Shown: in pieces, positions 1 through 64,000 of the stretch
How positions within the stretch are numbered: the stretch's first letter is position 1
Layout of the letters: every line of letters starts with the position of its first letter
Origin: Candidatus Heimdallarchaeota archaeon
GTDB taxonomy: Archaea > Asgardarchaeota > Heimdallarchaeia > Heimdallarchaeales > Heimdallarchaeaceae
Direction: 5' to 3'
Length of the DNA: 64,000 bases
Assembly: GCA_030603365.1 (NCBI GenBank)
Contig: JAUVXV010000006.1
Location: 32,001 to 96,000 of the forward strand
Translations under genes and position numbers: made by a program
The notes under the pieces: model-generated
The model's input: the letters and a program-made list of their open reading frames with translations, nothing else
Database searches by the model: none
Told to the model about the DNA's origin: nothing

Positions 1-233
1 TACGTTTAAAAAGTGGTTCATAATCTTAATAGTTGTAGTAAAGGCTATGATTACGGGTGTTTTTATAGTAAAATCTAGATAAAAGGAAAGATGGTGCAAG
101 CATTACGAGTTGAGTGTATAGAAGTAAATAATCATCCAGCTTTAAGTAGAACTATGTCATAAACTTGAATTTCATCGGCAACTTAATAGAAAAGTCTTAA
201 AATCAATGCAAATAATCAATAATTGAAGCACTG

Positions 234-1490
234 ATGTCAAGAATGAAAGCGATTCTAAAACGAGGAAAGAAGAAAGATAGAGATTATCCTAAGCAGGTTA
301 ATGGTTTCTTAGAATTTAATTATAGAGGAATCATTTCTGACAATAGAACAGAAGAAAATCCATTAATTGGTTGCGAGAGTTCTGATACACTTTATCTAGA
401 AGGAGAGTATAGAGAAACTCCAGTAAGTTTAATCCTAACTGGAAGTTATGGTGAAGCGATTTCTGAAAATTTAAACAAGAGATTCAGCAACTCCAATCCT
501 TCAGCAATTTATCTTGGTTTTAATACTGATTTTCAAAAATCTTCTGATCTTCCCAGTATTGTATTACCACCAGAAGATAGAGAAATAAACTCTTTTCTTC
601 AAGGAAAGAACTGGTACCAAAAGAACGAAGAGAGAATCAAATCTTATGTAAAAAAAGCTATTAGGAATACTTCAATTGCATTCATTTTTTTAGACAATAA
701 TCCGTTCATACTTGGCTTAATGCAAAATGTCATTACTTACATCAAAGATATGAAGACTCAACCTGTTCTATTCTTGCATCTTCCTTCAGAAGTAGACAAA
801 ATAAACGAAGAATTCTCAATTCTAGCTTTTATCTATAATATATTGAAAAAAGAGACTTCTTTTAATGCACCAATCGTAATCGTAGATGAAAAATACGCAT
901 TGAAATTAAATTCGAACATATCTATAGAAGAAATGCGAAACATGATTATTCAAAGAGAAGCTAATTTAATAGCAGATTTACTTTTAGGAATCTCACAATC
1001 ATCAAATTTCTATCATACAGATCAAAGCAATTTTGACAGAATTTTTAGAGAATCTAATGGAATTTGTCAGCTATTTAGTTTGGATATTTATGATAATAAT
1101 CCAGATCTATCATACCTGTTTAAACGTCATAAAAAAGCTTGTAGTTTTTTAAGCACTGAAAAACCTACTCGGGGATACGTAATTATACAATCTGGAAATG
1201 AAGGTTTAAAAACTGAAATCTACCAGAATATTAGAGAATTTTATGGAAATTCAGATGTGATACTTTCAATATTAAGTAAGAGGGCTAATGGTGCAATTAT
1301 TAGAGGTGTTTATAGTTTTATTTCTACTCCTAGAAATCTTTTAGATAGATATTCAAAATTTGACAAAGTGTCAGTTTTGTTATATGACATTGAAGATCAA
1401 GTTAAAGCAGTAACAAAAGAAAAATTGTATGAAGAGGTTCTAAATGCTAAAAGATTTGAGCTAAAATTATTAGAAGAAGTGAAAAAATAA
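234..1490 (+). CDS. Degenerate tubulin/FtsZ-superfamily protein, probably GTPase-dead paralogue of 7597..8736
   Basis: Colinear motif remnants LILTGSYGEAI (T1), LGFNTD (T2), HLPSEVD (T5), PIVIVDEK (T6), HTDQSNF (T7), GICQLFSLD and IIRGV match the 7597 ORF. The GGGxG signature is replaced by LDNNPFILG. Confidence 0.6.
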   Translation: MSRMKAILKRGKKKDRDYPKQVNGFLEFNYRGIISDNRTEENPLIGCESSDTLYLEGEYRETPVSLILTGSYGEAISENLNKRFSNSNPSAIYLGFNTDFQKSSDLPSIVLPPEDREINSFLQGKNWYQKNEERIKSYVKKAIRNTSIAFIFLDNNPFILGLMQNVITYIKDMKTQPVLFLHLPSEVDKINEEFSILAFIYNILKKETSFNAPIVIVDEKYALKLNSNISIEEMRNMIIQREANLIADLLLGISQSSNFYHTDQSNFDRIFRESNGICQLFSLDIYDNNPDLSYLFKRHKKACSFLSTEKPTRGYVIIQSGNEGLKTEIYQNIREFYGNSDVILSILSKRANGAIIRGVYSFISTPRNLLDRYSKFDKVSVLLYDIEDQVKAVTKEKLYEEVLNAKRFELKLLEEVKK

Positions 1491-1657
1491 GAACCTAGTT
1501 CAGTTATGCAATCAATTTTACAAAGTTGAACCATAAAACATATTAATATTCTATCTTGTTCTTCGTTAAAGTTAAATCTAGTTGAAGGATAGTGTTGTCG
1601 TTAACTTTAAATATCTATCCTAAAACGAGACATCAAAAGTAAATATGAGGATTCACT

Positions 1658-4600
1658 ATGGATAAAAGACTTCGAGTTTTAATAGGTACTTTAATCTTAG
1701 TTGTTACAATTGGCTCAGCTGTAGTGATTGGAATCATCCTTCCTAGAACTTCAATATCTCTGATGAATGAAATCAACTCGAGATTAAATGAATATGGCCG
1801 ATTAAACGACAATGATTTCATTCCACAAGGTGGAATCGAAACCCCATCAGATTGGATGTATACCAACATCTCTGATGTAGATTCAAGATTTTATGATCAA
1901 GCTCATATCGAATTTTTCAATGTAAGTGACCGTGAAGGATATTTAGATTATAATACGCCTATAGCTTATTACTTCGTTCAAGGAGAGCTTGTTTTTGATA
2001 TTACTATAAACAAAACAGTAAAAGCTTACAATATTGAAGATGATTATGTTGTTTATGCTCAAAGAAAACAATACACGTTTAATGAGACTGCATCGTCTTT
2101 AAGTCCTAATGCAACTGTTTTGAATTTTAATTATATGTGGCCTTACTATATAGCTAATTTTGGAAATGGATCAGAGTACGGATTTCAAGCATATATGGCT
2201 GCTTATCTGATTGAATCAGAACTTGAATTAATCAAAGATATTAAAGGATGGACAGATTCTGAAGTAGCTTATGCTACACTAAATAGAGGATATGCTGAAG
2301 CAAATGGAATTGTTGATTTAGGGATATATCTTCCTCATAATTGGATTAGTGTTCGTCCAGCTTATCAAAATCTAGATTTTGACCAAGCAACAAGTTACAA
2401 AATATTCTTCAATGCTACATATAATGGACATGACTATTCTCTGATAACAGGAGAATATGGTTCCCAAAAATATTTCCTTGATATAGTACGAGGATTGTAT
2501 TATGACTCCGGAGATATTACTATAGACCCAGTTCAACTTTTAGCAGACATTTATGGCATAGATACAGCTGCAGAAAGATTATCTGCAATGTCTTTAGCAG
2601 CATATTTGGATTATCTATCAAATCAACCATCATTAGATTGGTTATACGACAATAAAATATCATATGTATGCTCTAGAACTGCAATGGAATGGGTAATGGG
2701 TATTGAGGATCCACTCTTAGGTGAAACATTCCCTCTACTTAAGAATGAAACCATTTCAAGCGACAGTATTAATTGGGATACCGATCTTTATTATGCAGAA
2801 AAATTGGGTACAAATAATATTAAAGACATAAATCAAATCATCGGAATAGCTAACATTCCTTATTACCATTATGCAGAATCAAGTGATGTCACTGTTAGAG
2901 GGAATTATTCATATGTTCAAGAAGGCAATGATATAAAAATTGTTAGAAATGATCATCCTCTATTTATGGCAATAGGTCAATTTGGCGATTATGATGGGGT
3001 CATAGAAGCTTTTGATGTTAATGGAGATCTCATATACGTTGCAGAAGGAACAAACGGATTAGAGATAATTGATGCTTTCAATAAAAGGTATATGGAGAAG
3101 TATTTTCAATGGAGTAATTTTGGTATTGATGATATCCGAGATTTAGAAATTCTTTACTTTGATGAGAACGGTGCTAATGCAACCATGGTTTTTGCAAATG
3201 GTGAGTATGGAACTGTAGTTCTTGTAGAAATTGATGCTGCTACAGGTTTACCAACAGATAATTTCTGGTCAGAAACTGCTGATGGGTCAGTTTATGCAAT
3301 TGATGTAGTAAATGACACATCTTATGCAGCTTATGCAGCCTTGGGACCTGATGGAATTAATACTTTCACAATCGATGCAACAGGATCAGACATTATTACA
3401 CTTGTAAATCACTACACCTCTTTAGACTTTCCTGAACTTACTAATGTCTTAGATGTAAAAGCTGAAGGTTTTTACCTATATGTTCTAGATGAAGTAGAAG
3501 GATTGTTGATATTCCAACTTAGTGCAGCTGGAGTAATCAATTCTCTTGTAGGACAATACACATTCCTTCCAACTGATTCTCATTATACTAACTTCCACCT
3601 AGATATTGATAATGACTTAATTTATCTAACTCAAGGAGAAGATGGTCTAGTAGTAGTTGATATTTCCTCTAAGTCAAGTCCATCAGAAGCATATCGCTTT
3701 ACAGGTGTTGATCATAAGGGAACAGCTTTAGGTGTATATGTAAATGGAACTGATGTTTATCTAGCAGATTTCGAAGAAGGTTTAGTTCATTTACAAATAC
3801 AAGAAGGAACAGGAACCATTGAAGTAATTGCAAAAGACGAACTTCATTCATTTATAGAGAGCTGGCAAAGAAACAGTAGAACTCAATTAGGAGGCTGGGA
3901 TCTTGGTCCAACAGCTGAAATTGAAGGTATAAAATTCAATAGAACATATGCCTCATATTCAACATATCCAAATATTGACAAAGGTTTAAGACTTCAATGG
4001 TCAGATCTTTTCTTAAGACCATTCTCTTACACATCTGAAACAGATACAGCACTTTTCTTTGATGAAATAGTCTATTACTATAAAGCAGAATATCAAATTC
4101 CATATCGTCAGATGGAAGAATTTGATCTATATTGGATGCATGATGCAAACTTTATCAACTCAAGTTACATCTATGTTGGACGATGGGGTCTAGAAACTGG
4201 ATTAGATTTAGATCCTGATGACTTTTTCATAACACATTCGTTGCCAGGACAACCAAGAGATCCTTTCCACATGCATGAAATGTTTGTTGAACCAGTAACT
4301 GGAAGTGTAGTTGAAAGAAGAGATAGAATTCAATACAATAGTATAGCAAGAAAATATATTGAGTTTTATGATTATCTTGATCCATTCAAATTCGGATTAA
4401 ATGAAGAATTCTTTGATCCTGAAGCTGATTTAGAACCTTATCAATTCTATAAAACATGGCATACAACATTTCCAGGATTAGAAGGAGGTATGGGAACAAT
4501 CTTCTGGCAAGAAGATGTCCATCATGCAACTGAAGTATTCTATGATGATATCAAAGAACTGTTCCTTAACAGAATTAAAGGAGCAGATGCTTCCAGAACA

Positions 4601-4690
4601 GGTGGAGCATTTGGTGCTATGTTTTTAGTTACTGTTGGATTTGTTGTAACTTCAGTAGTTCTACAAAGAACAAAACCAAAAGAAGATTAG
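1658..4690 (+). CDS. CD36/SR-BI/LIMP-2-like two-TM membrane protein with inserted LVIVD beta-propeller
   Basis: N- and C-terminal TM helices. Ordered CD36-like motifs FFNVSD, KQYTFNETAS, RTAMEWVMGIEDPLL, GTNNIKDINQI, FVEPVTG..RIQYN, IFWQE. LVIVD repeats (YVAEGTNGLEIID, YLTQGEDGLVVVDIS, YLADFEEGL) lie in the middle. Confidence 0.7.
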   Translation: MDKRLRVLIGTLILVVTIGSAVVIGIILPRTSISLMNEINSRLNEYGRLNDNDFIPQGGIETPSDWMYTNISDVDSRFYDQAHIEFFNVSDREGYLDYNTPIAYYFVQGELVFDITINKTVKAYNIEDDYVVYAQRKQYTFNETASSLSPNATVLNFNYMWPYYIANFGNGSEYGFQAYMAAYLIESELELIKDIKGWTDSEVAYATLNRGYAEANGIVDLGIYLPHNWISVRPAYQNLDFDQATSYKIFFNATYNGHDYSLITGEYGSQKYFLDIVRGLYYDSGDITIDPVQLLADIYGIDTAAERLSAMSLAAYLDYLSNQPSLDWLYDNKISYVCSRTAMEWVMGIEDPLLGETFPLLKNETISSDSINWDTDLYYAEKLGTNNIKDINQIIGIANIPYYHYAESSDVTVRGNYSYVQEGNDIKIVRNDHPLFMAIGQFGDYDGVIEAFDVNGDLIYVAEGTNGLEIIDAFNKRYMEKYFQWSNFGIDDIRDLEILYFDENGANATMVFANGEYGTVVLVEIDAATGLPTDNFWSETADGSVYAIDVVNDTSYAAYAALGPDGINTFTIDATGSDIITLVNHYTSLDFPELTNVLDVKAEGFYLYVLDEVEGLLIFQLSAAGVINSLVGQYTFLPTDSHYTNFHLDIDNDLIYLTQGEDGLVVVDISSKSSPSEAYRFTGVDHKGTALGVYVNGTDVYLADFEEGLVHLQIQEGTGTIEVIAKDELHSFIESWQRNSRTQLGGWDLGPTAEIEGIKFNRTYASYSTYPNIDKGLRLQWSDLFLRPFSYTSETDTALFFDEIVYYYKAEYQIPYRQMEEFDLYWMHDANFINSSYIYVGRWGLETGLDLDPDDFFITHSLPGQPRDPFHMHEMFVEPVTGSVVERRDRIQYNSIARKYIEFYDYLDPFKFGLNEEFFDPEADLEPYQFYKTWHTTFPGLEGGMGTIFWQEDVHHATEVFYDDIKELFLNRIKGADASRTGGAFGAMFLVTVGFVVTSVVLQRTKPKED

Positions 4691-4726
4691 AAATAATCTT
4701 TTTTCTTATTTTATTATTCTTCATTT

Positions 4727-6145
4727 TTATTTATCAGAAATAATTTCGTTCACGTCTAACAGTTGGATTGTATGAGTTTTACCAGAGATTCCAACCATTG
4801 ATCCTGCAACAAGTACCACATTATCAGTTTTTTCTAGATATTTTTGCTCATGCATTTTCCTAATTACATTGTAAACTAACATCTCATAGTCTTGTTCAAA
4901 TTCATGTAAAAATGGTTTTACACCCCAGAATAAACGGGTAACCCGTTTAGTAAAATGGTCTGGGGTTACTGCAAAAATGGGAAGGTTTTTCCTGTTTCGT
5001 GAAACCATACTTGCTGAATAACCAGTCTGAGTTAGTGCAATAATTGCTTTTGCAGACATTCTTTCTGCAAGTTGAACAGCTGAAATACCTATTTCCTTTC
5101 CTATATTTGCTTCAGAATCAGCTGTTAAAAGCATAGGCATATCTAGTGATAGATTTCTTTCAGTTTCACAGATTATTTCCTGCATTGTCTTAAGAACATG
5201 TAAAGGATGTAATCCAGTTGCAGTTTCAGCTGATAACATGAGAGCATCAGCACCGTCGAAAACTGCATGAGCAACATCACTTGCTTCGGCTCTTGTAGGC
5301 AGAGGTTCTTTAGTCATAGATTCGAGCATTTGAGTAGCAACGATAATAGGTTTAGCATATGTCATCCCTAATTTAATTAGCTTCTTCTGAAGTACAGGAA
5401 CTTTAGCAAGACCTACCTCTATTGCTAGATCACCTCTTGCAACCATTAAACCATCACTATATTCAATGATTTCTTGAATATTATCCAAGGGGTCTTTGTG
5501 CTCAATTTTAGCAATAAGATTAATGTTTTTGTTTGTATTTGATTCTACTATTTCTTTGACTTTCTCAAGATCATTTACACTTCTTACAAAAGAGATGAAA
5601 AGAAAATCAGTTTCAAGCTCACATGCTTTTTTTAAATCCTTGATATCCTTAGGAGTAGGAACTCTAATCGATAGATTAGCATCCGGAATATTGATCCCTT
5701 TTCTTGATGAAATCTCTCCACCATCCATAACAGTACAAATAACTTCATTTCCTTTAATCTCTTTAACATCCAACTTTACAAGACCATCATTAATGAAGAT
5801 TGAATTACCAGGAGTAACCTCTTTAGAAAAAGAAGGAAGATTAACAGGAATTAAATCATCCTTACCAACAACATTCCGTGATGTTAGAGTAACGGAGGTT
5901 TTCCTCTTAAGAAGAATCTTACCTTCTAAATTACCTAATCTAATCTTAGGTCCGCTAATATCTATCCCAATAGCCACATCATTGCAGATATTGCGAATTG
6001 ATTCAAATATTTGTTCATGACTTTTATGATCACCATGAGAAAAGTTTAATCGAGCTACATCCATACCTGAATCAATCATTTTCTTAAGAACATCAGTAGA
6101 GCTAGATGCTGGACCAATAGTACAAACAATCTTAGTTAATCTCAA
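4727..6145 (-). CDS. pyk: Pyruvate kinase
   Basis: TKIVCTIGPAS, ARLNFSHG, AKIE, MVARGDL, ATQMLESM, DALMLSAETA. Probable TTG start at 6145 (the ORF track extends to 6169). Confidence 0.97.
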   Translation of the reverse strand: MRLTKIVCTIGPASSSTDVLKKMIDSGMDVARLNFSHGDHKSHEQIFESIRNICNDVAIGIDISGPKIRLGNLEGKILLKRKTSVTLTSRNVVGKDDLIPVNLPSFSKEVTPGNSIFINDGLVKLDVKEIKGNEVICTVMDGGEISSRKGINIPDANLSIRVPTPKDIKDLKKACELETDFLFISFVRSVNDLEKVKEIVESNTNKNINLIAKIEHKDPLDNIQEIIEYSDGLMVARGDLAIEVGLAKVPVLQKKLIKLGMTYAKPIIVATQMLESMTKEPLPTRAEASDVAHAVFDGADALMLSAETATGLHPLHVLKTMQEIICETERNLSLDMPMLLTADSEANIGKEIGISAVQLAERMSAKAIIALTQTGYSASMVSRNRKNLPIFAVTPDHFTKRVTRLFWGVKPFLHEFEQDYEMLVYNVIRKMHEQKYLEKTDNVVLVAGSMVGISGKTHTIQLLDVNEIISDK

Positions 6146-6239
6146 TATTATCAATAGAACTATTATCAATCTTACATTAAAATGTTTACGACCCTATTAC
6201 GAAACGATTAAAAATAAGCAAACAGTATAATGAATTGTT

Positions 6240-7595
6240 ATGGAATCAACTTCTCCAAAATCAATTTCAGTAAAAGCAAAAATTGTTGAACCTGAAGTTG
6301 TCGAATTACCTAAGTATGAATTCGAAGATATGATAAACGAGCATTACAAAAGATTTCCAAGAACTGCTGAAATGGTTGAAAAACCACGGTTTGTGCGTGC
6401 ATTAAAAGAACCTTTTAGAAGATTTTATCTCCTACCTGTTGCACTATTTGGATTAAAATTAAACACAATTCTATCCTTACGATGGAAAAATTATATGAAA
6501 CTGTGGATTTATATTTCAATTCTATTTATACCGACTATTATTTTCACTATAATACCACTCGAATCAGCATTTGAGGGTTTTTCTAATCTAAGATGGATAA
6601 CAGATATCTTGTTTAATGTAGGTACGCCAATACTGATAGCAATATTACTCTCATTATTCTATTTGAAATATACACATGATGGATTTCTAGGATTAGTTCA
6701 AGCTAAAAGAGTAGAATTTATAGAAAAACCTGTAAGGGAATATTATGCAAAATACTATGACAAACCTTTACCAAGAAATCCTTTAATCATTCTGGCATCT
6801 CTTGCTACTGGTATTGGAGTTCAAATCCCAATTCTTCAAATCTCTATCACAGCAGGGTATCCAGTAGCAACTGCGTTTGGAATTCTTGCATGTATTTTTA
6901 ATCCATTCCTCTTCTATATCTTCTTTTTAGCTTCTTACTACATGATTTTGAATACAAGAATCTATGCTAAAACCTTGAAACCATTCAAAGAAAGGATGAA
7001 CGTTTATCTTAAAGAATATGGAACTCTTCTAAGAAAAGACAATTATGATATGATTTGGTCACTTGGTGATAAATGGTCTAAGGGAAGATCTATAAGTCAG
7101 CTTGAAAACATACCTACAGCTGGTATCGTATCAACACTGATTATTATCATTGCAATGGGAATGGGAAATGCAAATGAGTTAATTTACGGAATTAATAATG
7201 GGATGCCAACCCACGGTATAAATTTCTTGTTCCTTAATTCCGATCAACTAATGACAGTCCTTGTTGTAACCATCTCAGCTTTAGTTGCAGCTTTAATGGT
7301 TTTCATAATCTTTATTCCCCTAATAGCTTTTAATGGAAAAGCTAAAAAATTCAAAATTAAAGCTCTGATGGAACTTGATAACTATATCTTTGCTAGTGTA
7401 GTAGAATTTGGAGAGAAGTATTCTGAAGTGGCCAAACAAGAGAGCGTTCAGATGTTACAACTTCGTGAATATATAGCTTCAATGAGAACTTTTCCAATAT
7501 CAACTCAAAAGATATTCAGAACAATTATGGCAATAGCTCTTTGGGTTGTAAATATATTCAAAATTATCAAATCAGTGGGATCTGGAGTGGTTTAG
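6240..7595 (+). CDS. Polytopic membrane protein of unknown function, directly upstream of the tubulin-like gene
   Basis: 451-aa ORF with about 6-7 hydrophobic segments; 1-nt gap to the next ORF. Confidence 0.75.
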   Translation: MESTSPKSISVKAKIVEPEVVELPKYEFEDMINEHYKRFPRTAEMVEKPRFVRALKEPFRRFYLLPVALFGLKLNTILSLRWKNYMKLWIYISILFIPTIIFTIIPLESAFEGFSNLRWITDILFNVGTPILIAILLSLFYLKYTHDGFLGLVQAKRVEFIEKPVREYYAKYYDKPLPRNPLIILASLATGIGVQIPILQISITAGYPVATAFGILACIFNPFLFYIFFLASYYMILNTRIYAKTLKPFKERMNVYLKEYGTLLRKDNYDMIWSLGDKWSKGRSISQLENIPTAGIVSTLIIIIAMGMGNANELIYGINNGMPTHGINFLFLNSDQLMTVLVVTISALVAALMVFIIFIPLIAFNGKAKKFKIKALMELDNYIFASVVEFGEKYSEVAKQESVQMLQLREYIASMRTFPISTQKIFRTIMAIALWVVNIFKIIKSVGSGVV

Positions 7596-7596
7596 A

Positions 7597-8736
7597 ATGT
7601 CCTGGCTAAAGAAAAAACTGTTTAAGAAGAAAATTTCTATTGCTGTTATAGGAGTAGGAAATGCAGGATGCAGAATAGGTGATAAACTTGTTCACCATCT
7701 AAGAGAAAGTAGAATAACTGTCAAGTCATTAGCTATTAATCAGAGTGACAACTTTGATCCTAAGGTGAATAACTTCGCTGACCATTATTGGTTTGGTTCA
7801 AAAGACTCACCATCTTCAGATTATGAACTAGAAAGAGTTTTAGAACAATTAACTCAAAATGAACAACAATTACAGGATCATATTGAAAAGGTTCTTTTCT
7901 ATAAAAAACATGATAGAAGAGATGTGGAAGATTTAGCTCTGCATTTAATTGTTGGAAGTGGTGGAGGGGCTGGTAGTGCTGGTGCTATGAAGGTTAGTAA
8001 GATTATTGCTGAACAAACTGGAGTTCCCCCTACTGTTATTTTTGTTATCCCAGAGAAAAATGAACCATCACTAGTTCAATATAATTCAGCTAGAGCTCTT
8101 CACTATCTAGGATTTGATTATCAAGGTCCTAATTGTCCAATAATTCTTTTTGATAATGATAAATTATTGAACTTATTCAAAGAAGAAACTATTGAAATAG
8201 CCTTAGAAAAGAGCAATGAGTTCTTAGTAGATTCTTTAACAACAACAATACTAGCTGCACTCCAAGAAAGTACTCACGAAGAATTCAACGCAGATTTAAC
8301 TGATTTCTTTCAATCGTTCACAGAAGAAGCAAGGGGTCTAGGAGTAATTATTTCTTTAGACAAGGAATTTGAATCACTAGAAAAAGCACAGAGTATTAGG
8401 TTCTCAGATTTATTCTTTAACGAACTTGATGAGAGTTCAAGTCTCACAGCTGACATAACAAGAGCAAAACTTGGATTTCTAGCAATTACTTCCCCAACAA
8501 CTTATCAAGCTACATTTGAGACAAGAAAGATTGTTAAGAAATTCGAACGAGGAAATATTAAAGTATCTCTCAATTCTATTGATGAACCTATTTTAACTAT
8601 AAGAGGGGTAATTACAGGAATTCACCCAGATTATGTTGAAAGGTTCTGGGAAGTGCTAGAAAAAGGTAGAGATAGTCGTAAGAAGGTTGTAGAGACAGAA
8701 GAGAAACTGAAGCAAGCTTATATGAAACTTGAGTAA
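7597..8736 (+). CDS. Divergent tubulin/FtsZ/CetZ-superfamily GTPase
   Basis: IAVIGVGNAGCRIGD (T1), GSGGGAGSAG (T4 signature variant), VIPEKNE, ILFDND, FNADLTD (T7). Basic amphipathic N-terminus MSWLKKKLFKKK. Confidence 0.88.
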   Translation: MSWLKKKLFKKKISIAVIGVGNAGCRIGDKLVHHLRESRITVKSLAINQSDNFDPKVNNFADHYWFGSKDSPSSDYELERVLEQLTQNEQQLQDHIEKVLFYKKHDRRDVEDLALHLIVGSGGGAGSAGAMKVSKIIAEQTGVPPTVIFVIPEKNEPSLVQYNSARALHYLGFDYQGPNCPIILFDNDKLLNLFKEETIEIALEKSNEFLVDSLTTTILAALQESTHEEFNADLTDFFQSFTEEARGLGVIISLDKEFESLEKAQSIRFSDLFFNELDESSSLTADITRAKLGFLAITSPTTYQATFETRKIVKKFERGNIKVSLNSIDEPILTIRGVITGIHPDYVERFWEVLEKGRDSRKKVVETEEKLKQAYMKLE

Positions 8737-8773
8737 GAATTTGAATTCTTACATTCTCATTCTTTTTTAATAG

Positions 8774-9775
8774 ATGCAAATCGATATAAAGATACAAACT
8801 TCTCTTATCTTGAATATAATGAGTGTTACCCGAGATTGCCCAAACTGCTTTCGGAAAATAAAAACATCATCAAAATTCTGCAAATTTTGTGGAACCACTC
8901 TCAAGATTTGTCTAGAATGTCAAACTATCAACAAAGCTAATGATGCTTTCTGTGCAGAATGTGGGTTCGATATTAAAGATGTAGAAGTAGCTGAGGGTTT
9001 TTCAGAGGTAACAGATTCTGTCGAAACTAGTTCAGAAGAGGATTTTACTCTTACAGAGGATGGAGTTGAAGAAGATCAAATAAAGCAAGAACGAAAATTA
9101 GTGATGTGGCCACCAATTTCACAATCAAGATATCTTTCGCAAGCTAGACCTCAACCAAAAGTAAAACCATATATGAAATATCTAGAGGAAGGACCTAGTT
9201 ATGAACCTAAAAAGCTAAGCTATACATATAACAGAGTAAGATTGCTAGGATTTCTCAGTGGACCTTTACCAACCTCTAATGTTTTAAGTTCAGTAGTAGA
9301 AGCTTTTGGAATTGCTTTAGCTCTAATAGCTGGTGGGATAGTGATTTTTTCCATAGGGATGGCATTCTTTCAATATATTATCTTTCCAATTATTGCAGGA
9401 ATAATAGGTGGAGCTTTATTATTATCGGCACCTTTCTTTGGTATCTATTACGTTAGTTCAAATTGGTTGTATAGAGCATTCAAAATTATGAGACCAGTAA
9501 AACTGAAAACTATTGTATGGAATTATACTCTAGCTTCTCTAATATTTTCATTGATAGGATTAATGTTTGCACCAATTTTATTAGAAGGAGGAGCTTTAGG
9601 AATTACTCTAGCAGTAGTTGGTGGGATAGTATACACAATGGGGTTAATAGTTGTACCTCTAAAAGCATATTTAGCAGATCTAGTATATGTTAAAGCTGCT
9701 GTAGACCTCAGGGATTCAGAACCAAAAGAAGAAAAAGTAGTCACTAAAGAAAACAAGAAAAATGGGGAGAAATAA
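8774..9775 (+). CDS. Double zinc-ribbon membrane protein
   Basis: CPNC, CKFCG, CLEC and CAECG pairs, an acidic linker and about 4 C-terminal TM helices. True start may be ATG at 8819. Confidence 0.8.
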   Translation: MQIDIKIQTSLILNIMSVTRDCPNCFRKIKTSSKFCKFCGTTLKICLECQTINKANDAFCAECGFDIKDVEVAEGFSEVTDSVETSSEEDFTLTEDGVEEDQIKQERKLVMWPPISQSRYLSQARPQPKVKPYMKYLEEGPSYEPKKLSYTYNRVRLLGFLSGPLPTSNVLSSVVEAFGIALALIAGGIVIFSIGMAFFQYIIFPIIAGIIGGALLLSAPFFGIYYVSSNWLYRAFKIMRPVKLKTIVWNYTLASLIFSLIGLMFAPILLEGGALGITLAVVGGIVYTMGLIVVPLKAYLADLVYVKAAVDLRDSEPKEEKVVTKENKKNGEK

Positions 9776-9807
9776 AGATATATCTTGTATAATTTCTCCT
9801 AACGGTT

Positions 9808-10383
9808 TTATTTTGGAGCTAATTTTGCCATAGTTGCTGAATCATCGGTCTCGATGATGCCATGGTTTCTTAAATCATGTAGTGCTTTAATAATTGCTGC
9901 AGGTGTAAATCCTGTGGTTTTGACTAACTCATCTCTGGTCCAATCTTCTTTAGCTACTCCTTGAAGTAGTAAGAGAATCTTGGTATGAGGAGTAGCAGCA
10001 AAAACCTTTTCGAATAGAATTGTGTAGATAGCGAGTAATTCTTGAATATCTATGGTTTGTTCTTGTTCTTGAGTCATTTCTTCATACATTTTTCGTAGAC
10101 CTGACATCTGTTCCTCAACACTAGCTAACTGGTTCTTGTATGACTCAGCGTCTTTTAAAGCGTCACTAATCTTAGAATCTTTAGTTTCGTATTCTTGCTT
10201 CAGTTGAGTGAATTTCTCTTCAATTTCCTTCAATTTTGATTTTAAATCGGTATTTTCCTTAACAATGTCATCAGAAAAACTGGAGAGTTTGGTTAAAACT
10301 GAGGGTAATTCAGCAAATTTGTCCTTGATATGGGCATAAAGCTCAATAAACTCTTCTAAGGGGGTTTGCTCAGATTCGGACAT
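9808..10383 (-). CDS. Coiled-coil protein with C-terminal winged helix
   Basis: Heptad-rich residues ~25-110; C-terminal TRDELVKTTGFTPAAIIKALHDLRNHGII fits a wHTH pattern. Confidence 0.7.
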   Translation of the reverse strand: MSESEQTPLEEFIELYAHIKDKFAELPSVLTKLSSFSDDIVKENTDLKSKLKEIEEKFTQLKQEYETKDSKISDALKDAESYKNQLASVEEQMSGLRKMYEEMTQEQEQTIDIQELLAIYTILFEKVFAATPHTKILLLLQGVAKEDWTRDELVKTTGFTPAAIIKALHDLRNHGIIETDDSATMAKLAPK

Positions 10384-10481
10384 GTGTTTAACTCTTTGGT
10401 ATTCAATAATATTAATCTTGTGTCGGAGGTATCAACAACATTGGGAAAAACTTATTATTCCCTCACTCGAAACCACAAGGT

Positions 10482-11204
10482 ATGGACGCAATCTTACTCT
10501 GTGGTGGACTAGGTACACGTATTAGAACTGTAACCAAAGATAGTTATCCAAAAGCTATGGTACAGATAGTTGGTAAAACAATCTTAGAATGGGAAATGTC
10601 ATGGTTAAGAAAACATGGAGTAAATCATGCTATTCTTGCAGTTAGACATCTTGCAGAATATATAGAAGAACAGTTTGGCAGCACATATGAGACTGACTAT
10701 GGGGAAATAAGTGTGAGCTATAGTAAAGAACATGAAAGACTTGGCTCAGGAGGAGCTGTTAAGCTAGCTAAGAGTTATGTTTCAAGTTCTGATTTTATCA
10801 TCATGAATGGAGATATTGTCACAAATTTCGATTTAAAGGAGATGATATCTAATTTTCAGAAAGATAACAAAAAAGGATCAATTGCTATTACTAAAATGAG
10901 AAGTCCTTTTGGTATTGTAGAAATTACAGAAGATGACGATATAGTTGAATTCAAAGAGAAACCAATTCTAAATCACTGGATTCATGCTGGAGTTGATATT
11001 TTTAGAGAGGATGTTCTAGATAGGTTCCCTGACAGAGGTCAAATGGAAGAAACGATATTTGTAAAATTAGCAGAAGAAGATCAACTAAAAGCATACAGAA
11101 TAGACCAAAAGTATTTCTGGAGAAGTATCGATAATCCTAAAGATGTTCAAGAAACTGAAAAAGAGTGGCGTGGATTAGAACTAAAGGTTGACGCTGAGGG
11201 TTGA
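10482..11204 (+). CDS. Sugar-phosphate nucleotidyltransferase (NTP_transferase family)
   Basis: AILLCGGLGTR, PKAM, LGSGGAV, MNGDI, FKEKP. Confidence 0.92.
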   Translation: MDAILLCGGLGTRIRTVTKDSYPKAMVQIVGKTILEWEMSWLRKHGVNHAILAVRHLAEYIEEQFGSTYETDYGEISVSYSKEHERLGSGGAVKLAKSYVSSSDFIIMNGDIVTNFDLKEMISNFQKDNKKGSIAITKMRSPFGIVEITEDDDIVEFKEKPILNHWIHAGVDIFREDVLDRFPDRGQMEETIFVKLAEEDQLKAYRIDQKYFWRSIDNPKDVQETEKEWRGLELKVDAEG

Positions 11205-11990
11205 GGGGTCCCAGTCGAATCTTTTTTGAGTAAATGGAATCTCAAATCCTAAATCCAAATATAATTGTTCAGCACCAGAGTTATTTTGAGCTTGTAAACA
11301 AAATTGAGTATCAGGAGAATCGGCAATAATATCTGAAATATAATTTGATGTCATTTTTCTAGCGTATCCTTGTCTTCTAAAACGAGTTTTTGTACCTACA
11401 CCATAAAGACCAATGAAATTTTCATAACGAAAAGAGCAAAAACAACTAACATCTTTTCCAAAAGCTTTCCCTACAAAAAATTCGATACCATTTTTTATCT
11501 GTTCATTAACCATAGAGGTTATGTATTTTCTAAGATGACTAGGATAACTAAAAGAATCGAAGAAGGCATCTACCCATCGTTTAACATTCTTCAATGTAAG
11601 TAAATCAAGTTCTAGATTTGTATCTGGTGCAAGTTTCTCGCTTTTTTCACTTGACCAAGACATCAATGAAGTATCGATAGGATAGGTTATGAAATTTCGT
11701 TGTCGAAGAAGTTTGGAATTTTTTCTAAATGTATCATTGTAAAATACTTTAACTACAAAATATTCTTTCCCATCATTGAAATAAGAGAAGGTAAAATCTA
11801 AGAAATCTTCAAAATTTACCTCTCCAAAATGAGTTGGAGAGACATAACTATAAGTTTCAATTGCTTTATGCTTTACAAAATAACCAAAATCATTTTTCAC
11901 AACATCAGAATTAGGCATATAATGATAGAATCTAAATTCATTTAGTTCTAATATTTCCCTTAATTTTTGTTCTTCAGTCATGCTTGGCAT
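11181..11990 (-). CDS. GNAT-family N-acetyltransferase
   Basis: VGTKTRFRRQGYA acetyl-CoA motif A; LYLDLGF. Confidence 0.85.
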   Translation of the reverse strand: MPSMTEEQKLREILELNEFRFYHYMPNSDVVKNDFGYFVKHKAIETYSYVSPTHFGEVNFEDFLDFTFSYFNDGKEYFVVKVFYNDTFRKNSKLLRQRNFITYPIDTSLMSWSSEKSEKLAPDTNLELDLLTLKNVKRWVDAFFDSFSYPSHLRKYITSMVNEQIKNGIEFFVGKAFGKDVSCFCSFRYENFIGLYGVGTKTRFRRQGYARKMTSNYISDIIADSPDTQFCLQAQNNSGAEQLYLDLGFEIPFTQKRFDWDPSTLSVNL

Positions 11991-12084
11991 AGATTATGAA
12001 TAACATTTGTCGTACTGGCATATAAAAGAATTGAGGGAGAAGAAGGTATTATAGGGGTTTAAATAGGGAAGTCTAGGGAAAGAG

Positions 12085-13344
12085 ATGATGAACACTGTTC
12101 CTCGAGCAGAAGTCATGGAAACTAACCATCATCAAGCTTTGAGTAGGCTGTGTCATCAAACCAAAAATCTCTACAATCGAGCGAATTATCTGTGCAAGCA
12201 ACAGAGACAAAAACAAGGGTCGATTTATTCTTATTATGAACTAGATAAACGACTTAAAACTGAAGAATGTTATAAGGTTCTCCCAGCCCATACTGCACAA
12301 CACACACTGAAATTACTTATAAGAAACTGGAAAGCGTTCTTCCAAGCAATAAAAGAATGGAAAAAGCATCCTGGAAGGTTTTTCGGTCCTCCTCGCCCAC
12401 CTCACTACAAACCGTCGGATGGGGAGACGATTGCTATCATCTCCAATCAACAAGCAAAAATACGCAACGGATACCTCATCTTACCTAAGAAACTCCCCTT
12501 CACGATCAAAACAAGATTAAAAGCAACTGACAAGCTTCGAGAAGTACGGATCATCCCTCGTGGCGTAGGCTATACTGTAGAGATCATTTATAACAAACAT
12601 TTACCCAAACAAGTGCAGGAAAACAAGAAGAGAAAAGGTGCGCTAGATTTGGGTTTAACCAACCTCATTACCTTTGTGGATAATATCGGCTCACGCCCGA
12701 TTATTGTCAAGGACGAGGGGAAGGGAATAAAGTCAATAACTCAATATTATCTGAAGAAAACCAGTCTATTACAAGAGCAGTATGCACAACAGCAAAGAGT
12801 AAATCTTAAACAGAAAAACAACCTCAGATATGGTCCTGCTTATTATCAAGCTAAGGAACGGTGGAGAAGAAAAGTCAAAGATTGTTTCCATCACCTCAGT
12901 CGATTCTTAATAGAGTTGTGGGAACAACGGGGGTTACACACCATCTACATTGGCTACAATCCTCGCTGGAAACAGCAAGTAAGGTTGAGGAAGAAAACCA
13001 CTCAACTGTTCGTTCTCGTCCCATTTCACAAACTAATCACTCTTCTCAAATACAAAACTGAGGAGAAGGGGATAACGATTGAACTAGTCGATGAGAGTTA
13101 TACCTCCAAATGTAGTTTCTTAGATGATGAGTCTATTCAGAAACATACCAAGTATGCAGGAAAAAGGATTCAAAGAGGACTGTTTAAATCTAGTCAAGGT
13201 CATCTCATTAATGCTGATGTCAATGCAGCGTATAATATACTGATTAAAAGCGATCCGCAAGCACTTCCACCACGAAGTGTGGGCGGGGTAGGAGGATATG
13301 TGATTTATCCACTTAGAATGAGCTATCCAGCAATGAAGTTCTAG
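12085..13344 (+). CDS. tnpB: TnpB RNA-guided endonuclease, rearranged-RuvC type
   Basis: KNLYNRANY; GALDLGLTNL (RuvC-I); IYIGYN with G at the canonical E position; VDESYTSKCS (alternative E); NADVNAAYNI (RuvC-III). Confidence 0.93.
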   Translation: MMNTVPRAEVMETNHHQALSRLCHQTKNLYNRANYLCKQQRQKQGSIYSYYELDKRLKTEECYKVLPAHTAQHTLKLLIRNWKAFFQAIKEWKKHPGRFFGPPRPPHYKPSDGETIAIISNQQAKIRNGYLILPKKLPFTIKTRLKATDKLREVRIIPRGVGYTVEIIYNKHLPKQVQENKKRKGALDLGLTNLITFVDNIGSRPIIVKDEGKGIKSITQYYLKKTSLLQEQYAQQQRVNLKQKNNLRYGPAYYQAKERWRRKVKDCFHHLSRFLIELWEQRGLHTIYIGYNPRWKQQVRLRKKTTQLFVLVPFHKLITLLKYKTEEKGITIELVDESYTSKCSFLDDESIQKHTKYAGKRIQRGLFKSSQGHLINADVNAAYNILIKSDPQALPPRSVGGVGGYVIYPLRMSYPAMKF

Positions 13345-13386
13345 GAAAGATAATGTTACTATGCTAATATGACATAATCAAATCAT
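13226..13386 (+). ncRNA. Predicted omega-RNA scaffold of the solo tnpB; guide would start at 13387
   Basis: Hairpins GCACTTC/GAAGTGT and GGATA/TATCC overlap the tnpB 3' end and are conserved with covariation in the 42.1-kb copy. Confidence 0.65.
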
Positions 13387-13482
13387 TGTCTAATTTCTTA
13401 TAAGTAAAAATAAAGCTTAGCATTTGTCTTCACTAAATGATACTCGAGCAAAAAAGATTTAAAGAACTGTTTTTTCTGAAGA

Positions 13483-13788
13483 TTGACAGATATGAGTTTC
13501 AGAAATAATCAGGAAACAAAAAGAGAGTTTTTCATACAGCTTATTAGAGGAGCTGCTGGTGCAGTCATACTGTTAATATTACTGGGTTTCTGGCTTGGTT
13601 GGGACAGCATTTATGTTTGGTTCTATAACCAAGTAGTTCATATTCCTAAAGAGGTAAGAGTTGGAGATCCGCTCTTGCTAGGATGGTTAATATTTCTGTT
13701 CCCATTATTAGCAGCAGGGATTGGTTTACTTGTATCTGGAGGTATAAAAGCATACAAATTAGCAATACCACCTAAAGAAAAAGACTAA
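13483..13788 (+). CDS. Small two-TM membrane protein
   Basis: Two hydrophobic helices; followed by a T-rich terminator. Confidence 0.65.
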   Translation: MTDMSFRNNQETKREFFIQLIRGAAGAVILLILLGFWLGWDSIYVWFYNQVVHIPKEVRVGDPLLLGWLIFLFPLLAAGIGLLVSGGIKAYKLAIPPKEKD

Positions 13789-13827
13789 AGTTTCTCTTCT
13801 TTTTCATGTTTATAGCAAAAAGGTAAA

Positions 13828-14310
13828 ATGAGCATATTTTTTCCATTAATCATGAGTAACTATATTGAAAAAAGTTTAGGGATTAATGATTTCTGTTTTG
13901 GTTGTGGTGAGAGCAATCCTATAGGAGCAAAATTATCTTTTTTCAAGATTTCTGATAAGTCAGTAGGTTCGAAATTTCTTGTACCGAACACCTGGGGTGG
14001 ATGGGGTAAAATTGTTCATGGAGGCCTTCAAACCGTTCTAATGGATGAGGTTTCAGGATGGGCTGTTATAACTTTGCTAGAAGAACCTTGTTTAACAATA
14101 AATGTTGAAATGCAATTTTTCAGTCCATTATACGTTGAAGAAGAAGTAGAAATAATTGGAGAGATTGTAGAAAAGAATGAAAAAGACATTCTTGTCAAAA
14201 GCTATCTAAAGAATAAAGAGGGGCAGGTTTGTACTAAAGGTCTTTTTACATTTAGAAAAGTAAAAAAGGAAAAGATAGAACAAATAGCTGGTATCAAGTT
14301 TAGCAGCTAG
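13828..14310 (+). CDS. PaaI-family hotdog thioesterase
   Basis: CFGCGESNPIG and HGGLQTVLMDE. Confidence 0.88.
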   Translation: MSIFFPLIMSNYIEKSLGINDFCFGCGESNPIGAKLSFFKISDKSVGSKFLVPNTWGGWGKIVHGGLQTVLMDEVSGWAVITLLEEPCLTINVEMQFFSPLYVEEEVEIIGEIVEKNEKDILVKSYLKNKEGQVCTKGLFTFRKVKKEKIEQIAGIKFSS

Positions 14311-14521
14311 TGTGTTCAATTGCCTCTACTGGACATGCGCCTACACAAGCACAGCATTCTATACAATCATCAACATTAGGCGCAGTAGATTTGTTATCAA
14401 CCAACACAAAAACATCTGATGGACAAACATCAACGCAATCTCCAGCTCCAACACATTTGTCATGATCGATTTTTATTACCCAGTCATCAGAAACATATTC
14501 CTTAACTACCATTATAATCAA
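14300..14521 (-). CDS. Dicluster ferredoxin
   Basis: CVGAGDCVDVCP and CIECCACVGACP. Confidence 0.92.
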   Translation of the reverse strand: MIIMVVKEYVSDDWVIKIDHDKCVGAGDCVDVCPSDVFVLVDNKSTAPNVDDCIECCACVGACPVEAIEHTSC

Positions 14522-14578
14522 GATGTGTTGTACATTCTTGCTTTTATACTTTATCTTAAGTTTTCAATGCTTGAACAT

Positions 14579-14977
14579 TTACGTGATTTGATAAAGTGGG
14601 TGGTAGTAGAATATAGACCAAATGGTTAGAACAATCTGAACAATTGATAGAACTAATATTATTCCTAAGATGATTTTTGAGATAGGTAGAGTGAATTCAG
14701 GTTTTCCTTTTCTTATAAAATAGAGATGTATAAAGAATGCAAAGAAACCCCCAACGCAGAGAATAATAGAAAGAATCATCCCTGTCAGCGAGGGGTTAAA
14801 AACCTCAATTAGACCATAGAGAATTAGACCTAACATAGGGATATGGATACACAGGAATCCTGTTAAACCTCCCCCTAACTTAAAGAGCTCCCACTCTTTC
14901 CAATAAGCAGATTCTATTTCGTGAATTATTAGGAAAATAGCATTAACAAAGTATATCCAAGCTACAACTTCTAACAT
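14579..14977 (-). CDS. Four-TM membrane protein with HExE...EW motif (DUF6713/HXXEE-like)
   Basis: IHEIESAYWKEWELF plus 4 TM helices, with conserved-looking His residues. Confidence 0.7.
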   Translation of the reverse strand: MLEVVAWIYFVNAIFLIIHEIESAYWKEWELFKLGGGLTGFLCIHIPMLGLILYGLIEVFNPSLTGMILSIILCVGGFFAFFIHLYFIRKGKPEFTLPISKIILGIILVLSIVQIVLTIWSIFYYHPLYQIT

Positions 14978-15059
14978 AGTAGACTCTTTTTTCTAAGACG
15001 TATTAATTCTTTGCCCTAAAATGCGAAAAATTAATTATCTCTTACGAGTCTTGTAAACC

Positions 15060-15812
15060 ATGTCATTTGAAGGTAAAACTGTTATTGTTACAGGTGCAAG
15101 TTCAGGAATTGGTTTGGCAACTGTTAGATCTTTTCAAAGAAAAGGTGCAGATGTACTAATGGTCGCAAGATCAGCTGGAAGATTAGAGGAAATTGCCAAA
15201 GAATTAGGTACTAGGTTCATTGCAACTGATGTAACAGATGAAGGAGCAGCTGAGAGAGTTATTGGTGAGGCAGTAATGGAATCTGGTAAAATTAATGTAT
15301 TAATCAACTCAGCAGGTATTCTACGTACTGGGAATATCATGAGTACTCCTATCCATGAATTTGATTACATGATGAACATCAATTTGAGGTCAGTTTTTCT
15401 TCTAATGCAGACAGCTTTACCTTTTCTAAAAGAGAGCAAGGGGAATATCGTTAATGTTTCTAGTGTAACAGGTTTGAGAGCTTTTCCCAACATCTTATCT
15501 TACTGTGTAAGCAAAGCAGGTCTTGATCACTTAACTAGATGTTCGGCACTTGAATTAGCAGAATTTGGAGTACGTGTAAATGCAGTTAACCCTGGAGTAG
15601 TCATAACCAGTTTGCATAAAGAGAGTGGGATGAACGATAAGAGGTATGAAGAATTCCTCGAACACAGTAAAACAACACATCCATTAGGAAGAGTTGGAAC
15701 CCCTGATGAAATAGCAGATTTGATTCTATTCCTTGCTTCAGACAAAGCCTTGTGGATAACTGGTGAAACTGTAAGTATAGATGGAGGAAGATCCCTAACT
15801 TGTTTCCGTTAG
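15060..15812 (+). CDS. Classical short-chain dehydrogenase/reductase
   Basis: TGASSGIG, NSAG, NVSS, YCVSK, VNAVNPG, ITGETVSIDGG. Confidence 0.95.
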   Translation: MSFEGKTVIVTGASSGIGLATVRSFQRKGADVLMVARSAGRLEEIAKELGTRFIATDVTDEGAAERVIGEAVMESGKINVLINSAGILRTGNIMSTPIHEFDYMMNINLRSVFLLMQTALPFLKESKGNIVNVSSVTGLRAFPNILSYCVSKAGLDHLTRCSALELAEFGVRVNAVNPGVVITSLHKESGMNDKRYEEFLEHSKTTHPLGRVGTPDEIADLILFLASDKALWITGETVSIDGGRSLTCFR

Positions 15813-17257
15813 AGATTATATTTTTCTCCCAGCTTCTTTAAAATTACATCACCATGTAGAGAGCTGAAATCAGCTGGTTTCTCGGTATGAATAGGCATTA
15901 CACTCTTAGGATTAATTTTCCTAATCATCTCTTTAAGATCATATCCAGAAGCATGTCCAGAGCAGTGAAGTTGTTTGTAAGGGTATAATCCAAAGTATTT
16001 TAGCCAGTTGTCAACTTTCCTTTGGTCAAGTTCCATTTCTTCGTCAATAGGTTCTGTTACAGAACGAATGTAAATAGAATCTTTTGGAGGTTGTATATCA
16101 AAAAGATACTTCAATTCTGCAAAATCACACCTGAATATGTACTTATCGGGATTCTCATGAATCTCAGCAGCTGTAACACTATTAGGATGTTCAATGAACT
16201 CATTTTCCCAGGATTGGTAATCCTGCATTTGAATTTCTATTGGATAGTTAATATTGTTAAGAATCCCCCATCCTTTCTTTGGTATGAAAATCCCTACCTC
16301 ATCTACTCTTGGGATATTAGTAACTCCATTCTCTTCAAGTAATCTGAGAGTATAAGCCTGTCTTAAACTAATGATTAATGAGCGATCATTATGTTTTGCA
16401 GCTTCGATGAAAGATCGCATTCTGTCTAAGTCTCTGACTGGGAAGTTGACAATAACTAAACCAGTAACTGTTTCAATCAAAGGAAAGAGGTCTTGTTGTA
16501 AATCTAACTCTCCAAAGGTAGTTGGTTCATCAATATTGGTTCCCTCACTAATTATTAACACAGGATCGAATGATGCAGCTTTCTCAACGAAGGTATCACT
16601 GAGATCACCTTTTCGTCCATGAAATCTAATATCACCAGTATAAACTATTGAGCCTTCAGAAGTTTCAATAACAAAGGAATTTGAACCAGGAACGGAATGA
16701 TCTACTGGGAAGGGATGAATAGTAAATTCATCTAGTTTGAAAGATGGTTTAAAAAGATTAATTTCACGAGGGATAGTAGAAGTTCTATCCTTAACCATCT
16801 TTGTAGCATCTCGTTTACTCTCACGAAATTTGAAAGCTTCTTTTATTCTAGTATATTCATGAAATCCCCAAGAGGTCTGTTCGAAGGATTGTAAAATTCC
16901 TTTGCATCCTGGAGAACAATAAATAGGTATTTCTGGTCGAAGATAAGAAACAAACCCAGCATGATCTAAATGAGGATGTGATAATATAACTCCATCATAT
17001 TTAGCTTCTTTACTACTTTCTCTGAATCTTCCTTCGTAATCTTGACGGTAAAGTCCAGTTAAATCTGGTAGTAAGCCCAAATTCATGTAGTCCTTAATGA
17101 AACTCCAGCGTCTTGGTTGCAAATAAGGAGAAAAATAATCACCATATTTTCCAAAACTTAAACCAAAATCAAAGAAGAGTTTAGTTGAACCATCCTCTAT
17201 AAGAATCTTATTCCCACCAATTTCTCCTACTGCCCCATGCAAAGTTATGGATGTCAT
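15809..17257 (-). CDS. Metallo-beta-lactamase/beta-CASP hydrolase (RNase J-like)
   Basis: GEIGGN, SHPHLDH, VDHS, YTGD, HCSGHA, PIHTE. Confidence 0.88.
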   Translation of the reverse strand: MTSITLHGAVGEIGGNKILIEDGSTKLFFDFGLSFGKYGDYFSPYLQPRRWSFIKDYMNLGLLPDLTGLYRQDYEGRFRESSKEAKYDGVILSHPHLDHAGFVSYLRPEIPIYCSPGCKGILQSFEQTSWGFHEYTRIKEAFKFRESKRDATKMVKDRTSTIPREINLFKPSFKLDEFTIHPFPVDHSVPGSNSFVIETSEGSIVYTGDIRFHGRKGDLSDTFVEKAASFDPVLIISEGTNIDEPTTFGELDLQQDLFPLIETVTGLVIVNFPVRDLDRMRSFIEAAKHNDRSLIISLRQAYTLRLLEENGVTNIPRVDEVGIFIPKKGWGILNNINYPIEIQMQDYQSWENEFIEHPNSVTAAEIHENPDKYIFRCDFAELKYLFDIQPPKDSIYIRSVTEPIDEEMELDQRKVDNWLKYFGLYPYKQLHCSGHASGYDLKEMIRKINPKSVMPIHTEKPADFSSLHGDVILKKLGEKYNL

Positions 17258-17341
17258 ATCGATTAACTATAGTCTTTTTCCGTTTTAAAATATGTGGACA
17301 GAAAATGACACCTTAAAAAAAGAAAAAAGGAGAATTCCAGA

Positions 17342-18331
17342 TTATTTTCTAGATACTATAATCTCCAGTACATCTTTATCAGCAAGAACATGATCTAAAC
17401 CTACTTTTTGACCCTCAAACTCGACAGATGTTCCCCAAACTCTACCATATCTAAAGTGTTTCAGAAAACTAGTATGAATTCTCTTTGTGACATCTGTGAC
17501 AGTTGATTCCTCTGGGAGCACGAAGGGTTTCGCTAAATCAGCTTTTCCTCCAGGTTTCTTGGTATATACTCTAATGACATCCAACTGTTCAAAGAGCTTC
17601 TCTTTCAGATTTTCTAAAGTATCTTCCGACTTGATAGTTATTGGATAAACATCCAAATCTGTCTTATTGAGAAGTTCTTGATAACGTTCTTTGGAATTAG
17701 GTAAGTCTCCTTTAGTAGCGATAATAGCAATTTTATAGGGAGTTTCGTTGTCTATTATCAGTTTAGCATCCTCTAATTGCTTCATTAAGAAATGATATTG
17801 TCTATCAATGTCCATTGAGAGATCAATAACCATCATAATAGCATCGCTAGTTCTGGTGACTCTTACAATTTGTTTACTAGTATTCCAATCTTCTTTGAAA
17901 TCCAAGAATCCAGGTAAATCAACTATTTGGATACGTAAATCCTCGTACTCACAAGTTCCAGCTAAGGCTTCTCGAGTTGTATGAAGATAAGCTCCTGTCT
18001 TAACATCTGTATTAGTGATAGCATTCATCAAAGTGCTTTTTCCCACATTGGAAAGACCAAATAGAGCAATTCTACCATCTCCTGAACTGGGAATGTGAAA
18101 TGGGTCATATTGACGGCCTTTTGCTTTGGGTTTCTCTTTGAGCTCTGCGATCATATTTTCAAGTTCTCTAAGTTGAATCTTGAAAACACCAAGTTTATCG
18201 AGCTTTTTCTCTTTGATATCTTCTATAATATCCTCTAATTCAGCGACTAATTCTTCTCCTTCAAGATTTCTTATTCTTCTTGCGATATTAAATCTATACC
18301 ACTTAAGTTTGGTATAACGATTAGTACTCAT
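17342..18331 (-). CDS. DRG/OBG-family GTPase with TGS domain
   Basis: GLSNVGKST, DLPG, TKGD, IRVYTK, GQKVGLDHVLADKDV. Confidence 0.92.
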   Translation of the reverse strand: MSTNRYTKLKWYRFNIARRIRNLEGEELVAELEDIIEDIKEKKLDKLGVFKIQLRELENMIAELKEKPKAKGRQYDPFHIPSSGDGRIALFGLSNVGKSTLMNAITNTDVKTGAYLHTTREALAGTCEYEDLRIQIVDLPGFLDFKEDWNTSKQIVRVTRTSDAIMMVIDLSMDIDRQYHFLMKQLEDAKLIIDNETPYKIAIIATKGDLPNSKERYQELLNKTDLDVYPITIKSEDTLENLKEKLFEQLDVIRVYTKKPGGKADLAKPFVLPEESTVTDVTKRIHTSFLKHFRYGRVWGTSVEFEGQKVGLDHVLADKDVLEIIVSRK

Positions 18332-18643
18332 TATATCACCTCATATATCTCGTGATTTTTTTTAATTGTTTCGTGAAATCTGCACATTATTAGCTCTGAA
18401 TTGTGAAGTAGAAGTAAATTCATCGTTGAGATGATTTAATACAGAAAATCAAAACTGGAAAAATCAGACAACAATGTAAACTACCCGCTACTAATTCAGA
18501 ACAATTTGAACTATTAGCGCGAGTTCCCCTCGCATGAAATTATATACAGAGCACAGGAGTTGACATTGTTATCACATCTATTATTGTAGAAACAAATAAA
18601 AAACTTCTGAATTGAAATAATAAAAGAAAATGGGAAAAAAGAA

Positions 18644-18889
18644 CTATTGATCAACACAAATCATGGTCATAGTAGATCTTACTTTTTCAAGAACTCTGAG
18701 ATTCTCTGTAACTATCTTTTTCAAAGAATCAGTGTCTTCTGCTTCAATCTTAGCAATAAGATCATAAACACCATAAACTATGTGTACCTCAGACACATTA
18801 GGCATTTCCTTGAGTTGAGTCATAACACTACTTTCTTCGCCAATCTCGCAATTTATCAGAATGTAAGCTGATGCCATTCTTTTATTCAC
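18644..18889 (-). CDS. Stand-alone Lrp/AsnC ligand-binding (RAM) domain protein
   Basis: AYILIN...VYGVYDLIAKI...VRSTMT. Confidence 0.88.
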   Translation of the reverse strand: MNKRMASAYILINCEIGEESSVMTQLKEMPNVSEVHIVYGVYDLIAKIEAEDTDSLKKIVTENLRVLEKVRSTMTMICVDQ

Positions 18890-19101
18890 CGAGCAGAAAA
18901 TAATAAAAGGTTTATAAAAACATTACGCATTCTATACTTTTAAAGACAAAAATAAGAGTAACAGTTCATTGTTAATGAACAGGGATGGGTAGAGAGATAA
19001 AAACGAGGAACAGAGAGAAGCAATTAAACTATCAATCAGAATTATTACAATAAAGGTCATGATAAACATAATACTAGAAAAAAATAGAGAGTGATAATGG
19101 T

Positions 19102-19278
19102 ATGAGTTCTTTTCGTGCTTATTATGAATCACCGATAGGTTTCATAGAGATCACAAGCGATGATACATTCGTAACTAGTTGTAATTTTGTTGAGGAGAAA
19201 GATTACGAAACTGAAATCCCAACAGTTTTAGCAGAAGCTTTAGCTCAAATTGATGAGTATTTCCAAAAAGAAAGAACG
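19102..19278 (+). pseudogene. ogt: ogt 5' part (O6-methylguanine-DNA methyltransferase), interrupted by IS
   Basis: YYESPIG...QIDEYFQKERT joins in frame to VFEL at 21995. Confidence 0.9.
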
Positions 19279-19326
19279 CACGTTATGAAACTTGGTTAAA
19301 CTTACTAGAAGGAGTCTAACCGTCGT

Positions 19327-21276
19327 TTAAATGGGTCCCCTCACGTGCGTTGAGGGGAAAAGATCGTTAGGGAGGAGAGTACCAGGAAGGGAAGCGATAT
19401 TAAAGGCAGCATTATCGTGAGTATTTACCTTCTGTCCACACTTCTTACAAGGAGAAAGATCATACTGCCCAGGACCACGAACTAAGAATCCTCCACAGCC
19501 ATGGTGAAGAGAACTGGTATACTGAGGGTTAACAACTTCCAACTGCACATCATACCCTAATTCTAAAGATGCTAACCAAACAGCTTTCTTGTAGATAAGC
19601 AAACTGTCAGGCATGGTGTAGATAGCTTTGGCTAGAGCACCTTTCGTTCCTGTAGCATCAGCTGTTAACTGCTCAATTTTAAGGGTCTGACACTTTTTCT
19701 TCACCAGTACTGCTGCAAGGAAGTGAGGGAGAAGAAGGGTAATCTCGCGAAGGATACGACTACGACGAGTATAAACACGGTTGAGCTCGCCTTGAAGCTT
19801 ACAACAACTATGACTGTCATACTCTTTTCTTTTGCGTAACAGTCCTCGATTGAGTTCAGGAAGAACTTTATTGGAAAGGTGAGTGTAGCGCGAAGCTAAC
19901 TTAAGTAAATCTAATGAAAGAGGGATAGAAGTGTTGAAAGCTAGCATATACTTCCCTAATCGATTAATGTCTACTCCCAACACCTTTTTCTTTCTCCCAG
20001 ATATCTGGGGGAGATAGTGATGAAGAAGTTTGAAGGAGTGGAAACAGTCATGCGTTCCTTCGAGGACGACATCTACGCGAGGTTTGAAACTAGGTGCTGA
20101 TCCACTACTTATTTGGAAAACTTTAATCACAGCTCCATTATGTAAATATTCTAGCACTTTTGGGGGAAAGAGTACTTGAGCAGTTGACAGTTTCTTACTT
20201 TGTTGTGGAAAACCAAGGATAGTGGTTCCTTGCTTCTTGATTTGCTTAGTTAGTTCACTTGCATTCCCTTGTCGGGTGATAACATAATCTTTTTTCATTA
20301 ACAATTTTATTGGTAATCTTCCTTTCTTTTTTCGTTTAAATGGTGGGGGAACAACTTGCTCCACTGGGAGAGTCTTGACTAACTGAGGGACACTCTGCAT
20401 ATAATGGTCAAAGAGTGTGAAAACAACTATCAGTCTTACAGCTGAAAAGAGTTTTCGGGTAGGCTTCCCTAAAACTTGAGCGAGTTGTTGGGAGAGATTC
20501 TTGAGGCTTTTCCACCGAGAAGGTTGAGGACTGTTAATCCAGGAAGTAAGGAAGGGAACAACAATCTTTTCTTCTTGTTTTATCAATTGAAGTTTATTTA
20601 GAAATGCTTGCTTGTTCTTTGTAAGTTGTGAGGGATTAGAGAATTCGTGAGTATAGTAAAACAGCGCATCATCAATTGCTTGGAGAATATCTTGTTGAGT
20701 ACAAGACGGGAGAATGTTGTTCAGCTGAATGGTTGCAGAAGAATAGATGGTGGTTTTCTTCTTCCTCCAGTAGGAATCAGCTTGAGTTCTGGAGTGAGTG
20801 AGAAGATTGATGACATACCTTCGTTTCAACTTCCAATAGTTTTCCAGACTTCGTTCAGTGTAGGGAGAACGACCAAAAATCACCCACTCTACAAGTTGTT
20901 GAGGATTTTTCAACAGAAAGTTGAGTAATCCTTGCACTTTCTGCTCTTTGTCAATCTTCCCTTTGACGGCTATGTAGAGCCAGTGGAAAGCACTTTCTAC
21001 TATATTCGGGTTCATCCCTACTACTTTACCTAGTTTGCGAGTGAAGAACCTTTCTTTTGGGTTGGTTCGGTAGAGGTCTACAGCCTTTTTTACAACTTGA
21101 GGAGTAAGAAGGGTGGTTTGTCTTTCCTCTAATTTTCTTATTCTTCGATTGATTTCTTCTCGCTGGGATTGGTCATCACATTTTAACACTACTTGATAAG
21201 TTCTCATCACCTTCGTTAAACTAGGTGGAGGATGAGCTTGTGTTTGTTGTGCCGTTTGTGTGCCCAAGTCTCTCAT
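19327..21276 (-). CDS. tnpB: Unusually large (649 aa) TnpB-like RuvC nuclease
   Basis: VLGVDIN (RuvC-I), LKIEQL (RuvC-II), VNPQYTS, HxxC/CxxC zinc finger, NTHDNAAFNIA (RuvC-III variant). Confidence 0.85.
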   Translation of the reverse strand: MRDLGTQTAQQTQAHPPPSLTKVMRTYQVVLKCDDQSQREEINRRIRKLEERQTTLLTPQVVKKAVDLYRTNPKERFFTRKLGKVVGMNPNIVESAFHWLYIAVKGKIDKEQKVQGLLNFLLKNPQQLVEWVIFGRSPYTERSLENYWKLKRRYVINLLTHSRTQADSYWRKKKTTIYSSATIQLNNILPSCTQQDILQAIDDALFYYTHEFSNPSQLTKNKQAFLNKLQLIKQEEKIVVPFLTSWINSPQPSRWKSLKNLSQQLAQVLGKPTRKLFSAVRLIVVFTLFDHYMQSVPQLVKTLPVEQVVPPPFKRKKKGRLPIKLLMKKDYVITRQGNASELTKQIKKQGTTILGFPQQSKKLSTAQVLFPPKVLEYLHNGAVIKVFQISSGSAPSFKPRVDVVLEGTHDCFHSFKLLHHYLPQISGRKKKVLGVDINRLGKYMLAFNTSIPLSLDLLKLASRYTHLSNKVLPELNRGLLRKRKEYDSHSCCKLQGELNRVYTRRSRILREITLLLPHFLAAVLVKKKCQTLKIEQLTADATGTKGALAKAIYTMPDSLLIYKKAVWLASLELGYDVQLEVVNPQYTSSLHHGCGGFLVRGPGQYDLSPCKKCGQKVNTHDNAAFNIASLPGTLLPNDLFPSTHVRGPI

Positions 21277-21314
21277 CCTCTAATCCTTAAAATGCTATAT
21301 AAGCCCGGTAAAAA

Positions 21315-21905
21315 TCAGTCAAGTGGTGGTGCTTTTCTTCTCCGTTGTCTATGTAGTCTTCCCGCAAACGAGGTGACTAGAGCGATCATATCTTCCACGA
21401 GTTTGGTTTCCTGTGATAGTTTGTGTTGTTGGTGAATGGAAAGGACTTGCGTGTCAAATATTTGGCAGTACTGTTTGATCACTTTCGTTCCAAACCTAGC
21501 TTCTCTGTCCTCATAGGTACATATGATTGCATATGGGTGAGTTGTTGCTACTTCTTTTAGTAGTTTATGTACTCCTTTTCTCTGTTCATTCATCCCTGAA
21601 GCTAAATCTGTAAACTCTTTTTTGAGTTTCCATCCTCGCTGTTCTACAAATCTCTTTATCTGTTCCTGTTGGTTGGTTAGTTCTTTTCGTTTTTTTGTTG
21701 CACTCACTCTTGCGTAACCTAGTACAACCTTGGTTAGTGTTTATCTTTCTCCCTTTCTCTGTTGAATTTAGCTAGTCTATATCTTCTATGTCCTCCCTTC
21801 ATTCTACACTCTGGTACCACTCTTTCTTCCTTCTCCCACCTTCGCAACGTACTTGGAGATACTCCTTGTATAGCTGCTGCTATCCCAATTCTAACTAACC
21901 TACTC
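21315..21905 (-). pseudogene. tnpA: IS607-type TnpA serine recombinase, frameshifted
   Basis: The MerR-like HTH (GVSPSTLRRWE...GGHRRY) ends at TAA 21736-34. The catalytic GYARVS...DLASG...EDREARFG...LVEDMIALVTSFAGRL part lies in another frame. Confidence 0.85.
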
Positions 21906-21994
21906 CCCCTCCTCTATTTTTCTAAAAAAGGATTCTTCCTCCTAGATCAGCTTTTGGTAAGATTGGATAGTTTTTCTCTCTTCAGTCACTCACG

Positions 21995-22273
21995 GTGTTT
22001 GAACTTATTTTATCACCAGAAGGAACAGAGTTTCAGCAAAAAGTTTGGTTAGAACTTCTAAAGATTCCCTTTGGAGAAACCATTACCTACAAAGAACTTG
22101 CATCTAGAATTGGGCAAAAAGATGCAATCCGAGCAGTCGGTAATGCTAATAGCAAGAATCCTATCAGTATAATTATTCCCTGTCATAGAGTAATTGGGAG
22201 TGATGGTAAACTGGTAGGTTACGCTGGAGGACTAGAGAGGAAAAAATGGCTAATTGACTTTGAAAAAGAGTAG
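21995..22273 (+). pseudogene. ogt: ogt 3' part
   Basis: GTEFQQKVW, IPFGETITY, RAVGNAN, PCHRV active site, GYAGG. Confidence 0.92.
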
Positions 22274-22280
22274 AGTGGAG

Positions 22281-23012
22281 TTATTTCTCGACGACCTCTT
22301 TCAGGTTCTTAGCAGATTTAATGTTATATTTTAAATCACTCAGATTAGGTATCATTCCTTCCCAACCCGATTCTTCAACATATTTCTTGAAGTGGTCATA
22401 AAGTTCCTTTGCTTCAAATCTAGCTATTTTTGTGGGAGTATCAAATCCAGCATTATGATATAAACGGGTTAGTTTAGTTTTTACATAACCAATTCGAGTA
22501 ATATCAGAAAGTTCTACAATTTCAAGGATAGCTTCTTCAGGGACATCTAATTGTTTTGAGAGTTCTTTTCTTTGTTTTATTGTCTTCCCTTTTTCTAGCA
22601 TTTGGTCAACGTTTTTAATTCCAATACTTGCTAGTTTCTTAACATGTTCAGAATCAATCCCAAGAAATTCTTTGAGAGGATAAATCCTTCTAGATTTCTT
22701 CGTTCTTTCTTCTCTTAACTGAGCTGCACATTTCAATAATTCACTACTTTCAATAAATTTGAAATAATTCATCAGAACATACAGAGGACCTTTAGCTGAA
22801 GATTTTGTAGTTCTTTCAATTTTTTCTACATATGATTCAATATCAACTGGACTTGCTACTAATAATTCCTTGTTCTTATCTTCTTTGAGATAATCAGCAA
22901 AGCGTTTTACTCCCGAAATATTCCTATCAATAACACCTGCTTTTTTTCCTTTTTTCTTGAGAAAATTCCTAAATTCTTCTTCTTTCAAATGTACCAACTT
23001 CCTGTTTAACAC
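22281..23012 (-). CDS. DUF4332-like protein with integrase SAM-like N-terminal domain
   Basis: F..FL...F..YL...DIESY N-terminus; HhH-like C-terminal half (LGID...LASIGI; DITRI...LYHNAGF). Confidence 0.6.
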   Translation of the reverse strand: MLNRKLVHLKEEEFRNFLKKKGKKAGVIDRNISGVKRFADYLKEDKNKELLVASPVDIESYVEKIERTTKSSAKGPLYVLMNYFKFIESSELLKCAAQLREERTKKSRRIYPLKEFLGIDSEHVKKLASIGIKNVDQMLEKGKTIKQRKELSKQLDVPEEAILEIVELSDITRIGYVKTKLTRLYHNAGFDTPTKIARFEAKELYDHFKKYVEESGWEGMIPNLSDLKYNIKSAKNLKEVVEK

Positions 23013-23136
23013 ATGAATTAGTAGTTTAGTTATCTATTGCTTATAGTCCACATTTACATATTTAAGTCTGAAATATTGGTGTTATTTTGGAATATTTGCA
23101 GAAAAGTCATAAATATTCGTAAAATTGGAATAAGAT

Positions 23137-24312
23137 ATGAGTGAATTCTCGATTGATTGTATTAATCAATTTATTATTGAGAAACAACATCTTACGAAAG
23201 AAACTAAGACAGATAATATTCAAACCATTGTCAAGAATATTGGGGGTCTACATAGCACTAGCCAAACAGCCCCATATCTATCATTATTTAGTCGTATGAA
23301 TAATTTCACTAGGAGCCAACTAGATCAAGAAGCATATGAGAAAAGAAACTTGGGTAAAATACGTTGTATAAGAAAAACTGTCTTCATTCATCATAAAGAG
23401 TTCTTACCTTGGATTATTAATGCAACAAGGAAACAACATGCTAAACGTCATGTAGATTATCTAGCGAATCTTGGAGTATCTGAAGCGAAGTATCAAGAGA
23501 TTGTAAACGATATACTCTTGGTTTTACAGGGGAGAAACTTGTCTGTTGCTGAATTAAAGAAGGAGCTCAGTAGTAAGGACAATATTTCTGCAATGGTAAA
23601 TCTTGCTTGTGATAATTTTCAACTCATAAGAAATTGTCCAGTTAAAAGCTGGAGAGATAAAAGACATACTTATTCAGCTTTTAAGGAGTATTTCCCAAAT
23701 ATGAATTTGGATGAAATTACAGAAGAAGAAAGCAGAATGAAATTAGTCAGTTATTACCTAGAGTGTTTTGGACCGGTTACAGAGACTGATATTGTATGGT
23801 GGACTGGATTTAACAAGACAGAAACAAGAAGTTCTTTAGAAGAATTAGCAGAAAACATAACTAAAATACCAATTGAATCACTTTCTAAAGATTTTCTATT
23901 ACTAAATTCAGATGTGCTTAAATTGGAAAAAGTTTCTCAAAATTCAGAAGTAACTGTAAATATTTTACCCGATTTGGATCCTTATATGATGGGGTATAAA
24001 GAGAGAGAAAGGTACGTAGAAAAGAGTTTTTACGACCACATATTTGATCGTTCTGGAAATGCAACCACAACAATATTAGTCAATGGAAAAGTTGTAGGAA
24101 TTTGGGATTTTGTTGGAAGTAAAGAGCCTCTTATCAAATTCTTCCTTCTAGAAAAAACAGAAAAAGAACCTTACACAGCTATTAAAAATGAGTTGAATGA
24201 AATAGGTAAATTCATTTTTGCTGAAAAAGTTCCTCTTAAAGAATGTAAAACTATGAACCCACTAAAAACTAGAACACCAGGAGAAGTTCAAACACCACTC
24301 AAATATTGTTAA
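23137..24312 (+). CDS. AlkZ/HTH_42-family winged-helix DNA glycosylase
   Basis: GGLHSTSQTAPYLSLFSR, YLECFGPVTETDIVWWTG, LPDLDPYMMGY, LVNGKVVGIW. Confidence 0.82.
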   Translation: MSEFSIDCINQFIIEKQHLTKETKTDNIQTIVKNIGGLHSTSQTAPYLSLFSRMNNFTRSQLDQEAYEKRNLGKIRCIRKTVFIHHKEFLPWIINATRKQHAKRHVDYLANLGVSEAKYQEIVNDILLVLQGRNLSVAELKKELSSKDNISAMVNLACDNFQLIRNCPVKSWRDKRHTYSAFKEYFPNMNLDEITEEESRMKLVSYYLECFGPVTETDIVWWTGFNKTETRSSLEELAENITKIPIESLSKDFLLLNSDVLKLEKVSQNSEVTVNILPDLDPYMMGYKERERYVEKSFYDHIFDRSGNATTTILVNGKVVGIWDFVGSKEPLIKFFLLEKTEKEPYTAIKNELNEIGKFIFAEKVPLKECKTMNPLKTRTPGEVQTPLKYC

Positions 24313-24632
24313 AATATATAAAAAAAAATCAAAATAAAAAGAAAAGAAAGAAAGGAAGTAAATCTAAGTAGATACGTCCAAACTAATTTTACATAATTCT
24401 CCAGGTTTAAGATTGATGTTTGGTAAGGAAGGAGATTCACCTTTGACATAAGTGAGGGCACCCGCAATAATTGTTTTTGAGGGATTATATTTACATCAGA
24501 TATTCATGGTTCATTGTTGGTTACAATTGGATTAATGATATTTACTTTCAGACGTAGAAGGACGAAATGAACTTCTTCAACTATTGCTTTTTTATTTGAA
24601 TAAGTATAAATAATGAGCTCACAATATTCTAG

Positions 24633-25574
24633 ATGATACACATGAAGAAGGGAAAAAAGTATCAAAGTCTTATTTTATGCGGAGTATTAGTACTCTTGTT
24701 GTTTGGAACATTTTTTGCTAATTCCGAGACAACTCAAGAAGAGCAATGTTGGGGACCTTTACGAGAAACCTATACTTACGTACATGATGAAGATTATTAT
24801 AACTATGAAAATGCAGAACCCTTGACTGAAACCTATGAAGAGATAACGATTTGGGATGTAGAAAGTGATGGGAATGATATTTCATTTAGAACCGACTTAT
24901 GGATTATCTTCTTAGGCATGGTTCATTGTGAAAGTGAAGAAGACTATGATGAATATCGAGAAGCGTGGGAATTTGATAACGTAACAGATAGTTTCAGAGT
25001 CACCTATAGATATGACAGTGAATCTCAATTGCTAGGTTTTGTAAATCCTGTTTATCCAGATACAATGTTATCGGGGGATGAAGAAGTACCAATCAATCCA
25101 GTACTTTTGGTTAATCATATGTTCCTATTCTATCGTGGATTAGCAGGTTTATTTTTACCTATCTTGCACACTAATTTTTCGTTTGAAACAGATTTTCATA
25201 TCTATGAACAAGCCTATTCAGATTTTGAGATCAATTTTAAAGACACCTTTATGTTTCAAGGGAAGAAATTTCAAGGATATTACTACGAAATATCGTATAC
25301 TGTGGAATATAAGATATACCCGGGACTTTACGCTAGAGATGAAATAGAAAGGAGTTTTTCGTACAACAGTCATGGGGAACTATACAATTTCTACAATCAT
25401 TTAAGTTATTCCAATAACGAATCAGGACAATTTGAATTGAAGAGAGAAGGTTTCTTTAATTATTATATTGACTCCTATGATGGAAGCCTAGTTGTGACAC
25501 ATTCTTGGGCAATTGGTTTAAGTGGAATACTAATTGTCTCAGTATTTATTCTATATAGGAGAAGGAAAGAATAA
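24633..25574 (+). CDS. Secreted acidic protein with C-terminal TM anchor
   Basis: Signal peptide; C-terminal TM followed by RRRKE. Confidence 0.75.
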   Translation: MIHMKKGKKYQSLILCGVLVLLLFGTFFANSETTQEEQCWGPLRETYTYVHDEDYYNYENAEPLTETYEEITIWDVESDGNDISFRTDLWIIFLGMVHCESEEDYDEYREAWEFDNVTDSFRVTYRYDSESQLLGFVNPVYPDTMLSGDEEVPINPVLLVNHMFLFYRGLAGLFLPILHTNFSFETDFHIYEQAYSDFEINFKDTFMFQGKKFQGYYYEISYTVEYKIYPGLYARDEIERSFSYNSHGELYNFYNHLSYSNNESGQFELKREGFFNYYIDSYDGSLVVTHSWAIGLSGILIVSVFILYRRRKE

Positions 25575-25637
25575 TCTTCTCTTTCATTTTTCTACCTTTT
25601 TAAAAAACTTTAAAGGAAATCTCACGTATTTCAAAAT

Positions 25638-26399
25638 ATGCTTAAAGATAATGGAAACAAATTAATGACTAAGAAAATAGTTAGCACTTCACTCATTATC
25701 TTGTTCATTCTTTATTTATCATTTAATTCCCCTACACTAGTTTCAGCAATAGATGCACCTATATTATTAACTCCAACTGATGGAGAGATGATAAGTGATG
25801 ACAGACCAACTTTGGAGTGGAATACTGTACCTGGAGCTGTACTATACCATGTCCAAGTAGATTATTATTCTTCTTTCATTACAACATTCTATTTCGCTAA
25901 TACATCAGAGACCAGTTATACCATGATGATGACTTTAGATGGTGATGATTATTTTTGGAGAGTAAGAGCGTTAGATGTGAATGATACTTGGAGTCCTTTT
26001 AGTGAAGTTTGGAAATTTTCTGTTGATACTGTGAAACCCTATATCAATCGTCCTCCAAATATTGAGTATACCGTAGGAGAAACTGGTAATGAAATAGACT
26101 GGATACCCATCGATGATTATCCTGCTGATTATGCAGTTTACTTCAACGAAATAGAGATACAGTCTGGTCAGTGGAATTCAAGTGATTGGATCACAATTAA
26201 TGTTGATGGATTACCTGAAGGAGTCTATAATTATACAATCTGGATTAGTGATCAAGCGGGAAAAACCAATGTAGATACAGTATGGGTAACAGTGAATCCA
26301 GTAGTGATACCAGAAATGAGTTCAGAGATTCTTCTTCTCATTGTAGCTTCAAGTATTAGTGTAATTGTTTTAATTGCAAGAAGGAAAAGAATCTACTAG
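25638..26399 (+). CDS. Surface protein with FN3/Ig-like domains and PEF-like sorting tail
   Basis: PTLEWN, YFWRVRA, WSPFSEVWKF; IPEM + TM + RRKR. Confidence 0.8.
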   Translation: MLKDNGNKLMTKKIVSTSLIILFILYLSFNSPTLVSAIDAPILLTPTDGEMISDDRPTLEWNTVPGAVLYHVQVDYYSSFITTFYFANTSETSYTMMMTLDGDDYFWRVRALDVNDTWSPFSEVWKFSVDTVKPYINRPPNIEYTVGETGNEIDWIPIDDYPADYAVYFNEIEIQSGQWNSSDWITINVDGLPEGVYNYTIWISDQAGKTNVDTVWVTVNPVVIPEMSSEILLLIVASSISVIVLIARRKRIY

Positions 26400-26545
26400 A
26401 TTCTTACTTTTTTGCTATAAGAAAAGGAAAAAATAATCTTCTCTTTCATTTTCTCATTTTCATAATCTACACTACCTGTTATTTTAGCTTCCTGAGATAT
26501 TGTGTATAATTAATCTAGAATAGTTTATATGTCTCCAAAAAAATA

Positions 26546-27487
26546 GTGGTAGTTGATAAAATGAAAAACAAAGAAGTAGTTTTGACATTATTTGTTGTAG
26601 CATGTTTATTATCTTCTATGAACGTTAGTGGTACCTTAGCACCCGATACACTAGAAGTTTACAAAGGAATAACCGTAAGAGGACCTAATTTTCAAGAGGA
26701 TACAGAAGGTATAACAGAATTCATTGTTGGTGAAACATGGACTGATACAATGTATTCTTTCGAAATTGTAGAATTTACATTGTCCATAGAATATACTGTT
26801 GTACCAGAGGGAGTAGATATGTTAGAAAATAGTATAATGTCACTAATATTGAAGGACAACAGAACAAATGCACTACCAACAGCTAGTTATTATGTAAAAA
26901 CTAGCACTGAAGAATGCACAATTTTTATAGATCTAGATCAATCAGTAAATTTTACTGAGGAGGACTTAAAAGCTACTTATAATGGAGTGACTTATACTGT
27001 ATCAGAATTGGATATAAATTCACAGATCTTCAGCGACATTAGTTTTTATTTAGGTGCATGGGCATTTGGAACTATATTCTTGATTGAAACTATGCCAATT
27101 ACCAAATACATCATATCACCACAAGCAACTATAGGCCAAGAGATTAATTATGGATTATATAATGGAGAAGTAATCGGATACGATGTATACTCTCCAGATG
27201 GGACAACGGAATACGATGTTATTGAAGTTCATCACGATGAACAAAATATTACTTATTTTGGTACTCAAAATCTCTACATAGGAGAATCAACATACTATTA
27301 TGAGAAAGAAACAGGAATTGTTGTATTTTGGATGGAAGACAATCCCGCAGGAGATGACTATCACTTTAATGCAACAGAGATTACAATCCCAGAACAAACT
27401 GAAGAAGGATCTGCTGCAGTCATAGGAGCATTGAGTGCAGTAATCGTCGCAACAGCAGTAATTACATATAGAAGAAAGAAGAAATAA
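26546..27487 (+). CDS. Surface protein, paralogue of 43918 and 45131
   Basis: Shared ISPQATIGQEI, DLKxTYNG, IEVHH and YEKxTGI; TM + RRKKK. Confidence 0.8.
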   Translation: MVVDKMKNKEVVLTLFVVACLLSSMNVSGTLAPDTLEVYKGITVRGPNFQEDTEGITEFIVGETWTDTMYSFEIVEFTLSIEYTVVPEGVDMLENSIMSLILKDNRTNALPTASYYVKTSTEECTIFIDLDQSVNFTEEDLKATYNGVTYTVSELDINSQIFSDISFYLGAWAFGTIFLIETMPITKYIISPQATIGQEINYGLYNGEVIGYDVYSPDGTTEYDVIEVHHDEQNITYFGTQNLYIGESTYYYEKETGIVVFWMEDNPAGDDYHFNATEITIPEQTEEGSAAVIGALSAVIVATAVITYRRKKK

Positions 27488-27502
27488 CAAATCTTCTCTT
27501 TC

Positions 27503-28009
27503 TTATTTTATCTTAACTTTTTTATTCAAAACTGAGTAGAGTTTAGGAACAGAATCAACAAGAATTTCTTTGGATAGTTTACCTTTTTGTTCGTATTTGT
27601 TCAAAAGGTTTGAAAGAATTTTATGATAGGGAACAGGATTAGTATTTTGAGGAATTAGCAAACCCAATGTTGCGAATGTTTCTGTTTTAAAGGAGTTCTT
27701 TTCAAAACAGGGAATCAAACGTGTCACACAAACAGCTTGTAAATCACCTATATGAGTAATCATCACATCTCCATCTTGACAAGCCATAGGCATGCTTTTC
27801 AAGCACAATTCACGATCTATTTCTTCACTTATTTTGACCTCAGGATGAAAATGTAATAATTCATTACCAAAATCTGTCATCCCGGTAAGAAAAACAGCTC
27901 TAGCTTGAAAATCGTTACTAAAGTTTTTGATGCTCTTCAATTTGAATCCCCTTGTTGTAGATTGGAGTATCTTAATAAATTTTTCCGATGTATGTACCAG
28001 GGATATCAA
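27503..28009 (-). CDS. uDENN/longin-like domain protein
   Basis: beta-strand, FGNELLHFHP, helix ending LKSMP, three strands, two helices. Confidence 0.5.
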   Translation of the reverse strand: MISLVHTSEKFIKILQSTTRGFKLKSIKNFSNDFQARAVFLTGMTDFGNELLHFHPEVKISEEIDRELCLKSMPMACQDGDVMITHIGDLQAVCVTRLIPCFEKNSFKTETFATLGLLIPQNTNPVPYHKILSNLLNKYEQKGKLSKEILVDSVPKLYSVLNKKVKIK

Positions 28010-28090
28010 GATTCAGAAAAAGAAAGCTATGGGGAAAACTTTCTCCTTTTTTTGGATTTGGAATCATTTCGATAGCATTTCTCTTAGTTC

Positions 28091-28615
28091 TTAACCTGCT
28101 GTTTCAACAAATATCTTGATAAGCCATAGTACAAAACAGTATAAACCAAAAATAATATGTCCGACAGTAGAAATCAGTAAAATCAGCATTAAGAAACCAA
28201 GAATAGTTTTTAAGATAACGTTCTGGAATGTTTCAGGATCAAACAAAATTATTACATTTTGCTGAATTTGCTTTACATAACCAATTTGATTAATTGAAGT
28301 TCTCATTTGCACAGCTAGAAATTTCTTAGAGAAGATACAGAGTAAGACATATACTAGAAATACTCCTCCAAGTACAGTGAAGACTATTGCGAAATAAAAA
28401 AATACTTGTAGATAATCCGGGTCAAAAGTCCAGACCAGATATCCTATACAAGCACTTACACCTGAGCCAATAATAATGCCAACTAGTAATACTCCAATAG
28501 GTATACGCTTTGTTAGTCTTCCCAAAAATGAAGATTTTTCTGATTTTGATATATTATCCTCTAAGATGATTGATTGTAATTCTTCTTGATATTCTGAATC
28601 ATAGTTTTTAATCAA
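28091..28615 (-). CDS. Membrane protein (3 TM)
   Basis: Hydrophobic segments; overlaps the upstream ORF by 4 nt. Confidence 0.65.
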   Translation of the reverse strand: MIKNYDSEYQEELQSIILEDNISKSEKSSFLGRLTKRIPIGVLLVGIIIGSGVSACIGYLVWTFDPDYLQVFFYFAIVFTVLGGVFLVYVLLCIFSKKFLAVQMRTSINQIGYVKQIQQNVIILFDPETFQNVILKTILGFLMLILLISTVGHIIFGLYCFVLWLIKIFVETAG

Positions 28616-29466
28616 GATGTTTTTCTCCTCTCTTTTTCCTTATTCGCTAATCTAAGATTCATAATATTTTGATATCCATAAAGAATCAAAGCTATAGAGA
28701 TAGCAAAACAAGTGACATAATAATAATATGACAAAAATCCTTCTTTTATTATAAACCATACTCCAACAGCTAGTGAACATAATGCTAAAACAGGAGAAAT
28801 GACTTTGATGTGTTTTTGATTGTTTATTTGTTGATTAAGTTCATCATCTAGTAGATACATTAGTTCTTCTCTTTTTTGTTCAATAATACGAGCTTTTTTA
28901 GGATCTTCTCCAGTTTTTCTAGTTTTAAGATTCTCCAAGAATATTGGTAAACGTGAGATTATCAAAATAACAGCTCCAACCCCATATAAGACAAGAATGA
29001 TGTAAAATGCTATTCCAAAATACACAACTAATTTTAGTACTTCATAACTGTCTAAATTGATAAAAATTATGAACCCAATAAAAATTGCAATGAAGCAAAT
29101 TACAATAATAATAGGTAAAGCAATATTGAAAGACTTTCTAGTTCTAGGGTTATTTAGAAAATTAGTACTTCTTCTAGATTGATAAGGGATACCACTAGAT
29201 CTTTGAATTGTACTATCAACTGAAGCTTTTGGTTCTGATATTTGATTGGGATTAGGGACTTGTGTTTGTGCATCAGTTTGGGGTAAAGCAGTTTCAGGTA
29301 TAAAATAGAAACTTGCTGATTCAGATTCTTCTTGTTCTTCTCCTTTACAATAACGTATAACAGATTCTTTGAATTGATAATCGCAGTTTGAGCATTGAAT
29401 TTCTAAATTGTTATTAAATTTGCCACATTTTGGACAAGACAACTCAAGACTCATAACAGTTAACAA
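28612..29466 (-). CDS. Zinc-ribbon membrane protein
   Basis: CPKCG...CSNC at the N-terminus, 4 TM helices. Confidence 0.75.
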   Translation of the reverse strand: MLTVMSLELSCPKCGKFNNNLEIQCSNCDYQFKESVIRYCKGEEQEESESASFYFIPETALPQTDAQTQVPNPNQISEPKASVDSTIQRSSGIPYQSRRSTNFLNNPRTRKSFNIALPIIIVICFIAIFIGFIIFINLDSYEVLKLVVYFGIAFYIILVLYGVGAVILIISRLPIFLENLKTRKTGEDPKKARIIEQKREELMYLLDDELNQQINNQKHIKVISPVLALCSLAVGVWFIIKEGFLSYYYYVTCFAISIALILYGYQNIMNLRLANKEKERRKTS

Positions 29467-29582
29467 TAGCTATTTTATTTAAAAAAGTACTGTAATCCAG
29501 AATGTACTAAAGATTTTAGCATAAAATAAAACTCTGATTGAATGTTATTTCCTATACCTTAATTTCATATCACAATTTTTAT

Positions 29583-29602
29583 ATATAACACGTTTGTCAT
29601 AT
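29583..29602. promoter_or_regulatory. Imperfect inverted repeat, candidate PadR operator
   Basis: ATATAACA-CGTT-TGTCATAT just before the padR start. Confidence 0.4.
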
Positions 29603-29607
29603 GTCTT

Positions 29608-30150
29608 GTGAATCCAATTTTTTCTCCATCTAAAGTACTTGATTCTCTGATTCTTATGGGGATAGTGAAGGAAGGACCTCTTCATGGTTATGCATTAGCA
29701 TCCTTAATTGAAGAGAAATTTGGCTGGAAACCTAGTCAAACTGCAGTATATAATTCTTTGAAATCAATGGAAAATGAAAAAATGGTTACTTCTGAGGAAA
29801 GAATCGAAAAAGGTCGAGTTCAGAAGATTTATTCTATCACGGATAAAGGACGGCTCGTTTTCGATGAGACTCATCAACGAATGAGAGAACGGATGAATAA
29901 GAATTTTTCACAGTTTTTTTCATTTATGCAAATGGTTGAAGATACAGAATATTCTGAAGTATCTGACGCTTGTCAACAGAGAGTCCAATCTATATTAGAT
30001 GATATAAAGAGCATCTTTAAGATTACTTTGGTGTTATTACATGAAGCTCCACAGGAGACTCAGGAGATTATTGAAAAAACACTTGCATCTCTCAGAAAAA
30101 TTGCCAAGAAAAATGACATCAAACTTAGTGAAGAAGAGTTGTGTGAATAA
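29608..30150 (+). CDS. PadR-family transcriptional regulator
   Basis: GPLHGYAL, VYNSLKSME, KIYSITDKG. Confidence 0.9.
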   Translation: MNPIFSPSKVLDSLILMGIVKEGPLHGYALASLIEEKFGWKPSQTAVYNSLKSMENEKMVTSEERIEKGRVQKIYSITDKGRLVFDETHQRMRERMNKNFSQFFSFMQMVEDTEYSEVSDACQQRVQSILDDIKSIFKITLVLLHEAPQETQEIIEKTLASLRKIAKKNDIKLSEEELCE

Positions 30151-30152
30151 TT

Positions 30153-32393
30153 ATGTTGCGGTTAATGAAATATGCAAAACCATACTTATTACTAATTATA
30201 GCATCAGTAGGATTATTGTTTGCGCAAGCAAATCTAGAACTAGCTTTACCAGATTATCTTTCCAATATTGTTGACACGGGTATTCAACAAGGAGGAATAG
30301 AAAATGCTGTACCAATTGCGATACGTCAGAGTGAGCTTGAAAGGATTTTCATCTTTATGGATCCTGAAAATCAAACAAATGTATTAGAGGATTATACTCT
30401 AGCAGATGAAAATTCAACAGACTATGATGAATTAGTTGAAATCTATCCGGCATTAGTAAATGAGTCTATTTATGTACTGAATGATATAAAAAATATGGAA
30501 ATCGAAGAATTGGAAGACTTATTGATAAAGCCATTAGTAGTCGTGTTCACTTTTGAACAAGCACTAGCTAATCCAGAGAATGCTACAGAAATTCTAGAAC
30601 CCCTAGGATTTAATGCTAGTTCTCTTCCTCCTCCAGAAGTATTTTTCGCTTTTTTGAGTTCGTTACCTCCTGAGAATTTAACTTTCATAATCGAAGCAAT
30701 TACCTATAGCTTTGAATCAATAGGAGAAACAATGCTGAATCAACTAGCAGTAGTAGCTGTTGGAATGGAATATGAAATAATAGGACTGAATACTGATAAA
30801 ATTCAAAACATGTTTATTCTCAATTCTGGAGGTTTAATGCTTCTGATGACACTACTAGCTGTAATATGTACAATCTCAGTAAGCTACTTAGCTTCAAAAA
30901 CATCAGCAGGAATGGGACGAGATATTCGAAGTAAATTATTCAGAAAAGTTGAGAGTTTCTCCAGTGTTGAATTTGACAGTTTTTCAACAGCCTCTTTGAT
31001 TACACGTTCAACCAATGATATCACTCAGGTGCAAGGCGCTATTTACATGATAGTAAGAATGGTTGCTTATGCCCCCATACTCGGTATTGGAGGGATAATT
31101 CGAGCTCTATCTAAAAGCAGAGACATGTGGTGGTTAATTGGTGTAGCGGTTGTAACATTAATAGTTCTTATTGGAATCGTATTTGCATTTACACTTCCAA
31201 AATTCAAAATAATGCAAAAACTAACAGATCGTCTCAATCTTGTTGCTCGAGAGAATCTTATGGGTATGCTAGTTATCCGTGCATTTAATAAGGAAAAACA
31301 TGAAGAGAAGAGATTTGATAAAGCCAATATAGATCTTACTGCTGTAAGCCTGTTTGTTATAAGAGTGTTTGTGGTTATGATGCCTTTTATGATGTTGATC
31401 ATGAATGGGCTCTCTGTAGGAATCATTTGGGTAGGAGCTCATAGAGTTGCTGATTTGAGTATGCAAGTTGGGGATATGATGGCTTTCTTACAATATGCTA
31501 TGCAAATCGTGTTTGCTTTTCTAATGTTGACCATGATGTTTATTATTCTACCTCGTGCAGTTGTAGCAGGAAATCGTATTCAGGAAGTATTAGCAATAGA
31601 ACCAGTTATCAAAGACCCTTCAGAACCTAAGAAATTTGACAAACCATTTAGGGGAAAAATAGAATTCCGCAATGTAGTTTTCAACTATCCTGGAGCAAAG
31701 AAGAGTGTACTTCAAGATATTAGTTTTACAGCTGAACCAGGTCAAACTACAGCTTTCATAGGTGCAACAGGTTCAGGAAAATCAACAATAATCAATTTAG
31801 TACCAAGATTTTATGAAGTATCTGAAGGCGCTATTTTGGTCGATGATTTGGATATTCGAGAAGTGACACAACACGATTTAAGAGAAGTGATAGGTTTTGT
31901 ACCACAAAAGAGCTCCTTGTTCTCAGGCACGATTGAAAGCAACCTGCGATTTGCAGATGAAGATGCAAGCGATGAAGCACTTCAATCATCACTTGAAATA
32001 GCTCAAGCTACTGAATTTGTTTCTTCCAAAGAAGAAGGAATTGAAAGTGAGATTGCTCAAGGTGGAATGAATGTTTCAGGAGGGCAAAAACAAAGACTTT
32101 CAATCGCTCGAGCTATGGTTAAGAAACCACCAATATATATTTTCGATGATAGCTTTTCGCAATTAGATTTCAAAACTGATGCAGCTTTACGTAGAGCACT
32201 TAAGAAACATACTGGAGATACCACACTGCTTATTGTAACTCAAAGAGTTTCCACAATCAAGAATGCTGAACAAATAATTGTAATAGATGATGGAAAGATA
32301 GTTTGTAAAGGAACACATGATGAGTTGTTGGAAACATGTGTGATTTATCGGGAGATAGCAACATCTCAACTTGAACTGGAGGAGAAATCATGA
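30153..32393 (+). CDS. Heterodimeric ABC exporter subunit (degenerate Walker B)
   Basis: TMD + GATGSGKS, VSGGQ, IFDDS; large extracellular insertion. Confidence 0.95.
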   Translation: MLRLMKYAKPYLLLIIASVGLLFAQANLELALPDYLSNIVDTGIQQGGIENAVPIAIRQSELERIFIFMDPENQTNVLEDYTLADENSTDYDELVEIYPALVNESIYVLNDIKNMEIEELEDLLIKPLVVVFTFEQALANPENATEILEPLGFNASSLPPPEVFFAFLSSLPPENLTFIIEAITYSFESIGETMLNQLAVVAVGMEYEIIGLNTDKIQNMFILNSGGLMLLMTLLAVICTISVSYLASKTSAGMGRDIRSKLFRKVESFSSVEFDSFSTASLITRSTNDITQVQGAIYMIVRMVAYAPILGIGGIIRALSKSRDMWWLIGVAVVTLIVLIGIVFAFTLPKFKIMQKLTDRLNLVARENLMGMLVIRAFNKEKHEEKRFDKANIDLTAVSLFVIRVFVVMMPFMMLIMNGLSVGIIWVGAHRVADLSMQVGDMMAFLQYAMQIVFAFLMLTMMFIILPRAVVAGNRIQEVLAIEPVIKDPSEPKKFDKPFRGKIEFRNVVFNYPGAKKSVLQDISFTAEPGQTTAFIGATGSGKSTIINLVPRFYEVSEGAILVDDLDIREVTQHDLREVIGFVPQKSSLFSGTIESNLRFADEDASDEALQSSLEIAQATEFVSSKEEGIESEIAQGGMNVSGGQKQRLSIARAMVKKPPIYIFDDSFSQLDFKTDAALRRALKKHTGDTTLLIVTQRVSTIKNAEQIIVIDDGKIVCKGTHDELLETCVIYREIATSQLELEEKS

Positions 32394-34276
32394 GTCACGG
32401 ACCACCATCAGGACGTGGAAGATCTTCAAGACAAAGAGGACCTATGGGTGCGATGATGAAAGGAGACAAAGCAAGTGATTTCAAAGGAACAATGAAGAAG
32501 CTCATTAGATATCTTGGAAGATATAGAATAGTGATTCTCTTTGCGATTCTGATTGCAACAGCTTCCACAGCTGCCAGCATTTTTGGACCTAAAATCCTCG
32601 GTCAGGCTACTACAACTCTGTTTGATGGGTTGATGGATGTTATAAGAGGAACAGGAGAAGTAGATTTTGAAGCAATAAAGTTGCTTATCTACTTCACACT
32701 TGCACTCTATATTGGTTCAGGGATTCTCAGTTATATTCAGGGATGGATAATGGCTAGAGTATCAACAAACATCGCTTATCGTTTCCGCAGAGATATTGCT
32801 GAAAAAATCAATAAAATGAAACTCAAATACTTTGACAAGACCACACAGGGAGAAATCCTTTCTCGCATCACTAATGATGTGGATACTATTAATCAAACCT
32901 TGAGTCAAAGTCTCTCTCAAATCATCACTTCAGCTGTAACTGTAGTCGGTGTACTAGTGATGATGTTTACAATAAGTTGGATGATGACTCTGGTAGCAAT
33001 TGTAATTATCCCACTATCTGGATTAATAGTAGCTTTTATTGTTAAAAAATCACAAAAGCATTTCGACCAACAACAAGAGTACATCGGCCACGTCAATAGT
33101 CATGTGGAAGAAATGTATGGTGGGCATGTTGTAATGAAAGCATTCAACGGAGAGGAGAAAAGTCAAGAGAAATTCGAAGGCTACAATAAAACACTCTTCA
33201 AATCAGCTTGGAAATCTCAATTCTTTTCAGGATTGATGATGCCTATAATGACATTCGTTGGTAACTTAGGGTATGTTGGAATCGCTATATTAGGTGGATG
33301 GTTAGCTATACAAGATGCAATAGGGGTAGGAGACATCCAAGCTTTCATTCAATATGTCCGAAATTTTACACGACCTATTGCACAATTAGCTAATGTTTCT
33401 AATGTTCTTCAGCAAACAGCTGCAGCATCAGAAAGGGTGTTTGAATTTATAGAAGAACCAGAAGAAGTAGCCGAAACTACAGATCCACTTAAACTAAAAG
33501 AAGTAAAGGGACTCGTGGAGTTTAAGAATGTGAATTTTGGTTACGACCCAGAAAAAACAATCATACACAACTTTTCAGCAGTAGCTCAACCTGGACAAAA
33601 AGTTGCCATCGTTGGACCAACTGGTGCTGGGAAAACCACTATGGTCAAGTTACTTATGCGGTTTTATGATATCAATGATGGTGCTATCTTTGTAGACGGA
33701 AATAACATTTATGATTTCACCCGAACTGACTTACGAAATATGTTTGGAATGGTTCTTCAAGATACTTGGCTCTTCAATGGAACAATCCTTGAGAATATCC
33801 GTTATGGACGAGCTGATGCTACAGATGCAGAAGTTGTTACAGCAGCTGAAGCAGCACATGTTGACCACTTTGTTCACACCTTAGCTGGAGGTTACCATAT
33901 GGAACTGAATGAAGAAGTCACCAATATCTCTGAAGGTCAAAAACAGCTTCTTACTATTGCTAGAGCTGTATTAGCTGATCCCCCTATACTCATTCTAGAC
34001 GAAGCAACCAGTTCAGTGGATACCCGTACAGAAATACTTATCCAAAGAGCTATGGATGAACTGATGGAGAATAGAACAAGCTTTGTAATCGCTCATCGTT
34101 TGTCAACAATCCGCAATGCTGATCTTATTTTAGTTATGGATGAAGGCGATATTGTAGAACAAGGAAGTCATAAGGAATTGTTAGCACAATGCGGGTTCTA
34201 TGCAGATCTATACAATAGTCAGTTTGATGTTATTGAAGAAAATACTGAACCTTCAGTACTTGATGCATGTGATTAG
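32390..34276 (+). CDS. Heterodimeric ABC exporter subunit (consensus Walker B)
   Basis: GPTGAGKT, ISEGQ, ILDEATS, IAHRL; ATGA overlap with the partner gene. Confidence 0.95.
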   Translation: MSHGPPSGRGRSSRQRGPMGAMMKGDKASDFKGTMKKLIRYLGRYRIVILFAILIATASTAASIFGPKILGQATTTLFDGLMDVIRGTGEVDFEAIKLLIYFTLALYIGSGILSYIQGWIMARVSTNIAYRFRRDIAEKINKMKLKYFDKTTQGEILSRITNDVDTINQTLSQSLSQIITSAVTVVGVLVMMFTISWMMTLVAIVIIPLSGLIVAFIVKKSQKHFDQQQEYIGHVNSHVEEMYGGHVVMKAFNGEEKSQEKFEGYNKTLFKSAWKSQFFSGLMMPIMTFVGNLGYVGIAILGGWLAIQDAIGVGDIQAFIQYVRNFTRPIAQLANVSNVLQQTAAASERVFEFIEEPEEVAETTDPLKLKEVKGLVEFKNVNFGYDPEKTIIHNFSAVAQPGQKVAIVGPTGAGKTTMVKLLMRFYDINDGAIFVDGNNIYDFTRTDLRNMFGMVLQDTWLFNGTILENIRYGRADATDAEVVTAAEAAHVDHFVHTLAGGYHMELNEEVTNISEGQKQLLTIARAVLADPPILILDEATSSVDTRTEILIQRAMDELMENRTSFVIAHRLSTIRNADLILVMDEGDIVEQGSHKELLAQCGFYADLYNSQFDVIEENTEPSVLDACD

Positions 34277-34399
34277 AAAAGAAGAGTTTGAATCTCTTCT
34301 TCTTTTTCTTTTCATTCTTAAACAAAATGCTAATAAGAAAAATTGAATGAACATGAAAGAATACTTAGATGATATGAAAAAAGAAGAAAGGAGAATGAA

Positions 34400-35959
34400 T
34401 TATATGTTTTTCATTCGTTTCTTAGTTAATAGAGAGAGAGGAACTACTGCAACACCAAATAAAGAGAGTATGAATATTATCAGAATACCAGTTGAAAACT
34501 CTGAAATTGTGATAGGTCCTTGGGGATAGGGATCATTGTTATTTGCATCACCATCAAGAGGATAGGGTGATATACCAGTCCAATCTGACCACCAATTACC
34601 TTCCAGAGTTATAGTATCGAACCAGATATTGTTTGTCCCATCATCGTAACCTTGCGAATCTCCTCCTAAATTGTTATCAGTAAATTTGTTGTGATGCAAA
34701 ACATTGTCGTAGGAGTCAAAATTTAGATAAATTCCATACAGAAAACTATATTGTATATCATTGTAAGCAAGAAGACAAGAAGCAGAAGATTCAAGATAGA
34801 TACAAAAATAATTGCTACTGAGACAAGTATTATTTGTAACTATATTTCCTGAGCATGACCAAATATAGATGGCCGACAGTACATTCTCGATGTATGTGTT
34901 ATTGTAAACTATACAATCATGAGAAATAAATAGTCTCAATCCAGACTCAAAGTTGAAATTGCAAGTATTGTTCACAAAAGTAGATTCATAATCATACATT
35001 GTTTTGATTGCATCTTCGTTATTGTTACAAGTATTATTCACAATAATACTATAAGTAGAAGATTCAAGATAGATACCACATTGATTATAGCTACAAGTAT
35101 TATTCATGATATCAGCATAATCACAGTCATAAAGAAGCATACCTATCGCTGTATCTGACAAGTTTTGGTTGTATATTGTGGGTCTCTTACAGTTAACTAA
35201 AATGAGCTGACCATAGTCTGGATCTGTAAGGGTAAGGTCATCAATTCCCTTGTAATATCCTAATATCTTCCCATTTACCCAGTTATTCTCAAAACTAAAG
35301 TTAAGATAATTTGTTATACTAATATCATAGAAATAGACACCATCATTATAAAATACATTATTCGTTAATGTAGAGTTGTTGGAATGCCATAACTCAATCC
35401 CGTAATCACCATTGTCGGAAAGTGTATTATTTATAATAACAGCACCAGGAGAGTAAAATAACTCAATTCCATCCCAACCATTTTTTGTCATAGTACAATT
35501 AATAATTGAGACACTAGAAGAATATTCAAGGTATACGCCAATCAATCCAATTTCATTAAGTGTAGTATTGAGAATTGTAGCTGTTCCAGAGGCAATAGAT
35601 ACAAGATTGATACCAAAACCAGTTGCTTTAATGTAACAGTAACTAATAACGAAATGTTTGGTAGTATCTTTAATAAAAATTCCTTTGATTTCTGTTGTTG
35701 TAATGTTATAATCTGTAATGATATAAGGATCTTCAACTGTTCCTGCTCCATTAAACCCATAATCGGTAAAATTGTCATCAGAGATTATTTTGATAGGGGC
35801 ATGATCTACTAGAGCTTGAATCGAGGGTGAAGATTTTTCATTATCAATAAGAGATGAAGTTGTAATAGTTGAATTATTACTCGCAGAAAGAATGAGTAAC
35901 GAGGTCGTAATTAATATTAGTACAATTATTTTTGAAGGATTAATTTTTTTTGTCGTCAT
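34400..35959 (-). CDS. Surface protein with right-handed beta-helix (NosD/CASH) repeats
   Basis: GxGTxxDPY, repeated NNTC..N..GI.L, GNWWSD; ISEF + TM + KKR. Confidence 0.88.
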   Translation of the reverse strand: MTTKKINPSKIIVLILITTSLLILSASNNSTITTSSLIDNEKSSPSIQALVDHAPIKIISDDNFTDYGFNGAGTVEDPYIITDYNITTTEIKGIFIKDTTKHFVISYCYIKATGFGINLVSIASGTATILNTTLNEIGLIGVYLEYSSSVSIINCTMTKNGWDGIELFYSPGAVIINNTLSDNGDYGIELWHSNNSTLTNNVFYNDGVYFYDISITNYLNFSFENNWVNGKILGYYKGIDDLTLTDPDYGQLILVNCKRPTIYNQNLSDTAIGMLLYDCDYADIMNNTCSYNQCGIYLESSTYSIIVNNTCNNNEDAIKTMYDYESTFVNNTCNFNFESGLRLFISHDCIVYNNTYIENVLSAIYIWSCSGNIVTNNTCLSSNYFCIYLESSASCLLAYNDIQYSFLYGIYLNFDSYDNVLHHNKFTDNNLGGDSQGYDDGTNNIWFDTITLEGNWWSDWTGISPYPLDGDANNNDPYPQGPITISEFSTGILIIFILSLFGVAVVPLSLLTKKRMKNI

Positions 35960-35992
35960 TTTAACCTCAAAGTTAAGTTAACTCTCTTATTG

Positions 35993-36008
35993 TATATAAG
36001 GATTTTAC
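35993..36008 (-). promoter_or_regulatory. BRE/TATA promoter
   Basis: GTAAAATCCTTATATA, identical upstream of the paralogue (48965-48980). Confidence 0.7.
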
Positions 36009-36117
36009 AGAAATTTGTGTTTCCCGAAGAGAAGAAACAAGAAAAGGAGATCTCTAAGTTTAAAAGAATGAAAATGGATTGATTACCTTTAAGAGTGCCT
36101 AAAAATATGTACTTTTT

Positions 36118-36240
36118 ATGCCATTTGTGGACAATAAAGGAATAAGAACTCACTACATCGTTGAAGGATAAGGGTCTCCTGTTGTTATGCTTCATGGAGG
36201 TTTTGGAAGTCATAGAGAATGGTATATGGCAGATTATGTT
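36118..36240 (+). pseudogene. 5' relic of alpha/beta hydrolase (paralogue of 43130)
   Basis: MPFVDNKGIRTHYIVEG*GSPVVMLHGGFGSHREWY; in-frame TAA at 36169. Confidence 0.8.
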
Positions 36241-36294
36241 AGCAATATTCGATTAGTCTGCTTGAAAGACTTTACTGACAAGTTTGAGGAAAGA

Positions 36295-37137
36295 TTAAGC
36301 ATCTTTCAGAGTGATTATTTTTTGATAGTCAGTATTCTCCTTAGAATCCTTTATTTCAAGTACATCTGAAATGAATGATATAATATGATTCAAAATTTGT
36401 TCATTGAACTGAGATTTATGCACAGTGTGTGTGGCACCCTCAACTAATAATCCATATTTTTTCGGAGAGGAAATATATTCAAAATACTGTTCAATGGATT
36501 TTCTTTCTGTCAGTATTCCAGATGTACCATTTACTAGCATTATAGGACACTTAATATTACCCATTTTTTGTGACAGACCTTCTTTCTTCTGTTTATAGAG
36601 AGCTTTCAGGAGCATCTTAACTGGAACCTTAGGGAAACTTTCCATCTTCCAATCATAATACCCCGAAGGTAATAAAATTCTATCATATTCATTTACAAGA
36701 GGGTTTTTTATTGTCTTGACATTAAAAATACGTACTAGCCAGGTAAGTAAACCTAAATCCCAAGCTACGAACCCTCCTGTACCTAACATTATAGTTCCAT
36801 CGAGATCCCCACCCTTATTTGCGAGATAATCAAAAATAGTTCCTGCACCGAGAGAGATACCTAATCCTATTACTTTCTTGTATTTCTTCTTAAGATCACC
36901 AATGTAGTCCAATCCCCAATCATAGAAGACATCAGCTGTTTCTACACTACATAACAATTCTGAATCAACTCCATGGCGAGGGAGAAGAGGAACTTTGACA
37001 TCAACTTTAAGTTCAGCAATTCTAGCAGACCAGTTTTTCAGTTCAAAGGGAGTAGCAGATAAACCATGGAACAAAAACACGCAGATATCTGAGTCATTTG
37101 AGATGAATATATCTTTAGAGAATTCATTTGCTTGCAT
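36295..37137 (-). CDS. Carboxylesterase-type alpha/beta hydrolase
   Basis: FHGLSATP, LPRHG, GISLG nucleophile elbow, His near the C-terminus. Confidence 0.85.
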   Translation of the reverse strand: MQANEFSKDIFISNDSDICVFLFHGLSATPFELKNWSARIAELKVDVKVPLLPRHGVDSELLCSVETADVFYDWGLDYIGDLKKKYKKVIGLGISLGAGTIFDYLANKGGDLDGTIMLGTGGFVAWDLGLLTWLVRIFNVKTIKNPLVNEYDRILLPSGYYDWKMESFPKVPVKMLLKALYKQKKEGLSQKMGNIKCPIMLVNGTSGILTERKSIEQYFEYISSPKKYGLLVEGATHTVHKSQFNEQILNHIISFISDVLEIKDSKENTDYQKIITLKDA

Positions 37138-37238
37138 GACAGTAGAGTATAATCAGTAAAATCTATTTAAGCTATATGCTTTGCCTAATTTGTTTGAATA
37201 ATGAAGTTGTGACAAGTTTATTCCTCGCTAGACTCAAC

Positions 37239-37541
37239 TTATTCTACATCTAAAGAAACTTCAGTTCCATTGATTTCTTTGTTTCTTCGAGATTTACCTG
37301 AAATTAGATCAAATAGGGAAAATATGAAGATCGCGGCAAGAACTGGTATCAAAACAAGAAAGACTATCTTATAGTCTTCGTAAAGACGCATTCCAAAGAA
37401 ATAGATTAGAGGTGCTCCTGCTACAGATAAAATAGCTATAAGTATCCAAATTTTGGTTTTTCTAGAAACTTCCATTGGAATCTCTTTTAGATCTATCTCT
37501 AGAAGGATTTTTTGGAGATATAATGTCAAAAATCCCTGCAA
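37239..37541 (-). CDS. Small two-TM protein (real start probably MEVSR)
   Basis: Two hydrophobic helices. Confidence 0.55.
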   Translation of the reverse strand: MQGFLTLYLQKILLEIDLKEIPMEVSRKTKIWILIAILSVAGAPLIYFFGMRLYEDYKIVFLVLIPVLAAIFIFSLFDLISGKSRRNKEINGTEVSLDVE

Positions 37542-37707
37542 CAGCTACTACAAAAACCACTGCAGATGCAACAATTAAAGCAATGTAACCAGATTCACCA
37601 GAAACTGCCATTTGGAGTATTCCTACTAGAATTCCAACAACTGCTCCTGTAGCAGTAGCGATACAAACTACTATAATTACACCTTTCTTAACAATTTTTG
37701 AGGTCAT
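37462..37707 (-). CDS. Small two-TM protein
   Basis: Two hydrophobic helices; FD(I/L)IS after TM2 is shared with the neighbour. Confidence 0.55.
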   Translation of the reverse strand: MTSKIVKKGVIIVVCIATATGAVVGILVGILQMAVSGESGYIALIVASAVVFVVAVAGIFDIISPKNPSRDRSKRDSNGSF

Positions 37708-37772
37708 AACAAACGCACGTTTTGTTAAATGTCGTAGATTCTCTCAAAGCTATTTATATATTGTTGAAAATT

Positions 37773-38747
37773 TCAAATTAATTCTTTTTCATAAATTCCC
37801 CATGTTGCTACCTTATCAAAACCAAGCTCCTCTAGCACATTCTCAAATTCTAGAAGTTTGCCAATAACATCAATTAAGAGGTACTTTCCGCCCTTTTCTA
37901 AGCAATCATTAATCACTTGTACTAGCAGTTGTCTTAAATAATTTTCACTAGATGCTTCAAGATGAAAAGTAGCTACTATATCTTTATTCAGTGAGTTGGG
38001 TAAGGCATAACAATACCCTTCAAGTTTACCTCCTTCTCGAATAACTAAGTGGCTGACTAAATCAGCAGAGTTATCTATTTCCAAGATATCTTTTTTTGCT
38101 TCATCATCCGAACTTTTAAAGAAATTAGATACACTTATCGAACAATCATCAATATCTCGATCAGGATCAAATCTCAGTACATTTGTTGTTTTCACATCAA
38201 CTCTTCCTTTTTTCAATTCATAATGATAGTAGAATTTGTACTCAAATGGAAAATCTGTATGTTCTTTAAAATTCCATCTTTCCACTAATTCAATACTATT
38301 AGTATGCATAGTGGAAGCTCTTGTTTGTATGAATGGAACATTCTTTGATTTCAATACTTCAATCATTTTTTCTATGAGTAAATCTTCAGCCTCCTCATTG
38401 TTTGGTAATATTCTAGGGAGATTCAAAGTTGCACCAAGTTGTTCTCCTCGTTCAACCCCTGGACCAATTACACCATCTTGAAAACCAATTCTAGCAGAAA
38501 TAAATCCAACCATTTCATCATCTTTGAAACAGAAAAGAGCGGTTTCAGGATCAAAATCTGGAGATGAATAGAATTGCTTTAAAAATTCAAGGTTATATTG
38601 AAATGGCCACACCCAATCTTCTATAACTTTGAAACTCACTTTTACCTGTTCTACTTCAAATCCTGATTCATAAGATTTGATAATGTATTTACACATGCAA
38701 AACAGAAAGTAAAGACAGTTAAAAGTATTAACAAAAATCTTTCCCAA
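37773..38747 (-). CDS. Tandem GNAT-fold protein
   Basis: MVGFI, LEGYCY and LEELGF patterns; start probably MCKY. Confidence 0.6.
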   Translation of the reverse strand: MGKIFVNTFNCLYFLFCMCKYIIKSYESGFEVEQVKVSFKVIEDWVWPFQYNLEFLKQFYSSPDFDPETALFCFKDDEMVGFISARIGFQDGVIGPGVERGEQLGATLNLPRILPNNEEAEDLLIEKMIEVLKSKNVPFIQTRASTMHTNSIELVERWNFKEHTDFPFEYKFYYHYELKKGRVDVKTTNVLRFDPDRDIDDCSISVSNFFKSSDDEAKKDILEIDNSADLVSHLVIREGGKLEGYCYALPNSLNKDIVATFHLEASSENYLRQLLVQVINDCLEKGGKYLLIDVIGKLLEFENVLEELGFDKVATWGIYEKELI

Positions 38748-38807
38748 GACAGATTAATAAGCGTGTCAGAAATGTACAATTACAATGAGTATGGTTGAAG
38801 TGAGAAT

Positions 38808-39107
38808 ATGACTGAAATAAAAATCTCAGTATTGAAAACATTAGATCCAAAAGCAGTTTTTGGTGAAGAATTTCCCTTTAAAGAACCTGCATCCAGGTGC
38901 ACCTATTTCGAAGAGGGTCAGGAGTTTATCTCTAAACATGCAGAAAGACCTGAAGGTTTTGGTTGCACATGGGCATGGCATGATCTTTACAAGCAGGTAG
39001 TTTTCCTCTATTTCGGAGGAGTGTATTATAAAGGAGACCCAGATGTAGCTATCACTTGTTGTTCAGATGGTAAGAGACCAGTAATTTTCAAATTGGAAAG
39101 GGTCTAG
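38808..39107 (+). CDS. TIGR04076-like small Cys protein
   Basis: C.YFEEGQEF, CTWAW, CCSDGKRPVIFKLER. Confidence 0.8.
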   Translation: MTEIKISVLKTLDPKAVFGEEFPFKEPASRCTYFEEGQEFISKHAERPEGFGCTWAWHDLYKQVVFLYFGGVYYKGDPDVAITCCSDGKRPVIFKLERV

Positions 39108-39124
39108 TTTCAATACTATTTTCT

Positions 39125-39676
39125 CTATCCTCTCTCTCCTCGTTTTAGTTTAGGTATAGGTAGCCATTTTCGAGTTGTAGTCTTATAATTGTTATAATCT
39201 TCTCCAAAATGAGCAATTAACAATTTCTCTTCAAATCTAGCTATATATTCGTAGAATGCTACAATTAGCACGAATAAACCTAATGAAGCTAGTGAAAGAG
39301 TGATGACGAGTAACCCTAGATATAGAAGTATCGACCCTAAATACATAGGATGTCTTACATACTCAAAAACTCCAGTTCTAATCACCTCTGGTGGGTCTCT
39401 TACTTCTTTGAAAACTTGCTGATGAGCTTTAAATGCAAAAAATCCTGCTAGTAGAAATATGACTCCGCCAATTGGAGCTGAAATGTAAATTGGTATGGTT
39501 TCAGTTAAGAATGTTGAAAAATGAAATACAAATGAATCTAATACCCAAAGAACAAGGAAGATTATTAAGAAGATTAGTTGACCTAAATCTGAGAATTTGT
39601 GTTCACCAATAATGTCCTCTCTTCCTTTATAATGGCCCATCTTATGTCCTTTGATATCTTTCTCTTCTGTGTTCAT
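39125..39676 (-). CDS. Isoprenylcysteine carboxyl methyltransferase/PEMT-family membrane protein
   Basis: GVFEYVRHPMYLG, EEKLL, FGEDYNNY. Confidence 0.88.
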   Translation of the reverse strand: MNTEEKDIKGHKMGHYKGREDIIGEHKFSDLGQLIFLIIFLVLWVLDSFVFHFSTFLTETIPIYISAPIGGVIFLLAGFFAFKAHQQVFKEVRDPPEVIRTGVFEYVRHPMYLGSILLYLGLLVITLSLASLGLFVLIVAFYEYIARFEEKLLIAHFGEDYNNYKTTTRKWLPIPKLKRGERG

Positions 39677-39754
39677 TAATTTAATATGGTTACACTTCTA
39701 TTTATTTCTTGGTAAACAAAAATAGATTGTCATCAGAAAATATATGAATAAATC

Positions 39755-41812
39755 TTGAATTGTAATCTCATGAGTTCTCCAAAAATGAAATACGCAACTC
39801 TATTTCTTTTAGTATTGATTAGTTTACAATTTGCTCCTGCAACCAATTCCTCAATTGCAGGAGATGATATTATAATTACTGAAGTACTTTACGATACTCC
39901 AGGAACTGATTCGGATGAAGAATGGTTTGAACTATTTAATCCCACAGATTCAACTGTCGATTTGACAGGATGGTCAGTTGATGATAATTACGCAAGTATT
40001 GGTTTAACAGGCACTATTCTAGCCAAAGGGTATTTTGTGGTTGCTAGTGATGCTGCAGCATTTAATACTCTATATGGTTATAGTCCTGATTTAAGTTTGG
40101 ATTGGGGAAGTTTTGCCTTAAGTAATTCAGGTGATATGCTCACTCTTAAAGATGATTTAAGTGCTGAAGTTGATTTTGTTGCATGGGAAAATGAAGTACC
40201 TGGTTGGTCCATTATTGCAGTTGATACAACTATCAGAAGAACGAATGTTGTTGACACTAATACAGTTGATGATTGGGAAAATAGTGGAACCATAGGTGAC
40301 CCCGGAGATGGTCCCTATGATGAAATGCTCCTAGATGTTATAGCTCCAATCGTTAACATAACAGCTCCTGTTAATGGTTCAACAGTATCAAGATTTGTAG
40401 ATATCAATGTTAATGCAACTGATGCAAACGGAATAGCTAGTTATGCTATATATGTTGATGGAGGATTAATTGCTACTACTAGTTCATATGTATGGGATTC
40501 TAGAAATGTGAATAATGGTTCTCATATAATATCTGCAATATGTAAAGATCCAGCAAATAATATTGGAGAACATAATATTACGGTAATAGTTGATAATGAA
40601 GACTTAATTTCAGACATAGATGCTATCAAAATCATGACCTACAACGTTGAAGAATCTGGTGCTAATCCAGACTGGAAGGAAGTAGTTAAGGAAGAAAATC
40701 CAGACATAGTTGTCTTTGTAGAAACTGGAGATTGGGATGATGGTTCAGATTTCTTACTTAACCAATATGTTGATGCATTTAATGCTTATTTTGTCGATGA
40801 AGAACCTTATGAAGGCTACACAGCTCAAGGTATTTCCTACAATACTGGAGGAGAAGCAATCATGAGCAGATTCCCAGTTTTAGAATCTGTCAGAATTCCT
40901 GAAGTACCTCTTGATAATGGTACAATGTATGATGTCACTCACGATTTCATGTTCTGGAATGTAAACATCTCTGGGACTGAAGTATATCTTATCGGTGTTC
41001 ATTTGAAAGCTATGGGCGGCATAGAAAACGAAGTAAGACGTGAGTATGAAACAGAAGGTATCATCAACTATATGGATGCGTTAGGGGAATACCCTATTCT
41101 GTACATGGGAGATTTGAACTCATTCTCACCTGAAGACACGGGTGCTTTAGCTCCAACAGGTGATCTAGGTTATGGACCATTGACTATGATGTTAGTTCCA
41201 GATGACCCAACCTATGGACAGTATTCATCGGAAGTACATAATTTTACAGATATCTATAGAACATTGAACCCAACTACTCCAGGGTTTACCTATCCATCCT
41301 ATGCTTCCAGAATCGATTTCATAATTGCCAATGATTACTTCGTAGATTACATGATTAACTCAACTGTTGGAGACACTGCAACAGCTAGTACAGGTTCTGA
41401 TCATTATTGTGTTGACTTCTTCTTGGATGCTTACTCTTTTGTGAATGAGCTAGACGTCAACCCACACGAAGTACAGGGATTGGATGCTGTTGCAATAAGT
41501 ACTACAGAGATTGATTTAACTTGGTATGCAAATATTGAGAGCGATTTGGACTATTATAGAGTCTTCAGAGACGGGGTGAACATAGCCAATACATCGAACA
41601 CTTACTATTCTGATAGTGGATTAACAGTAGGCACATGGTATGATTATGAGATAACAGCAGTTGATACAAGTGGTAAGGAAGGAGTACCTTCAAGCTCAGT
41701 ATCAATTAGGACACAGGATGTAGTACCAGAATTTCTAGTATTTGGAATAACAATACTATGTCTATTGGGAGTAAGTGCATTAGTTTCACTAATAATATTC
41801 AAAAGAAAGTAG
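39755..41812 (+). CDS. Surface-anchored nuclease/phosphatase: lamin-tail + Ig + EEP + FN3 + PEF tail
   Basis: IIITEVLYD..EEWFELFN (LTD), MTYNV, MGDLN, RIDFI, GSDH (EEP), FN3, VPEF + TM + KRK. Confidence 0.88.
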   Translation: MNCNLMSSPKMKYATLFLLVLISLQFAPATNSSIAGDDIIITEVLYDTPGTDSDEEWFELFNPTDSTVDLTGWSVDDNYASIGLTGTILAKGYFVVASDAAAFNTLYGYSPDLSLDWGSFALSNSGDMLTLKDDLSAEVDFVAWENEVPGWSIIAVDTTIRRTNVVDTNTVDDWENSGTIGDPGDGPYDEMLLDVIAPIVNITAPVNGSTVSRFVDINVNATDANGIASYAIYVDGGLIATTSSYVWDSRNVNNGSHIISAICKDPANNIGEHNITVIVDNEDLISDIDAIKIMTYNVEESGANPDWKEVVKEENPDIVVFVETGDWDDGSDFLLNQYVDAFNAYFVDEEPYEGYTAQGISYNTGGEAIMSRFPVLESVRIPEVPLDNGTMYDVTHDFMFWNVNISGTEVYLIGVHLKAMGGIENEVRREYETEGIINYMDALGEYPILYMGDLNSFSPEDTGALAPTGDLGYGPLTMMLVPDDPTYGQYSSEVHNFTDIYRTLNPTTPGFTYPSYASRIDFIIANDYFVDYMINSTVGDTATASTGSDHYCVDFFLDAYSFVNELDVNPHEVQGLDAVAISTTEIDLTWYANIESDLDYYRVFRDGVNIANTSNTYYSDSGLTVGTWYDYEITAVDTSGKEGVPSSSVSIRTQDVVPEFLVFGITILCLLGVSALVSLIIFKRK

Positions 41813-42005
41813 AATACCGAAGTCATTCTCTCTCTATTTTTTTCTTTTACATCTAATTTCTAAACAAGTTAAATATCATTCAAGTTTCACTATAAGATTT
41901 TTAACTCTGACAAGAGATAGCACTGAATTGATGATACGATTAATAGGTAAGAAAGAAGTGACAATATTCTTTTTGTTTCTCTTTCTGTTTTCGTTCAATG
42001 AATCT

Positions 42006-42119
42006 AATTATTTTGTTGAAGTTCAAAGTCCCCCAATAGTTATGCTTCATGGGTTTCTTGGAAGTCATCAAGAATGACGTACTTACGAGGATTCTTTGAA
42101 AGAGAGGTATCAGCCTATT
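42006..42119 (+). pseudogene. Second 5' relic of the alpha/beta hydrolase
   Basis: PPIVMLHGFLGSHQE* then YEDSLKERYQPI, versus YVDSLKDNYQLI in 43130. Confidence 0.75.
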
Positions 42120-42295
42120 ATATTAATTAAAAGCGATCCGAAAGCCGTGCCTAAACGCACAGCGAACGGGGTAGGAGGATACGTGATGTATCCACTCAGA
42201 GTGAGTATAGAGCACTTGCATGCTCCTATATGATGAACTCTAAGAAAGATATTAAACTTTCTTGTTACTATGACAAGATGACAAAACCACATCAT
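42111..42295 (+). ncRNA. Orphan TnpB 3'-end / omega-RNA scaffold remnant
   Basis: Homologous to 13226-13386 with compensatory stem changes; no tnpB ORF. Confidence 0.7.
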
Positions 42296-42367
42296 GGAAA
42301 GAATCACTTAAAATATTTGATTCCATAGCTTTTAATAGTTTTAACATAACTATTATTCTAGTTCAAA

Positions 42368-42961
42368 ATGAAAATGTCCAAAACGGAAAAGAAGGTTGTC
42401 AACAGCAAAAAACATGGTCAAAGAAACATAGATTTGTATGAACAACTTTCTCAAAAAATAGATTTTACTGGAGTAAAGGATGTACTAGAAATAGGATGTG
42501 GTGCAGGCATTTTAGCTAACCACCTAAATGAGAAATATGGATTGGATGTAACTGGAATAGATATAGATCCAGAACAAATAGAACTAGCCAAAGAAAACCA
42601 AAAGAAAAAAGACAACCTACAATTTATGGTAGCTGATGCAACAAAGCTTAGTTTTAGTGAAGAAGAATCATATGATCTTACTATATCAACATATGTTTTA
42701 CATCACATAGGTAATTGGGAAGAAGCTTTAATGGAGATAAAACGAGTCTTAAAATCAAATGGGTTCTATATTTTCTACGATATGACTTACTCTAAGTTTA
42801 TAGTACAAATATTCAAGCCTATAGCGAAGAAATACGGGGTTTACACAGCTCGAGATATTAAGGGATTTTTTGAAAAAAATAATTTCAAAGTGCTATATGA
42901 AGAGAAACAAAAGCACTTTATATTTAAAAATTATATTTTCGTATTTCAAAAAACTGAATAA
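42368..42961 (+). CDS. Class I SAM-dependent methyltransferase
   Basis: VLEIGCGAG, GIDID, ADAT, VLHHI, RVLKSNG. Confidence 0.9.
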   Translation: MKMSKTEKKVVNSKKHGQRNIDLYEQLSQKIDFTGVKDVLEIGCGAGILANHLNEKYGLDVTGIDIDPEQIELAKENQKKKDNLQFMVADATKLSFSEEESYDLTISTYVLHHIGNWEEALMEIKRVLKSNGFYIFYDMTYSKFIVQIFKPIAKKYGVYTARDIKGFFEKNNFKVLYEEKQKHFIFKNYIFVFQKTE

Positions 42962-43129
42962 TTAAGATATAAAAATCATAAATAAGTTTTGAAAATAAAC
43001 TAGTAAATTATTTATAGTAATGATAGTAACTTATTCTTTGATATCATAAATTAAATCTAAATCATGGAATATTTGAAGACTGATTTTTTATTAACTAGCT
43101 TTATTAGTGCTCATTGCTCTTAACTTGTT

Positions 43130-43927
43130 ATGCCATTTGTTGAGAACAAAGGTGTAAAGCTTCATTATGTTGTTATTGGTCAAGGTCCGCCTATAGTTTT
43201 GATTCATGGCGGATTTGGAAGTTTCCAAGAGTGGTACATTGGTGGTTACGTTGATTCATTGAAAGATAACTATCAGCTTATTTTGGTTGACCTTCGAGGT
43301 CATGGACAAAGTGACAGACTTCATGATTCCCTATCCTATTCGACCAGAAATTTCACATCTGATATAATCGCTATACTAGATGATTTAAAAATAGATAAGG
43401 CACATTGTTGGGGATATTCTCTTGGAGGGCATCTAGCTTTCTGTTTATCTAGAGATTATCCTGAACGCTTTCTGAGTTTCATCATTGGTGGAATGTATCC
43501 TCAAGGACTAATTCAAAGAGATCTAGATAGAGAGAAACGTATAAGAGAACACTGTAAGGAAGGACCAGATGGTTTTATCAGATATTCAAAGGAAACGGGA
43601 CAAAATGTAACACCAGAGATGGAACGAGGAATAAGAACGATGGACTTCAAGTCAATTAATGCTTGGATAAACAGTGAGGACCTATTCCGTAAGGCAGATG
43701 AACATCTTCCAGATCTGGATATACCCTTCCTCTTGTATGCAGGAGAGCTAGACGAATGGGAACCCCATCCTCTTCTTGTTGAAGTAAGCAAGAAAATGAA
43801 AAATGCTGAGACAATACTGTTTGAAGGAAAAGGACATAATGTACAATTCGAACAAGGAGTAGTCCTTCCACATGTTTTAGAATTTCTAGAAGGGTTTATT
43901 AGCAATCATGAGAATGCATGTATTTGA
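43130..43927 (+). CDS. Alpha/beta hydrolase
   Basis: IHGG, DLRGHGQS, WGYSLGG, GH. Confidence 0.9.
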   Translation: MPFVENKGVKLHYVVIGQGPPIVLIHGGFGSFQEWYIGGYVDSLKDNYQLILVDLRGHGQSDRLHDSLSYSTRNFTSDIIAILDDLKIDKAHCWGYSLGGHLAFCLSRDYPERFLSFIIGGMYPQGLIQRDLDREKRIREHCKEGPDGFIRYSKETGQNVTPEMERGIRTMDFKSINAWINSEDLFRKADEHLPDLDIPFLLYAGELDEWEPHPLLVEVSKKMKNAETILFEGKGHNVQFEQGVVLPHVLEFLEGFISNHENACI

Positions 43928-44880
43928 TGCAAATGAAAGATTACAAAAAAATCTTAACATCTTTCTTTATTCTATTCTTATTTTCATCATTGACAGTAAG
44001 AAGCGAAATAGCACCAAATCTACTTGATCTGACGGAAGGGACAGTCATAATTGGAGATGTATACATGAATGAAATTTATGGGAAATTCAATTTCAGCGTA
44101 GATAGAATTTTCTATGACTCTTTCTTTGATGAAGATTTTGTTGAGCTAACAAGAGAAATGATTCATGAACCTCCATATAATCCAGTTAATGTAGTGAGAG
44201 AAATTGTTACATCACTTGTTGTAAATGATAATAGAACAGTTATCTTTCCGGTAGCATCCTACTACGTTGAAACTGTAGATTATAACGTCACTATATTTTT
44301 GGATTATACAGATGATTTAAACATGACTGAAGATGATTTAAAAGTCACTTACAATGGAACTACTTATATCTATAATGACTTAGACCCAGAAGAGCCTTTT
44401 TATGATAATGTTAGCTATTGGGCGTTTACTTGGGCAGTAGCAAACGTGTTTGAATTGCAAATGATGCCATTTATCAAATATGCTATCTCCCCTCAAGCAA
44501 CAATAGGGCAAGAAATCCTATATGGTCAATATAATGGAACAGTTGTAGGTTTCACGGAATATTACATTAGTGAAACAGAATATTTTGAAGCTATTGAAGT
44601 ACATCATGATGAAACAATAGTAATCATAGATATTTTCGGAACGGATGACCCATACACTTTAGGTGAAACCACTCTACTTTATGAAAAGAGTACGGGGATT
44701 GTTCTACACTGGATTGAATACAATTCTTTGCTAGACCATTATTATTACTACAATGCTACTGACGTTTTAGGTATTAATCCAATTATCGTTGTTCCAGAAT
44801 TTGCAGTACCCCTGATAATAGTACTAGGCAGTATTCTAATCGCCATACCAATTCTCACAAGTAGAAGAAAGAAAGAATAA
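43918..44880 (+). CDS. Surface protein with PEF sorting tail (copy 1)
   Basis: Signal peptide; VPEF + TM + RRKKE. Confidence 0.82.
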   Translation: MYLMQMKDYKKILTSFFILFLFSSLTVRSEIAPNLLDLTEGTVIIGDVYMNEIYGKFNFSVDRIFYDSFFDEDFVELTREMIHEPPYNPVNVVREIVTSLVVNDNRTVIFPVASYYVETVDYNVTIFLDYTDDLNMTEDDLKVTYNGTTYIYNDLDPEEPFYDNVSYWAFTWAVANVFELQMMPFIKYAISPQATIGQEILYGQYNGTVVGFTEYYISETEYFEAIEVHHDETIVIIDIFGTDDPYTLGETTLLYEKSTGIVLHWIEYNSLLDHYYYYNATDVLGINPIIVVPEFAVPLIIVLGSILIAIPILTSRRKKE

Positions 44881-45130
44881 TTTTTCTTTACCTTTTTCTT
44901 TTTTTTGTTTTCGAAGTAGTATAAAACTTAGCCAAAAATATTTTTTTAAAACTCTTAATAATTGTTCTTGAAAATAAAAGAAAAGTAAGGTAAAATTATA
45001 ATGTTATGCTGATAGTAACTGCAAAATTACAATCTGCTTTTGTTGCTTCAGATGTTTCATCACTAATTTCAATTCTGTTGTTTTTTTTATTTCTAGAAGG
45101 GTTTATTAGCAATCATGAGAATGCATATAT

Positions 45131-46087
45131 TTGATGCAAATGAGAAGTTACATCAAAATAACAGCTTGTTTTTGTATAGTATTCTTACTTTCATCATTAA
45201 CTGTGAGAAGCGAAACTGCTCCAAATCTACTAGAACTGACTGAAGGGATAGTTATAATAGGAGACACTCACCAAGAAGGACTCTTTGGTACAGCAAATTT
45301 TAGTGTAGATAAAATATGGTATGACCCCTTCTTCGATGAAGATATTGTAGAAATCTCTAGAGGTCTAGTACAAGATCCTCCATATGATCCGATTCTCAAT
45401 GTTTCTTCACAACAGATTAAATCATTGGTTGTAAAAGATAATAGAACAGTCTACATACCAGCAATTAGTTATGACATCAAAAGTGGAGATGATTTCATAA
45501 GTATATTTGTTAATTACACTGATGATTTGAATGTTACAGTAAATGATTTGATGGTCACTTACAATGGAATAACGTATGTTTATAATGAAATGGATCCTTA
45601 TTCAGCAGTTTATGAAAATGTTAGCTTTTGGATGATGAGCTGGGCAGTTGGGAATGTATTTGAATTACAGCTAATGCCTCTACTCAGATACGCAATTTCA
45701 CCTCAAGCAACGATTGGTCAAGAAATTGAATATGGCAAATTCACGGGAGAAGTAATGGGATTCACGGAATATTATATCAGCGAGACAGAATATTTTGAAG
45801 TTATCGAAGTACATCATAACGAAGAAATTGTTATCATTAATTTGTTCGGAACTGACCAGCCATATGTATTTGGAGATACCACTCTACTTTACGAAAAAAA
45901 TACCGGAATAATCTTACATTGGCTCGAATACAATTCTACATCATATGAATATTATTACTACAACGCAACAGAAGTAATAGGTATCAGTCCAATCAGTATA
46001 CCAGAATTTTCAGTACCCTTGATAATAGTACTAAGCAGTATTCTAATCGCTATACCAATTCTCATAAGTAGAAGAAAGAAAGAATAA
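45131..46087 (+). CDS. Surface protein with PEF sorting tail (copy 2)
   Basis: Paralogue of 43918; IPEF + TM + RRKKE. Confidence 0.82.
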   Translation: MMQMRSYIKITACFCIVFLLSSLTVRSETAPNLLELTEGIVIIGDTHQEGLFGTANFSVDKIWYDPFFDEDIVEISRGLVQDPPYDPILNVSSQQIKSLVVKDNRTVYIPAISYDIKSGDDFISIFVNYTDDLNVTVNDLMVTYNGITYVYNEMDPYSAVYENVSFWMMSWAVGNVFELQLMPLLRYAISPQATIGQEIEYGKFTGEVMGFTEYYISETEYFEVIEVHHNEEIVIINLFGTDQPYVFGDTTLLYEKNTGIILHWLEYNSTSYEYYYYNATEVIGISPISIPEFSVPLIIVLSSILIAIPILISRRKKE

Positions 46088-46204
46088 TTTTTCTTTACCT
46101 TTTTCTTTTTTTTTGTTTTCGAAGTAGTACAAAACTTAGCCAAAAATATTTTTTTAAAAATCTTAATAAGTGTTCATGGTAATTAATGAAAGTAAGGTAA
46201 GAGT

Positions 46205-47296
46205 ATGAAGAAGCATGTATGTCTTTGTGTTTTGTTGATAATATTTGCAAATTACAATCTTATAGCTGTTTCCACTTATGCTAATAATCAAGAGGTGACG
46301 ATAACTAAAGTAGGAGAATTTGCAACCAATGCATTGTACTATCATATTGAAGTAATTGATGACATACTATACTTTACTGAATTTGATACAAAGAAATTTT
46401 GTTTGTTAGATGTACAAGATCCATCAAAACCCGTTTCATTAGCAAATTATTCTGTAACAGATGGACATGATTTCGAAATTAGGGGGGATATTGCTTATTT
46501 GAGTACATGGGAGTATGGGATAGAAATCACCGATATCTCGAATTCAACCAATCCAATAAAAATCAGTAATTACACAACAGGACCAATATCACATCTGAAT
46601 GTAATCGACAACTACATCTATGCAAGTCGTCACACTGAGAACAGATCTTATTATGAGATAATCGATGTAAGCAATCTTTTTGAACCTAAGTTAGTCAAAG
46701 AATTCTGTGAGGGACAGGGAGCTAAACCATTCATTGATAACAATTTAGCTCTCATATGTGTAAAGAATGTAACTTCGCTAGAGTGTTATTTTCGTTTATA
46801 CAATATTGAAGACCGTGAAAACCCTGAATTGGTTAGTGAGTATATTTCTAATGAAAATATATACTGCTATGACATCTTTTTAGAAAATGATTATGCCTAT
46901 TTTGCTTTAGCAGGTAAAGGGGTAATGATTATAGATTACAGTGACATCTATAACCCCATTTATGTGCACAGATTTGAAACTGGACATAATGTCTGGCGAT
47001 TGCATGTGGTTGAGGATATACTTTTCATAGCAAATGATGTTGCAGGAACAAAAATCATAGATGTTACAAGCAAAACCAATCCTATAGAACTAGCAAAATA
47101 TTATGATGGAGGATCAGCTTATAACTTGGATATGAAAGACAATCTCATCTTTGTTGCAGATGAGAATGATGCCATAGAAATTCTAGAAATTAAAGGATTA
47201 GAGATATTTGAAACATCATTTGTTTTATTGCATAGTTTGTTACTAATCCCTATTCTTATACTGCTTAAAAAAATACCAAAGAGTAAAAGGAAATAA
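46205..47296 (+). CDS. LVIVD-repeat beta-propeller surface protein
   Basis: Repeats such as GIEITDISNSTNP, GVMIIDYSDIYNP, GTKIIDVTSKTNP; C-terminal TM. Confidence 0.85.
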   Translation: MKKHVCLCVLLIIFANYNLIAVSTYANNQEVTITKVGEFATNALYYHIEVIDDILYFTEFDTKKFCLLDVQDPSKPVSLANYSVTDGHDFEIRGDIAYLSTWEYGIEITDISNSTNPIKISNYTTGPISHLNVIDNYIYASRHTENRSYYEIIDVSNLFEPKLVKEFCEGQGAKPFIDNNLALICVKNVTSLECYFRLYNIEDRENPELVSEYISNENIYCYDIFLENDYAYFALAGKGVMIIDYSDIYNPIYVHRFETGHNVWRLHVVEDILFIANDVAGTKIIDVTSKTNPIELAKYYDGGSAYNLDMKDNLIFVADENDAIEILEIKGLEIFETSFVLLHSLLLIPILILLKKIPKSKRK

Positions 47297-47368
47297 CAAA
47301 CAAGGTAGGCTAATGCAAGAAATTAGAATAAGATTTTAGTGATATTGAAAAAGAAAAAAAGAAAAAGA

Positions 47369-48943
47369 TCATACGTTCTTTAATCGTTTCTTAGTTATCA
47401 TAGAGAGAGGAACCAATGCTACAACAAACAAAGATAGTATGAATATGATCTGAATACCAGTTGATAACTCTGGAATTATTAAGGGTCCTGTGGGATAGGG
47501 GTCATTGTTATTAGCAGCACCATCAAGAGGATATGGAGGTATACCATTCCAATCTGACCACCAATTACCTTCTAACGTGATTGTATTAAACCAGATATTA
47601 TCTGTCCCATCGTCGTAACCTTGAGAAGTTCCTCCAAGATTGTTATCAGTTAAATAGTTGAGATACACCTCATTGTCAGAGGAGAAACCATTCAAGTAAA
47701 TTCCATAGTCTGCACAATTTTGAATAGTATTGTTCGTAATGAGACAAGAATCAGAAGATTGCAGATAGATACCCCAATGACTGCTAATGATACAAGTGTT
47801 ATTCATAATTGTGTTTCCAAAGCAACTCCATATATAGATGCTCAACCACACATTATTGTTGCAAGTATTATTGTTAACTATACAATTATCAGAAATAAAC
47901 AACCATAATCCATACCCACCATTATTATTACAGATATTGTTAGCAAATGTTGATCCTTGATCGTATACCGTCTCTAGTCCATCGTCAGAATTGTAACTAC
48001 AAGTATTGTTTACAACAGTACTGTAAGTGCAATCCTCAAGAATGATCCCATCAAAATTATTATTGCATGTATTATTCATGATCTCAGCATTGTCACACCA
48101 ATAAAGAAACATACCAGTTCTTGTATTTGATAGGTCTTGGTTGTATATAGTGGGTCTGTTACAGTAAATAAGGATGAGTTGACCATAATCAGGAGTTGTA
48201 AAGATAAGATCATCTGTATATGTATAATATCCTAAGATCTTCCCATTTACCCAGTTATTCTCAAAACTAAAGTTAAGGTAATTTGTTAGACTAATATCCT
48301 CGATATGAACACCACAATTGTAAAAAGCATTATTTGTAAGAGTAGAATTAGTGGAATGCCAAATAGTGATTCCACGACCACCACCATTATCACTAAGTGT
48401 GTTATTTATAATAATAGCACCGGGTGAGTAATATAAATTAATGCCATTAAAAGCATTGTTTGTCATTGTGCTATTTATGATTTTAACACTAGGAGAATAA
48501 TCTAGATATATGCCTTCCCAATTATTTTCATTAAGAGTAGTATTATAGATTGTAGCTGTTCCTGAAGTAACAGATTCAAAACTGATACCATATCCAACAG
48601 TTTCAATGTAACAATTACTGATAACAAAGTGTTTGGTTGTACCTTTTACGGATATACCATATGAGGTGGCTGTAATAATGTTGTAGCCAGTAATCATGTA
48701 AGGATCACTTCTTGTTCCAGTTCCAGAAAAACCATAGTCAGTAAAATTATTGTCAGATATTATTGTAAACGGAGCATGATCTAATAGAGCTTGAAATGAA
48801 GATGAAGATTCGTTGTGAACAACAGGAATTGCTAAGATAGAAGTTGAATTCTGATTAACTGAAAGAAAGAGTAGTGAGATAATAACTAGAAATACGATAC
48901 TTGTTTTTGAGAAATTATTTTTTTTATTCATTTTTAACCTCAA
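47369..48943 (-). CDS. Surface beta-helix (NosD/CASH) protein, paralogue of 34400
   Basis: Identical blocks NYLNFSFENNWVNGKILGYY and TITLEGNWWSDW; IPEL + TM + KKR. Confidence 0.88.
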   Translation of the reverse strand: MRLKMNKKNNFSKTSIVFLVIISLLFLSVNQNSTSILAIPVVHNESSSSFQALLDHAPFTIISDNNFTDYGFSGTGTRSDPYMITGYNIITATSYGISVKGTTKHFVISNCYIETVGYGISFESVTSGTATIYNTTLNENNWEGIYLDYSPSVKIINSTMTNNAFNGINLYYSPGAIIINNTLSDNGGGRGITIWHSTNSTLTNNAFYNCGVHIEDISLTNYLNFSFENNWVNGKILGYYTYTDDLIFTTPDYGQLILIYCNRPTIYNQDLSNTRTGMFLYWCDNAEIMNNTCNNNFDGIILEDCTYSTVVNNTCSYNSDDGLETVYDQGSTFANNICNNNGGYGLWLFISDNCIVNNNTCNNNVWLSIYIWSCFGNTIMNNTCIISSHWGIYLQSSDSCLITNNTIQNCADYGIYLNGFSSDNEVYLNYLTDNNLGGTSQGYDDGTDNIWFNTITLEGNWWSDWNGIPPYPLDGAANNNDPYPTGPLIIPELSTGIQIIFILSLFVVALVPLSMITKKRLKNV

Positions 48944-48964
48944 AGATTAGTTATAAATTCATAT

Positions 48965-48980
48965 TATATAAGGATTTTAC
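48965..48980 (-). promoter_or_regulatory. BRE/TATA promoter
   Basis: 16-bp identity with 35993-36008. Confidence 0.7.
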
Positions 48981-49155
48981 CAAGATTTTTAGTTCATTAC
49001 CTTACAAGAAGGTATGTTAACTAATCCTAGCAGCCTCTAGCTAACAATAACCGCATATACATCTTCTTGGAAGATATCTGATAAAGACAAGAAGGTGGGA
49101 TGTTGGAAAGACCTACTTATTATATGTCCTGTTTTCAGAAGAGATAAATAAAAAG

Positions 49156-49227
49156 TTAGCATCGGGATGCTAATGGAAACATTTAAATATTCGTGCAGAC
49201 AACATATAGTTAGCATCAAAATGCTAA
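49156..49227. promoter_or_regulatory. Two perfect palindromes TTAGCAT-N4-ATGCTAA (49156-73 and 49210-27)
   Basis: Seen directly; the second abuts the first R-M ORF. Confidence 0.7.
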
Positions 49228-49809
49228 GTGAATATCATGAAACTCAATAAACTTTCAATGATAAAGTCTGGATATTTATTCAAAACATCCTTAAAAGAGG
49301 ATAAGGAAGGCAATATGAGAGTAATTCTTCCAAAGAATCTCTCCGATGATGGTGTGCTAGATCTTTCGGAACTAATCAAAATAAGACTTGAAGAAAAAGA
49401 AACAATTATGGGTTTAGAAGAAAATCAAATAGTCTTCAAAGCAAAAAGTACAAAACCTGCGGCAAGTTTGATTAAGATGAGAATAGAAAATACTCTTGCA
49501 TCACATCATTTCTTCATCATTTCATTAACATCAGAAGAGGTCATACCAGAATATGTATGCTGGTATCTAAACCAACAACCAGCCCAGAGCTATTTTCGAA
49601 AAAATGCAATGGGTTCAAGAGTACCTATAATAAATAAAAGAACTTTGAGTGAGATAGACATACCTATCATCGATATGAATTCTCAGGCAAAAATTGTGAA
49701 AATATATAACAATTTTATGAAAGAGAAAGGATTAACTAAAAACTTATTACAGCTAAAAGAGAAAACTATGTCTCAAATGCTACTAAACTTCCTACAAGGT
49801 GTAAAGTAA
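49228..49809 (+). CDS. Half-size HsdS-like (single TRD) protein
   Basis: PEYVCWYLNQ, GS....INK..L..IDIP...Q.KIV coiled tail. Confidence 0.72.
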   Translation: MNIMKLNKLSMIKSGYLFKTSLKEDKEGNMRVILPKNLSDDGVLDLSELIKIRLEEKETIMGLEENQIVFKAKSTKPAASLIKMRIENTLASHHFFIISLTSEEVIPEYVCWYLNQQPAQSYFRKNAMGSRVPIINKRTLSEIDIPIIDMNSQAKIVKIYNNFMKEKGLTKNLLQLKEKTMSQMLLNFLQGVK

Positions 49810-51281
49810 TGGTTTCAATGAAACAAGAGGAAATATTTCAATTGATTTTTTCGGTCATGGATAGAATAAGAGGTTTTGTAGATTGCGAGGAGTATAAAGA
49901 TATTATACTCCCCCTCTTATTTTACAAGCACATTAGTGATGTATGGATTAAAAATAAAGATGAGGAAACAGGAAAAAATGAAATAAAAGAAACAATTAAA
50001 ATTTCTGACAATAACTCATTTTATGATATATTTGCAAAAATAGAGAAGGACAACAAAGTAAGGATTTTAGAAAAAGCTCTTCTTCTAATAGAGAAAGACA
50101 ATCCAGATGTTCTAAAGGGTGTATTTGAGTACACAATTTTAGAAGGATTAAGGAGGTCAAGAGATTCGCAAATTGAAACTGAAGCAATAATTGGAGCAAT
50201 TGAAATAATAAACCAAATAGATTTGAAACATGATTATGTGAATCAAAAAGAACATGTCAGTATTGGTGAAGTATTTGAAAACGCATTAAACATATTTGCA
50301 TCTATTTCAAGATTTGGTGAGTTTATGACTCCCATTGAGATATCACATTTATTTTCCGAGATTATTAAACCAAAGAAAGGAGATCAAATTTATGACCCAG
50401 CAATTGGCACAGGTTCTCTTCTGCTTAGAGTTTTAGATCATAAGAGAACAAGAAATTTTGAGATTTTTGGTCAAGAGGTAAATAAGCGTAATTGGGCATT
50501 ATGTAAGATGAATATGATTATTCATGGACATCTTGATGCTAATATTGCTTTAGGTAATACTTTATTGAACCCACAGTTTCTTCAGGGAGATAGTATTCAG
50601 AAATTTGATATTGTTATATCAAACCCACCATTTTCAGTGAAAAATTGGAATTATGAACATTTGCAAAAGGACCCATATAATCGTTATAAAAGAGGCATAC
50701 CTCCAGGATCAAATGCAGATTATGCATTTATATCTCACATGATAGAATCATTGAAGGAGAAGCAAGGAAGAATGGGGATTTTGGTTTCACATGGTGTGCT
50801 GTTTAAACGAAGAAAAGAAGGTGAAATCAGGAGAAAAATAGTTGAGGAAAATCTGATTGAAGCTGTAATAGGACTACCAGAGAAGATGCTCTATGGAACG
50901 AGCATACCAGTAGCAATAGTTATCTTGAAAAAGCAGAAAGAAGACACAGATATTTTGTTTATTGACGCTAGTAAAGGATTTGAGGAGGGTAAAAGCTTGA
51001 ACACATTAAGAGTGCAAGATATTAAAAGAATTGCATCAACTTACACTGAGAAAAAGGAAATTGAAAACTACTCTCGTATTGTGAAGATTGAAGAGATTAT
51101 TACGAATGAATATAATCTAAATATTCGACGATATGTTGATAGTTCAGAAATAAAGGAAAAAATTGATATAAAGTGGGCTATAAAGGAAATTGAACAGCTA
51201 GAATATGAATTAAATCAGACTAGAAATAGAACAACAGAATTAATAAAAGAGTTATATAAAATAATCAAGGAGCGAGAATAA
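49809..51281 (+). CDS. hsdM: Type I R-M methyltransferase subunit 1
   Basis: GEFMTP, YDPAIGTG, NPPF, YNLNIRRYV. Confidence 0.92.
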   Translation: MVSMKQEEIFQLIFSVMDRIRGFVDCEEYKDIILPLLFYKHISDVWIKNKDEETGKNEIKETIKISDNNSFYDIFAKIEKDNKVRILEKALLLIEKDNPDVLKGVFEYTILEGLRRSRDSQIETEAIIGAIEIINQIDLKHDYVNQKEHVSIGEVFENALNIFASISRFGEFMTPIEISHLFSEIIKPKKGDQIYDPAIGTGSLLLRVLDHKRTRNFEIFGQEVNKRNWALCKMNMIIHGHLDANIALGNTLLNPQFLQGDSIQKFDIVISNPPFSVKNWNYEHLQKDPYNRYKRGIPPGSNADYAFISHMIESLKEKQGRMGILVSHGVLFKRRKEGEIRRKIVEENLIEAVIGLPEKMLYGTSIPVAIVILKKQKEDTDILFIDASKGFEEGKSLNTLRVQDIKRIASTYTEKKEIENYSRIVKIEEIITNEYNLNIRRYVDSSEIKEKIDIKWAIKEIEQLEYELNQTRNRTTELIKELYKIIKERE

Positions 51282-51342
51282 TGGTTCAGAAGGAATTAGA
51301 TTTTGAAAAAAAGAACAAAATAAAGAGAGAAGAGGAAAAAAA

Positions 51343-52815
51343 ATGTCAAAACTAGATTTAGATAAACTAAAACCATTCTTGTTGAGTGCAGCAAATATCC
51401 TAAGAGGAAGTATTGACTCAGCTGAGTATAAGCATTACATCTTTGGTTTATTGTTTCTTAAACGTCTATCTGATCAATTTGATGATGAAAGAAAGGAAGT
51501 TAAAGGAAATCCAGAAGATCCTGATAATTACCAATTTTTTGTTCCCCAACGAGCTAGATGGTCATCAATTAGAAAAGTTTCAGAAGGAATAGGAAACGCA
51601 ATTGACAAAGGATTTGAAGCCCTAGAAGAGGATAATCCAATTCTGGAAGGAGTTCTAACTCCTATACAATATGAAGACCCAAGAAAGTTAAATGATGAAG
51701 CATTGAATAAATTGATAGTACATTTCAGTAAAGAAGGATACAATCTTGCTAATTCCAATCTTGCGGAACCAGATATACTTGGAAGAGCCTATGAATACTT
51801 AATAGCTGAATTTGCAGACGATGCCGGAAAGAAAGGTGGAGAATTTTATACTCCCAATGGAGTTGTAAGATTATTAGTTAGAATCCTTAAACCTGAAGAA
51901 GGTATCCGTATTTGTGATCCTGCTTGTGGTAGTGGAGGGATGTTAATAGAATGTACTCATTACTTGAAAGAGCAGGATAAGAATCATATGAATATTTCAC
52001 TTTTTGGTCAAGAAAAGAACCTTAACACCTGGGCAATTGCGAAAATGAATCTTCTTTTACATGGAATTCTAGATGCAAGAATTGAAAGAGGAGATACAAT
52101 GTCTGAACCTAAACTTGTTGAAGATAGTTTTTTAATGCTCTTTGATATAGTAATAGCAAATCCCATGTGGAATCAGAAAGAATGGAGTAGAGAGTTGTTT
52201 GAAGCTGGAGATCCATATGGGAGAGCTAAATATGGTGTTCCTTCAAAAAGTTCAGGAGACTGGATGTGGATTCAGCATATGTTAGCAACACTGAAATTTG
52301 ATGGCAGATTAGGTGTAGTTCTTGATAACGGAGCATTATTCAGAGGAGCTAAAGAGGGGAAAATAAGAAAAGGAATAATTGAAGATGATCTAATTGAAGG
52401 AATTATTGCTTTACCTGCTAACTTATTCATGAATACTGGATCGCCAGGTTGTTTAATAATTTTAAACAAACAAAAAGACAAAATATTAAGAAATAAAATC
52501 TTCTTTATTCATGCGGAAAATGAGTATGAAGAAGGAAAAGCACAGAATTTTCTAAGAGAACCACATATCAATAAAATTGCAGAAACATATCACAAGAAGA
52601 ATGTTAAAGAAAAATTCTCAGATTTGATAGATATAGAAGAAATAAAAGAAAATGATTACAATCTAAATGTCTCAAGATATGTTGATATCTTACCAGAAGA
52701 AGAACTAATTGATCTAGAACAGGTTTTGAAATCTTTAACAGAGATAAAACAAGAAAGAGAGAAACTAGAAGAGGAATTTCATAAAAATATGGTGGAACTA
52801 GGATATGAAAAGTAG
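51343..52815 (+). CDS. hsdM: Type I R-M methyltransferase subunit 2 (NPMW motif IV)
   Basis: GEFYTP, DPACGSGG, ANPMWNQ, YNLNVSRYV. Confidence 0.94.
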   Translation: MSKLDLDKLKPFLLSAANILRGSIDSAEYKHYIFGLLFLKRLSDQFDDERKEVKGNPEDPDNYQFFVPQRARWSSIRKVSEGIGNAIDKGFEALEEDNPILEGVLTPIQYEDPRKLNDEALNKLIVHFSKEGYNLANSNLAEPDILGRAYEYLIAEFADDAGKKGGEFYTPNGVVRLLVRILKPEEGIRICDPACGSGGMLIECTHYLKEQDKNHMNISLFGQEKNLNTWAIAKMNLLLHGILDARIERGDTMSEPKLVEDSFLMLFDIVIANPMWNQKEWSRELFEAGDPYGRAKYGVPSKSSGDWMWIQHMLATLKFDGRLGVVLDNGALFRGAKEGKIRKGIIEDDLIEGIIALPANLFMNTGSPGCLIILNKQKDKILRNKIFFIHAENEYEEGKAQNFLREPHINKIAETYHKKNVKEKFSDLIDIEEIKENDYNLNVSRYVDILPEEELIDLEQVLKSLTEIKQEREKLEEEFHKNMVELGYEK

Positions 52816-54079
52816 TTTCATTAACATAGAAATTCCAAAGGAATGGCAAGTCAAGAGAATCAAAGATGTCTGCATTATTAATTCTGAGAATTTAAACCTC
52901 GATAAACTAAATGATTTTGATGAAATTTGCTACATAGATATTTCTAGTATAGATACTCAAAACTACCGAATACAAAAATACCAAAAAATACCAAAATCAA
53001 CTTTACCGAGTAGAGCTAGGAGAATAACAAAGAAAAATAACATAATTATTTCAACAGTGAGACCATATCTAAAAGCAACTGCTAAGATTGAAGCCAAACA
53101 CGATTATTTTGTGTGTTCAACTGGATTTGCAGTACTAGAAGCTAAAAATCAAATTGACCATGATTTTCTTTTTCAATGGGTTCTAGGTGAGAAATTTGTT
53201 AATTATTTAATATCTAATATGGTTGGTTCGAACTATCCAGCTGTAAATACTAAGGATATTGAAGACGGTCCTGTAATATTACCTCCTTATTCTGAACAGC
53301 AAATTATTTCCTCTATTCTCTCCAATGTTGACTCCATCATCCACCAAACTCAACAACTCATCAATAATTTGCAGCTCTTGAAGAAAGGATTGATGCAACA
53401 GCTCTTCTCTCAAGGAATAGGGCATAAGGAGTTTCAAGATACGAAACAAGGAAGGATACCTAAAGAGTGGGAAGTTGTGAAACTCGAACAATTAATTGAA
53501 GTAAAAAGTGGTAAAAGACTTCCCAAAGGTGAAAAATTTTCTAAAATACAAACTAGTTATCCATATATAAGAGTTCTAGATTTCAAAGATGGAACAATCA
53601 ATCTTAATAATTTAGAATATTTAACCCCTCAACTAAAGAAGATTTTGAATAAATATACGATTTCATCTGAGGATGTTTATATCTCAATTGCAGGCTCAAT
53701 TGGGATTGTTGGTCTGGTTCCAAATGAACTAAATAATGCTAATCTTACAGAAAATGCAGCTAATCTATCAATTAAAGAAAAGAAAAAATTGACTAAGGAG
53801 TTTCTGTACTATTACCTTGATTCAAGCATTGGACAAAAAGAAATTCGACTCAGGAAAACTATAACAACATTACCAAAATTAGCCTTTAAAAGAATAGAAA
53901 AAATTCCAATCGTCTTACCATCCATTCATGAACAAAAACAATTAACCTCTTTTTTGATAAATTTAGATCGAATCATAGAAGAAGAAATAGTTAATCTAAA
54001 TGAACTTATGAAAATAAAACAGGGGCTTATGCAAAATCTACTCACTGGGAAGAAGAGAGTTCCGATATCATTAACATAA
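52805..54079 (+). CDS. hsdS: Type I R-M specificity subunit (two TRDs)
   Basis: IPKEW twice, PP..EQ..I, K.GLMQ.L twice. Confidence 0.95.
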   Translation: MKSSFINIEIPKEWQVKRIKDVCIINSENLNLDKLNDFDEICYIDISSIDTQNYRIQKYQKIPKSTLPSRARRITKKNNIIISTVRPYLKATAKIEAKHDYFVCSTGFAVLEAKNQIDHDFLFQWVLGEKFVNYLISNMVGSNYPAVNTKDIEDGPVILPPYSEQQIISSILSNVDSIIHQTQQLINNLQLLKKGLMQQLFSQGIGHKEFQDTKQGRIPKEWEVVKLEQLIEVKSGKRLPKGEKFSKIQTSYPYIRVLDFKDGTINLNNLEYLTPQLKKILNKYTISSEDVYISIAGSIGIVGLVPNELNNANLTENAANLSIKEKKKLTKEFLYYYLDSSIGQKEIRLRKTITTLPKLAFKRIEKIPIVLPSIHEQKQLTSFLINLDRIIEEEIVNLNELMKIKQGLMQNLLTGKKRVPISLT

Positions 54080-54211
54080 TATCTTATTTTGAAGGTTCAG
54101 CAATATTATTACTTGAGAATCTTAATAGCAATGCAAAATCTTACAAAACTTAAAATAGAGATATAAGATTTAAGTAAAATGTTAATTGATTAAGAAAATG
54201 CTGGTGATTTA

Positions 54212-57200
54212 GTGGATTTAGTCAAATGGAATGAAAAAAATGAATCAGAAGAGCCTGCACTAAAACTTCTAGAACAACTAGGATATCTAAGAAGGTTAGC
54301 TGATGAACTCACTAATTTATCATCAGAAGCTGAAAGAACTTCACTTAGGCAAGTAATTCTTTTAGAAACTCTTAAGCAAAAAATGAAGGATCTGAATCCT
54401 TGGATAGATGACACCAATATTAAGAATATAATTAGAGATTTAACTATTGTTTCTACATCCAGTCATACTGAATCCAATGAGCTAATCTGGCAATATTTCT
54501 CTAAGAAAGATAAGCTCTTTGTTGATCAAGACTTCAAAGACGGCAAAGGTCGTCGCAAGAGAGGAGTCACGTTAATTGATTGGGATAATCCAGAGAACAA
54601 TGATTTCACTGTTACTGATCAATTCAAAGTCAATGCTCCTAAAGGCAATCGTATTCCTGATATTGTTGTTTTCATTAATGGTCTACCTTTAATTGTCATC
54701 GAGTGTAAGAGTCCTATAATTACTAATCCTCTCACTCAAGCCATTCGTCAAGTACGAGAATATCAAAAAACAATTCCCAAACTCTTTCATTACAATCAAA
54801 TTATCATTGTTACTTCTGGACAATCTGCTAGATATGGTGTTATTGGTAATTCTTATGAAGAATACAAATCTTGGAAAGAACCTTATCCTATCAATATCTC
54901 AGAACTAGAAGAGATTGTTAAGAAGACAGGTAGGAAAAATCCTTCTCCTACTCCTCAAGATATCACTCTTTACGGTTTGTTGGAAAAACGAAATCTCCTA
55001 GATCTCATTCGTAATTTCATTATTTACGAAACTAGACATGGAAAGAAAGTAAAGAAAATAGCTCGATATCAGCAATTCCGAGCTGTTAACAAAACTGTGA
55101 ACAGAATACTTACTGAGAAAGATGTTCATCAAAGAGGTGGGACAATCTGGCACACTCAAGGTTCAGGTAAATCCCTTACTATGCTCTTTACTGCTATAAA
55201 GCTTAAAAGAGAAAAATCTCTTATGAATCCTCTTCTTGCCTTCGTTACTGATAGGATAGATCTTGTCAGACAACTCAGAGATACTTTCGATAATTGTGGT
55301 TTTTCAAATCCACAAAAAGCTAAGAATGTTGATCATCTGCAGGAATTAGTCAAAACAGGACAGGGGATTACTATTTTTACTACTATCCAGAAATTCCATA
55401 CTCGAGATGCTGATAGACGAACAGGCATTTCTAGAACTGGGATGGTTTTTCCTGAATTAAACAGTGATGAAAATATTATTGTTCTTGTTGATGAAGCTCA
55501 TCGTTCTCAATACAAGTACTTTGCAATTAATCTGAGAAAAAGCATGCCTAATGCAGCTTATATTGCTTATACTGGAACACCTTTAGCCAAAAATGAGAAA
55601 AACGAAAGAATGACAGTTGGTAAAGGAAAAACTGTTCGAACCTTTGGCTCATTCATAGATATTTATGATATCCGTCAATCTGTTGAAGATGAAGCAACTG
55701 TCAAGATTCTATACGAAAGTCGATTGTCTGATCTTCGCTTGGAAGGAGAAACCATTGATGAAATCTTCGAGAGAGTATTTGCAAATTTAACAGTTGCAGA
55801 ACGCGAGAAGATCAAGAATAAGTACGCAAACGTTGATGCTATACTTGCAGCTGAAGAACGAATTAAGAGAATAACTCTAGATATAGTTGAACATTACACA
55901 CAGCATATTTTACCTAATGACTTCAAAGCTCAGGTTGTGGTAAATAGTAGAGAACTAGCTGTTAGATACAAGAAATACCTTGAACGATTTAATGCCCCTG
56001 AATCTGTTGTGATAATATCTGCTAATCCTCGATATGATGAGGAGTTAAAGAAGAAATATGAAGTTGATTTTGTAACTGATAAGTCTAAACAAGATTTAAT
56101 GATTGACCGATTTAAAGATCCTGAAGACTCATTGAAAATTCTTGTTGTTTGCGATATGCTAATCACTGGTTTTGATGCCCCAATCGAGCAAGTCATGTAC
56201 TTGGATAAATCTTTAAGAGAACACACTCTGCTTCAAGCTATCGCAAGGGTTAACAGAACCTATGAAAATAAAACTCATGGTCTAATCGTTGATTACTATG
56301 GTGTCTCTAACAATCTTGAAGAGGCTTTAGAAATCTTTGATAAACCAGATATAGAAGGTTTCATGAAAGATATTAAGACCGAATTACCCAAACTTGAGCA
56401 ATATCATCGCAAAGCTATAAGCCACTTTGAGGGATTTGATTTAACTGATTTGAACAATTGTGTTTTAGTTTTGGAACCTGAGGATACTAGGGCTAGTTTC
56501 CATCATGATTGTAAGAAATTTGCACAAACCCTAGATATAGTACTACCTGATCCTGCTGGAGAGAAGTACTTGCCTGATCTTAAGAAACTTGGAGAGATAG
56601 TTATAGCTGCTCGTAATCGTTTTAGAGAAGAAAGTCTTGATATTGTAGGTTTTGGTGGTAAAGTACGAGAGATTATAGATGAACACATTCGCGCAACCAA
56701 GATAATCCAACTAGTTGAGCCTGTTTCTATTTTATCTGACAAATTCAATGAAGTTCTTGAAGCTCTGAAAGATGAAAAAGCTGTCGCAAGTGAGATGGAA
56801 CATGCCATAAAACATCAAATCACGATTAAGGTTATAGAAGACCCGGCATTTTATACGAGTTTAAGAAAAAGACTAGAAGAGATAATCAAAGAGTATAAAG
56901 AGCATCGAATAAGTCTTGCTGAAAAGATAAACAAACTCAAAGCAATTGCTCAAGATATAAAAGCTAGACCTGATGTAGCAAAATTTCTAGGTTTGAATAC
57001 AGCTGAGATGGCCTTCTATAATATTTTCAAGAGAGAGTTAGAAGAAATAGAAATAAGTGATAGCAGAGAGATAGTCAGGTTTACTTATGAGACCCTGGAG
57101 AGTATAGAACCCCTAGTCTCAATCGTTGATTGGCATCTCAAATCAGATATTCTAAGACAAATTAGAAGAGCCTGTAAGCAAAAGTTCTTTGAACTTCAAG

Positions 57201-57286
57201 AGGAATTTCCAATTCCATCAGAACTACATCAAGCTCTTTCGCAACAGATTGTTGAATTAGCTAAAGTCCACTTTGTTGCTAGTTAA
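54212..57286 (+). CDS. hsdR: Type I R-M restriction subunit
   Basis: PDIVVFINGLPLIVIECK, HTQGSGKS, DEAHR, YTGTP, TGFDAP, QAIARVNR. Confidence 0.96.
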   Translation: MDLVKWNEKNESEEPALKLLEQLGYLRRLADELTNLSSEAERTSLRQVILLETLKQKMKDLNPWIDDTNIKNIIRDLTIVSTSSHTESNELIWQYFSKKDKLFVDQDFKDGKGRRKRGVTLIDWDNPENNDFTVTDQFKVNAPKGNRIPDIVVFINGLPLIVIECKSPIITNPLTQAIRQVREYQKTIPKLFHYNQIIIVTSGQSARYGVIGNSYEEYKSWKEPYPINISELEEIVKKTGRKNPSPTPQDITLYGLLEKRNLLDLIRNFIIYETRHGKKVKKIARYQQFRAVNKTVNRILTEKDVHQRGGTIWHTQGSGKSLTMLFTAIKLKREKSLMNPLLAFVTDRIDLVRQLRDTFDNCGFSNPQKAKNVDHLQELVKTGQGITIFTTIQKFHTRDADRRTGISRTGMVFPELNSDENIIVLVDEAHRSQYKYFAINLRKSMPNAAYIAYTGTPLAKNEKNERMTVGKGKTVRTFGSFIDIYDIRQSVEDEATVKILYESRLSDLRLEGETIDEIFERVFANLTVAEREKIKNKYANVDAILAAEERIKRITLDIVEHYTQHILPNDFKAQVVVNSRELAVRYKKYLERFNAPESVVIISANPRYDEELKKKYEVDFVTDKSKQDLMIDRFKDPEDSLKILVVCDMLITGFDAPIEQVMYLDKSLREHTLLQAIARVNRTYENKTHGLIVDYYGVSNNLEEALEIFDKPDIEGFMKDIKTELPKLEQYHRKAISHFEGFDLTDLNNCVLVLEPEDTRASFHHDCKKFAQTLDIVLPDPAGEKYLPDLKKLGEIVIAARNRFREESLDIVGFGGKVREIIDEHIRATKIIQLVEPVSILSDKFNEVLEALKDEKAVASEMEHAIKHQITIKVIEDPAFYTSLRKRLEEIIKEYKEHRISLAEKINKLKAIAQDIKARPDVAKFLGLNTAEMAFYNIFKRELEEIEISDSREIVRFTYETLESIEPLVSIVDWHLKSDILRQIRRACKQKFFELQEEFPIPSELHQALSQQIVELAKVHFVAS

Positions 57287-57324
57287 TATATGAAAGTGTC
57301 TATATACTATTAAGAGGAACTGCC

Positions 57325-58071
57325 ATGCCTAAGACTTCTCCAAAAATCAGTTTCGGTGAAACGAGTTTTGCTTATTCTATCATTAGAACAAATAGAACTA
57401 CAATAGCTATCATTGTTGAACCTGATGGTAGTGTTATAGTTCGAGCTCCTTATGATCTATCTGAAGAAACCGTTGAAGAAAAAGTAAGAGAGAAGAGGAG
57501 ATGGGTAGCAGAAAAACTCACTAAAACTGATGAAATAGTTAAACCTGTACCTAAGAGAAGAGAATTAGTAAGTGGGGAAAAGATCAAACTCAAGGACAAA
57601 CTAATCAGATTGAAAATTCACCATTTCGATAAAAGAAGAACTGTAGTAGAATTAGACAAAAATACTCTTCATATCTATATTAATAAGGATTTGAATGAAT
57701 TAGAAAGAAAAGAGGAATTGAAGAAAGTTCTCTTGAAATGGTATAAAGAACAAGCAAAAGATATCATTTCTACTAGAGTTGATAAATTCTCAAAATCATT
57801 TGATCTTAAACCAAACGGGATAGTTATTAGAAGTCAACAACTGAGATGGGGGAGCTGTACAAAGAATAACATATTGAACTTCAATTGGCGTATTGTAATG
57901 GCGCCTATTTCAGCAATAGATTATATTGTTGTTCATGAATTGTGTCATCTCAAAGAACCTCTTCATTCAATTGAATTTTGGAATTTGCTAGAATCACACT
58001 TCCCTGAATACAATAAATGGAAAGAGTGGTTAAGAATAAATGGTTTAACTCTTGATTTAAAATTTGAATAA
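57325..58071 (+). CDS. DUF45/YgjP-like (M48/SprT-like) zinc metallo-hydrolase associated with type I R-M
   Basis: RWGSC, DYIVVHELCHL, H...FW. Confidence 0.9.
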   Translation: MPKTSPKISFGETSFAYSIIRTNRTTIAIIVEPDGSVIVRAPYDLSEETVEEKVREKRRWVAEKLTKTDEIVKPVPKRRELVSGEKIKLKDKLIRLKIHHFDKRRTVVELDKNTLHIYINKDLNELERKEELKKVLLKWYKEQAKDIISTRVDKFSKSFDLKPNGIVIRSQQLRWGSCTKNNILNFNWRIVMAPISAIDYIVVHELCHLKEPLHSIEFWNLLESHFPEYNKWKEWLRINGLTLDLKFE

Positions 58072-58148
58072 TAGATGAAAACTAAGAAATTATTCTTAAT
58101 TTCTACTATATTTTTATAAACCTGAAAACAATATTAACTCTGATTAAA

Positions 58149-58694
58149 GTGTGTTTCAAACAAATTAAAAATATCTTGAAAAAGAAGAATAAACCAAGTA
58201 TTTATGATTACAATCTTACAGATAAGGAATACTATGGTAAGAGTAAAAAATCGTATGAAAAAGATAAATATCAAGATCACCTAATTGATCAATATCGGAT
58301 ATTAACTGATAAAGCTGATAGAATAAGTGATAAAAGAGCAGTTACAAATGGTTTTTTTCTAACACTAAACACAATTATTGGAACAGCCAGCATAGTTCTA
58401 ATTGACATAATTAGTAATTCTTTATTCATAATACCTCTAAGTGTAATTGGCATACTGTTCTCATTGCTTTGGTTTGGTATGATAAGGAATTATAAGAAAT
58501 TAAATACAGCAAAGTTCAATGTAATCAATAAGATTGAAGAGAAATTACCTATAAAAGGCTTTTATGCTGAATGGGAAATTTTAAAGAAAAAGATGAAATA
58601 TAAAGGATTATCAGAATTTGAAAAATGGATTCCTTGGTTCATTATACTAATGTATTGTGTGTTAATAGGATTCTCTATTTATTCATTTGTATAA
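58149..58694 (+). CDS. Small TM protein, putative pore-forming defence effector
   Basis: QY....ADRISDKRAVTNGFFLTLNT, 2+1 TM, YKKLNTAKF.VI..IEEKLP. Resembles the TIR-associated family annotated as RipA-like octameric membrane protein (from memory). Confidence 0.65.
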   Translation: MCFKQIKNILKKKNKPSIYDYNLTDKEYYGKSKKSYEKDKYQDHLIDQYRILTDKADRISDKRAVTNGFFLTLNTIIGTASIVLIDIISNSLFIIPLSVIGILFSLLWFGMIRNYKKLNTAKFNVINKIEEKLPIKGFYAEWEILKKKMKYKGLSEFEKWIPWFIILMYCVLIGFSIYSFV

Positions 58695-58750
58695 TTGAAT
58701 CTCATAAATAGCTAGAAAGTTTTTTATTTACAGTATCTATTAGCTAAATT

Positions 58751-59152
58751 ATGGCAATGATTTATGTTTGCTATGAGAGTGGAGATATAAAATATAGAAA
58801 TGATTTCGCTAGCATGATGCTTAATCAAAATAATCAAATTACAGATATACCTGTTACAGATAAAGAAAATAAACGTCCAGAAGGTCCTGAAGCTGTTAAG
58901 AGATATATTTTAAGCTTAATGAGAGATTGTGCTGCAGTAGCTGTATTAGTTGGTAGAAACACACACAATGCTCCGGTTGTCCGATGGGAACTTGAAGTGG
59001 CAAATTCTCAAAACAAGAAAATACTCGCGATTAAAATTCCTACTACTTCAGGAGGACTTCCTCCTTTATTAAAAACGATTGGAATTCAAACAATTGAGTG
59101 GGATCCACAACTGATTGAGGAAGAATTATCCAGATTATTCGGTAGAGAATAG
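58751..59152 (+). CDS. ThsB-like TIR domain protein (DUF1863/MTH538 type)
   Basis: IYVCY, VLVGRNT, VRWELEVA (catalytic Glu), KKILAI. Confidence 0.82.
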   Translation: MAMIYVCYESGDIKYRNDFASMMLNQNNQITDIPVTDKENKRPEGPEAVKRYILSLMRDCAAVAVLVGRNTHNAPVVRWELEVANSQNKKILAIKIPTTSGGLPPLLKTIGIQTIEWDPQLIEEELSRLFGRE

Positions 59153-59423
59153 AATAAATGTGATTGATATGATGGATAAGAAATGTATGTTTCGAAAACC
59201 TGAATCGCCTAAATGTCAAGAAGAAGGGTTCAATTGTTTAGAACTGAAAATGTTTCATCCTCTAACTGAGAGAAATTCAAAACAAATTTGGTTTTTATGT
59301 GATGAGCACCTAGATAAATTTCTTAAGACAGATGGGAAGGATTGGATTAAATGGAAGAAGGAGGAGAAAAACAAAATGAGCATTAGCTATGTATTGGATT
59401 TCAAAATTAATTATCTACTCTAG
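59115..59423 (+). CDS. Small Cys/His-rich hypothetical protein
   Basis: C-x7-C-x6-C ... CDEH; fills the gap within the operon; start uncertain. Confidence 0.5.
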   Translation: MRKNYPDYSVENRINVIDMMDKKCMFRKPESPKCQEEGFNCLELKMFHPLTERNSKQIWFLCDEHLDKFLKTDGKDWIKWKKEEKNKMSISYVLDFKINYLL

Positions 59424-59444
59424 AGAATCCAACTGAATAATTAG

Positions 59445-60044
59445 GTGCAAAGAATGGAAAAAGTAGTAGTTTTGATGTCAGGTGGCATAGATTCTTTTCT
59501 AATGTGTAAAATTCTTTCTGAAAATTATGAACTATATCCCCTTTTTGTGGATTATGGGCATTTAGCAGCTAATCAAGAACAAAAAACTGTTTTGAAACAA
59601 ATAAAATTTCTCAATCTTAATTCAGCAAAATTGGTTAAAATCCCTGACTTAGGACTTAAAAATAGTTTAACTTTAGAAGAAGAATATAAAGATGATTTTT
59701 ATCCAGGAAGGAATCTTCTCTTGCTTATAATAGCTGCACAATTCGCCATAGGAATGAATATAGAAAGGATTGCTTTGGGTATAATAAGGAGCGAAAGAGT
59801 TTTTTCAGATTCCACTTCGTTTTTCATTCAAAGAGCTGAACAATTAATTTCTGATAGCGTTAATAAACAAATGACTATTTTCACTCCAATTTCTGATTTA
59901 CAAAAGAATGAAGTTGTAGAGTTAGCTAAAGAGCTAGAACTACCTCTTAGTCATTCCTACTCTTGTCAAAAAGGAGATTTGAAAGAATGTGGCAAATGTC
60001 TTTCATGTCTGGAATTAGATAAAGCTATTTTAGAAAATAAATGA
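59445..60044 (+). CDS. queC: QueC-family PP-loop ATPase (Cap9/QatC-like context)
   Basis: MSGGIDS, VDYG, YPGRN, SYSC-x7-CGKCLSC zinc site. Confidence 0.9.
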   Translation: MQRMEKVVVLMSGGIDSFLMCKILSENYELYPLFVDYGHLAANQEQKTVLKQIKFLNLNSAKLVKIPDLGLKNSLTLEEEYKDDFYPGRNLLLLIIAAQFAIGMNIERIALGIIRSERVFSDSTSFFIQRAEQLISDSVNKQMTIFTPISDLQKNEVVELAKELELPLSHSYSCQKGDLKECGKCLSCLELDKAILENK

Positions 60045-60120
60045 TTTTCATTCTTTTGGACAGAAAGATTTTAATTTTATAATTAGTTATATTATTAAAC
60101 AAAAAGGATGTGGAGGATTA

Positions 60121-61017
60121 ATGAAAATACTTAAGCAATTCGGATATGGGAGAATAGTTGAATTGAAAATTAATAATCTTCAGAGATACACTCCAATGTT
60201 TATTCCTGCTTTATCGAGTGCAAGTAGAAAAAACGATTTCTTAAATGCTAAAAGATGGGTAAAAAGAGTAAAACCTGTGGATTTCTTAATTTCAGCTTAT
60301 GATTACATAGAAGATTTTAAGGATCTAAAGATTAAGAAAGATTCTTTTGTAACATTAGACAGTGGGGGTTATGAGCTCAGAAACATCATAAAACCAAAAC
60401 AATGGACTCTTGATTCTTATTTAGAGATAATTGATAAAATCCATCCAGATATGATTATATCCCTTGATCATCCTGAAAACAACTTTACTCAATCAATTAG
60501 CTGTTTTGAGCAAATAAAAGAAAGCTATTCTAACAATTCTTATCTACAATTCGTAATTGCTGAAACTAAAAAAGAAAAGATCCCAGATTCAGTAATAAAT
60601 ACTTTACAACTGATTGAACTAGATGTTATTGGGATTCCAGAAGTGAATCTAGGAAAAAATCTAGAAGAAAGATTACAAAGTATTCAGTCTATAGTTAAGA
60701 TTCTTAGCTCTATGCAGAATCCAACCCTTCTACATATCTTAGGCTGCAGTGATCCTGAGATGATTAAGAAATATGCATTATCTGGAGCAGATATATTTGA
60801 TGGGCTAGGTTGGTATAGACAAGTTGTTGATATTTCAGATAATGAAAACTTTAAATTCACTAATTTCGCAAATTTGGATAGTGATTGTGAATGTAAAGCA
60901 TGTAAATTAACACTAACTGAAGACTATGAAGAAAAGGTTTTTGCTCACAACTACTTAGCTTATTATGCTTTGATGGAACAAATAAGAGAGATGATTATCA
61001 AAGGAAGTGAAATCTAA
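60121..61017 (+). CDS. tRNA-guanine transglycosylase-like protein (Cap10/DpdA-like)
   Basis: TPMFIP, LDSGGY, SLD, LHILG, GADIFD, CECKAC...HN zinc site. Confidence 0.85.
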   Translation: MKILKQFGYGRIVELKINNLQRYTPMFIPALSSASRKNDFLNAKRWVKRVKPVDFLISAYDYIEDFKDLKIKKDSFVTLDSGGYELRNIIKPKQWTLDSYLEIIDKIHPDMIISLDHPENNFTQSISCFEQIKESYSNNSYLQFVIAETKKEKIPDSVINTLQLIELDVIGIPEVNLGKNLEERLQSIQSIVKILSSMQNPTLLHILGCSDPEMIKKYALSGADIFDGLGWYRQVVDISDNENFKFTNFANLDSDCECKACKLTLTEDYEEKVFAHNYLAYYALMEQIREMIIKGSEI

Positions 61018-61538
61018 TGGGTGGAGGAAGCAGTGGAGTATATAATCCACCAAGTAGATCGGCGACATATGGAAAAGATTTAAAGAATCAAGCAAATGAA
61101 AGTATAAGAAACACAGAAATGAGATTGCAAAGGAGACTTACTGATTTTTCCTATGAACCCCGTAATGTGTTCATCAGCTTTCATACTGTGGATGAAATGC
61201 AAGTAAAGCTCTTAAGATACCAAGCAAAGGATGATAGATTCGATTTTGCTTTTCGGGATTATTCAGTTCAAGAACCTTTCTCAGATAAATGGAAAACGAG
61301 AGTAAAAGAGAGAATAAAGAGAAGTGATTATACTATTTGCTTGATTGGTGAAGATACACATTCTAGAGAAGCTGTTAATTGGGAATTGAATCAAAGCTAT
61401 AAAATGGATAAGAAGGTAGTTGGTGTTAGAATTTATCGTGATGCAAAACACAAAATACCAGAACCAATAAAGAGAAATAAATCAAAAGTAGTTGACTGGA
61501 ATCTTGGAGATATCATGGAGCAATTATCTGAAGAATAA
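61017..61538 (+). CDS. ThsB-like TIR protein with Gly-rich N-terminal extension
   Basis: MGGGSSG start; RNVFISF, DYSV, CLIG..T, VNWEL; TAATG coupling to the TGT gene. Confidence 0.88.
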   Translation: MGGGSSGVYNPPSRSATYGKDLKNQANESIRNTEMRLQRRLTDFSYEPRNVFISFHTVDEMQVKLLRYQAKDDRFDFAFRDYSVQEPFSDKWKTRVKERIKRSDYTICLIGEDTHSREAVNWELNQSYKMDKKVVGVRIYRDAKHKIPEPIKRNKSKVVDWNLGDIMEQLSEE

Positions 61539-61572
61539 AATTCAATAAGAAAAAAGATGATTCACAAACTTA

Positions 61573-62922
61573 TCAAAAATGTAAGTTTAAATCATCAAAA
61601 TTGGCAAGATATAGATTTTCCTTTGTTTGTTTGAGTATGCCCTCCTTAGTAAAAGAATTTAATACATTATAATAGGTTGAATAATTCAGAATATTTATTC
61701 CGAAAGGAAAGCTTGCTGCTATAATTTCAGATACTGAAGCTTTTTTAACAGTATATAAATAAAATAAGATAAACTCTTCTACAGTTTGTGTCAAATTACT
61801 CTGAATATGATGCCATTGAGGAACATCATCTTCTGAAGGAATTTGAAGAGCTTTGATCTCTTTTCTTACTACCATTGACCAAAAGTTTTTCACTTGTTCA
61901 TCTGTTGGAAAACCATTGTGAAAATCTTGAAAACAATCTTTCACATGGAGAAACATAAAATAGTAAGCATTTATAGCTCTTTTAATTTCGTAAGCCATAC
62001 TCGTGTATTCTTCCCAAGATGCAGATGAAACATTAGATTCATGAAATAGTGCTCCTCTAACTTTAAACCATCTATCAATATTTCTAAGATAAAAGATTAC
62101 TGTTTTCTCAACATCTAAGGGGATTGTTTTATATTTTTCTTTATAGAGCTCTATGAGTTTTTTAAATTGTATAATTACTTTATCCTTGATTGGCATATAG
62201 GTATTATCTATCGCATCTAGAACATTGTTGTGCACCTGATTGAGCACTTTCTGTTCTGCTTGTATTTCTCCTTCCTTTATTATTTTCTCTATTGCTTGCT
62301 TAGAAAGTTCTTTCATTTTTTCTCGAAAAATACACCAAATACTTGTAGGAGCTTCTATATTTTTTAGCTTAGTATTAATAAAAAGTGATTCTAATGCTAT
62401 GACAATATTCTCAAAAAATTCTATTGAGTGTTTCTCATTATCTAGTGCAATACGGTATTTTCTTAATGATCTAAGAAATCTTTGTATAGATTCATTATCC
62501 TCTTCTTCACTTAATTTATCAATTTTTGTTGTTAGAGTGTGATACAAAGTATGATAATCTTGTGGAAAAACCCTTTGACTTCTATCATAAGAAATACGAA
62601 AACCACCTTCATTTTCTTTTCTTACTAGTGGCATAAAAACTTGAAATGAAGAGGAAAAACCTAGAGCAAAGGCATCCATCAAAGGTGAAAAACTTTTCAT
62701 CACTTTCTTTGTTCTTTCATCACCTGGGATGAAATCTTCTACCATCATTGTTTCTTCATCTTTTTTCAATTTCATCTTAAAACTAATATTGCGTTGAGGT
62801 CTTTCTTCAGTTTGGTATACAATAACTTCAATTTTGGAGAAATCATAAAAGCCTTCAGGAGGTAAATTACCAAAAGGATAACTTCTGAACTCACCTATCA
62901 AAGGACGTTTCTCATCAGACAT
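61573..62922 (-). CDS. ApeA/MAE_28990-like HEPN protein
   Basis: IVIALESLF followed by the R-x4-H motif VRGALFH; possible C-terminal wHTH. Confidence 0.65.
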   Translation of the reverse strand: MSDEKRPLIGEFRSYPFGNLPPEGFYDFSKIEVIVYQTEERPQRNISFKMKLKKDEETMMVEDFIPGDERTKKVMKSFSPLMDAFALGFSSSFQVFMPLVRKENEGGFRISYDRSQRVFPQDYHTLYHTLTTKIDKLSEEEDNESIQRFLRSLRKYRIALDNEKHSIEFFENIVIALESLFINTKLKNIEAPTSIWCIFREKMKELSKQAIEKIIKEGEIQAEQKVLNQVHNNVLDAIDNTYMPIKDKVIIQFKKLIELYKEKYKTIPLDVEKTVIFYLRNIDRWFKVRGALFHESNVSSASWEEYTSMAYEIKRAINAYYFMFLHVKDCFQDFHNGFPTDEQVKNFWSMVVRKEIKALQIPSEDDVPQWHHIQSNLTQTVEEFILFYLYTVKKASVSEIIAASFPFGINILNYSTYYNVLNSFTKEGILKQTKENLYLANFDDLNLHF

Positions 62923-63568
62923 AGTAACTAGAGTAAATATAGAAATATAAATCTACTCTCTAGCAATCTTTTTAGAATAATGTTTTACACCCTATTATCT
63001 TCCATTTTGGTTATGAATTAAGAATATGATGAACTTTCAGATTCTGATAAACTATAAAAAGAATAGGTCCACTTGTTCAAGATTATCTAAAAACCAGTCT
63101 AGAATCGCTAATTGATGAAATTGAGAATATAATCAGTAATTCTTGTTATGGTTATGATGATATTGCTAAAGCTATTGCAGAAAAAATTGATGGAAAAACT
63201 ATATCTTCTAAACAGTGGTCAACTCTTCTGGACCTATTAATAGTTCAGTAAATGGTGCTGATCCAGATATGGGAGTTTATGAGGAATTGGAAAGTAAGGA
63301 TTATATTTTTGAAGGTTTGAAAATAGCTTATGTTATTATAATCAGTGGTAATATTACAATCCTCATGTAAGCACCTATTCATGTAGAAGTGAAGATTAAT
63401 AATGTAGTGATTAAGAAATGAGCGGTAGTACCTTGAAGAGAATTCCAGAACTATTTATATTTATAAAATCAAATGCAAACTAATTTATCAACATGTTATG
63501 ATTCTTACTTTGGTGCAGAAAAGAGCATTTTTCAACAATGGAGACTTAACAAAATTGGAAAAAACTGC

Positions 63569-64000
63569 TCACAAGCTATTAAATGTTTGAATTAGAATAT
63601 TTAGAATGAATTCCAAATTTTTTTTGTACTTTTTCATATCATCTTTAGTTAAATCGACTTCTATTGTATGAGCACTACTATTTCCTGCCTCTCGATATTT
63701 GTTAAGTTCTTTAATTAAATCATTGTTCAGGGGAGGAAAAACATCAAAATCCTTTTCTTTAATTTTTGAATCTAAATTCTTTATTATAGTGTTAAGTGGT
63801 TTAAACTGTTTTCTATCCGTATTAAAATACAAATTAACATTATCCTTTGTTTTAGAACCATATTTTTTTCTTAAAATTCCAATTACAAGATTTTCAATCA
63901 ATTTTCTTAGAAGAATTAAAACTGCTGAATATATTTCATATGTATATGCCAAATTTATGTCTTTTTGTAGCTTACGATAGAAATCGCTTGGATAAGTATG
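63569..64000 (-). CDS. C-terminal part of a DUF4145-like HEPN protein, truncated by the window edge
   Basis: Frame is open to 64000 (HTYPSDFYRKLQKDINLAY...); LLRKLIE and R...NSSAH. Confidence 0.6.
   Translation of the reverse strand, partial: HTYPSDFYRKLQKDINLAYTYEIYSAVLILLRKLIENLVIGILRKKYGSKTKDNVNLYFNTDRKQFKPLNTIIKNLDSKIKEKDFDVFPPLNNDLIKELNKYREAGNSSAHTIEVDLTKDDMKKYKKNLEFILNILIQTFNSL

Follow-up and report, generated by a model that had tools for sequence, protein, structure and literature searches.

A divergent CD36/LIMP-2 homologue with an inserted LVIVD propeller in Heimdallarchaeaceae, and its putative role in lipid capture

The CD36 receptor family has been surveyed in eukaryotes only, where it is found in diverse lineages, and its origin has been placed at LECA (PMC10715195). 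Our literature search found no paper on archaeal CD36 proteins. An earlier note on a 64,000-nucleotide stretch of DNA from a Candidatus Heimdallarchaeota archaeon (contig JAUVXV010000006.1, positions 32,001 to 96,000; hereafter the window) described the product of one gene (Table 1) as a CD36-like protein with a propeller insert and a candidate eukaryotic signature protein. The locus raises the questions of whether this product is a true CD36 homologue, whether it is archaeal, and what it might do.

Homology to CD36 and LIMP-2 and domain architecture

In Pfam searches, the ORF matched LVIVD (E 1.9e-11) and, below the cut-off of 26.5 bits, CD36 (PF01130; 18.5 bits, E 7.7e-4). CD36 matches at E <=0.01 were obtained for 17/38 family members, the best at 9.6e-7. 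The motifs that the earlier note had quoted in CD36 order are all present in the ORF, in that order, and its reading of the protein as CD36-like was borne out by both of the comparisons suggested with it, namely by profile after removal of the LVIVD region and by structure. Once the propeller columns were removed, the family profile aligned end to end with canonical Asgard copies over 560 columns (P 97.7%, E 1.8e-12); the full profile gave P 93.5%, in the C-terminal part. These canonical copies are CD36 proteins of Lokiarchaeia, Hodarchaeales and Kariarchaeaceae, among them MCH8907703.1, automatically named "CD36 family protein" at NCBI. In a comparison with 39 short CD36 proteins of the eukaryote type, P was 98.7% (E 1.7e-16), while reversed and block-shuffled controls gave 1.4-9.6%; without the membrane and stalk helices, the match was still at P 97.3%. 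The unedited ORF was also the top match in its genome to the eukaryote-type CD36 HMM (E 7.9e-9; runner-up 0.15). A structure search ranked LIMP-2 first and CD36 second among 48,161 structures, LIMP-2 residues 37-240 being matched by the N-terminal part.

It is extremely improbable that the product is an LVIVD surface protein with a chance likeness to CD36 motifs: the Pfam CD36 score is below the cut-off, the Foldseek E for the structure match is only 0.01 and a sequence search of the PDB did not match LIMP-2, but three separate segments align in colinear order where the controls fail, and the two top-ranked structures are LIMP-2 and CD36. The product is a true, very divergent CD36/LIMP-2 homologue.

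Table 1 Parts of the CD36-superfamily gene (nucleotide positions in the window; residue numbers of the product)
Feature	Position	Strand	Evidence
Whole gene, 1010 aa, CD36-superfamily two-TM surface protein with inserted LVIVD propeller	1658..4690	+	39 orthologues
TM1, residues 7-29	1676..1744	+	Hydropathy peak 2.6; continuous helix 3-47 in model
N-terminal stalk helix and N-terminal CD36 barrel strands, residues 30-158	1745..2131	+	Structure match to LIMP-2 37-240; profile alignment
Enlarged helical apex, residues 159-332, at site of ligand-binding helix bundle	2132..2653	+	Model helices 161-331
CD36 middle segment, residues 333-403, RT..EW..G..D motif and strand pair preceding the insertion	2654..2866	+	hhalign P 74.7% alone
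Seven-bladed LVIVD beta-propeller, residues 404-727	2867..3838	+	Pfam, model and structure match
C-terminal half of CD36 barrel, residues 728-980	3839..4597	+	hhalign P 91.8-93.5%; residue profile
TM2, residues 981-1003, GxxxG at 982-986; short charged tail after	4598..4666	+	Hydropathy, conservation

The protein has in common with human LIMP-2/SCARB2 (4f7b, 4q4b, 5uph), CD36 (5lgd) and the class B scavenger receptors of PF01130 two terminal TM helices, short tails and stalk helices. The two helices with very short tails around the ectodomain, noted earlier, are seen by both hydropathy and model, in keeping with the operational definition of SR-B proteins by a TM helix at either end of the ectodomain (PMC10715195); both tails are charged. 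A basic 6-residue cytoplasmic tail precedes TM1, which is probably an uncleaved signal anchor. Also shared with LIMP-2 and CD36 are the motif order, N-glycosylation, a helical apex, which here comes after the N-terminal strands and ahead of the RT..EW motif, and an asymmetric beta-barrel in which the first and last strands are paired, the N-terminal long strands here lying adjacent to the last strand. Unlike LIMP-2 and CD36, with which it shares ~20% identity, the archaeal protein has an inserted propeller, an apex of ~170 aa in place of a three-helix bundle, a single cysteine and altered tunnel positions, and it has lost the S-x-P-H-F motif. The lone Cys338 leaves it without the metazoan SR-B disulfide pairs, which are missing from non-metazoan SR-Bs too (PMC10715195).

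The first barrel strand (residues 80-89) carries the sequon N88, kept in 36/36 family members, and R340, E344, W345 and G348 of the middle segment are invariant. The C-terminal half, predicted to pair with the N-half, comprises a remodelled stretch (728-870), a conserved hairpin (871-896, with Arg887 and Asp889), the last strand (945-957, with Asp953 and His955) and the C-terminal stalk helix; model confidence is low in 732-872, with long stretches below 50. In the ectodomain there are 14 N-glycosylation sequons, of which 7 are kept in at least 60% of the family; the number expected by shuffling is 6.8, and only 0.25% of shuffles attain 14. This excess and conservation suggest that the ectodomain faces outward. 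The protein has neither a signalling tail nor an energy module. By part, mean identity is 71% in TM2, the most conserved, 65% in the apex and 43% in the propeller, which is among the least conserved parts; the barrel strands, better conserved than the propeller, span 60-71% together with the apex and TM2. This pattern points to strong selection on the CD36 scaffold whatever the role of the protein.

The propeller (324 aa) is inserted at the point equivalent to LIMP-2 residue ~240 or CD36 residue ~238. Its LVIVD (PF08309) score is above the cut-off, and four-stranded blades close a propeller. Such blades are common to the LVIVD-repeat surface proteins of archaea and bacteria, but here the propeller is embedded within another domain. 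As far as we searched, a whole propeller domain within the CD36 ectodomain at a non-apex site is a new architecture for the family: no report of an inserted propeller in protist SR-Bs was found, nor any propeller-less intermediate among the homologues searched. Related repeats occur in ten other proteins of the same genome, which are a plausible source pool for the insert, and blades 5-7 share 30-40% identity with other Heimdallarchaeia proteins. A second, stand-alone LVIVD protein is encoded in the window at 46205-47296 (+).

The apex is a known expansion site in SR-B proteins (PMC10715195). Long-apex SR-Bs of amoebozoans, jakobids and CRuMs (Dictyostelium Lmp type) have a helical expansion at the alpha4-alpha5 apex and no disulfides, as here (PMC10715195), and canonical Asgard copies have a long apex at the same site as the propeller form. 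Profile comparison of the apex of the propeller-bearing protein with other long apices gave nothing significant (P <=1.5%; 1.5% for the protist apex). The canonical Heimdallarchaeia apex (L043-L047 and relatives) matched that of protist SR-Bs (P 99.9%, E 2e-34, 172 columns, the compared segments including a short conserved apex-end motif), and the Loki apex did so more weakly (E 8e-9). The homology between the canonical Heimdallarchaeia and protist apices speaks against the view that the apex expanded wholly independently in eukaryotes.

Distribution, gene neighbourhood and origin

The contig that carries the window is 174 kb long and gene-dense, and the genome measures 3.65 Mb. The CD36-like gene is intron-free, with a GC of 0.339 against 0.333 for the genome and a GC3 of 0.19, at the low end of the genome range. 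The search gave 39 full or partial orthologues (40-74% identity), and all five genera of the family Heimdallarchaeaceae have orthologues. Close homologues are named Ca. Heimdallarchaeaceae or Heimdallarchaeota, including AB_125 of the same genus, and one partial copy is from a Thorarchaeota-labelled bin. The N-half profile matched 28/31 family genomes, with one copy each, and 0/52 other genomes of the class; in two further genomes the C-terminal part was found at a contig edge, which brings the count to 30/31. NCBI names the subfamily members only "LVIVD repeat-containing" or "hypothetical". Two members of 975-976 aa (P0206 and P0207) are annotated only as LVIVD proteins or unnamed.

The neighbourhood is conserved over 25 loci and consists of two tubulin/FtsZ-like genes, one of them degenerate, genes for pyruvate kinase, a membrane protein and a zinc-ribbon membrane protein, and a giant Top6B-like gene. 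In ~20 loci, which are most of those long enough to show it, the degenerate tubulin/FtsZ-like gene is directly upstream; 167 bases separate it from the CD36-like gene. These neighbours are absent from canonical Asgard loci.

In the window, the gene at 234-1490 (+) encodes a 418-aa protein with no Pfam match and without the glycine-rich GTP-binding signature, a degenerate paralogue (profile P 95.8%, 297 columns) of the Tubulin/FtsZ-family GTPase encoded at 7597-8736 (+; Pfam E 1.9e-10, GGGAGSAG loop). The block also holds a 451-aa membrane protein (6240-7595, unassigned) and a double-zinc-ribbon membrane protein (8774-9775). The Top6B-like gene, recognised by eye from its N-terminus, starts on the minus strand ~75 bases before window position 1, and its open frame of 4202 codons compares with ~2150-2280 aa in relatives; there it directly follows the CD36-like gene, and the two-gene unit is inverted here and in L063-L065. 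Elsewhere in the window are an IS605 TnpB-like gene (12085-13344, +; 419 aa), a 649-aa protein of unusual length whose C-terminus weakly matches a TnpB-type zinc finger (19327-21276, -), two right-handed beta-helix proteins (34400-35959 and 47369-48943, both -) and a protein combining a lamin-tail domain, an Ig domain and an exo/endo/phosphatase nuclease (39755-41812, +), probably a surface nuclease. A Type I restriction enzyme R subunit is encoded at 54212-57286 (+), and the ORFs upstream from 49809 are presumably its M and S subunits.

The earlier note had named eukaryotic contamination or a recent eukaryote-to-archaeon transfer as grounds on which its reading would fall. This was ruled out by the conserved synteny, the presence in five genera, the GC match, the intron-free gene on a gene-dense contig and the ~20% identity to eukaryotic copies. 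In the best tree, the family sits on a stem of 1.67 changes per site and is joined to three other Heimdallarchaeia rows at 98/97. An AU test did not reject a position on the eukaryote side (p 0.29) and the deep branches are unresolved, which leaves contamination or recent transfer with a very small probability. It should be noted that the exclusion covers recent transfer; an ancient transfer to archaea is possible. Without the three Heimdallarchaeia rows and P0073, the backbone of the tree collapses. Loki and Heimdall copies are largely separate in the tree, where only some of the "eukaryote" rows were confirmed by name, the rest being assigned by clade.

A PF01130 search of 400 Asgard genomes gave 28 above the cut-off, a patchy distribution. 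Canonical copies were found in three other families of the same order and in one more Heimdallarchaeia family, as well as in 20/135 genomes of one family, including Lokiarchaeota-labelled proteins. Their Pfam CD36 matches range from E 1e-51 to 1e-98, a PDB search with one of them matched LIMP-2 and CD36 at E 1e-20, and the seven that were scanned showed no LVIVD match. Over 220 core columns, the Heimdallarchaeaceae family shares 23% identity with canonical Heimdallarchaeia copies, 22% with those of Loki and ~20% with those of eukaryotes, against 30-32% between canonical Asgard and eukaryotic copies. Heimdallarchaeaceae have the propeller form and no canonical copy, and their sister families have canonical copies and no propeller form; this mutually exclusive distribution suggests orthology. 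The Heimdallarchaeaceae copy is a derived offshoot, not the ancestral form.

Tunnel-lining residues and possible roles

LIMP-2 numbering was anchored on the alignment of one canonical Asgard copy and checked against the residue names in PMC9096817. By profile alignment (posterior ~0.81 for each), LIMP-2 A379 (SR-BI C384) corresponds to Arg887 and V415 (SR-BI G420) to His955. These two positions line the cholesterol site and matter for SR-BI uptake (PMC5712522, PMC4148835). The first is Arg/Lys in 92% of the family, as against Ala/Gly in 96% of canonical Asgard copies, and the second is His/Tyr/Thr in 76%, as against Gly/Ala/Ser in all canonical Asgard copies. LIMP-2 K381 is replaced by Asp889 (97%) and E413 by Asp953. 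The S-x-P-H-F motif had no counterpart in the family by profile alignment, the posterior in the motif region being only ~0.2, whereas canonical Asgard copies keep S-K-P-H along with the small tunnel residues. As read from these alignments, the lumen, which in CD36/SR-B lipid transporters is a continuous and mostly hydrophobic tunnel, appears to be rebuilt relative to canonical members.

The reading that we prefer, at a probability of roughly 45%, is that this CD36/SR-B member captures lipid particles with its propeller and apex and passes polar lipids to the membrane through the altered tunnel. In an ancestor of Heimdallarchaeaceae, a CD36/SR-B gene would have evolved fast, gained an LVIVD propeller of the kind found in host surface proteins and become fixed as a single copy. 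The propeller and apex of the outward-facing glycoprotein would dock extracellular lipid-bearing particles, such as membrane vesicles, cell debris or lipid-protein aggregates. Single amphipathic molecules would then enter the barrel and, by facilitated diffusion of the sort seen in CD36, SR-BI and LIMP-2, reach the outer leaflet of the membrane. With Arg887, Asp889, Asp953 and His955 replacing Ala/Gly, Lys, Glu and Gly/Ala, a sterol-like neutral lipid would be a less likely cargo than a polar or charged one (fatty acid, lyso- or phospholipid). Of the roles proposed in the earlier note, lipid scavenging is plausible as a putative role, and prey or partner recognition is conjectural. Several observations count against lipid transfer: the bulky residues at cholesterol-site positions that are small in nearly all canonical Asgard copies, the loss of S-x-P-H-F, the low model confidence in the remodelled stretch, the lack of any lipid-metabolism gene as a conserved neighbour across the loci examined and, for docking, the lack of a known ligand for any LVIVD propeller in the literature searched.

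The same tunnel changes would also fit an adhesin or tether, in which the barrel is a stalk with its lumen plugged by an Arg887-Asp889-Asp953 salt-bridge network, and the propeller and apex bind glycans or proteins on partner cells, on particles or on the cell's own envelope. The acquired propeller is typical of cell-surface proteins (PMC2447325), the apex is strongly conserved, and in CD36 proteins it is the apex to which protein partners bind (PMC5712522). However, conservation is higher in the barrel strands than in the propeller, and canonical tunnels also contain an ionic network (E93, R95, K97, D252, K381 and E413; PMC4912623), so the charge swap need not close the lumen. In SNMP1, a single bulky substitution in a wide part of the tunnel had no effect (PMC4912623). 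We consider a plugged tunnel possible, although on the unlikely side.

Single-copy presence in 30/31 family genomes, as against the patchy canonical copies, would suit an envelope-building lipid shuttle resembling mycobacterial PgfA/LmcA. Such a protein would carry lipids or glycolipids of the cell itself to the outside, or from one membrane site to another, in growth zones positioned by the two tubulin/FtsZ-like proteins whose genes are close by. The conservation of TM2 suggests a membrane partner, the degenerate tubulin/FtsZ-like gene is directly upstream in most informative loci, and PgfA is an essential factor in lipid trafficking and in polar growth (10.1101/633768). Yet the block includes pyruvate kinase and the Top6B-like gene and so may reflect plain ancestry, the upstream gene is 167 bases away, canonical Asgard loci do not share these neighbours, and cytoplasmic tails as short as these offer no evident link to the cytoskeleton. 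We regard such a shuttle as quite unlikely.

Implications for the CD36 family and for Asgard archaea

Diverse protist CD36-family matches were seen in our searches, and an atlas search with the N-half returned a PF01130 cluster of 88 members, all archaeal (TM 0.44), most commonly Thermoplasmatota, the phylum being known for only 8/88. Actinobacterial LmcA/PgfA (MSMEG_0317, Rv0227c; DUF3068/PorA, PF11271) share the barrel fold (PMC8972800) and have neither the apex bundle nor a propeller. PF11271 had no match in the host genome, while the positive control matched in Corynebacterium glutamicum. The all-archaeal cluster and the actinobacterial fold indicate that the family extends beyond Asgard archaea and eukaryotes.

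The interpretation in the earlier note was upheld only in part. Homology to CD36/LIMP-2 in an Asgard archaeon stands; against the label of eukaryotic signature protein are the archaeal cluster, the actinobacterial barrel and the greater distance of this copy from eukaryotes than that of canonical Asgard copies, and in the strict sense, which demands absence from non-Asgard prokaryotes, it does not apply. The CD36 receptor family is not eukaryote-only: members are now shown in Lokiarchaeia and several Heimdallarchaeia lineages. For the Heimdallarchaeaceae copy, the role of lipid receptor is putative, the copy is derived and the family is wider than Asgard archaea.

The tunnel positions concerned are known from SR-BI, and their natural substitutions here provide a test of the tunnel model. 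Research on eukaryogenesis still asks by what means Asgard archaea take up lipids or engage partners, and this is a concrete surface protein to test. A bolder view, which we consider doubtful, is that the archaeal ancestor of eukaryotes already had CD36-type lipid receptors, with the long apex common to canonical Heimdallarchaeia copies and protists, and that in Heimdallarchaeaceae they became a fixed, possibly essential, propeller-bearing device taking lipids from neighbour cells or vesicles. If true, this would give archaea a route to foreign (bacterial-type) lipids and would bear on the proto-eukaryotic membrane change.

Follow-up and report, generated by a model that had tools for sequence, protein, structure and literature searches.

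A cassette of six genes in a Heimdallarchaeota archaeon appears to encode (we give this reading a probability of about 0.7) a Thoeris-type TIR system regulated like type IV CBASS, in which one of two TIR proteins, TIR2, would be licensed by N-terminal deazaguanylation and would signal to a membrane protein, 8xMP. In such a system, an immune-signalling enzyme would probably be switched on via a modified nucleobase on its first amino acid. The core design has already been predicted in a preprint (see below); what is new here is a rare Heimdallarchaeia-type variant that has no Cap11, carries an extra untailed TIR and an orphan Cys/His protein, and whose TGT-like protein has a zinc site and has lost the equivalent of K154.

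Gene content and conservation of the cassette

The window (the whole stretch of 64,000 nt that was analysed) contains, at 58149-61538, six open reading frames (ORFs) in the same orientation, as reported in the preliminary description of this DNA:

58149-58694, + strand: 8xMP membrane protein, predicted effector (PF24838, Pfam E 1.6e-35; GTG start uncertain)
58751-59152, + strand: TIR1, ThsB-type, no N-terminal tail (PF08937, 1.2e-11; WELE, catalytic Glu80)
59169-59423, + strand: 84-aa orphan Cys/His protein (invariant C6, C16, C44 and H47 in an alignment of 8)
59454-60044, + strand: Cap9-like QueC (Pfam 1.1e-31; PADLOC QueC 1.2e-33; alternative GTG start at 59445)
60121-61017, + strand: Cap10-like TGT (Pfam 6.3e-10; PADLOC TGT 2.2e-31)
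61017-61538, + strand: TIR2, tailed ThsB-type, predicted signal synthase (PF08937, 2e-16; WELN, catalytic Glu123)
61017-61163, + strand: N-terminal extension of TIR2, about residues 1-49 (MGGGSS, then a helix at 16-37)

The last two genes are coupled, as also claimed, by a TAATG in which the TGT stop codon (TAA, 61015-61017) overlaps the ATG of TIR2 at 61017, and this overlap fixes the start site of TIR2. Profile searches of the ORFs of 57325-64000 gave no match to CD-NTase, ThsA, QatA/D or DpdB-K, in agreement with the earlier statement that CD-NTase, ThsA and dpdB-K are missing from the locus. A scan of the locus for promoters and terminators remained at chance level, the consensus used being bacterial and the host archaeal. 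The convergent neighbour at 61573-62922, which encodes a 449-aa protein with an Rx4H motif, was kept out of the module, as no homologue is found in related loci.

The order TIR1-small-QueC-TGT-TIR2 is repeated in six other assemblies, with 37-66% protein identity, and an 8xMP gene accompanies every cassette of this type (7/7). As both the gene order and the 8xMP gene recur in those assemblies, the cassette goes beyond chance, and the conservation of the gene combination, on which the preliminary description had made its interpretation depend, is borne out. More broadly, dozens of loci from several phyla, in archaea as well as in bacteria, combine TGT, QueC and TIR. The distribution of the cassette is patchy (three of the 83 genomes of the host's class), and a type I RM system (hsdS/hsdM/hsdM/hsdS/hsdR/YgjP, 49228-58071) lies directly upstream; these two observations fit a mobile defence cassette.

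The QueC and TGT-like proteins

QueC (196 aa) contains an SGGIDS motif at 9-14, R86-N87, F117-x-D119 and a four-Cys zinc motif from C171. Its best PDB match is Cap9 (9nto, 2.4e-14), whose residues SxGxDS, R86, Y115, D117 and Zn are matched by SGGIDS, R86, F117, D119 and the four Cys, with Tyr replaced by Phe. The P-loop, RN, FxD and Zn motifs are intact in the seven cassettes, and QueC is the predicted writer of an N-terminal deazaguanine. It scores 88.9 bits with the housekeeping QueC profile, under the cut-off of 150.3, and 25.6 bits with the QatC profile (cut-off 280), QatA/D matches being absent.

For the TGT-like protein, the only PDB match is Cap10 (9ntn); a single-sequence search of genome contigs gave no match, and alignment-based searches were needed. 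In the alignment, D80, S81, D116, H205 and D227 correspond to Cap10 D73, S74, D122, H226 and D248, so that five of the six named Cap10 residues are retained; the position of the sixth, K154, which reads the base in Cap10, is occupied by I146 and is hydrophobic in 8/8 clade members. D80, D116, H205 and D227 are likewise retained in all eight, as is a CxCxxC/H zinc site (C256...H276), found in 0/3 CBASS Cap10 proteins. Three cassettes have second TGT copies. The trees group TGT with Cap10, leaving the housekeeping enzymes outside (support 100/100), and exclude housekeeping enzymes from the clade of QueC (98/95). The best PDB matches and the trees thus support the proposed Cap9/Cap10-like identity and speak against a grouping with housekeeping archaeosine enzymes, which had been named as a way in which the proposal could fail. 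The order of origin of the CBASS and TIR versions, and with it the earlier proposal of a CBASS module grafted onto a TIR, is left as a three-way fork in the TGT tree.

These trees also bear on whether QueC and TGT could be surplus enzymes of housekeeping archaeosine synthesis whose position next to a Thoeris system is accidental. Their Pfam families are common to the archaeosine pathway and the ArcS and TgtA profiles give weak matches at the locus, but queC, arcTGT and ArcS-sized genes of the host are found at other places in its genome (true archaeosine orthologues are on contigs C1 and C14), the trees separate the two proteins from the host enzymes, and their linkage to TIR is conserved across phyla. 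Such an explanation is already contradicted by the present evidence, and we consider it extremely improbable.

The same genome provides the precursor. The preliminary description had noted that queD, queE and folE are missing; for queD and queE this holds at the locus, but both genes, as well as mptA and the host's queC, are present elsewhere in the genome, where the genes for CDG synthesis lie at C1:140564-144196. The host, therefore, can make CDG, as expected from the earlier claim that the deazaguanine is host-derived.

The TIR proteins and the glycine tail

TIR is a signalling domain common to plant and animal immunity. Glu80 of TIR1 aligns with E123 of TIR2 in the window and in 5/5 homologues, and of 147 related TIRs, 145 have Glu in the Glu123 column of TIR2 and two have a gap there. 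G2 of TIR2 is the predicted deazaguanine acceptor, and the resemblance of the Gly tail to the CD-NTase tail supports the earlier suggestion that the TIR is the likely target of the modification. An MGGG start is found in 68 of the 120 TIR2 homologues, although MGGGSS fits only positions 1-4 of the CBASS motif M(G/S)G(G/S)GG. Elsewhere, TIR2 begins with MGGGGG (L001, L003 and L004) or with MNSGG (L005 and L007), and the latter should not expose Gly2. A Gly-rich start is present in 74/87 related TIRs with a TGT-type neighbour vs. 1/24 without one, an association that comprises only three independent pairs (sign test p 0.25). In the tally of neighbours, L064 and L073 were classed as “TGT only” through ORF overlap; both have QueC.

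A model of the TGT and TIR2 complex reached a score of 0.82, compared with 0.00 for the best of three controls; the mark for this score is met by 58/80 solved pairs and by 2/110 mismatched pairs. The runs share at least 81% of the contacts, and the pLDDT of the partner is at least 69. In this protein-only model without ligand, the interface is formed by the tail helix of TIR2, to which TGT presents its zinc-site helix, and the confident contacts exclude the Gly tip. The model supports the predicted TGT-TIR2 binding without demonstrating it, and its score may stem from likeness to the solved Cap10-CdnD complex.

It had also been suggested that TGT removes the mark or senses deazaguanine-modified viral DNA, and we found no support for either role. 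In type IV CBASS, reversal is no more than a proposal, made for Cap11, which is absent here. Sensing belongs to a broader alternative in which QueC and TGT write 7-deazaguanine into DNA or RNA, or TGT senses modified viral DNA, and the TIRs respond. TGT does retain the ancestral zinc site, which aids nucleic-acid binding in tRNA TGTs and is absent from CBASS Cap10, and even in CBASS a nucleic-acid target is possible for the base-linked enzyme. The DpdA profile also matches TGT, weakly (E 0.004; 15.8 bits vs. a cut-off of 200), with no other dpd match nearby. However, TGT groups with Cap10, dpdB-K are missing, the conserved Gly tail and the predicted protein partner indicate modification of a protein, and in the model the zinc-site helix would be engaged in binding the TIR. 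Consequently, we regard this alternative as very unlikely.

A further possibility is that TGT is now a mere scaffold that clamps the tail helix of TIR2, with the modification decaying in this lineage and both TIRs signalling to 8xMP without any mark, as QueC-less relatives appear to do. The absence of Cap11, the lost K154 equivalent, the MNSGG start in two cassettes, the second TGT in three, and the 34 related loci that encode a TGT-fold protein but lack QueC would all be in line with such decay. By contrast, the intact QueC motifs in 7/7 cassettes, the four TGT residues kept in 8/8 and the Gly2 in the tail of the window's TIR2 argue for a functional modification, and we consider loss rather doubtful.

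The putative effector and the small Cys/His protein

8xMP has about three TM helices, with hydropathy peaks at about 69-113 and 159-181, and is present in 37 of 53 QueC+TGT+TIR loci. PF24838 is the only consistent Pfam match in the 41 members collected, none of which matches, by Pfam, the verified Thoeris effector families (SIR2, Macro-TM, SLOG, caspase, DUF2270, DUF6650, SLATT, CMP hydrolase, TIR-SLOG, ion channel and HIT). Sequence and profile searches gave no solved relative, a literature search on 8xMP/PF24838 returned nothing relevant, and in the Atlas comparison the resemblance to a SLATT-named cluster was confined to the level of features. A possible placement is the “3TM” class, itself unverified, in Table S1 of Yirmiya et al.

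The position of the 8xMP gene leaves room for another reading, in which TIR2, activated through the QueC/TGT switch, kills by NAD+ depletion, and 8xMP acts separately or as a backup, with TIR1 as its partner. The gene is upstream and co-oriented in two of the seven cassettes and downstream and convergent in five, so that it shifts in both position and strand; it adjoins TIR1 in the window and in L001, and NAD-depleting effectors exist among bacterial TIRs. However, both TIRs here are ThsB-type. In addition, in most archaeal loci without TIR1, 8xMP comes directly after the tailed TIR, and bacterial loci have other effectors instead, which is the usual Thoeris pattern. We therefore find NAD+ depletion by TIR2 unlikely, and signalling to 8xMP is preferred.

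The 84-aa Cys/His protein, with 13 homologues found, is probably a single zinc finger, judging from its sequence. In all the loci that were read, its gene is flanked by those of TIR1 and QueC; for one further homologue, TIR1 is seen on the upstream side and an incomplete gene on the other. In a fold search with its model (pLDDT 79), the best Z was 4.4 and the B-box/ZZ-type rows were weak, so that no match was clear, which does not establish a new fold, and the best match in a viral library had E 0.03.

Proposed mechanism

QueC and TGT keep nearly all the residues named by Wassarman et al., and the following sequence of events may be proposed. The host enzymes MptA, QueD and QueE, whose genes are seen in the genome, would make CDG. 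After removal of Met1 from TIR2, QueC would adenylate CDG and join it to Gly2, as the Cap9 mechanism, the conserved residues and the tail suggest. TGT would then bind the tail helix, as in the model, and hold the base in its pocket, so that TIR2 would be primed but quiet. On infection, the catalytic Asp227 of TGT may transfer or release the base-linked TIR onto some target, and clustering would lead to activation. By analogy with Thoeris, TIR2 would turn NAD+ into an ADP-ribose-type signal, and an 8xMP oligomer would open, causing cell death or arrest. TIR1 would most likely be a second, modification-independent sensor that also acts on 8xMP, with the zinc-finger protein perhaps as an accessory of TIR1. 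Experiments on any TIR-Cap9/10 operon were absent from the literature searched.

Related loci and origin of the switch

Among the related loci, 34 have no QueC and encode a degenerate TGT-fold protein; in most of them, residue 6 of the TIR tail is Arg. A tree of the TIRs, built on 128 columns and with open forks, does not settle whether the present clade is an intermediate toward this QueC-less class.

A possible, still tentative, generalisation is that the Gly tail and the TGT-fold clamp form a switch that can be carried from one immune enzyme to another and that occurs in three states: a full one with QueC, TGT and Cap11; the Asgard one, without Cap11, with an altered pocket and with a second, unmodified TIR and a zinc-finger protein, so that one pore would receive two inputs; and one free of modification, which has lost QueC and where an Arg near position 6 of the TIR tail replaces the deazaguanine in the degenerate TGT-fold protein. 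As archaeal versions retain the ancestral zinc site, the switch may have begun with TIR enzymes, CBASS coming later. Comparing the three states would expose the trigger of type IV CBASS.

To date, the CD-NTase of type IV CBASS is the only protein on which N-terminal deazaguanylation has been demonstrated. If the proposed reading is true, this modification controls TIR enzymes as well, here in an Asgard archaeon, and the 8xMP family gains a function as a Thoeris effector. A small TIR with a product readable by LC-MS, together with natural variants without Cap11 or QueC, makes a good test of the target of Cap10.

Comparison with known systems

The preliminary description held that no system of this composition had been described, which is wrong. 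Operons with TIR, effector and cap9/cap10/cap11 have been described and modelled, though untested, by Yirmiya et al. (bioRxiv 10.64898/2025.12.03.692087, December 2025; Fig. 6G and S10B), who independently predicted the same general mechanism. As those parts of the preprint present them, the operons share with the cassette a ThsB-type TIR, an adjacent predicted effector, Cap9, Cap10 and predicted TIR-Cap10 binding. The genome modelled in Fig. S10B, Pseudomonadales SP163, is our homologue locus L064, whose TIR is 35% identical to TIR2, and whose QueC and TGT fall in the same clades as those of the window (96/90 and 100/100, respectively). By contrast with the operons shown there, the cassette has no OGG-like Cap11 (none in it or its six copies, vs. 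49/58 related loci), adds an untailed TIR and the orphan Cys/His gene, and has an Asgard host; its order is QueC-TGT-TIR instead of TGT-Cap11-QueC-TIR, and its TGT still has the zinc site but not the K154/His residue. Because cap11 is absent, we file the cassette as a variant and not as a plain member, and, as the core idea is already in the preprint, its value is that of a distinct, testable variant rather than of a new kind of system.

In type IV CBASS, the modified tail is bound by Cap10, and Cap11 has been proposed, no more than that, to reverse the modification (Wassarman et al., 10.1101/2025.04.06.647259). The mark there is a covalent NDG (+176 Da) on Gly2, and E. coli allowed its formation. 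The cassette shares with type IV CBASS a QueC-like writer, a TGT-like reader, the use of host CDG, the QueC-TGT-enzyme order, an optional Cap11, and a signalling enzyme that starts with a Gly-rich tail and a helix, comparable to the CD-NTase tail deazaguanylated by Cap9. It differs in its 8xMP effector, in the zinc site of TGT and in having a TIR in place of the CD-NTase, so the signal should derive from NAD+. True CBASS loci have a SMODS or CD-NTase-sized gene at the position of TIR2, whereas neither the cassette nor its six copies contain a CD-NTase.

QatABCD (PMC13279940) is more distant: QatC has about 400 aa, with TxT for YxD, while QueC here has 196 aa and FxD, QatA and QatD are missing from the locus, and Qat has neither TGT nor TIR. 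As for Thoeris types I-XI, their verified effectors do not include a family that PF24838 matches, but the ThsB TIRs with a catalytic Glu and the small, presumably oligomeric membrane protein follow the same logic, closest to that of types V (DUF2270) and VII (SLATT), and several Thoeris TIRs can share one effector, as TIR1 and TIR2 would here.

Gene content of the locus

All six open reading frames of the preliminary description were found at the locus, and profile searches assigned them to one 8xMP membrane protein, two ThsB-type TIRs (TIR1 and TIR2), QueC and a TGT-like protein, beside a small 84-aa protein. PADLOC scored the QueC and TGT models far above QatC or DpdA. As the TGT stop codon and the TIR2 start codon overlap (TAATG), the N-terminus of TIR2 is fixed as MGGGSS. 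Upstream of the cassette lies a restriction-modification system:

Window 49228-58071: type I restriction-modification locus with two HsdM genes and two HsdS-like genes, of which one is half-size at 193 aa, as well as HsdR and a YgjP metallopeptidase

Farther away, at 34400-48943, a series of genes encodes proteins that are secreted or lie at the surface and that carry membrane anchors and PEF-like motifs at the C-terminus; two pairs among them are paralogous (34400-35959 with 47369-48943, and 43918-44880 with 45131-46087). Convergent on TIR2, 61573-62922 (-) encodes an orphan protein of 449 aa that contains an Rx4H (HEPN-like) motif and of which no homologue was found in the related loci; a different, unrelated Rx4H family adjoins 8xMP in three of them (L003, L004 and L184).

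QueC and TGT resemble Cap9 and Cap10

The preliminary description had allowed that QueC and TGT might group with the housekeeping archaeosine enzymes, and both trees separate them from these. The 22 housekeeping QueCs fall on one side of a branch with support 98/95 and the cassette QueC on the other, where it joins other TIR-linked QueCs (96/90). For TGT, a 100/100 branch parts the cassette protein, CBASS Cap10 and other TIR-linked TGTs from the tRNA TGTs. Furthermore, the top PDB match of the cassette QueC is Cap9 (9nto), and the sole PDB match of the TGT is Cap10 (9ntn). With the residues identified by Wassarman et al. (10.1101/2025.04.06.647259) as reference, QueC retains the P-loop, R86, the aromatic-x-Asp motif and four zinc cysteines, and TGT retains D80, S81, D116, H205 and D227; the position of Cap10 K154 is hydrophobic in the whole TGT clade of the cassette. 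The TGT zinc site is kept in 8/8 members of this clade and 34/34 other 8xMP-linked loci, in 1/19 of the remaining, mostly bacterial loci and in 0/3 CBASS.

The host has its own precursor genes: housekeeping queC, queD, a DUF366-like gene, mptA and queE (the last two named by motifs and context) are clustered on its contig C1 (140564-144731). Contig C14 carries arcTGT-sized and ArcS-sized genes. The C1 cluster directly adjoins a ubiquitin E2-like gene.

The TIR2 tail and its predicted contact with TGT

Type IV CD-NTases carry the modification at Gly2, within a tail of the form M(G/S)G(G/S)GG (Wassarman et al., 10.1101/2025.04.06.647259). TIR2 has a 49-residue extension, and 68 of the 120 homologues listed also start with MGGG. 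Where a locus extends far enough upstream, the TIR start is Gly-rich in 74/87 cases with a TGT-type neighbour vs 1/24 without, an association inflated by kinship, with only three independent pairs, nearly always concordant (p 0.25). TTG or GTG is often the start of the tail (e.g., L107, L109, L124 and L144 among many loci), and gene callers may consequently extend or truncate it, hiding the motif.

Modelling predicts that the cassette TGT binds TIR2: the complex scored 0.82 and the best control 0.00, with a mark reached by 58/80 solved and 2/110 mismatched pairs. Runs shared at least 81% of contacts, with partner pLDDT of at least 69. In the model, the tail helix (residues 16-37) forms the interface, the Gly tip being without confident placement; as this helix echoes CdnD helix 1, the high score may reflect likeness to a solved complex. 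Two related cassettes with intact QueC and TGT have starts in which Gly2 would not be exposed, which argues that modification is not universal:

L005:8922: TIR2 start, MNSGG
L007:2574: TIR2 start, MNSGG

Conservation and spread

The preliminary description had also considered that the gene combination might not be conserved elsewhere, and its order recurs in six other assemblies. The nearest TGT homologues lie on contigs ordered TIR1-small protein-QueC-TGT-TIR2 (L001, L003, L004, L005, L007 and L184), whose proteins are 37-66% identical to those of the window. 8xMP is present in all six: L001 shares the upstream position seen in the window, and in the remaining five the gene lies downstream in convergent orientation. 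A second, full TGT-like copy is found 3' of TIR2 in three of the six:

L003:7700-8638
L004:4310-5248
L184:2917-3855

In L003 and L004, the two examined, these copies have intact catalytic residues and form their own branch; by analogy with QTRT1/QTRT2, they could possibly form heterodimers with the first copy.

The cassette is rare in relatives, with matches in 3/83 genomes of the class (incomplete genomes), one of them a remnant that suggests loss:

L180:1498-1857 (G003, a genome of the host's family): 119-aa TGT remnant, 57% identical to the window TGT, no partner genes nearby

A search with the TIR2 alignment gave 159 further loci. After removal of duplicates, QueC and TGT were upstream of the TIR in 58, with an OGG-like Cap11 gene in between in 49 of these. 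8xMP is used by the archaeal versions and is absent from most bacterial ones.

Other related loci have neither QueC nor Cap11, and a 267-334-aa protein is encoded upstream of an MGGG-tailed TIR, usually with 8xMP:

L009:2513-3313, L018:6180-7067, L049:6014-6988 and about 30 others: degenerate protein of TGT fold, TIR with an MGGG-x-R tail and 8xMP

The fold of this protein is that of a TGT, both by hhalign (94%) and by its structure model (pLDDT 92; Foldseek E 4e-11, TM 0.73-0.80), but neither the DSGG motif nor the catalytic Asp is present. The class is common in DPANN, Bathyarchaeia and methanogens, and may comprise only a few lineages. No full-length QueC was found in 4/5 of its genomes tested, some of them small or incomplete, and it may be a modification-free version. 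Arginine is at tail position 6 in 26/34 of its TIRs and at 6 or 7 in 31/34, vs 0/60 QueC-linked tails; we infer that it may mimic the deazaguanine.

Proposed mechanism

By analogy with type IV CBASS, QueC would join CDG, a deazaguanine precursor that the host could make, to Gly2 of TIR2, and TGT would hold the tagged TIR and then transfer or release it upon infection. As in Thoeris, an NAD-derived signal would open the 8xMP pore. Aligned by eye, the TIR2 core needs no gaps to match the TIR that Pseudomonas sp. 1-7 has in a published table, of type IV (N7-cADPR), and about 30% of the residues are identical; the best PDB match, 8fz9, resembles a type VII (cADPR) TIR of the same table. These sequence likenesses are leads only to the possible signal.

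TIR1 keeps the Glu and has no tail. A second TIR is also found 5' of TGT in several bacterial loci, and the two are fused in one locus; thus, two-TIR layouts recur:

L224:4476-5858: TIR-TGT fusion; the next genes encode an OGG-like protein, QueC and a TIR with an MGGSS tail

The contig of this fusion, from a viral collection, looks like an integrative element, and the locus adjoins a relaxase-like gene and a convergent TIR/membrane-protein pair. Four metal-type residues are invariant in the 84-aa protein, which has 13 known homologues; structure comparison found no recognisable fold.

Comparison with known systems

The preliminary description knew of no system of such composition, but Yirmiya et al. 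(bioRxiv 10.64898/2025.12.03.692087) had already reported Thoeris operons with cap9, cap10 and cap11, and had used AF3 to model the ThsB of Pseudomonadales SP163 together with its Cap10 and Cap9. None of the 30 operons that they tested was of this kind, and we found no experimental follow-up on TIR-cap9/cap10 operons in the literature searched. SP163 is locus L064 among our homologues, which makes the system of the window a homologue of the one that they predicted. The cassette is real, conserved and mechanistically coherent, and is a variant of a system type that the preprint had predicted before. By contrast with the published operons, it has no Cap11, adds TIR1 and the gene of the 84-aa protein, a probable zinc finger, follows a CBASS-like gene order and keeps the TGT zinc site.

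Follow-up and report, generated by a model that had tools for sequence, protein, structure and literature searches.

A probable Thoeris-type operon with Cap9- and Cap10-like genes in a Heimdallarchaeota archaeon, and its glycine-tailed TIR protein as a predicted acceptor of a 7-deazaguanine tag

The operon and its glycine-tailed TIR protein

The window considered here, that is, the whole stretch of DNA that was analysed (64,000 nucleotides from a Candidatus Heimdallarchaeota archaeon), contains at positions 58149–61538 six co-directional genes, which lie 3′ of a type I restriction enzyme and a YgjP-like gene. By analogy with known systems, we regard these genes as probably constituting a Thoeris-type TIR signalling defence operon furnished with the Cap9/Cap10 ancillary pair of type IV CBASS, a degree of confidence that refers to the explanation as a whole. 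The genes, and the feature within the last of them with which we are mainly concerned, are as follows:

58149–58694, plus strand: 8xMP-family membrane protein, 181 aa (Pfam PF24838, 1.6e-35)
58751–59152, plus strand: TIR1, a ThsB-type TIR protein without N-terminal extension, 133 aa (PF08937, 1.2e-11, from residue 5; PADLOC ThsB models)
59169–59423, plus strand: small Cys/His protein conserved in this operon subtype, 84 aa if translated from the Met codon at 59169 (the ORF as listed opens with a TTG at 59115)
59445–60044, plus strand: Cap9-like QueC-family protein, 199 aa (PF06508, 1.2e-31; PADLOC CBASS QueC, 4.1e-34)
60121–61017, plus strand: Cap10-like TGT-fold protein, 298 aa (PF01702, 6.3e-10; PADLOC CBASS TGT, 2.2e-31)
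61017–61538, plus strand: TIR2, a tailed ThsB-type TIR protein, 173 aa (PF08937, 2e-16, residues 52–141; PADLOC ThsB, 3e-14)
61017–61160, plus strand: N-terminal extension of TIR2, residues 1–48, comprising a disordered Gly/Ser-rich tail (residues ~1–13) and a helix (14–39)

The ORF translation of TIR2 has the N-terminal sequence MGGGSSGVYNPPSR and thus begins with MGGGSSG. Its ATG (61017–61019) overlaps the TAA stop codon of the TGT-like gene (61015–61017) in the form TAATG, and AGGAAG is found some 10 nt 5′ of it. An in-frame TGA at 61008–61010, two codons upstream of the ATG, excludes an earlier start, and the next in-frame methionine, M34, is replaced by glutamate in a homologue that is 87% identical (P0002), so that M34 is not a conserved start either. 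The start that a sequence-only reading of this DNA had taken to be fixed by the overlap with the TGT stop therefore stands, on the overlap, the in-frame TGA and the loss of M34 together. As the limits of the Pfam ThsB_TIR domain in TIR2 are residues 52–141, residues 1–48 represent an extension, and translation and domain limits alike agree with that reading in giving TIR2 a leader of about 48 residues with the MGGGSSG start, which the other TIR lacks. In an AlphaFold2 model of TIR2, built on 30 homologues, pLDDT is below 50 for residues 1–18, a helix spans residues 14–39, and the TIR fold sets in at residue 49. The WE motif of the TIR domain, W122 and the catalytic glutamate E123, does not vary in one of our alignments (A3), and E123 is invariant in another (A1) as well. 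The glycine-rich start is also unusual for its genome, in which, at 33% GC, TIR2 alone, among 3427 ORFs no shorter than 100 aa, has GGG right after the first start, GG in this position being found in eight.

Of the remaining genes, that encoding the 8xMP protein specifies the probable effector, which would respond to a signal made by TIR; a homologue of it adjoins the TIR gene in 58 of 79 related loci, and a literature search for the family returned unrelated papers only. The small Cys/His protein belongs to no Pfam family, and a search of the Atlas gave unnamed archaeal clusters only, while C6, C16, H30, C44 and H47 are invariant in the alignment of its representatives from four loci (A4). 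A minus-strand ORF of 449 aa at 61573–62922 was considered as a further part of the system and set aside, as it belongs to no family and none of the 80 related loci contains a homologue of it.

Similarity to type IV CBASS and the predicted conjugation

The ancillary pair invites comparison with type IV CBASS (Wassarman et al., PDB 9ntn, 9nto), for which protein deazaguanylation has been shown biochemically: Cap9 conjugates 7-amido-7-deazaguanine to Gly2 of the CD-NTase, whose N-terminal extension begins M(G/S)G(G/S)GG (bioRxiv 10.1101/2025.04.06.647259). The same modification has been proposed for QatB. The sequence-only reading gave the attachment of a 7-deazaguanine base as established for both systems, which is correct for Cap9 and in part for QatC and QatB, the N-terminal glycine motif of QatB being essential and the reaction of QatC being described as open (PMC13279940).

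The correspondence extends to the functional residues of both helper proteins. The QueC-like protein has its best PDB match in Cap9 (9nto_B, 2e-14; canonical QueC, 3e-9), and its PP-loop residues S12 and S17 align with S18 and S23 of Cap9; both serines, together with the Zn cysteines, are invariant in 31 TIR-linked QueC-like homologues. The TGT-like protein has a single PDB match, which is Cap10 (9ntn_A, 4.5e-11), and its D80, H205 and D227, which align with D73, H226 and D248 of Cap10, are invariant in 29 TIR-linked TGT-like homologues, the two homologue sets (29–31 sequences) spanning 22–53% identity. In type IV CBASS, mutation of Cap10 D73 or D248, or of Cap9 S18/S23, abolishes defence, and H226 is the catalytic partner of D248 (bioRxiv 10.1101/2025.04.06.647259). 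The operon thus shares with type IV CBASS the PP-loop serines and the D73/H226/D248 set, and TIR2 resembles the CBASS substrate in having a glycine-rich start, a disordered tail and then a helix. Positions 1–4 of MGGGSSG fit the acceptor motif of the CD-NTase, positions 5–6 being Ser-Ser where the motif has Gly-Gly; a search with the 50-residue TIR2 extension against PDB chains, CdnD included, gave no similarity at E-values up to 10.

On these resemblances, the Cap9-like protein is predicted to be a ligase that uses ATP to couple 7-carboxy-7-deazaguanine to the N-terminus of TIR2, the Cap10-like protein is predicted to be a receptor, possibly a transferase, for the modified tail, and TIR2 itself is predicted to be both the deazaguanylation acceptor and the producer of the signal. 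We therefore favour, as a likely account, N-terminal deazaguanylation of TIR2 in the manner of type IV CBASS, in which every step is argued by analogy. Methionine aminopeptidase would cut off Met1 of TIR2 and expose Gly2, the extension helix (residues ~14–39) would dock on the Cap9-like enzyme, and this enzyme would adenylate 7-carboxy-7-deazaguanine (CDG) supplied by the host through the folE2/queD/QueE-like/queC pathway. The amine of Gly2 would then attack the adenylated CDG to give an N-terminal 7-amido-7-deazaguanine (NDG) tag, and the Cap10-like protein would bind the tail, with its tag, through the nucleobase pocket and restrain TIR2, or else prime or transfer it. Upon infection, TIR2 would make a signal derived from ADP-ribose, on which the 8xMP membrane effector would open, and the untailed TIR1 would lie outside NDG control.

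The docking step was addressed with a complex model of the QueC-like protein and TIR2, for which alignments of 31 and 30 rows, respectively, served as input. The model has an ipSAE of 0.70 (runs of 0.74, 0.70 and 0.66; best of three controls, 0.02), a mark that, in calibration, 58 of the 80 solved complexes reached, as did 2 of the 110 mismatched pairs, a rough yardstick here as custom alignments were used. The runs have at least 71% of contacts in common, with partner pLDDT of at least 70, and the confident interface places TIR2 residues 22–41, that is, the extension helix, on QueC residues 5, 20, 23–24, 27, 107–108, 142–152 and 156–164. According to the sequence alignment with Cap9, these interface residues lie at or beside Cap9 M29, L104 and S135, the positions that were mutated to break the binding of helix alpha-1 of the CD-NTase (CdnD; bioRxiv 10.1101/2025.04.06.647259), so that the predicted docking surface matches that of Cap9 and the complex, as modelled, reproduces the known substrate-capture mode of Cap9. 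Because the Cap9–CdnD complex has already been solved, the result shows likeness rather than binding. TIR2 residues 1–10 are absent from the confident contacts; the model docks the extension helix and does not place Gly2 with confidence in the active site, where the check proposed in the sequence-only reading would look for the N-terminus.

There are also clear differences from type IV CBASS. The signalling enzyme there is a CD-NTase, whereas here it is a TIR protein, and the signal would accordingly be NAD-derived instead of a cyclic oligonucleotide; no CD-NTase was detected by Pfam or PADLOC among the nine ORFs at 57325–63952. Cap11, which is optional in type IV CBASS and occurs in about one-third of its operons, is missing from the operon described here. 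QatABCD differs as well: QatC has extension domains that the QueC-like protein, at 199 aa, does not have, and of the PADLOC models matching this protein that of QatC reaches 5e-07 and that of CBASS QueC 4e-34. For the ATPase, the TatD nuclease and the other Qat models besides QatC, Pfam and PADLOC gave no match in the genes at 57325–63952.

As QueC-like and TGT-like proteins both fall into nucleic-acid-modifying families (PF06508 and PF01702) and a restriction-modification system is situated directly 5′ of the operon, the pair might instead modify nucleic acid, either DNA in the manner of Dpd or tRNA, next to an independent Thoeris pair, the glycine tail then bearing no relation to the modification. 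We consider this very unlikely, since the TGT-like protein matches the PADLOC DpdA model at 0.004 and the CBASS TGT model at 2e-31 and finds in Cap10 its single PDB match, since its gene is translationally coupled to that of TIR2, and since gains and losses of the tail coincide with those of the helper genes (see below). The Dpd system of 7-deazaguanine DNA modification was itself rejected as an assignment on the same two scores, no other Dpd model having a match in the operon. The host, moreover, already possesses a canonical QueC of its own and, in addition, a TGT-family gene of 538 aa (230 bits), which also counts against a nucleic-acid role for the operon pair.

The host genome bears on the favoured deazaguanylation of TIR2 in that contig 1 carries folE2, DUF366, queD and queC in a row, adjoined by a QueE-like radical-SAM gene whose match, at 46.5 bits, falls far short of the curated threshold for the single QueE model used. 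From the folE2/queD/queC cluster and the QueE-like gene, it follows that 7-carboxy-7-deazaguanine is plausibly available. Cap11 was sought throughout the genome (89% completeness), both with PF22175, which gave no match, and with an HMM made from 32 TIR-linked Cap11 genes, whose best E-value was 0.098. Three actin homologues with strong scores, up to 450 bits, are encoded in the genome too; these, the 538-aa TGT-family gene and a nearest operon relative from Heimdallarchaeota point to an Asgard host.

Glycine-rich starts among TIR2 homologues

A protein search yielded 120 TIR2 homologues. Among these, 101 metagenomic homologues have an extension of 25 aa or more, and the N-terminus of 94 of them is MGG or a close variant, a count that includes proteins in which a miscalled start puts MGG slightly further in; no such start occurs in the 18 homologues that lack an extension. 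In addition, 80 genome loci, mostly archaeal, were retrieved, and 79 of these were classed by their neighbouring genes, one (L035) being left out for want of a TIR motif. Three classes emerged:

Class A, 35 loci: Cap9-like and Cap10-like neighbours; glycine-rich start in 35 of 35; extensions of 31–52 aa
Class B, 19 loci: a sole gene of ~295 aa directly upstream; glycine-rich start in 17 of 19, the tails being basic with the pattern MGGGxRGxRRxY
Class C, 25 loci, including one (L019) that is truncated by the end of its contig and is not really classable: no TGT-fold neighbour; glycine-rich start in 0 of 25

In class A, residue 2 is glycine in 31 proteins, serine in two, and alanine and threonine in one each, and an Ogg-HhH gene (Cap11) is inserted between the Cap9-like and Cap10-like genes in 32 of the 35 loci. 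One homologue of the closest subtype (L095) starts with MNSGG and has no alternative start, so that Met1 should remain on this protein, which counts against the proposed tagging.

The sequence-only reading had proposed checking whether queC-linked TIR homologues conserve the MGG start and unlinked ones do not; for a glycine-rich start, the linked loci (35/35) and those without a TGT-fold neighbour (0/25) differ in this way, a result in its favour. The raw Fisher test on the association gives ~1e-17, a value that is overstated because the loci share ancestry. On a tree of the TIR domain there are three well-supported independent contrasts (five on the best tree), all in the same direction and with a sign-test p = 0.25, so that after phylogenetic correction the association does not reach significance, three to five independent contrasts being too few. 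In each of the three well-supported contrasts (five on the best tree), a gain or loss of the tail goes with that of the helper genes, the clearest case being a Nitrososphaerota subclade that is nested among tailed and linked relatives and has lost the tail as well as the cap genes. The glycine-rich tip is kept from Pseudomonadota to Asgard archaea at 32–65% overall identity to TIR2, with free variation in the residues that follow it directly; we regard this conservation of the tip as a stronger argument than the raw association count.

These distributions also speak to the notion that the glycine-rich start has no partner-specific role and is a flexible linker, a lipidation-like signal or a miscalled start. 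The pattern MGxxxS resembles the eukaryotic N-myristoylation motif, and MGGGSSG fits it with G2 and S6; actins are encoded by the host, an Asgard archaeon, and the effector is a membrane protein. We nevertheless find this notion scarcely credible: a miscalled start is contradicted by the in-frame stop two codons 5′ and by M34 not being kept in a close homologue, no homologue that lacks a TGT-fold neighbour has the tail, and bacterial homologues keep the same tail. Archaea, moreover, are not known to possess an N-myristoyltransferase, which counts against lipidation.

It is class B that qualifies the picture. In a profile–profile comparison, the gene upstream of its TIR matches the Cap10-like set with a probability of 88% (E = 3e-6, 249 columns), and at the positions equivalent to D80, H205 and D227 these residues are not kept; by its sequence, then, it is a degenerate TGT-fold relative. 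No QueC gene lies near the class B loci, one of which (L033) comes from a complete genome of 0.8 Mb in which no QueC-family match was found, and two further class B genomes gave partial PP-loop matches only. An MGGG start is consequently not peculiar to queC-linked TIR proteins, given the 17 glycine-rich starts in class B and the L033 genome without QueC. It follows that recognition of the tail can exist without deazaguanylation and that a glycine tail alone is no proof of it, and the QueC-less relatives raise the question of what the tail does where there is no tagging enzyme.

Class B thereby lends substance to an alternative in which the tail and helix act as a docking handle through which the Cap9- and Cap10-like proteins regulate TIR2 without 7-deazaguanine, or in which some other group is attached. 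MGGG-tailed relatives that pair with a TGT-fold protein devoid of the D80/H205/D227 equivalents and have no QueC nearby, one of them in a complete genome without QueC, speak for such a handle, and the complex model, which is confident for the helix only, and the chemistry of QatC, which is still called open (PMC13279940), point the same way. The PP-loop serines, the Zn cysteines and the catalytic and base-binding residues of Cap10, by contrast, are invariant in 29–31 homologues at 22–53% identity, which would be unexpected for pure scaffolds, and the deazaguanine pathway is present in the host. We hold the docking-handle explanation to be rather improbable on balance, and deazaguanylation of Gly2 remains the reading we prefer for TIR2.

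Relation to Thoeris operons linked to Cap9 and Cap10

Thoeris operons with cap9, cap10 and cap11 are described in the main text of a 2025 preprint by Yirmiya et al. (bioRxiv 10.64898/2025.12.03.692087), in which AF3 models of ThsB from Pseudomonadales SP163 give an ipTM of 0.62 with Cap9 and 0.79 with Cap10. This locus is among our class-defined set (L076); its TIR protein is 34% identical to TIR2 and aligns with it over the whole extension. The preprint text makes the same prediction for these homologous operons, so that the extension of nucleobase–protein conjugation to TIR enzymes, which the sequence-only reading had drawn as a consequence, is not a novelty of the present locus. Our literature search found no experimental data on a TIR substrate of deazaguanylation.

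The two systems agree in that a ThsB-type TIR gene stands beside Cap9-like and Cap10-like genes and in that the TIR protein is predicted, by modelling in both cases, to bind Cap9. They differ in several respects. The operons of Yirmiya et al. have Cap11/OGG, whereas the one described here does not; the usual order is Cap10-Cap11-Cap9-TIR-effector, whereas here the effector comes first and is followed by the untailed TIR1, the small Cys/His protein, Cap9, Cap10 and the tailed TIR2; the effector is of the 8xMP family here and of the SLATT type in L076, their example organism; and the host is an Asgard archaeon instead of Pseudomonadales SP163. The main text of the preprint makes no mention of a two-TIR layout, an 8xMP effector or a glycine motif on ThsB.

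The layout of the operon recurs in L001, L090 and L095/L096, the first of these being from Heimdallarchaeota, and the nearest relative of the operon lies in a Heimdallarchaeota MAG. Members of this subtype share the small Cys/His protein, a Cap10 gene abutting that of the tailed TIR2, Cap9, 8xMP and the lack of Cap11, and an untailed TIR1 occupies the equivalent place in L001, L090 and L095/L096. This OGG-less two-TIR Asgard variant with its small Cys/His protein is undescribed in the related literature examined. More tentatively, and with less than even confidence, we suggest that it may represent a distinct and conserved Asgard-type layout (OGG-less, with two TIRs, a Cys/His mini-protein and 8xMP) with Cap10 translationally coupled to the tailed TIR2, in which NDG would govern one TIR only, the glycine tail and the TGT-fold receptor, judging also by class B and its member in the QueC-less genome, forming a portable core module on which deazaguanylation would be an optional layer.

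Should the favoured deazaguanylation of TIR2 be true, the Cap9/Cap10 module would be a portable switch for unrelated immune signalling enzymes, and it would be placed in Asgard archaea beside TIR signalling of the kind shared with eukaryotic immunity. The presence of a tailed and an untailed TIR protein in one compact operon would provide a natural internal control. At the level of gene arrangement, the TAATG overlap between the Cap10-like gene and that of the tailed TIR protein is found both here and in L090, and in L001 and in a partial contig (L092) a second TGT-like gene follows 3′ of the tailed TIR gene.

TGT-like-only operons

Tailed TIR genes also occur in a second operon type, represented by 19 of the fetched loci with TIR homologues (here class B), in which a degenerate TGT-like gene is the sole counterpart of the QueC/TGT pair:

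~800-1100 nt 5' of the TIR gene at each locus: degenerate TGT-fold gene, ~295 aa (L002-L004, L006, L008, L011, L012, L014, L015, L020, L033, L037, L041-L046, L048)

In these operons the degenerate TGT-fold gene is followed by a TIR gene encoding a basic MGGGxRGxRRxY tail and then by an 8xMP gene, and a CARF/wHTH regulator often lies upstream. Comparison of the TGT-fold gene with the Cap10-like set by hhalign gave a match at 88% probability (E = 3e-6), and the equivalents of D80, H205, and D227, the residues of the window's TGT-like protein that align with Cap10 D73, H226, and D248, are gone. QueC is absent within 8 kb at the class B loci, and the complete genome that hosts one of them (L033) returned zero QueC-family matches.

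Variation among close relatives of the window operon

The operon subtype found in the window includes a small Cys/His protein, which matches no Pfam family and probably binds zinc:

Window 59169-59423, +: 84-aa protein; C6, C16, H30, C44, and H47 invariant across four loci of the subtype

Two further features vary among the relatives:

L095:8001-8519: tailed TIR of a close relative, start MNSGG
L001:7700-8638 and L092:588-1526: second TGT-like gene immediately 3' of the tailed TIR

The L095 gene begins right behind the TGT-like stop and an alternative start is absent; its MNSGG start is an exception to the rule that places glycine, the predicted 7-deazaguanine acceptor, at position 2. The second TGT-like gene is present in some relatives of the subtype, and after it, in both L001 and L092, the opposite strand carries a ~310-aa gene and an 8xMP gene.

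Neighboring genes and the rest of the genome

The window operon is flanked by the following genes:

Window 54212-58071, +: 1024-aa ORF, then YgjP-like metallopeptidase (PF01863, 3.2e-56)
Window 61573-62922, -: 449-aa ORF
Window 63569-63952, -, at the window end: DUF4145/HEPN-like protein (PF13643, 0.0024, below cut-off)

The 1024-aa ORF and the metallopeptidase gene sit directly upstream of the TIR operon. L067 and L071 likewise have YgjP homologues close to their TIR operon. The 449-aa ORF, which has no family match and homologues in 0 of the 80 related loci, is probably outside the TIR system.

Elsewhere in the genome, three kinds of feature were recorded:

C13:121764-122414, +: 216-aa ORF; Cap9-like HMM match, 4.5e-11
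C1:124573, +: 361-aa protein, start MGGIRRQRKK
C1:309238-310347, C13:60843-61955, and C2:78936-80171: one actin-family gene each, with scores of up to 450 bits

The three actin-family genes identify the host as a member of the Asgard archaea. The 216-aa ORF is missing from the Pfam QueC search listing. The class B TGT-like HMM, run genome-wide, had a single match, the TGT-like gene of the window itself (E 0.0086), and there is therefore no class B TGT-like gene near C1:124573. The MGGIRRQRKK start of the protein encoded there recalls the basic tails of the class B TIRs.
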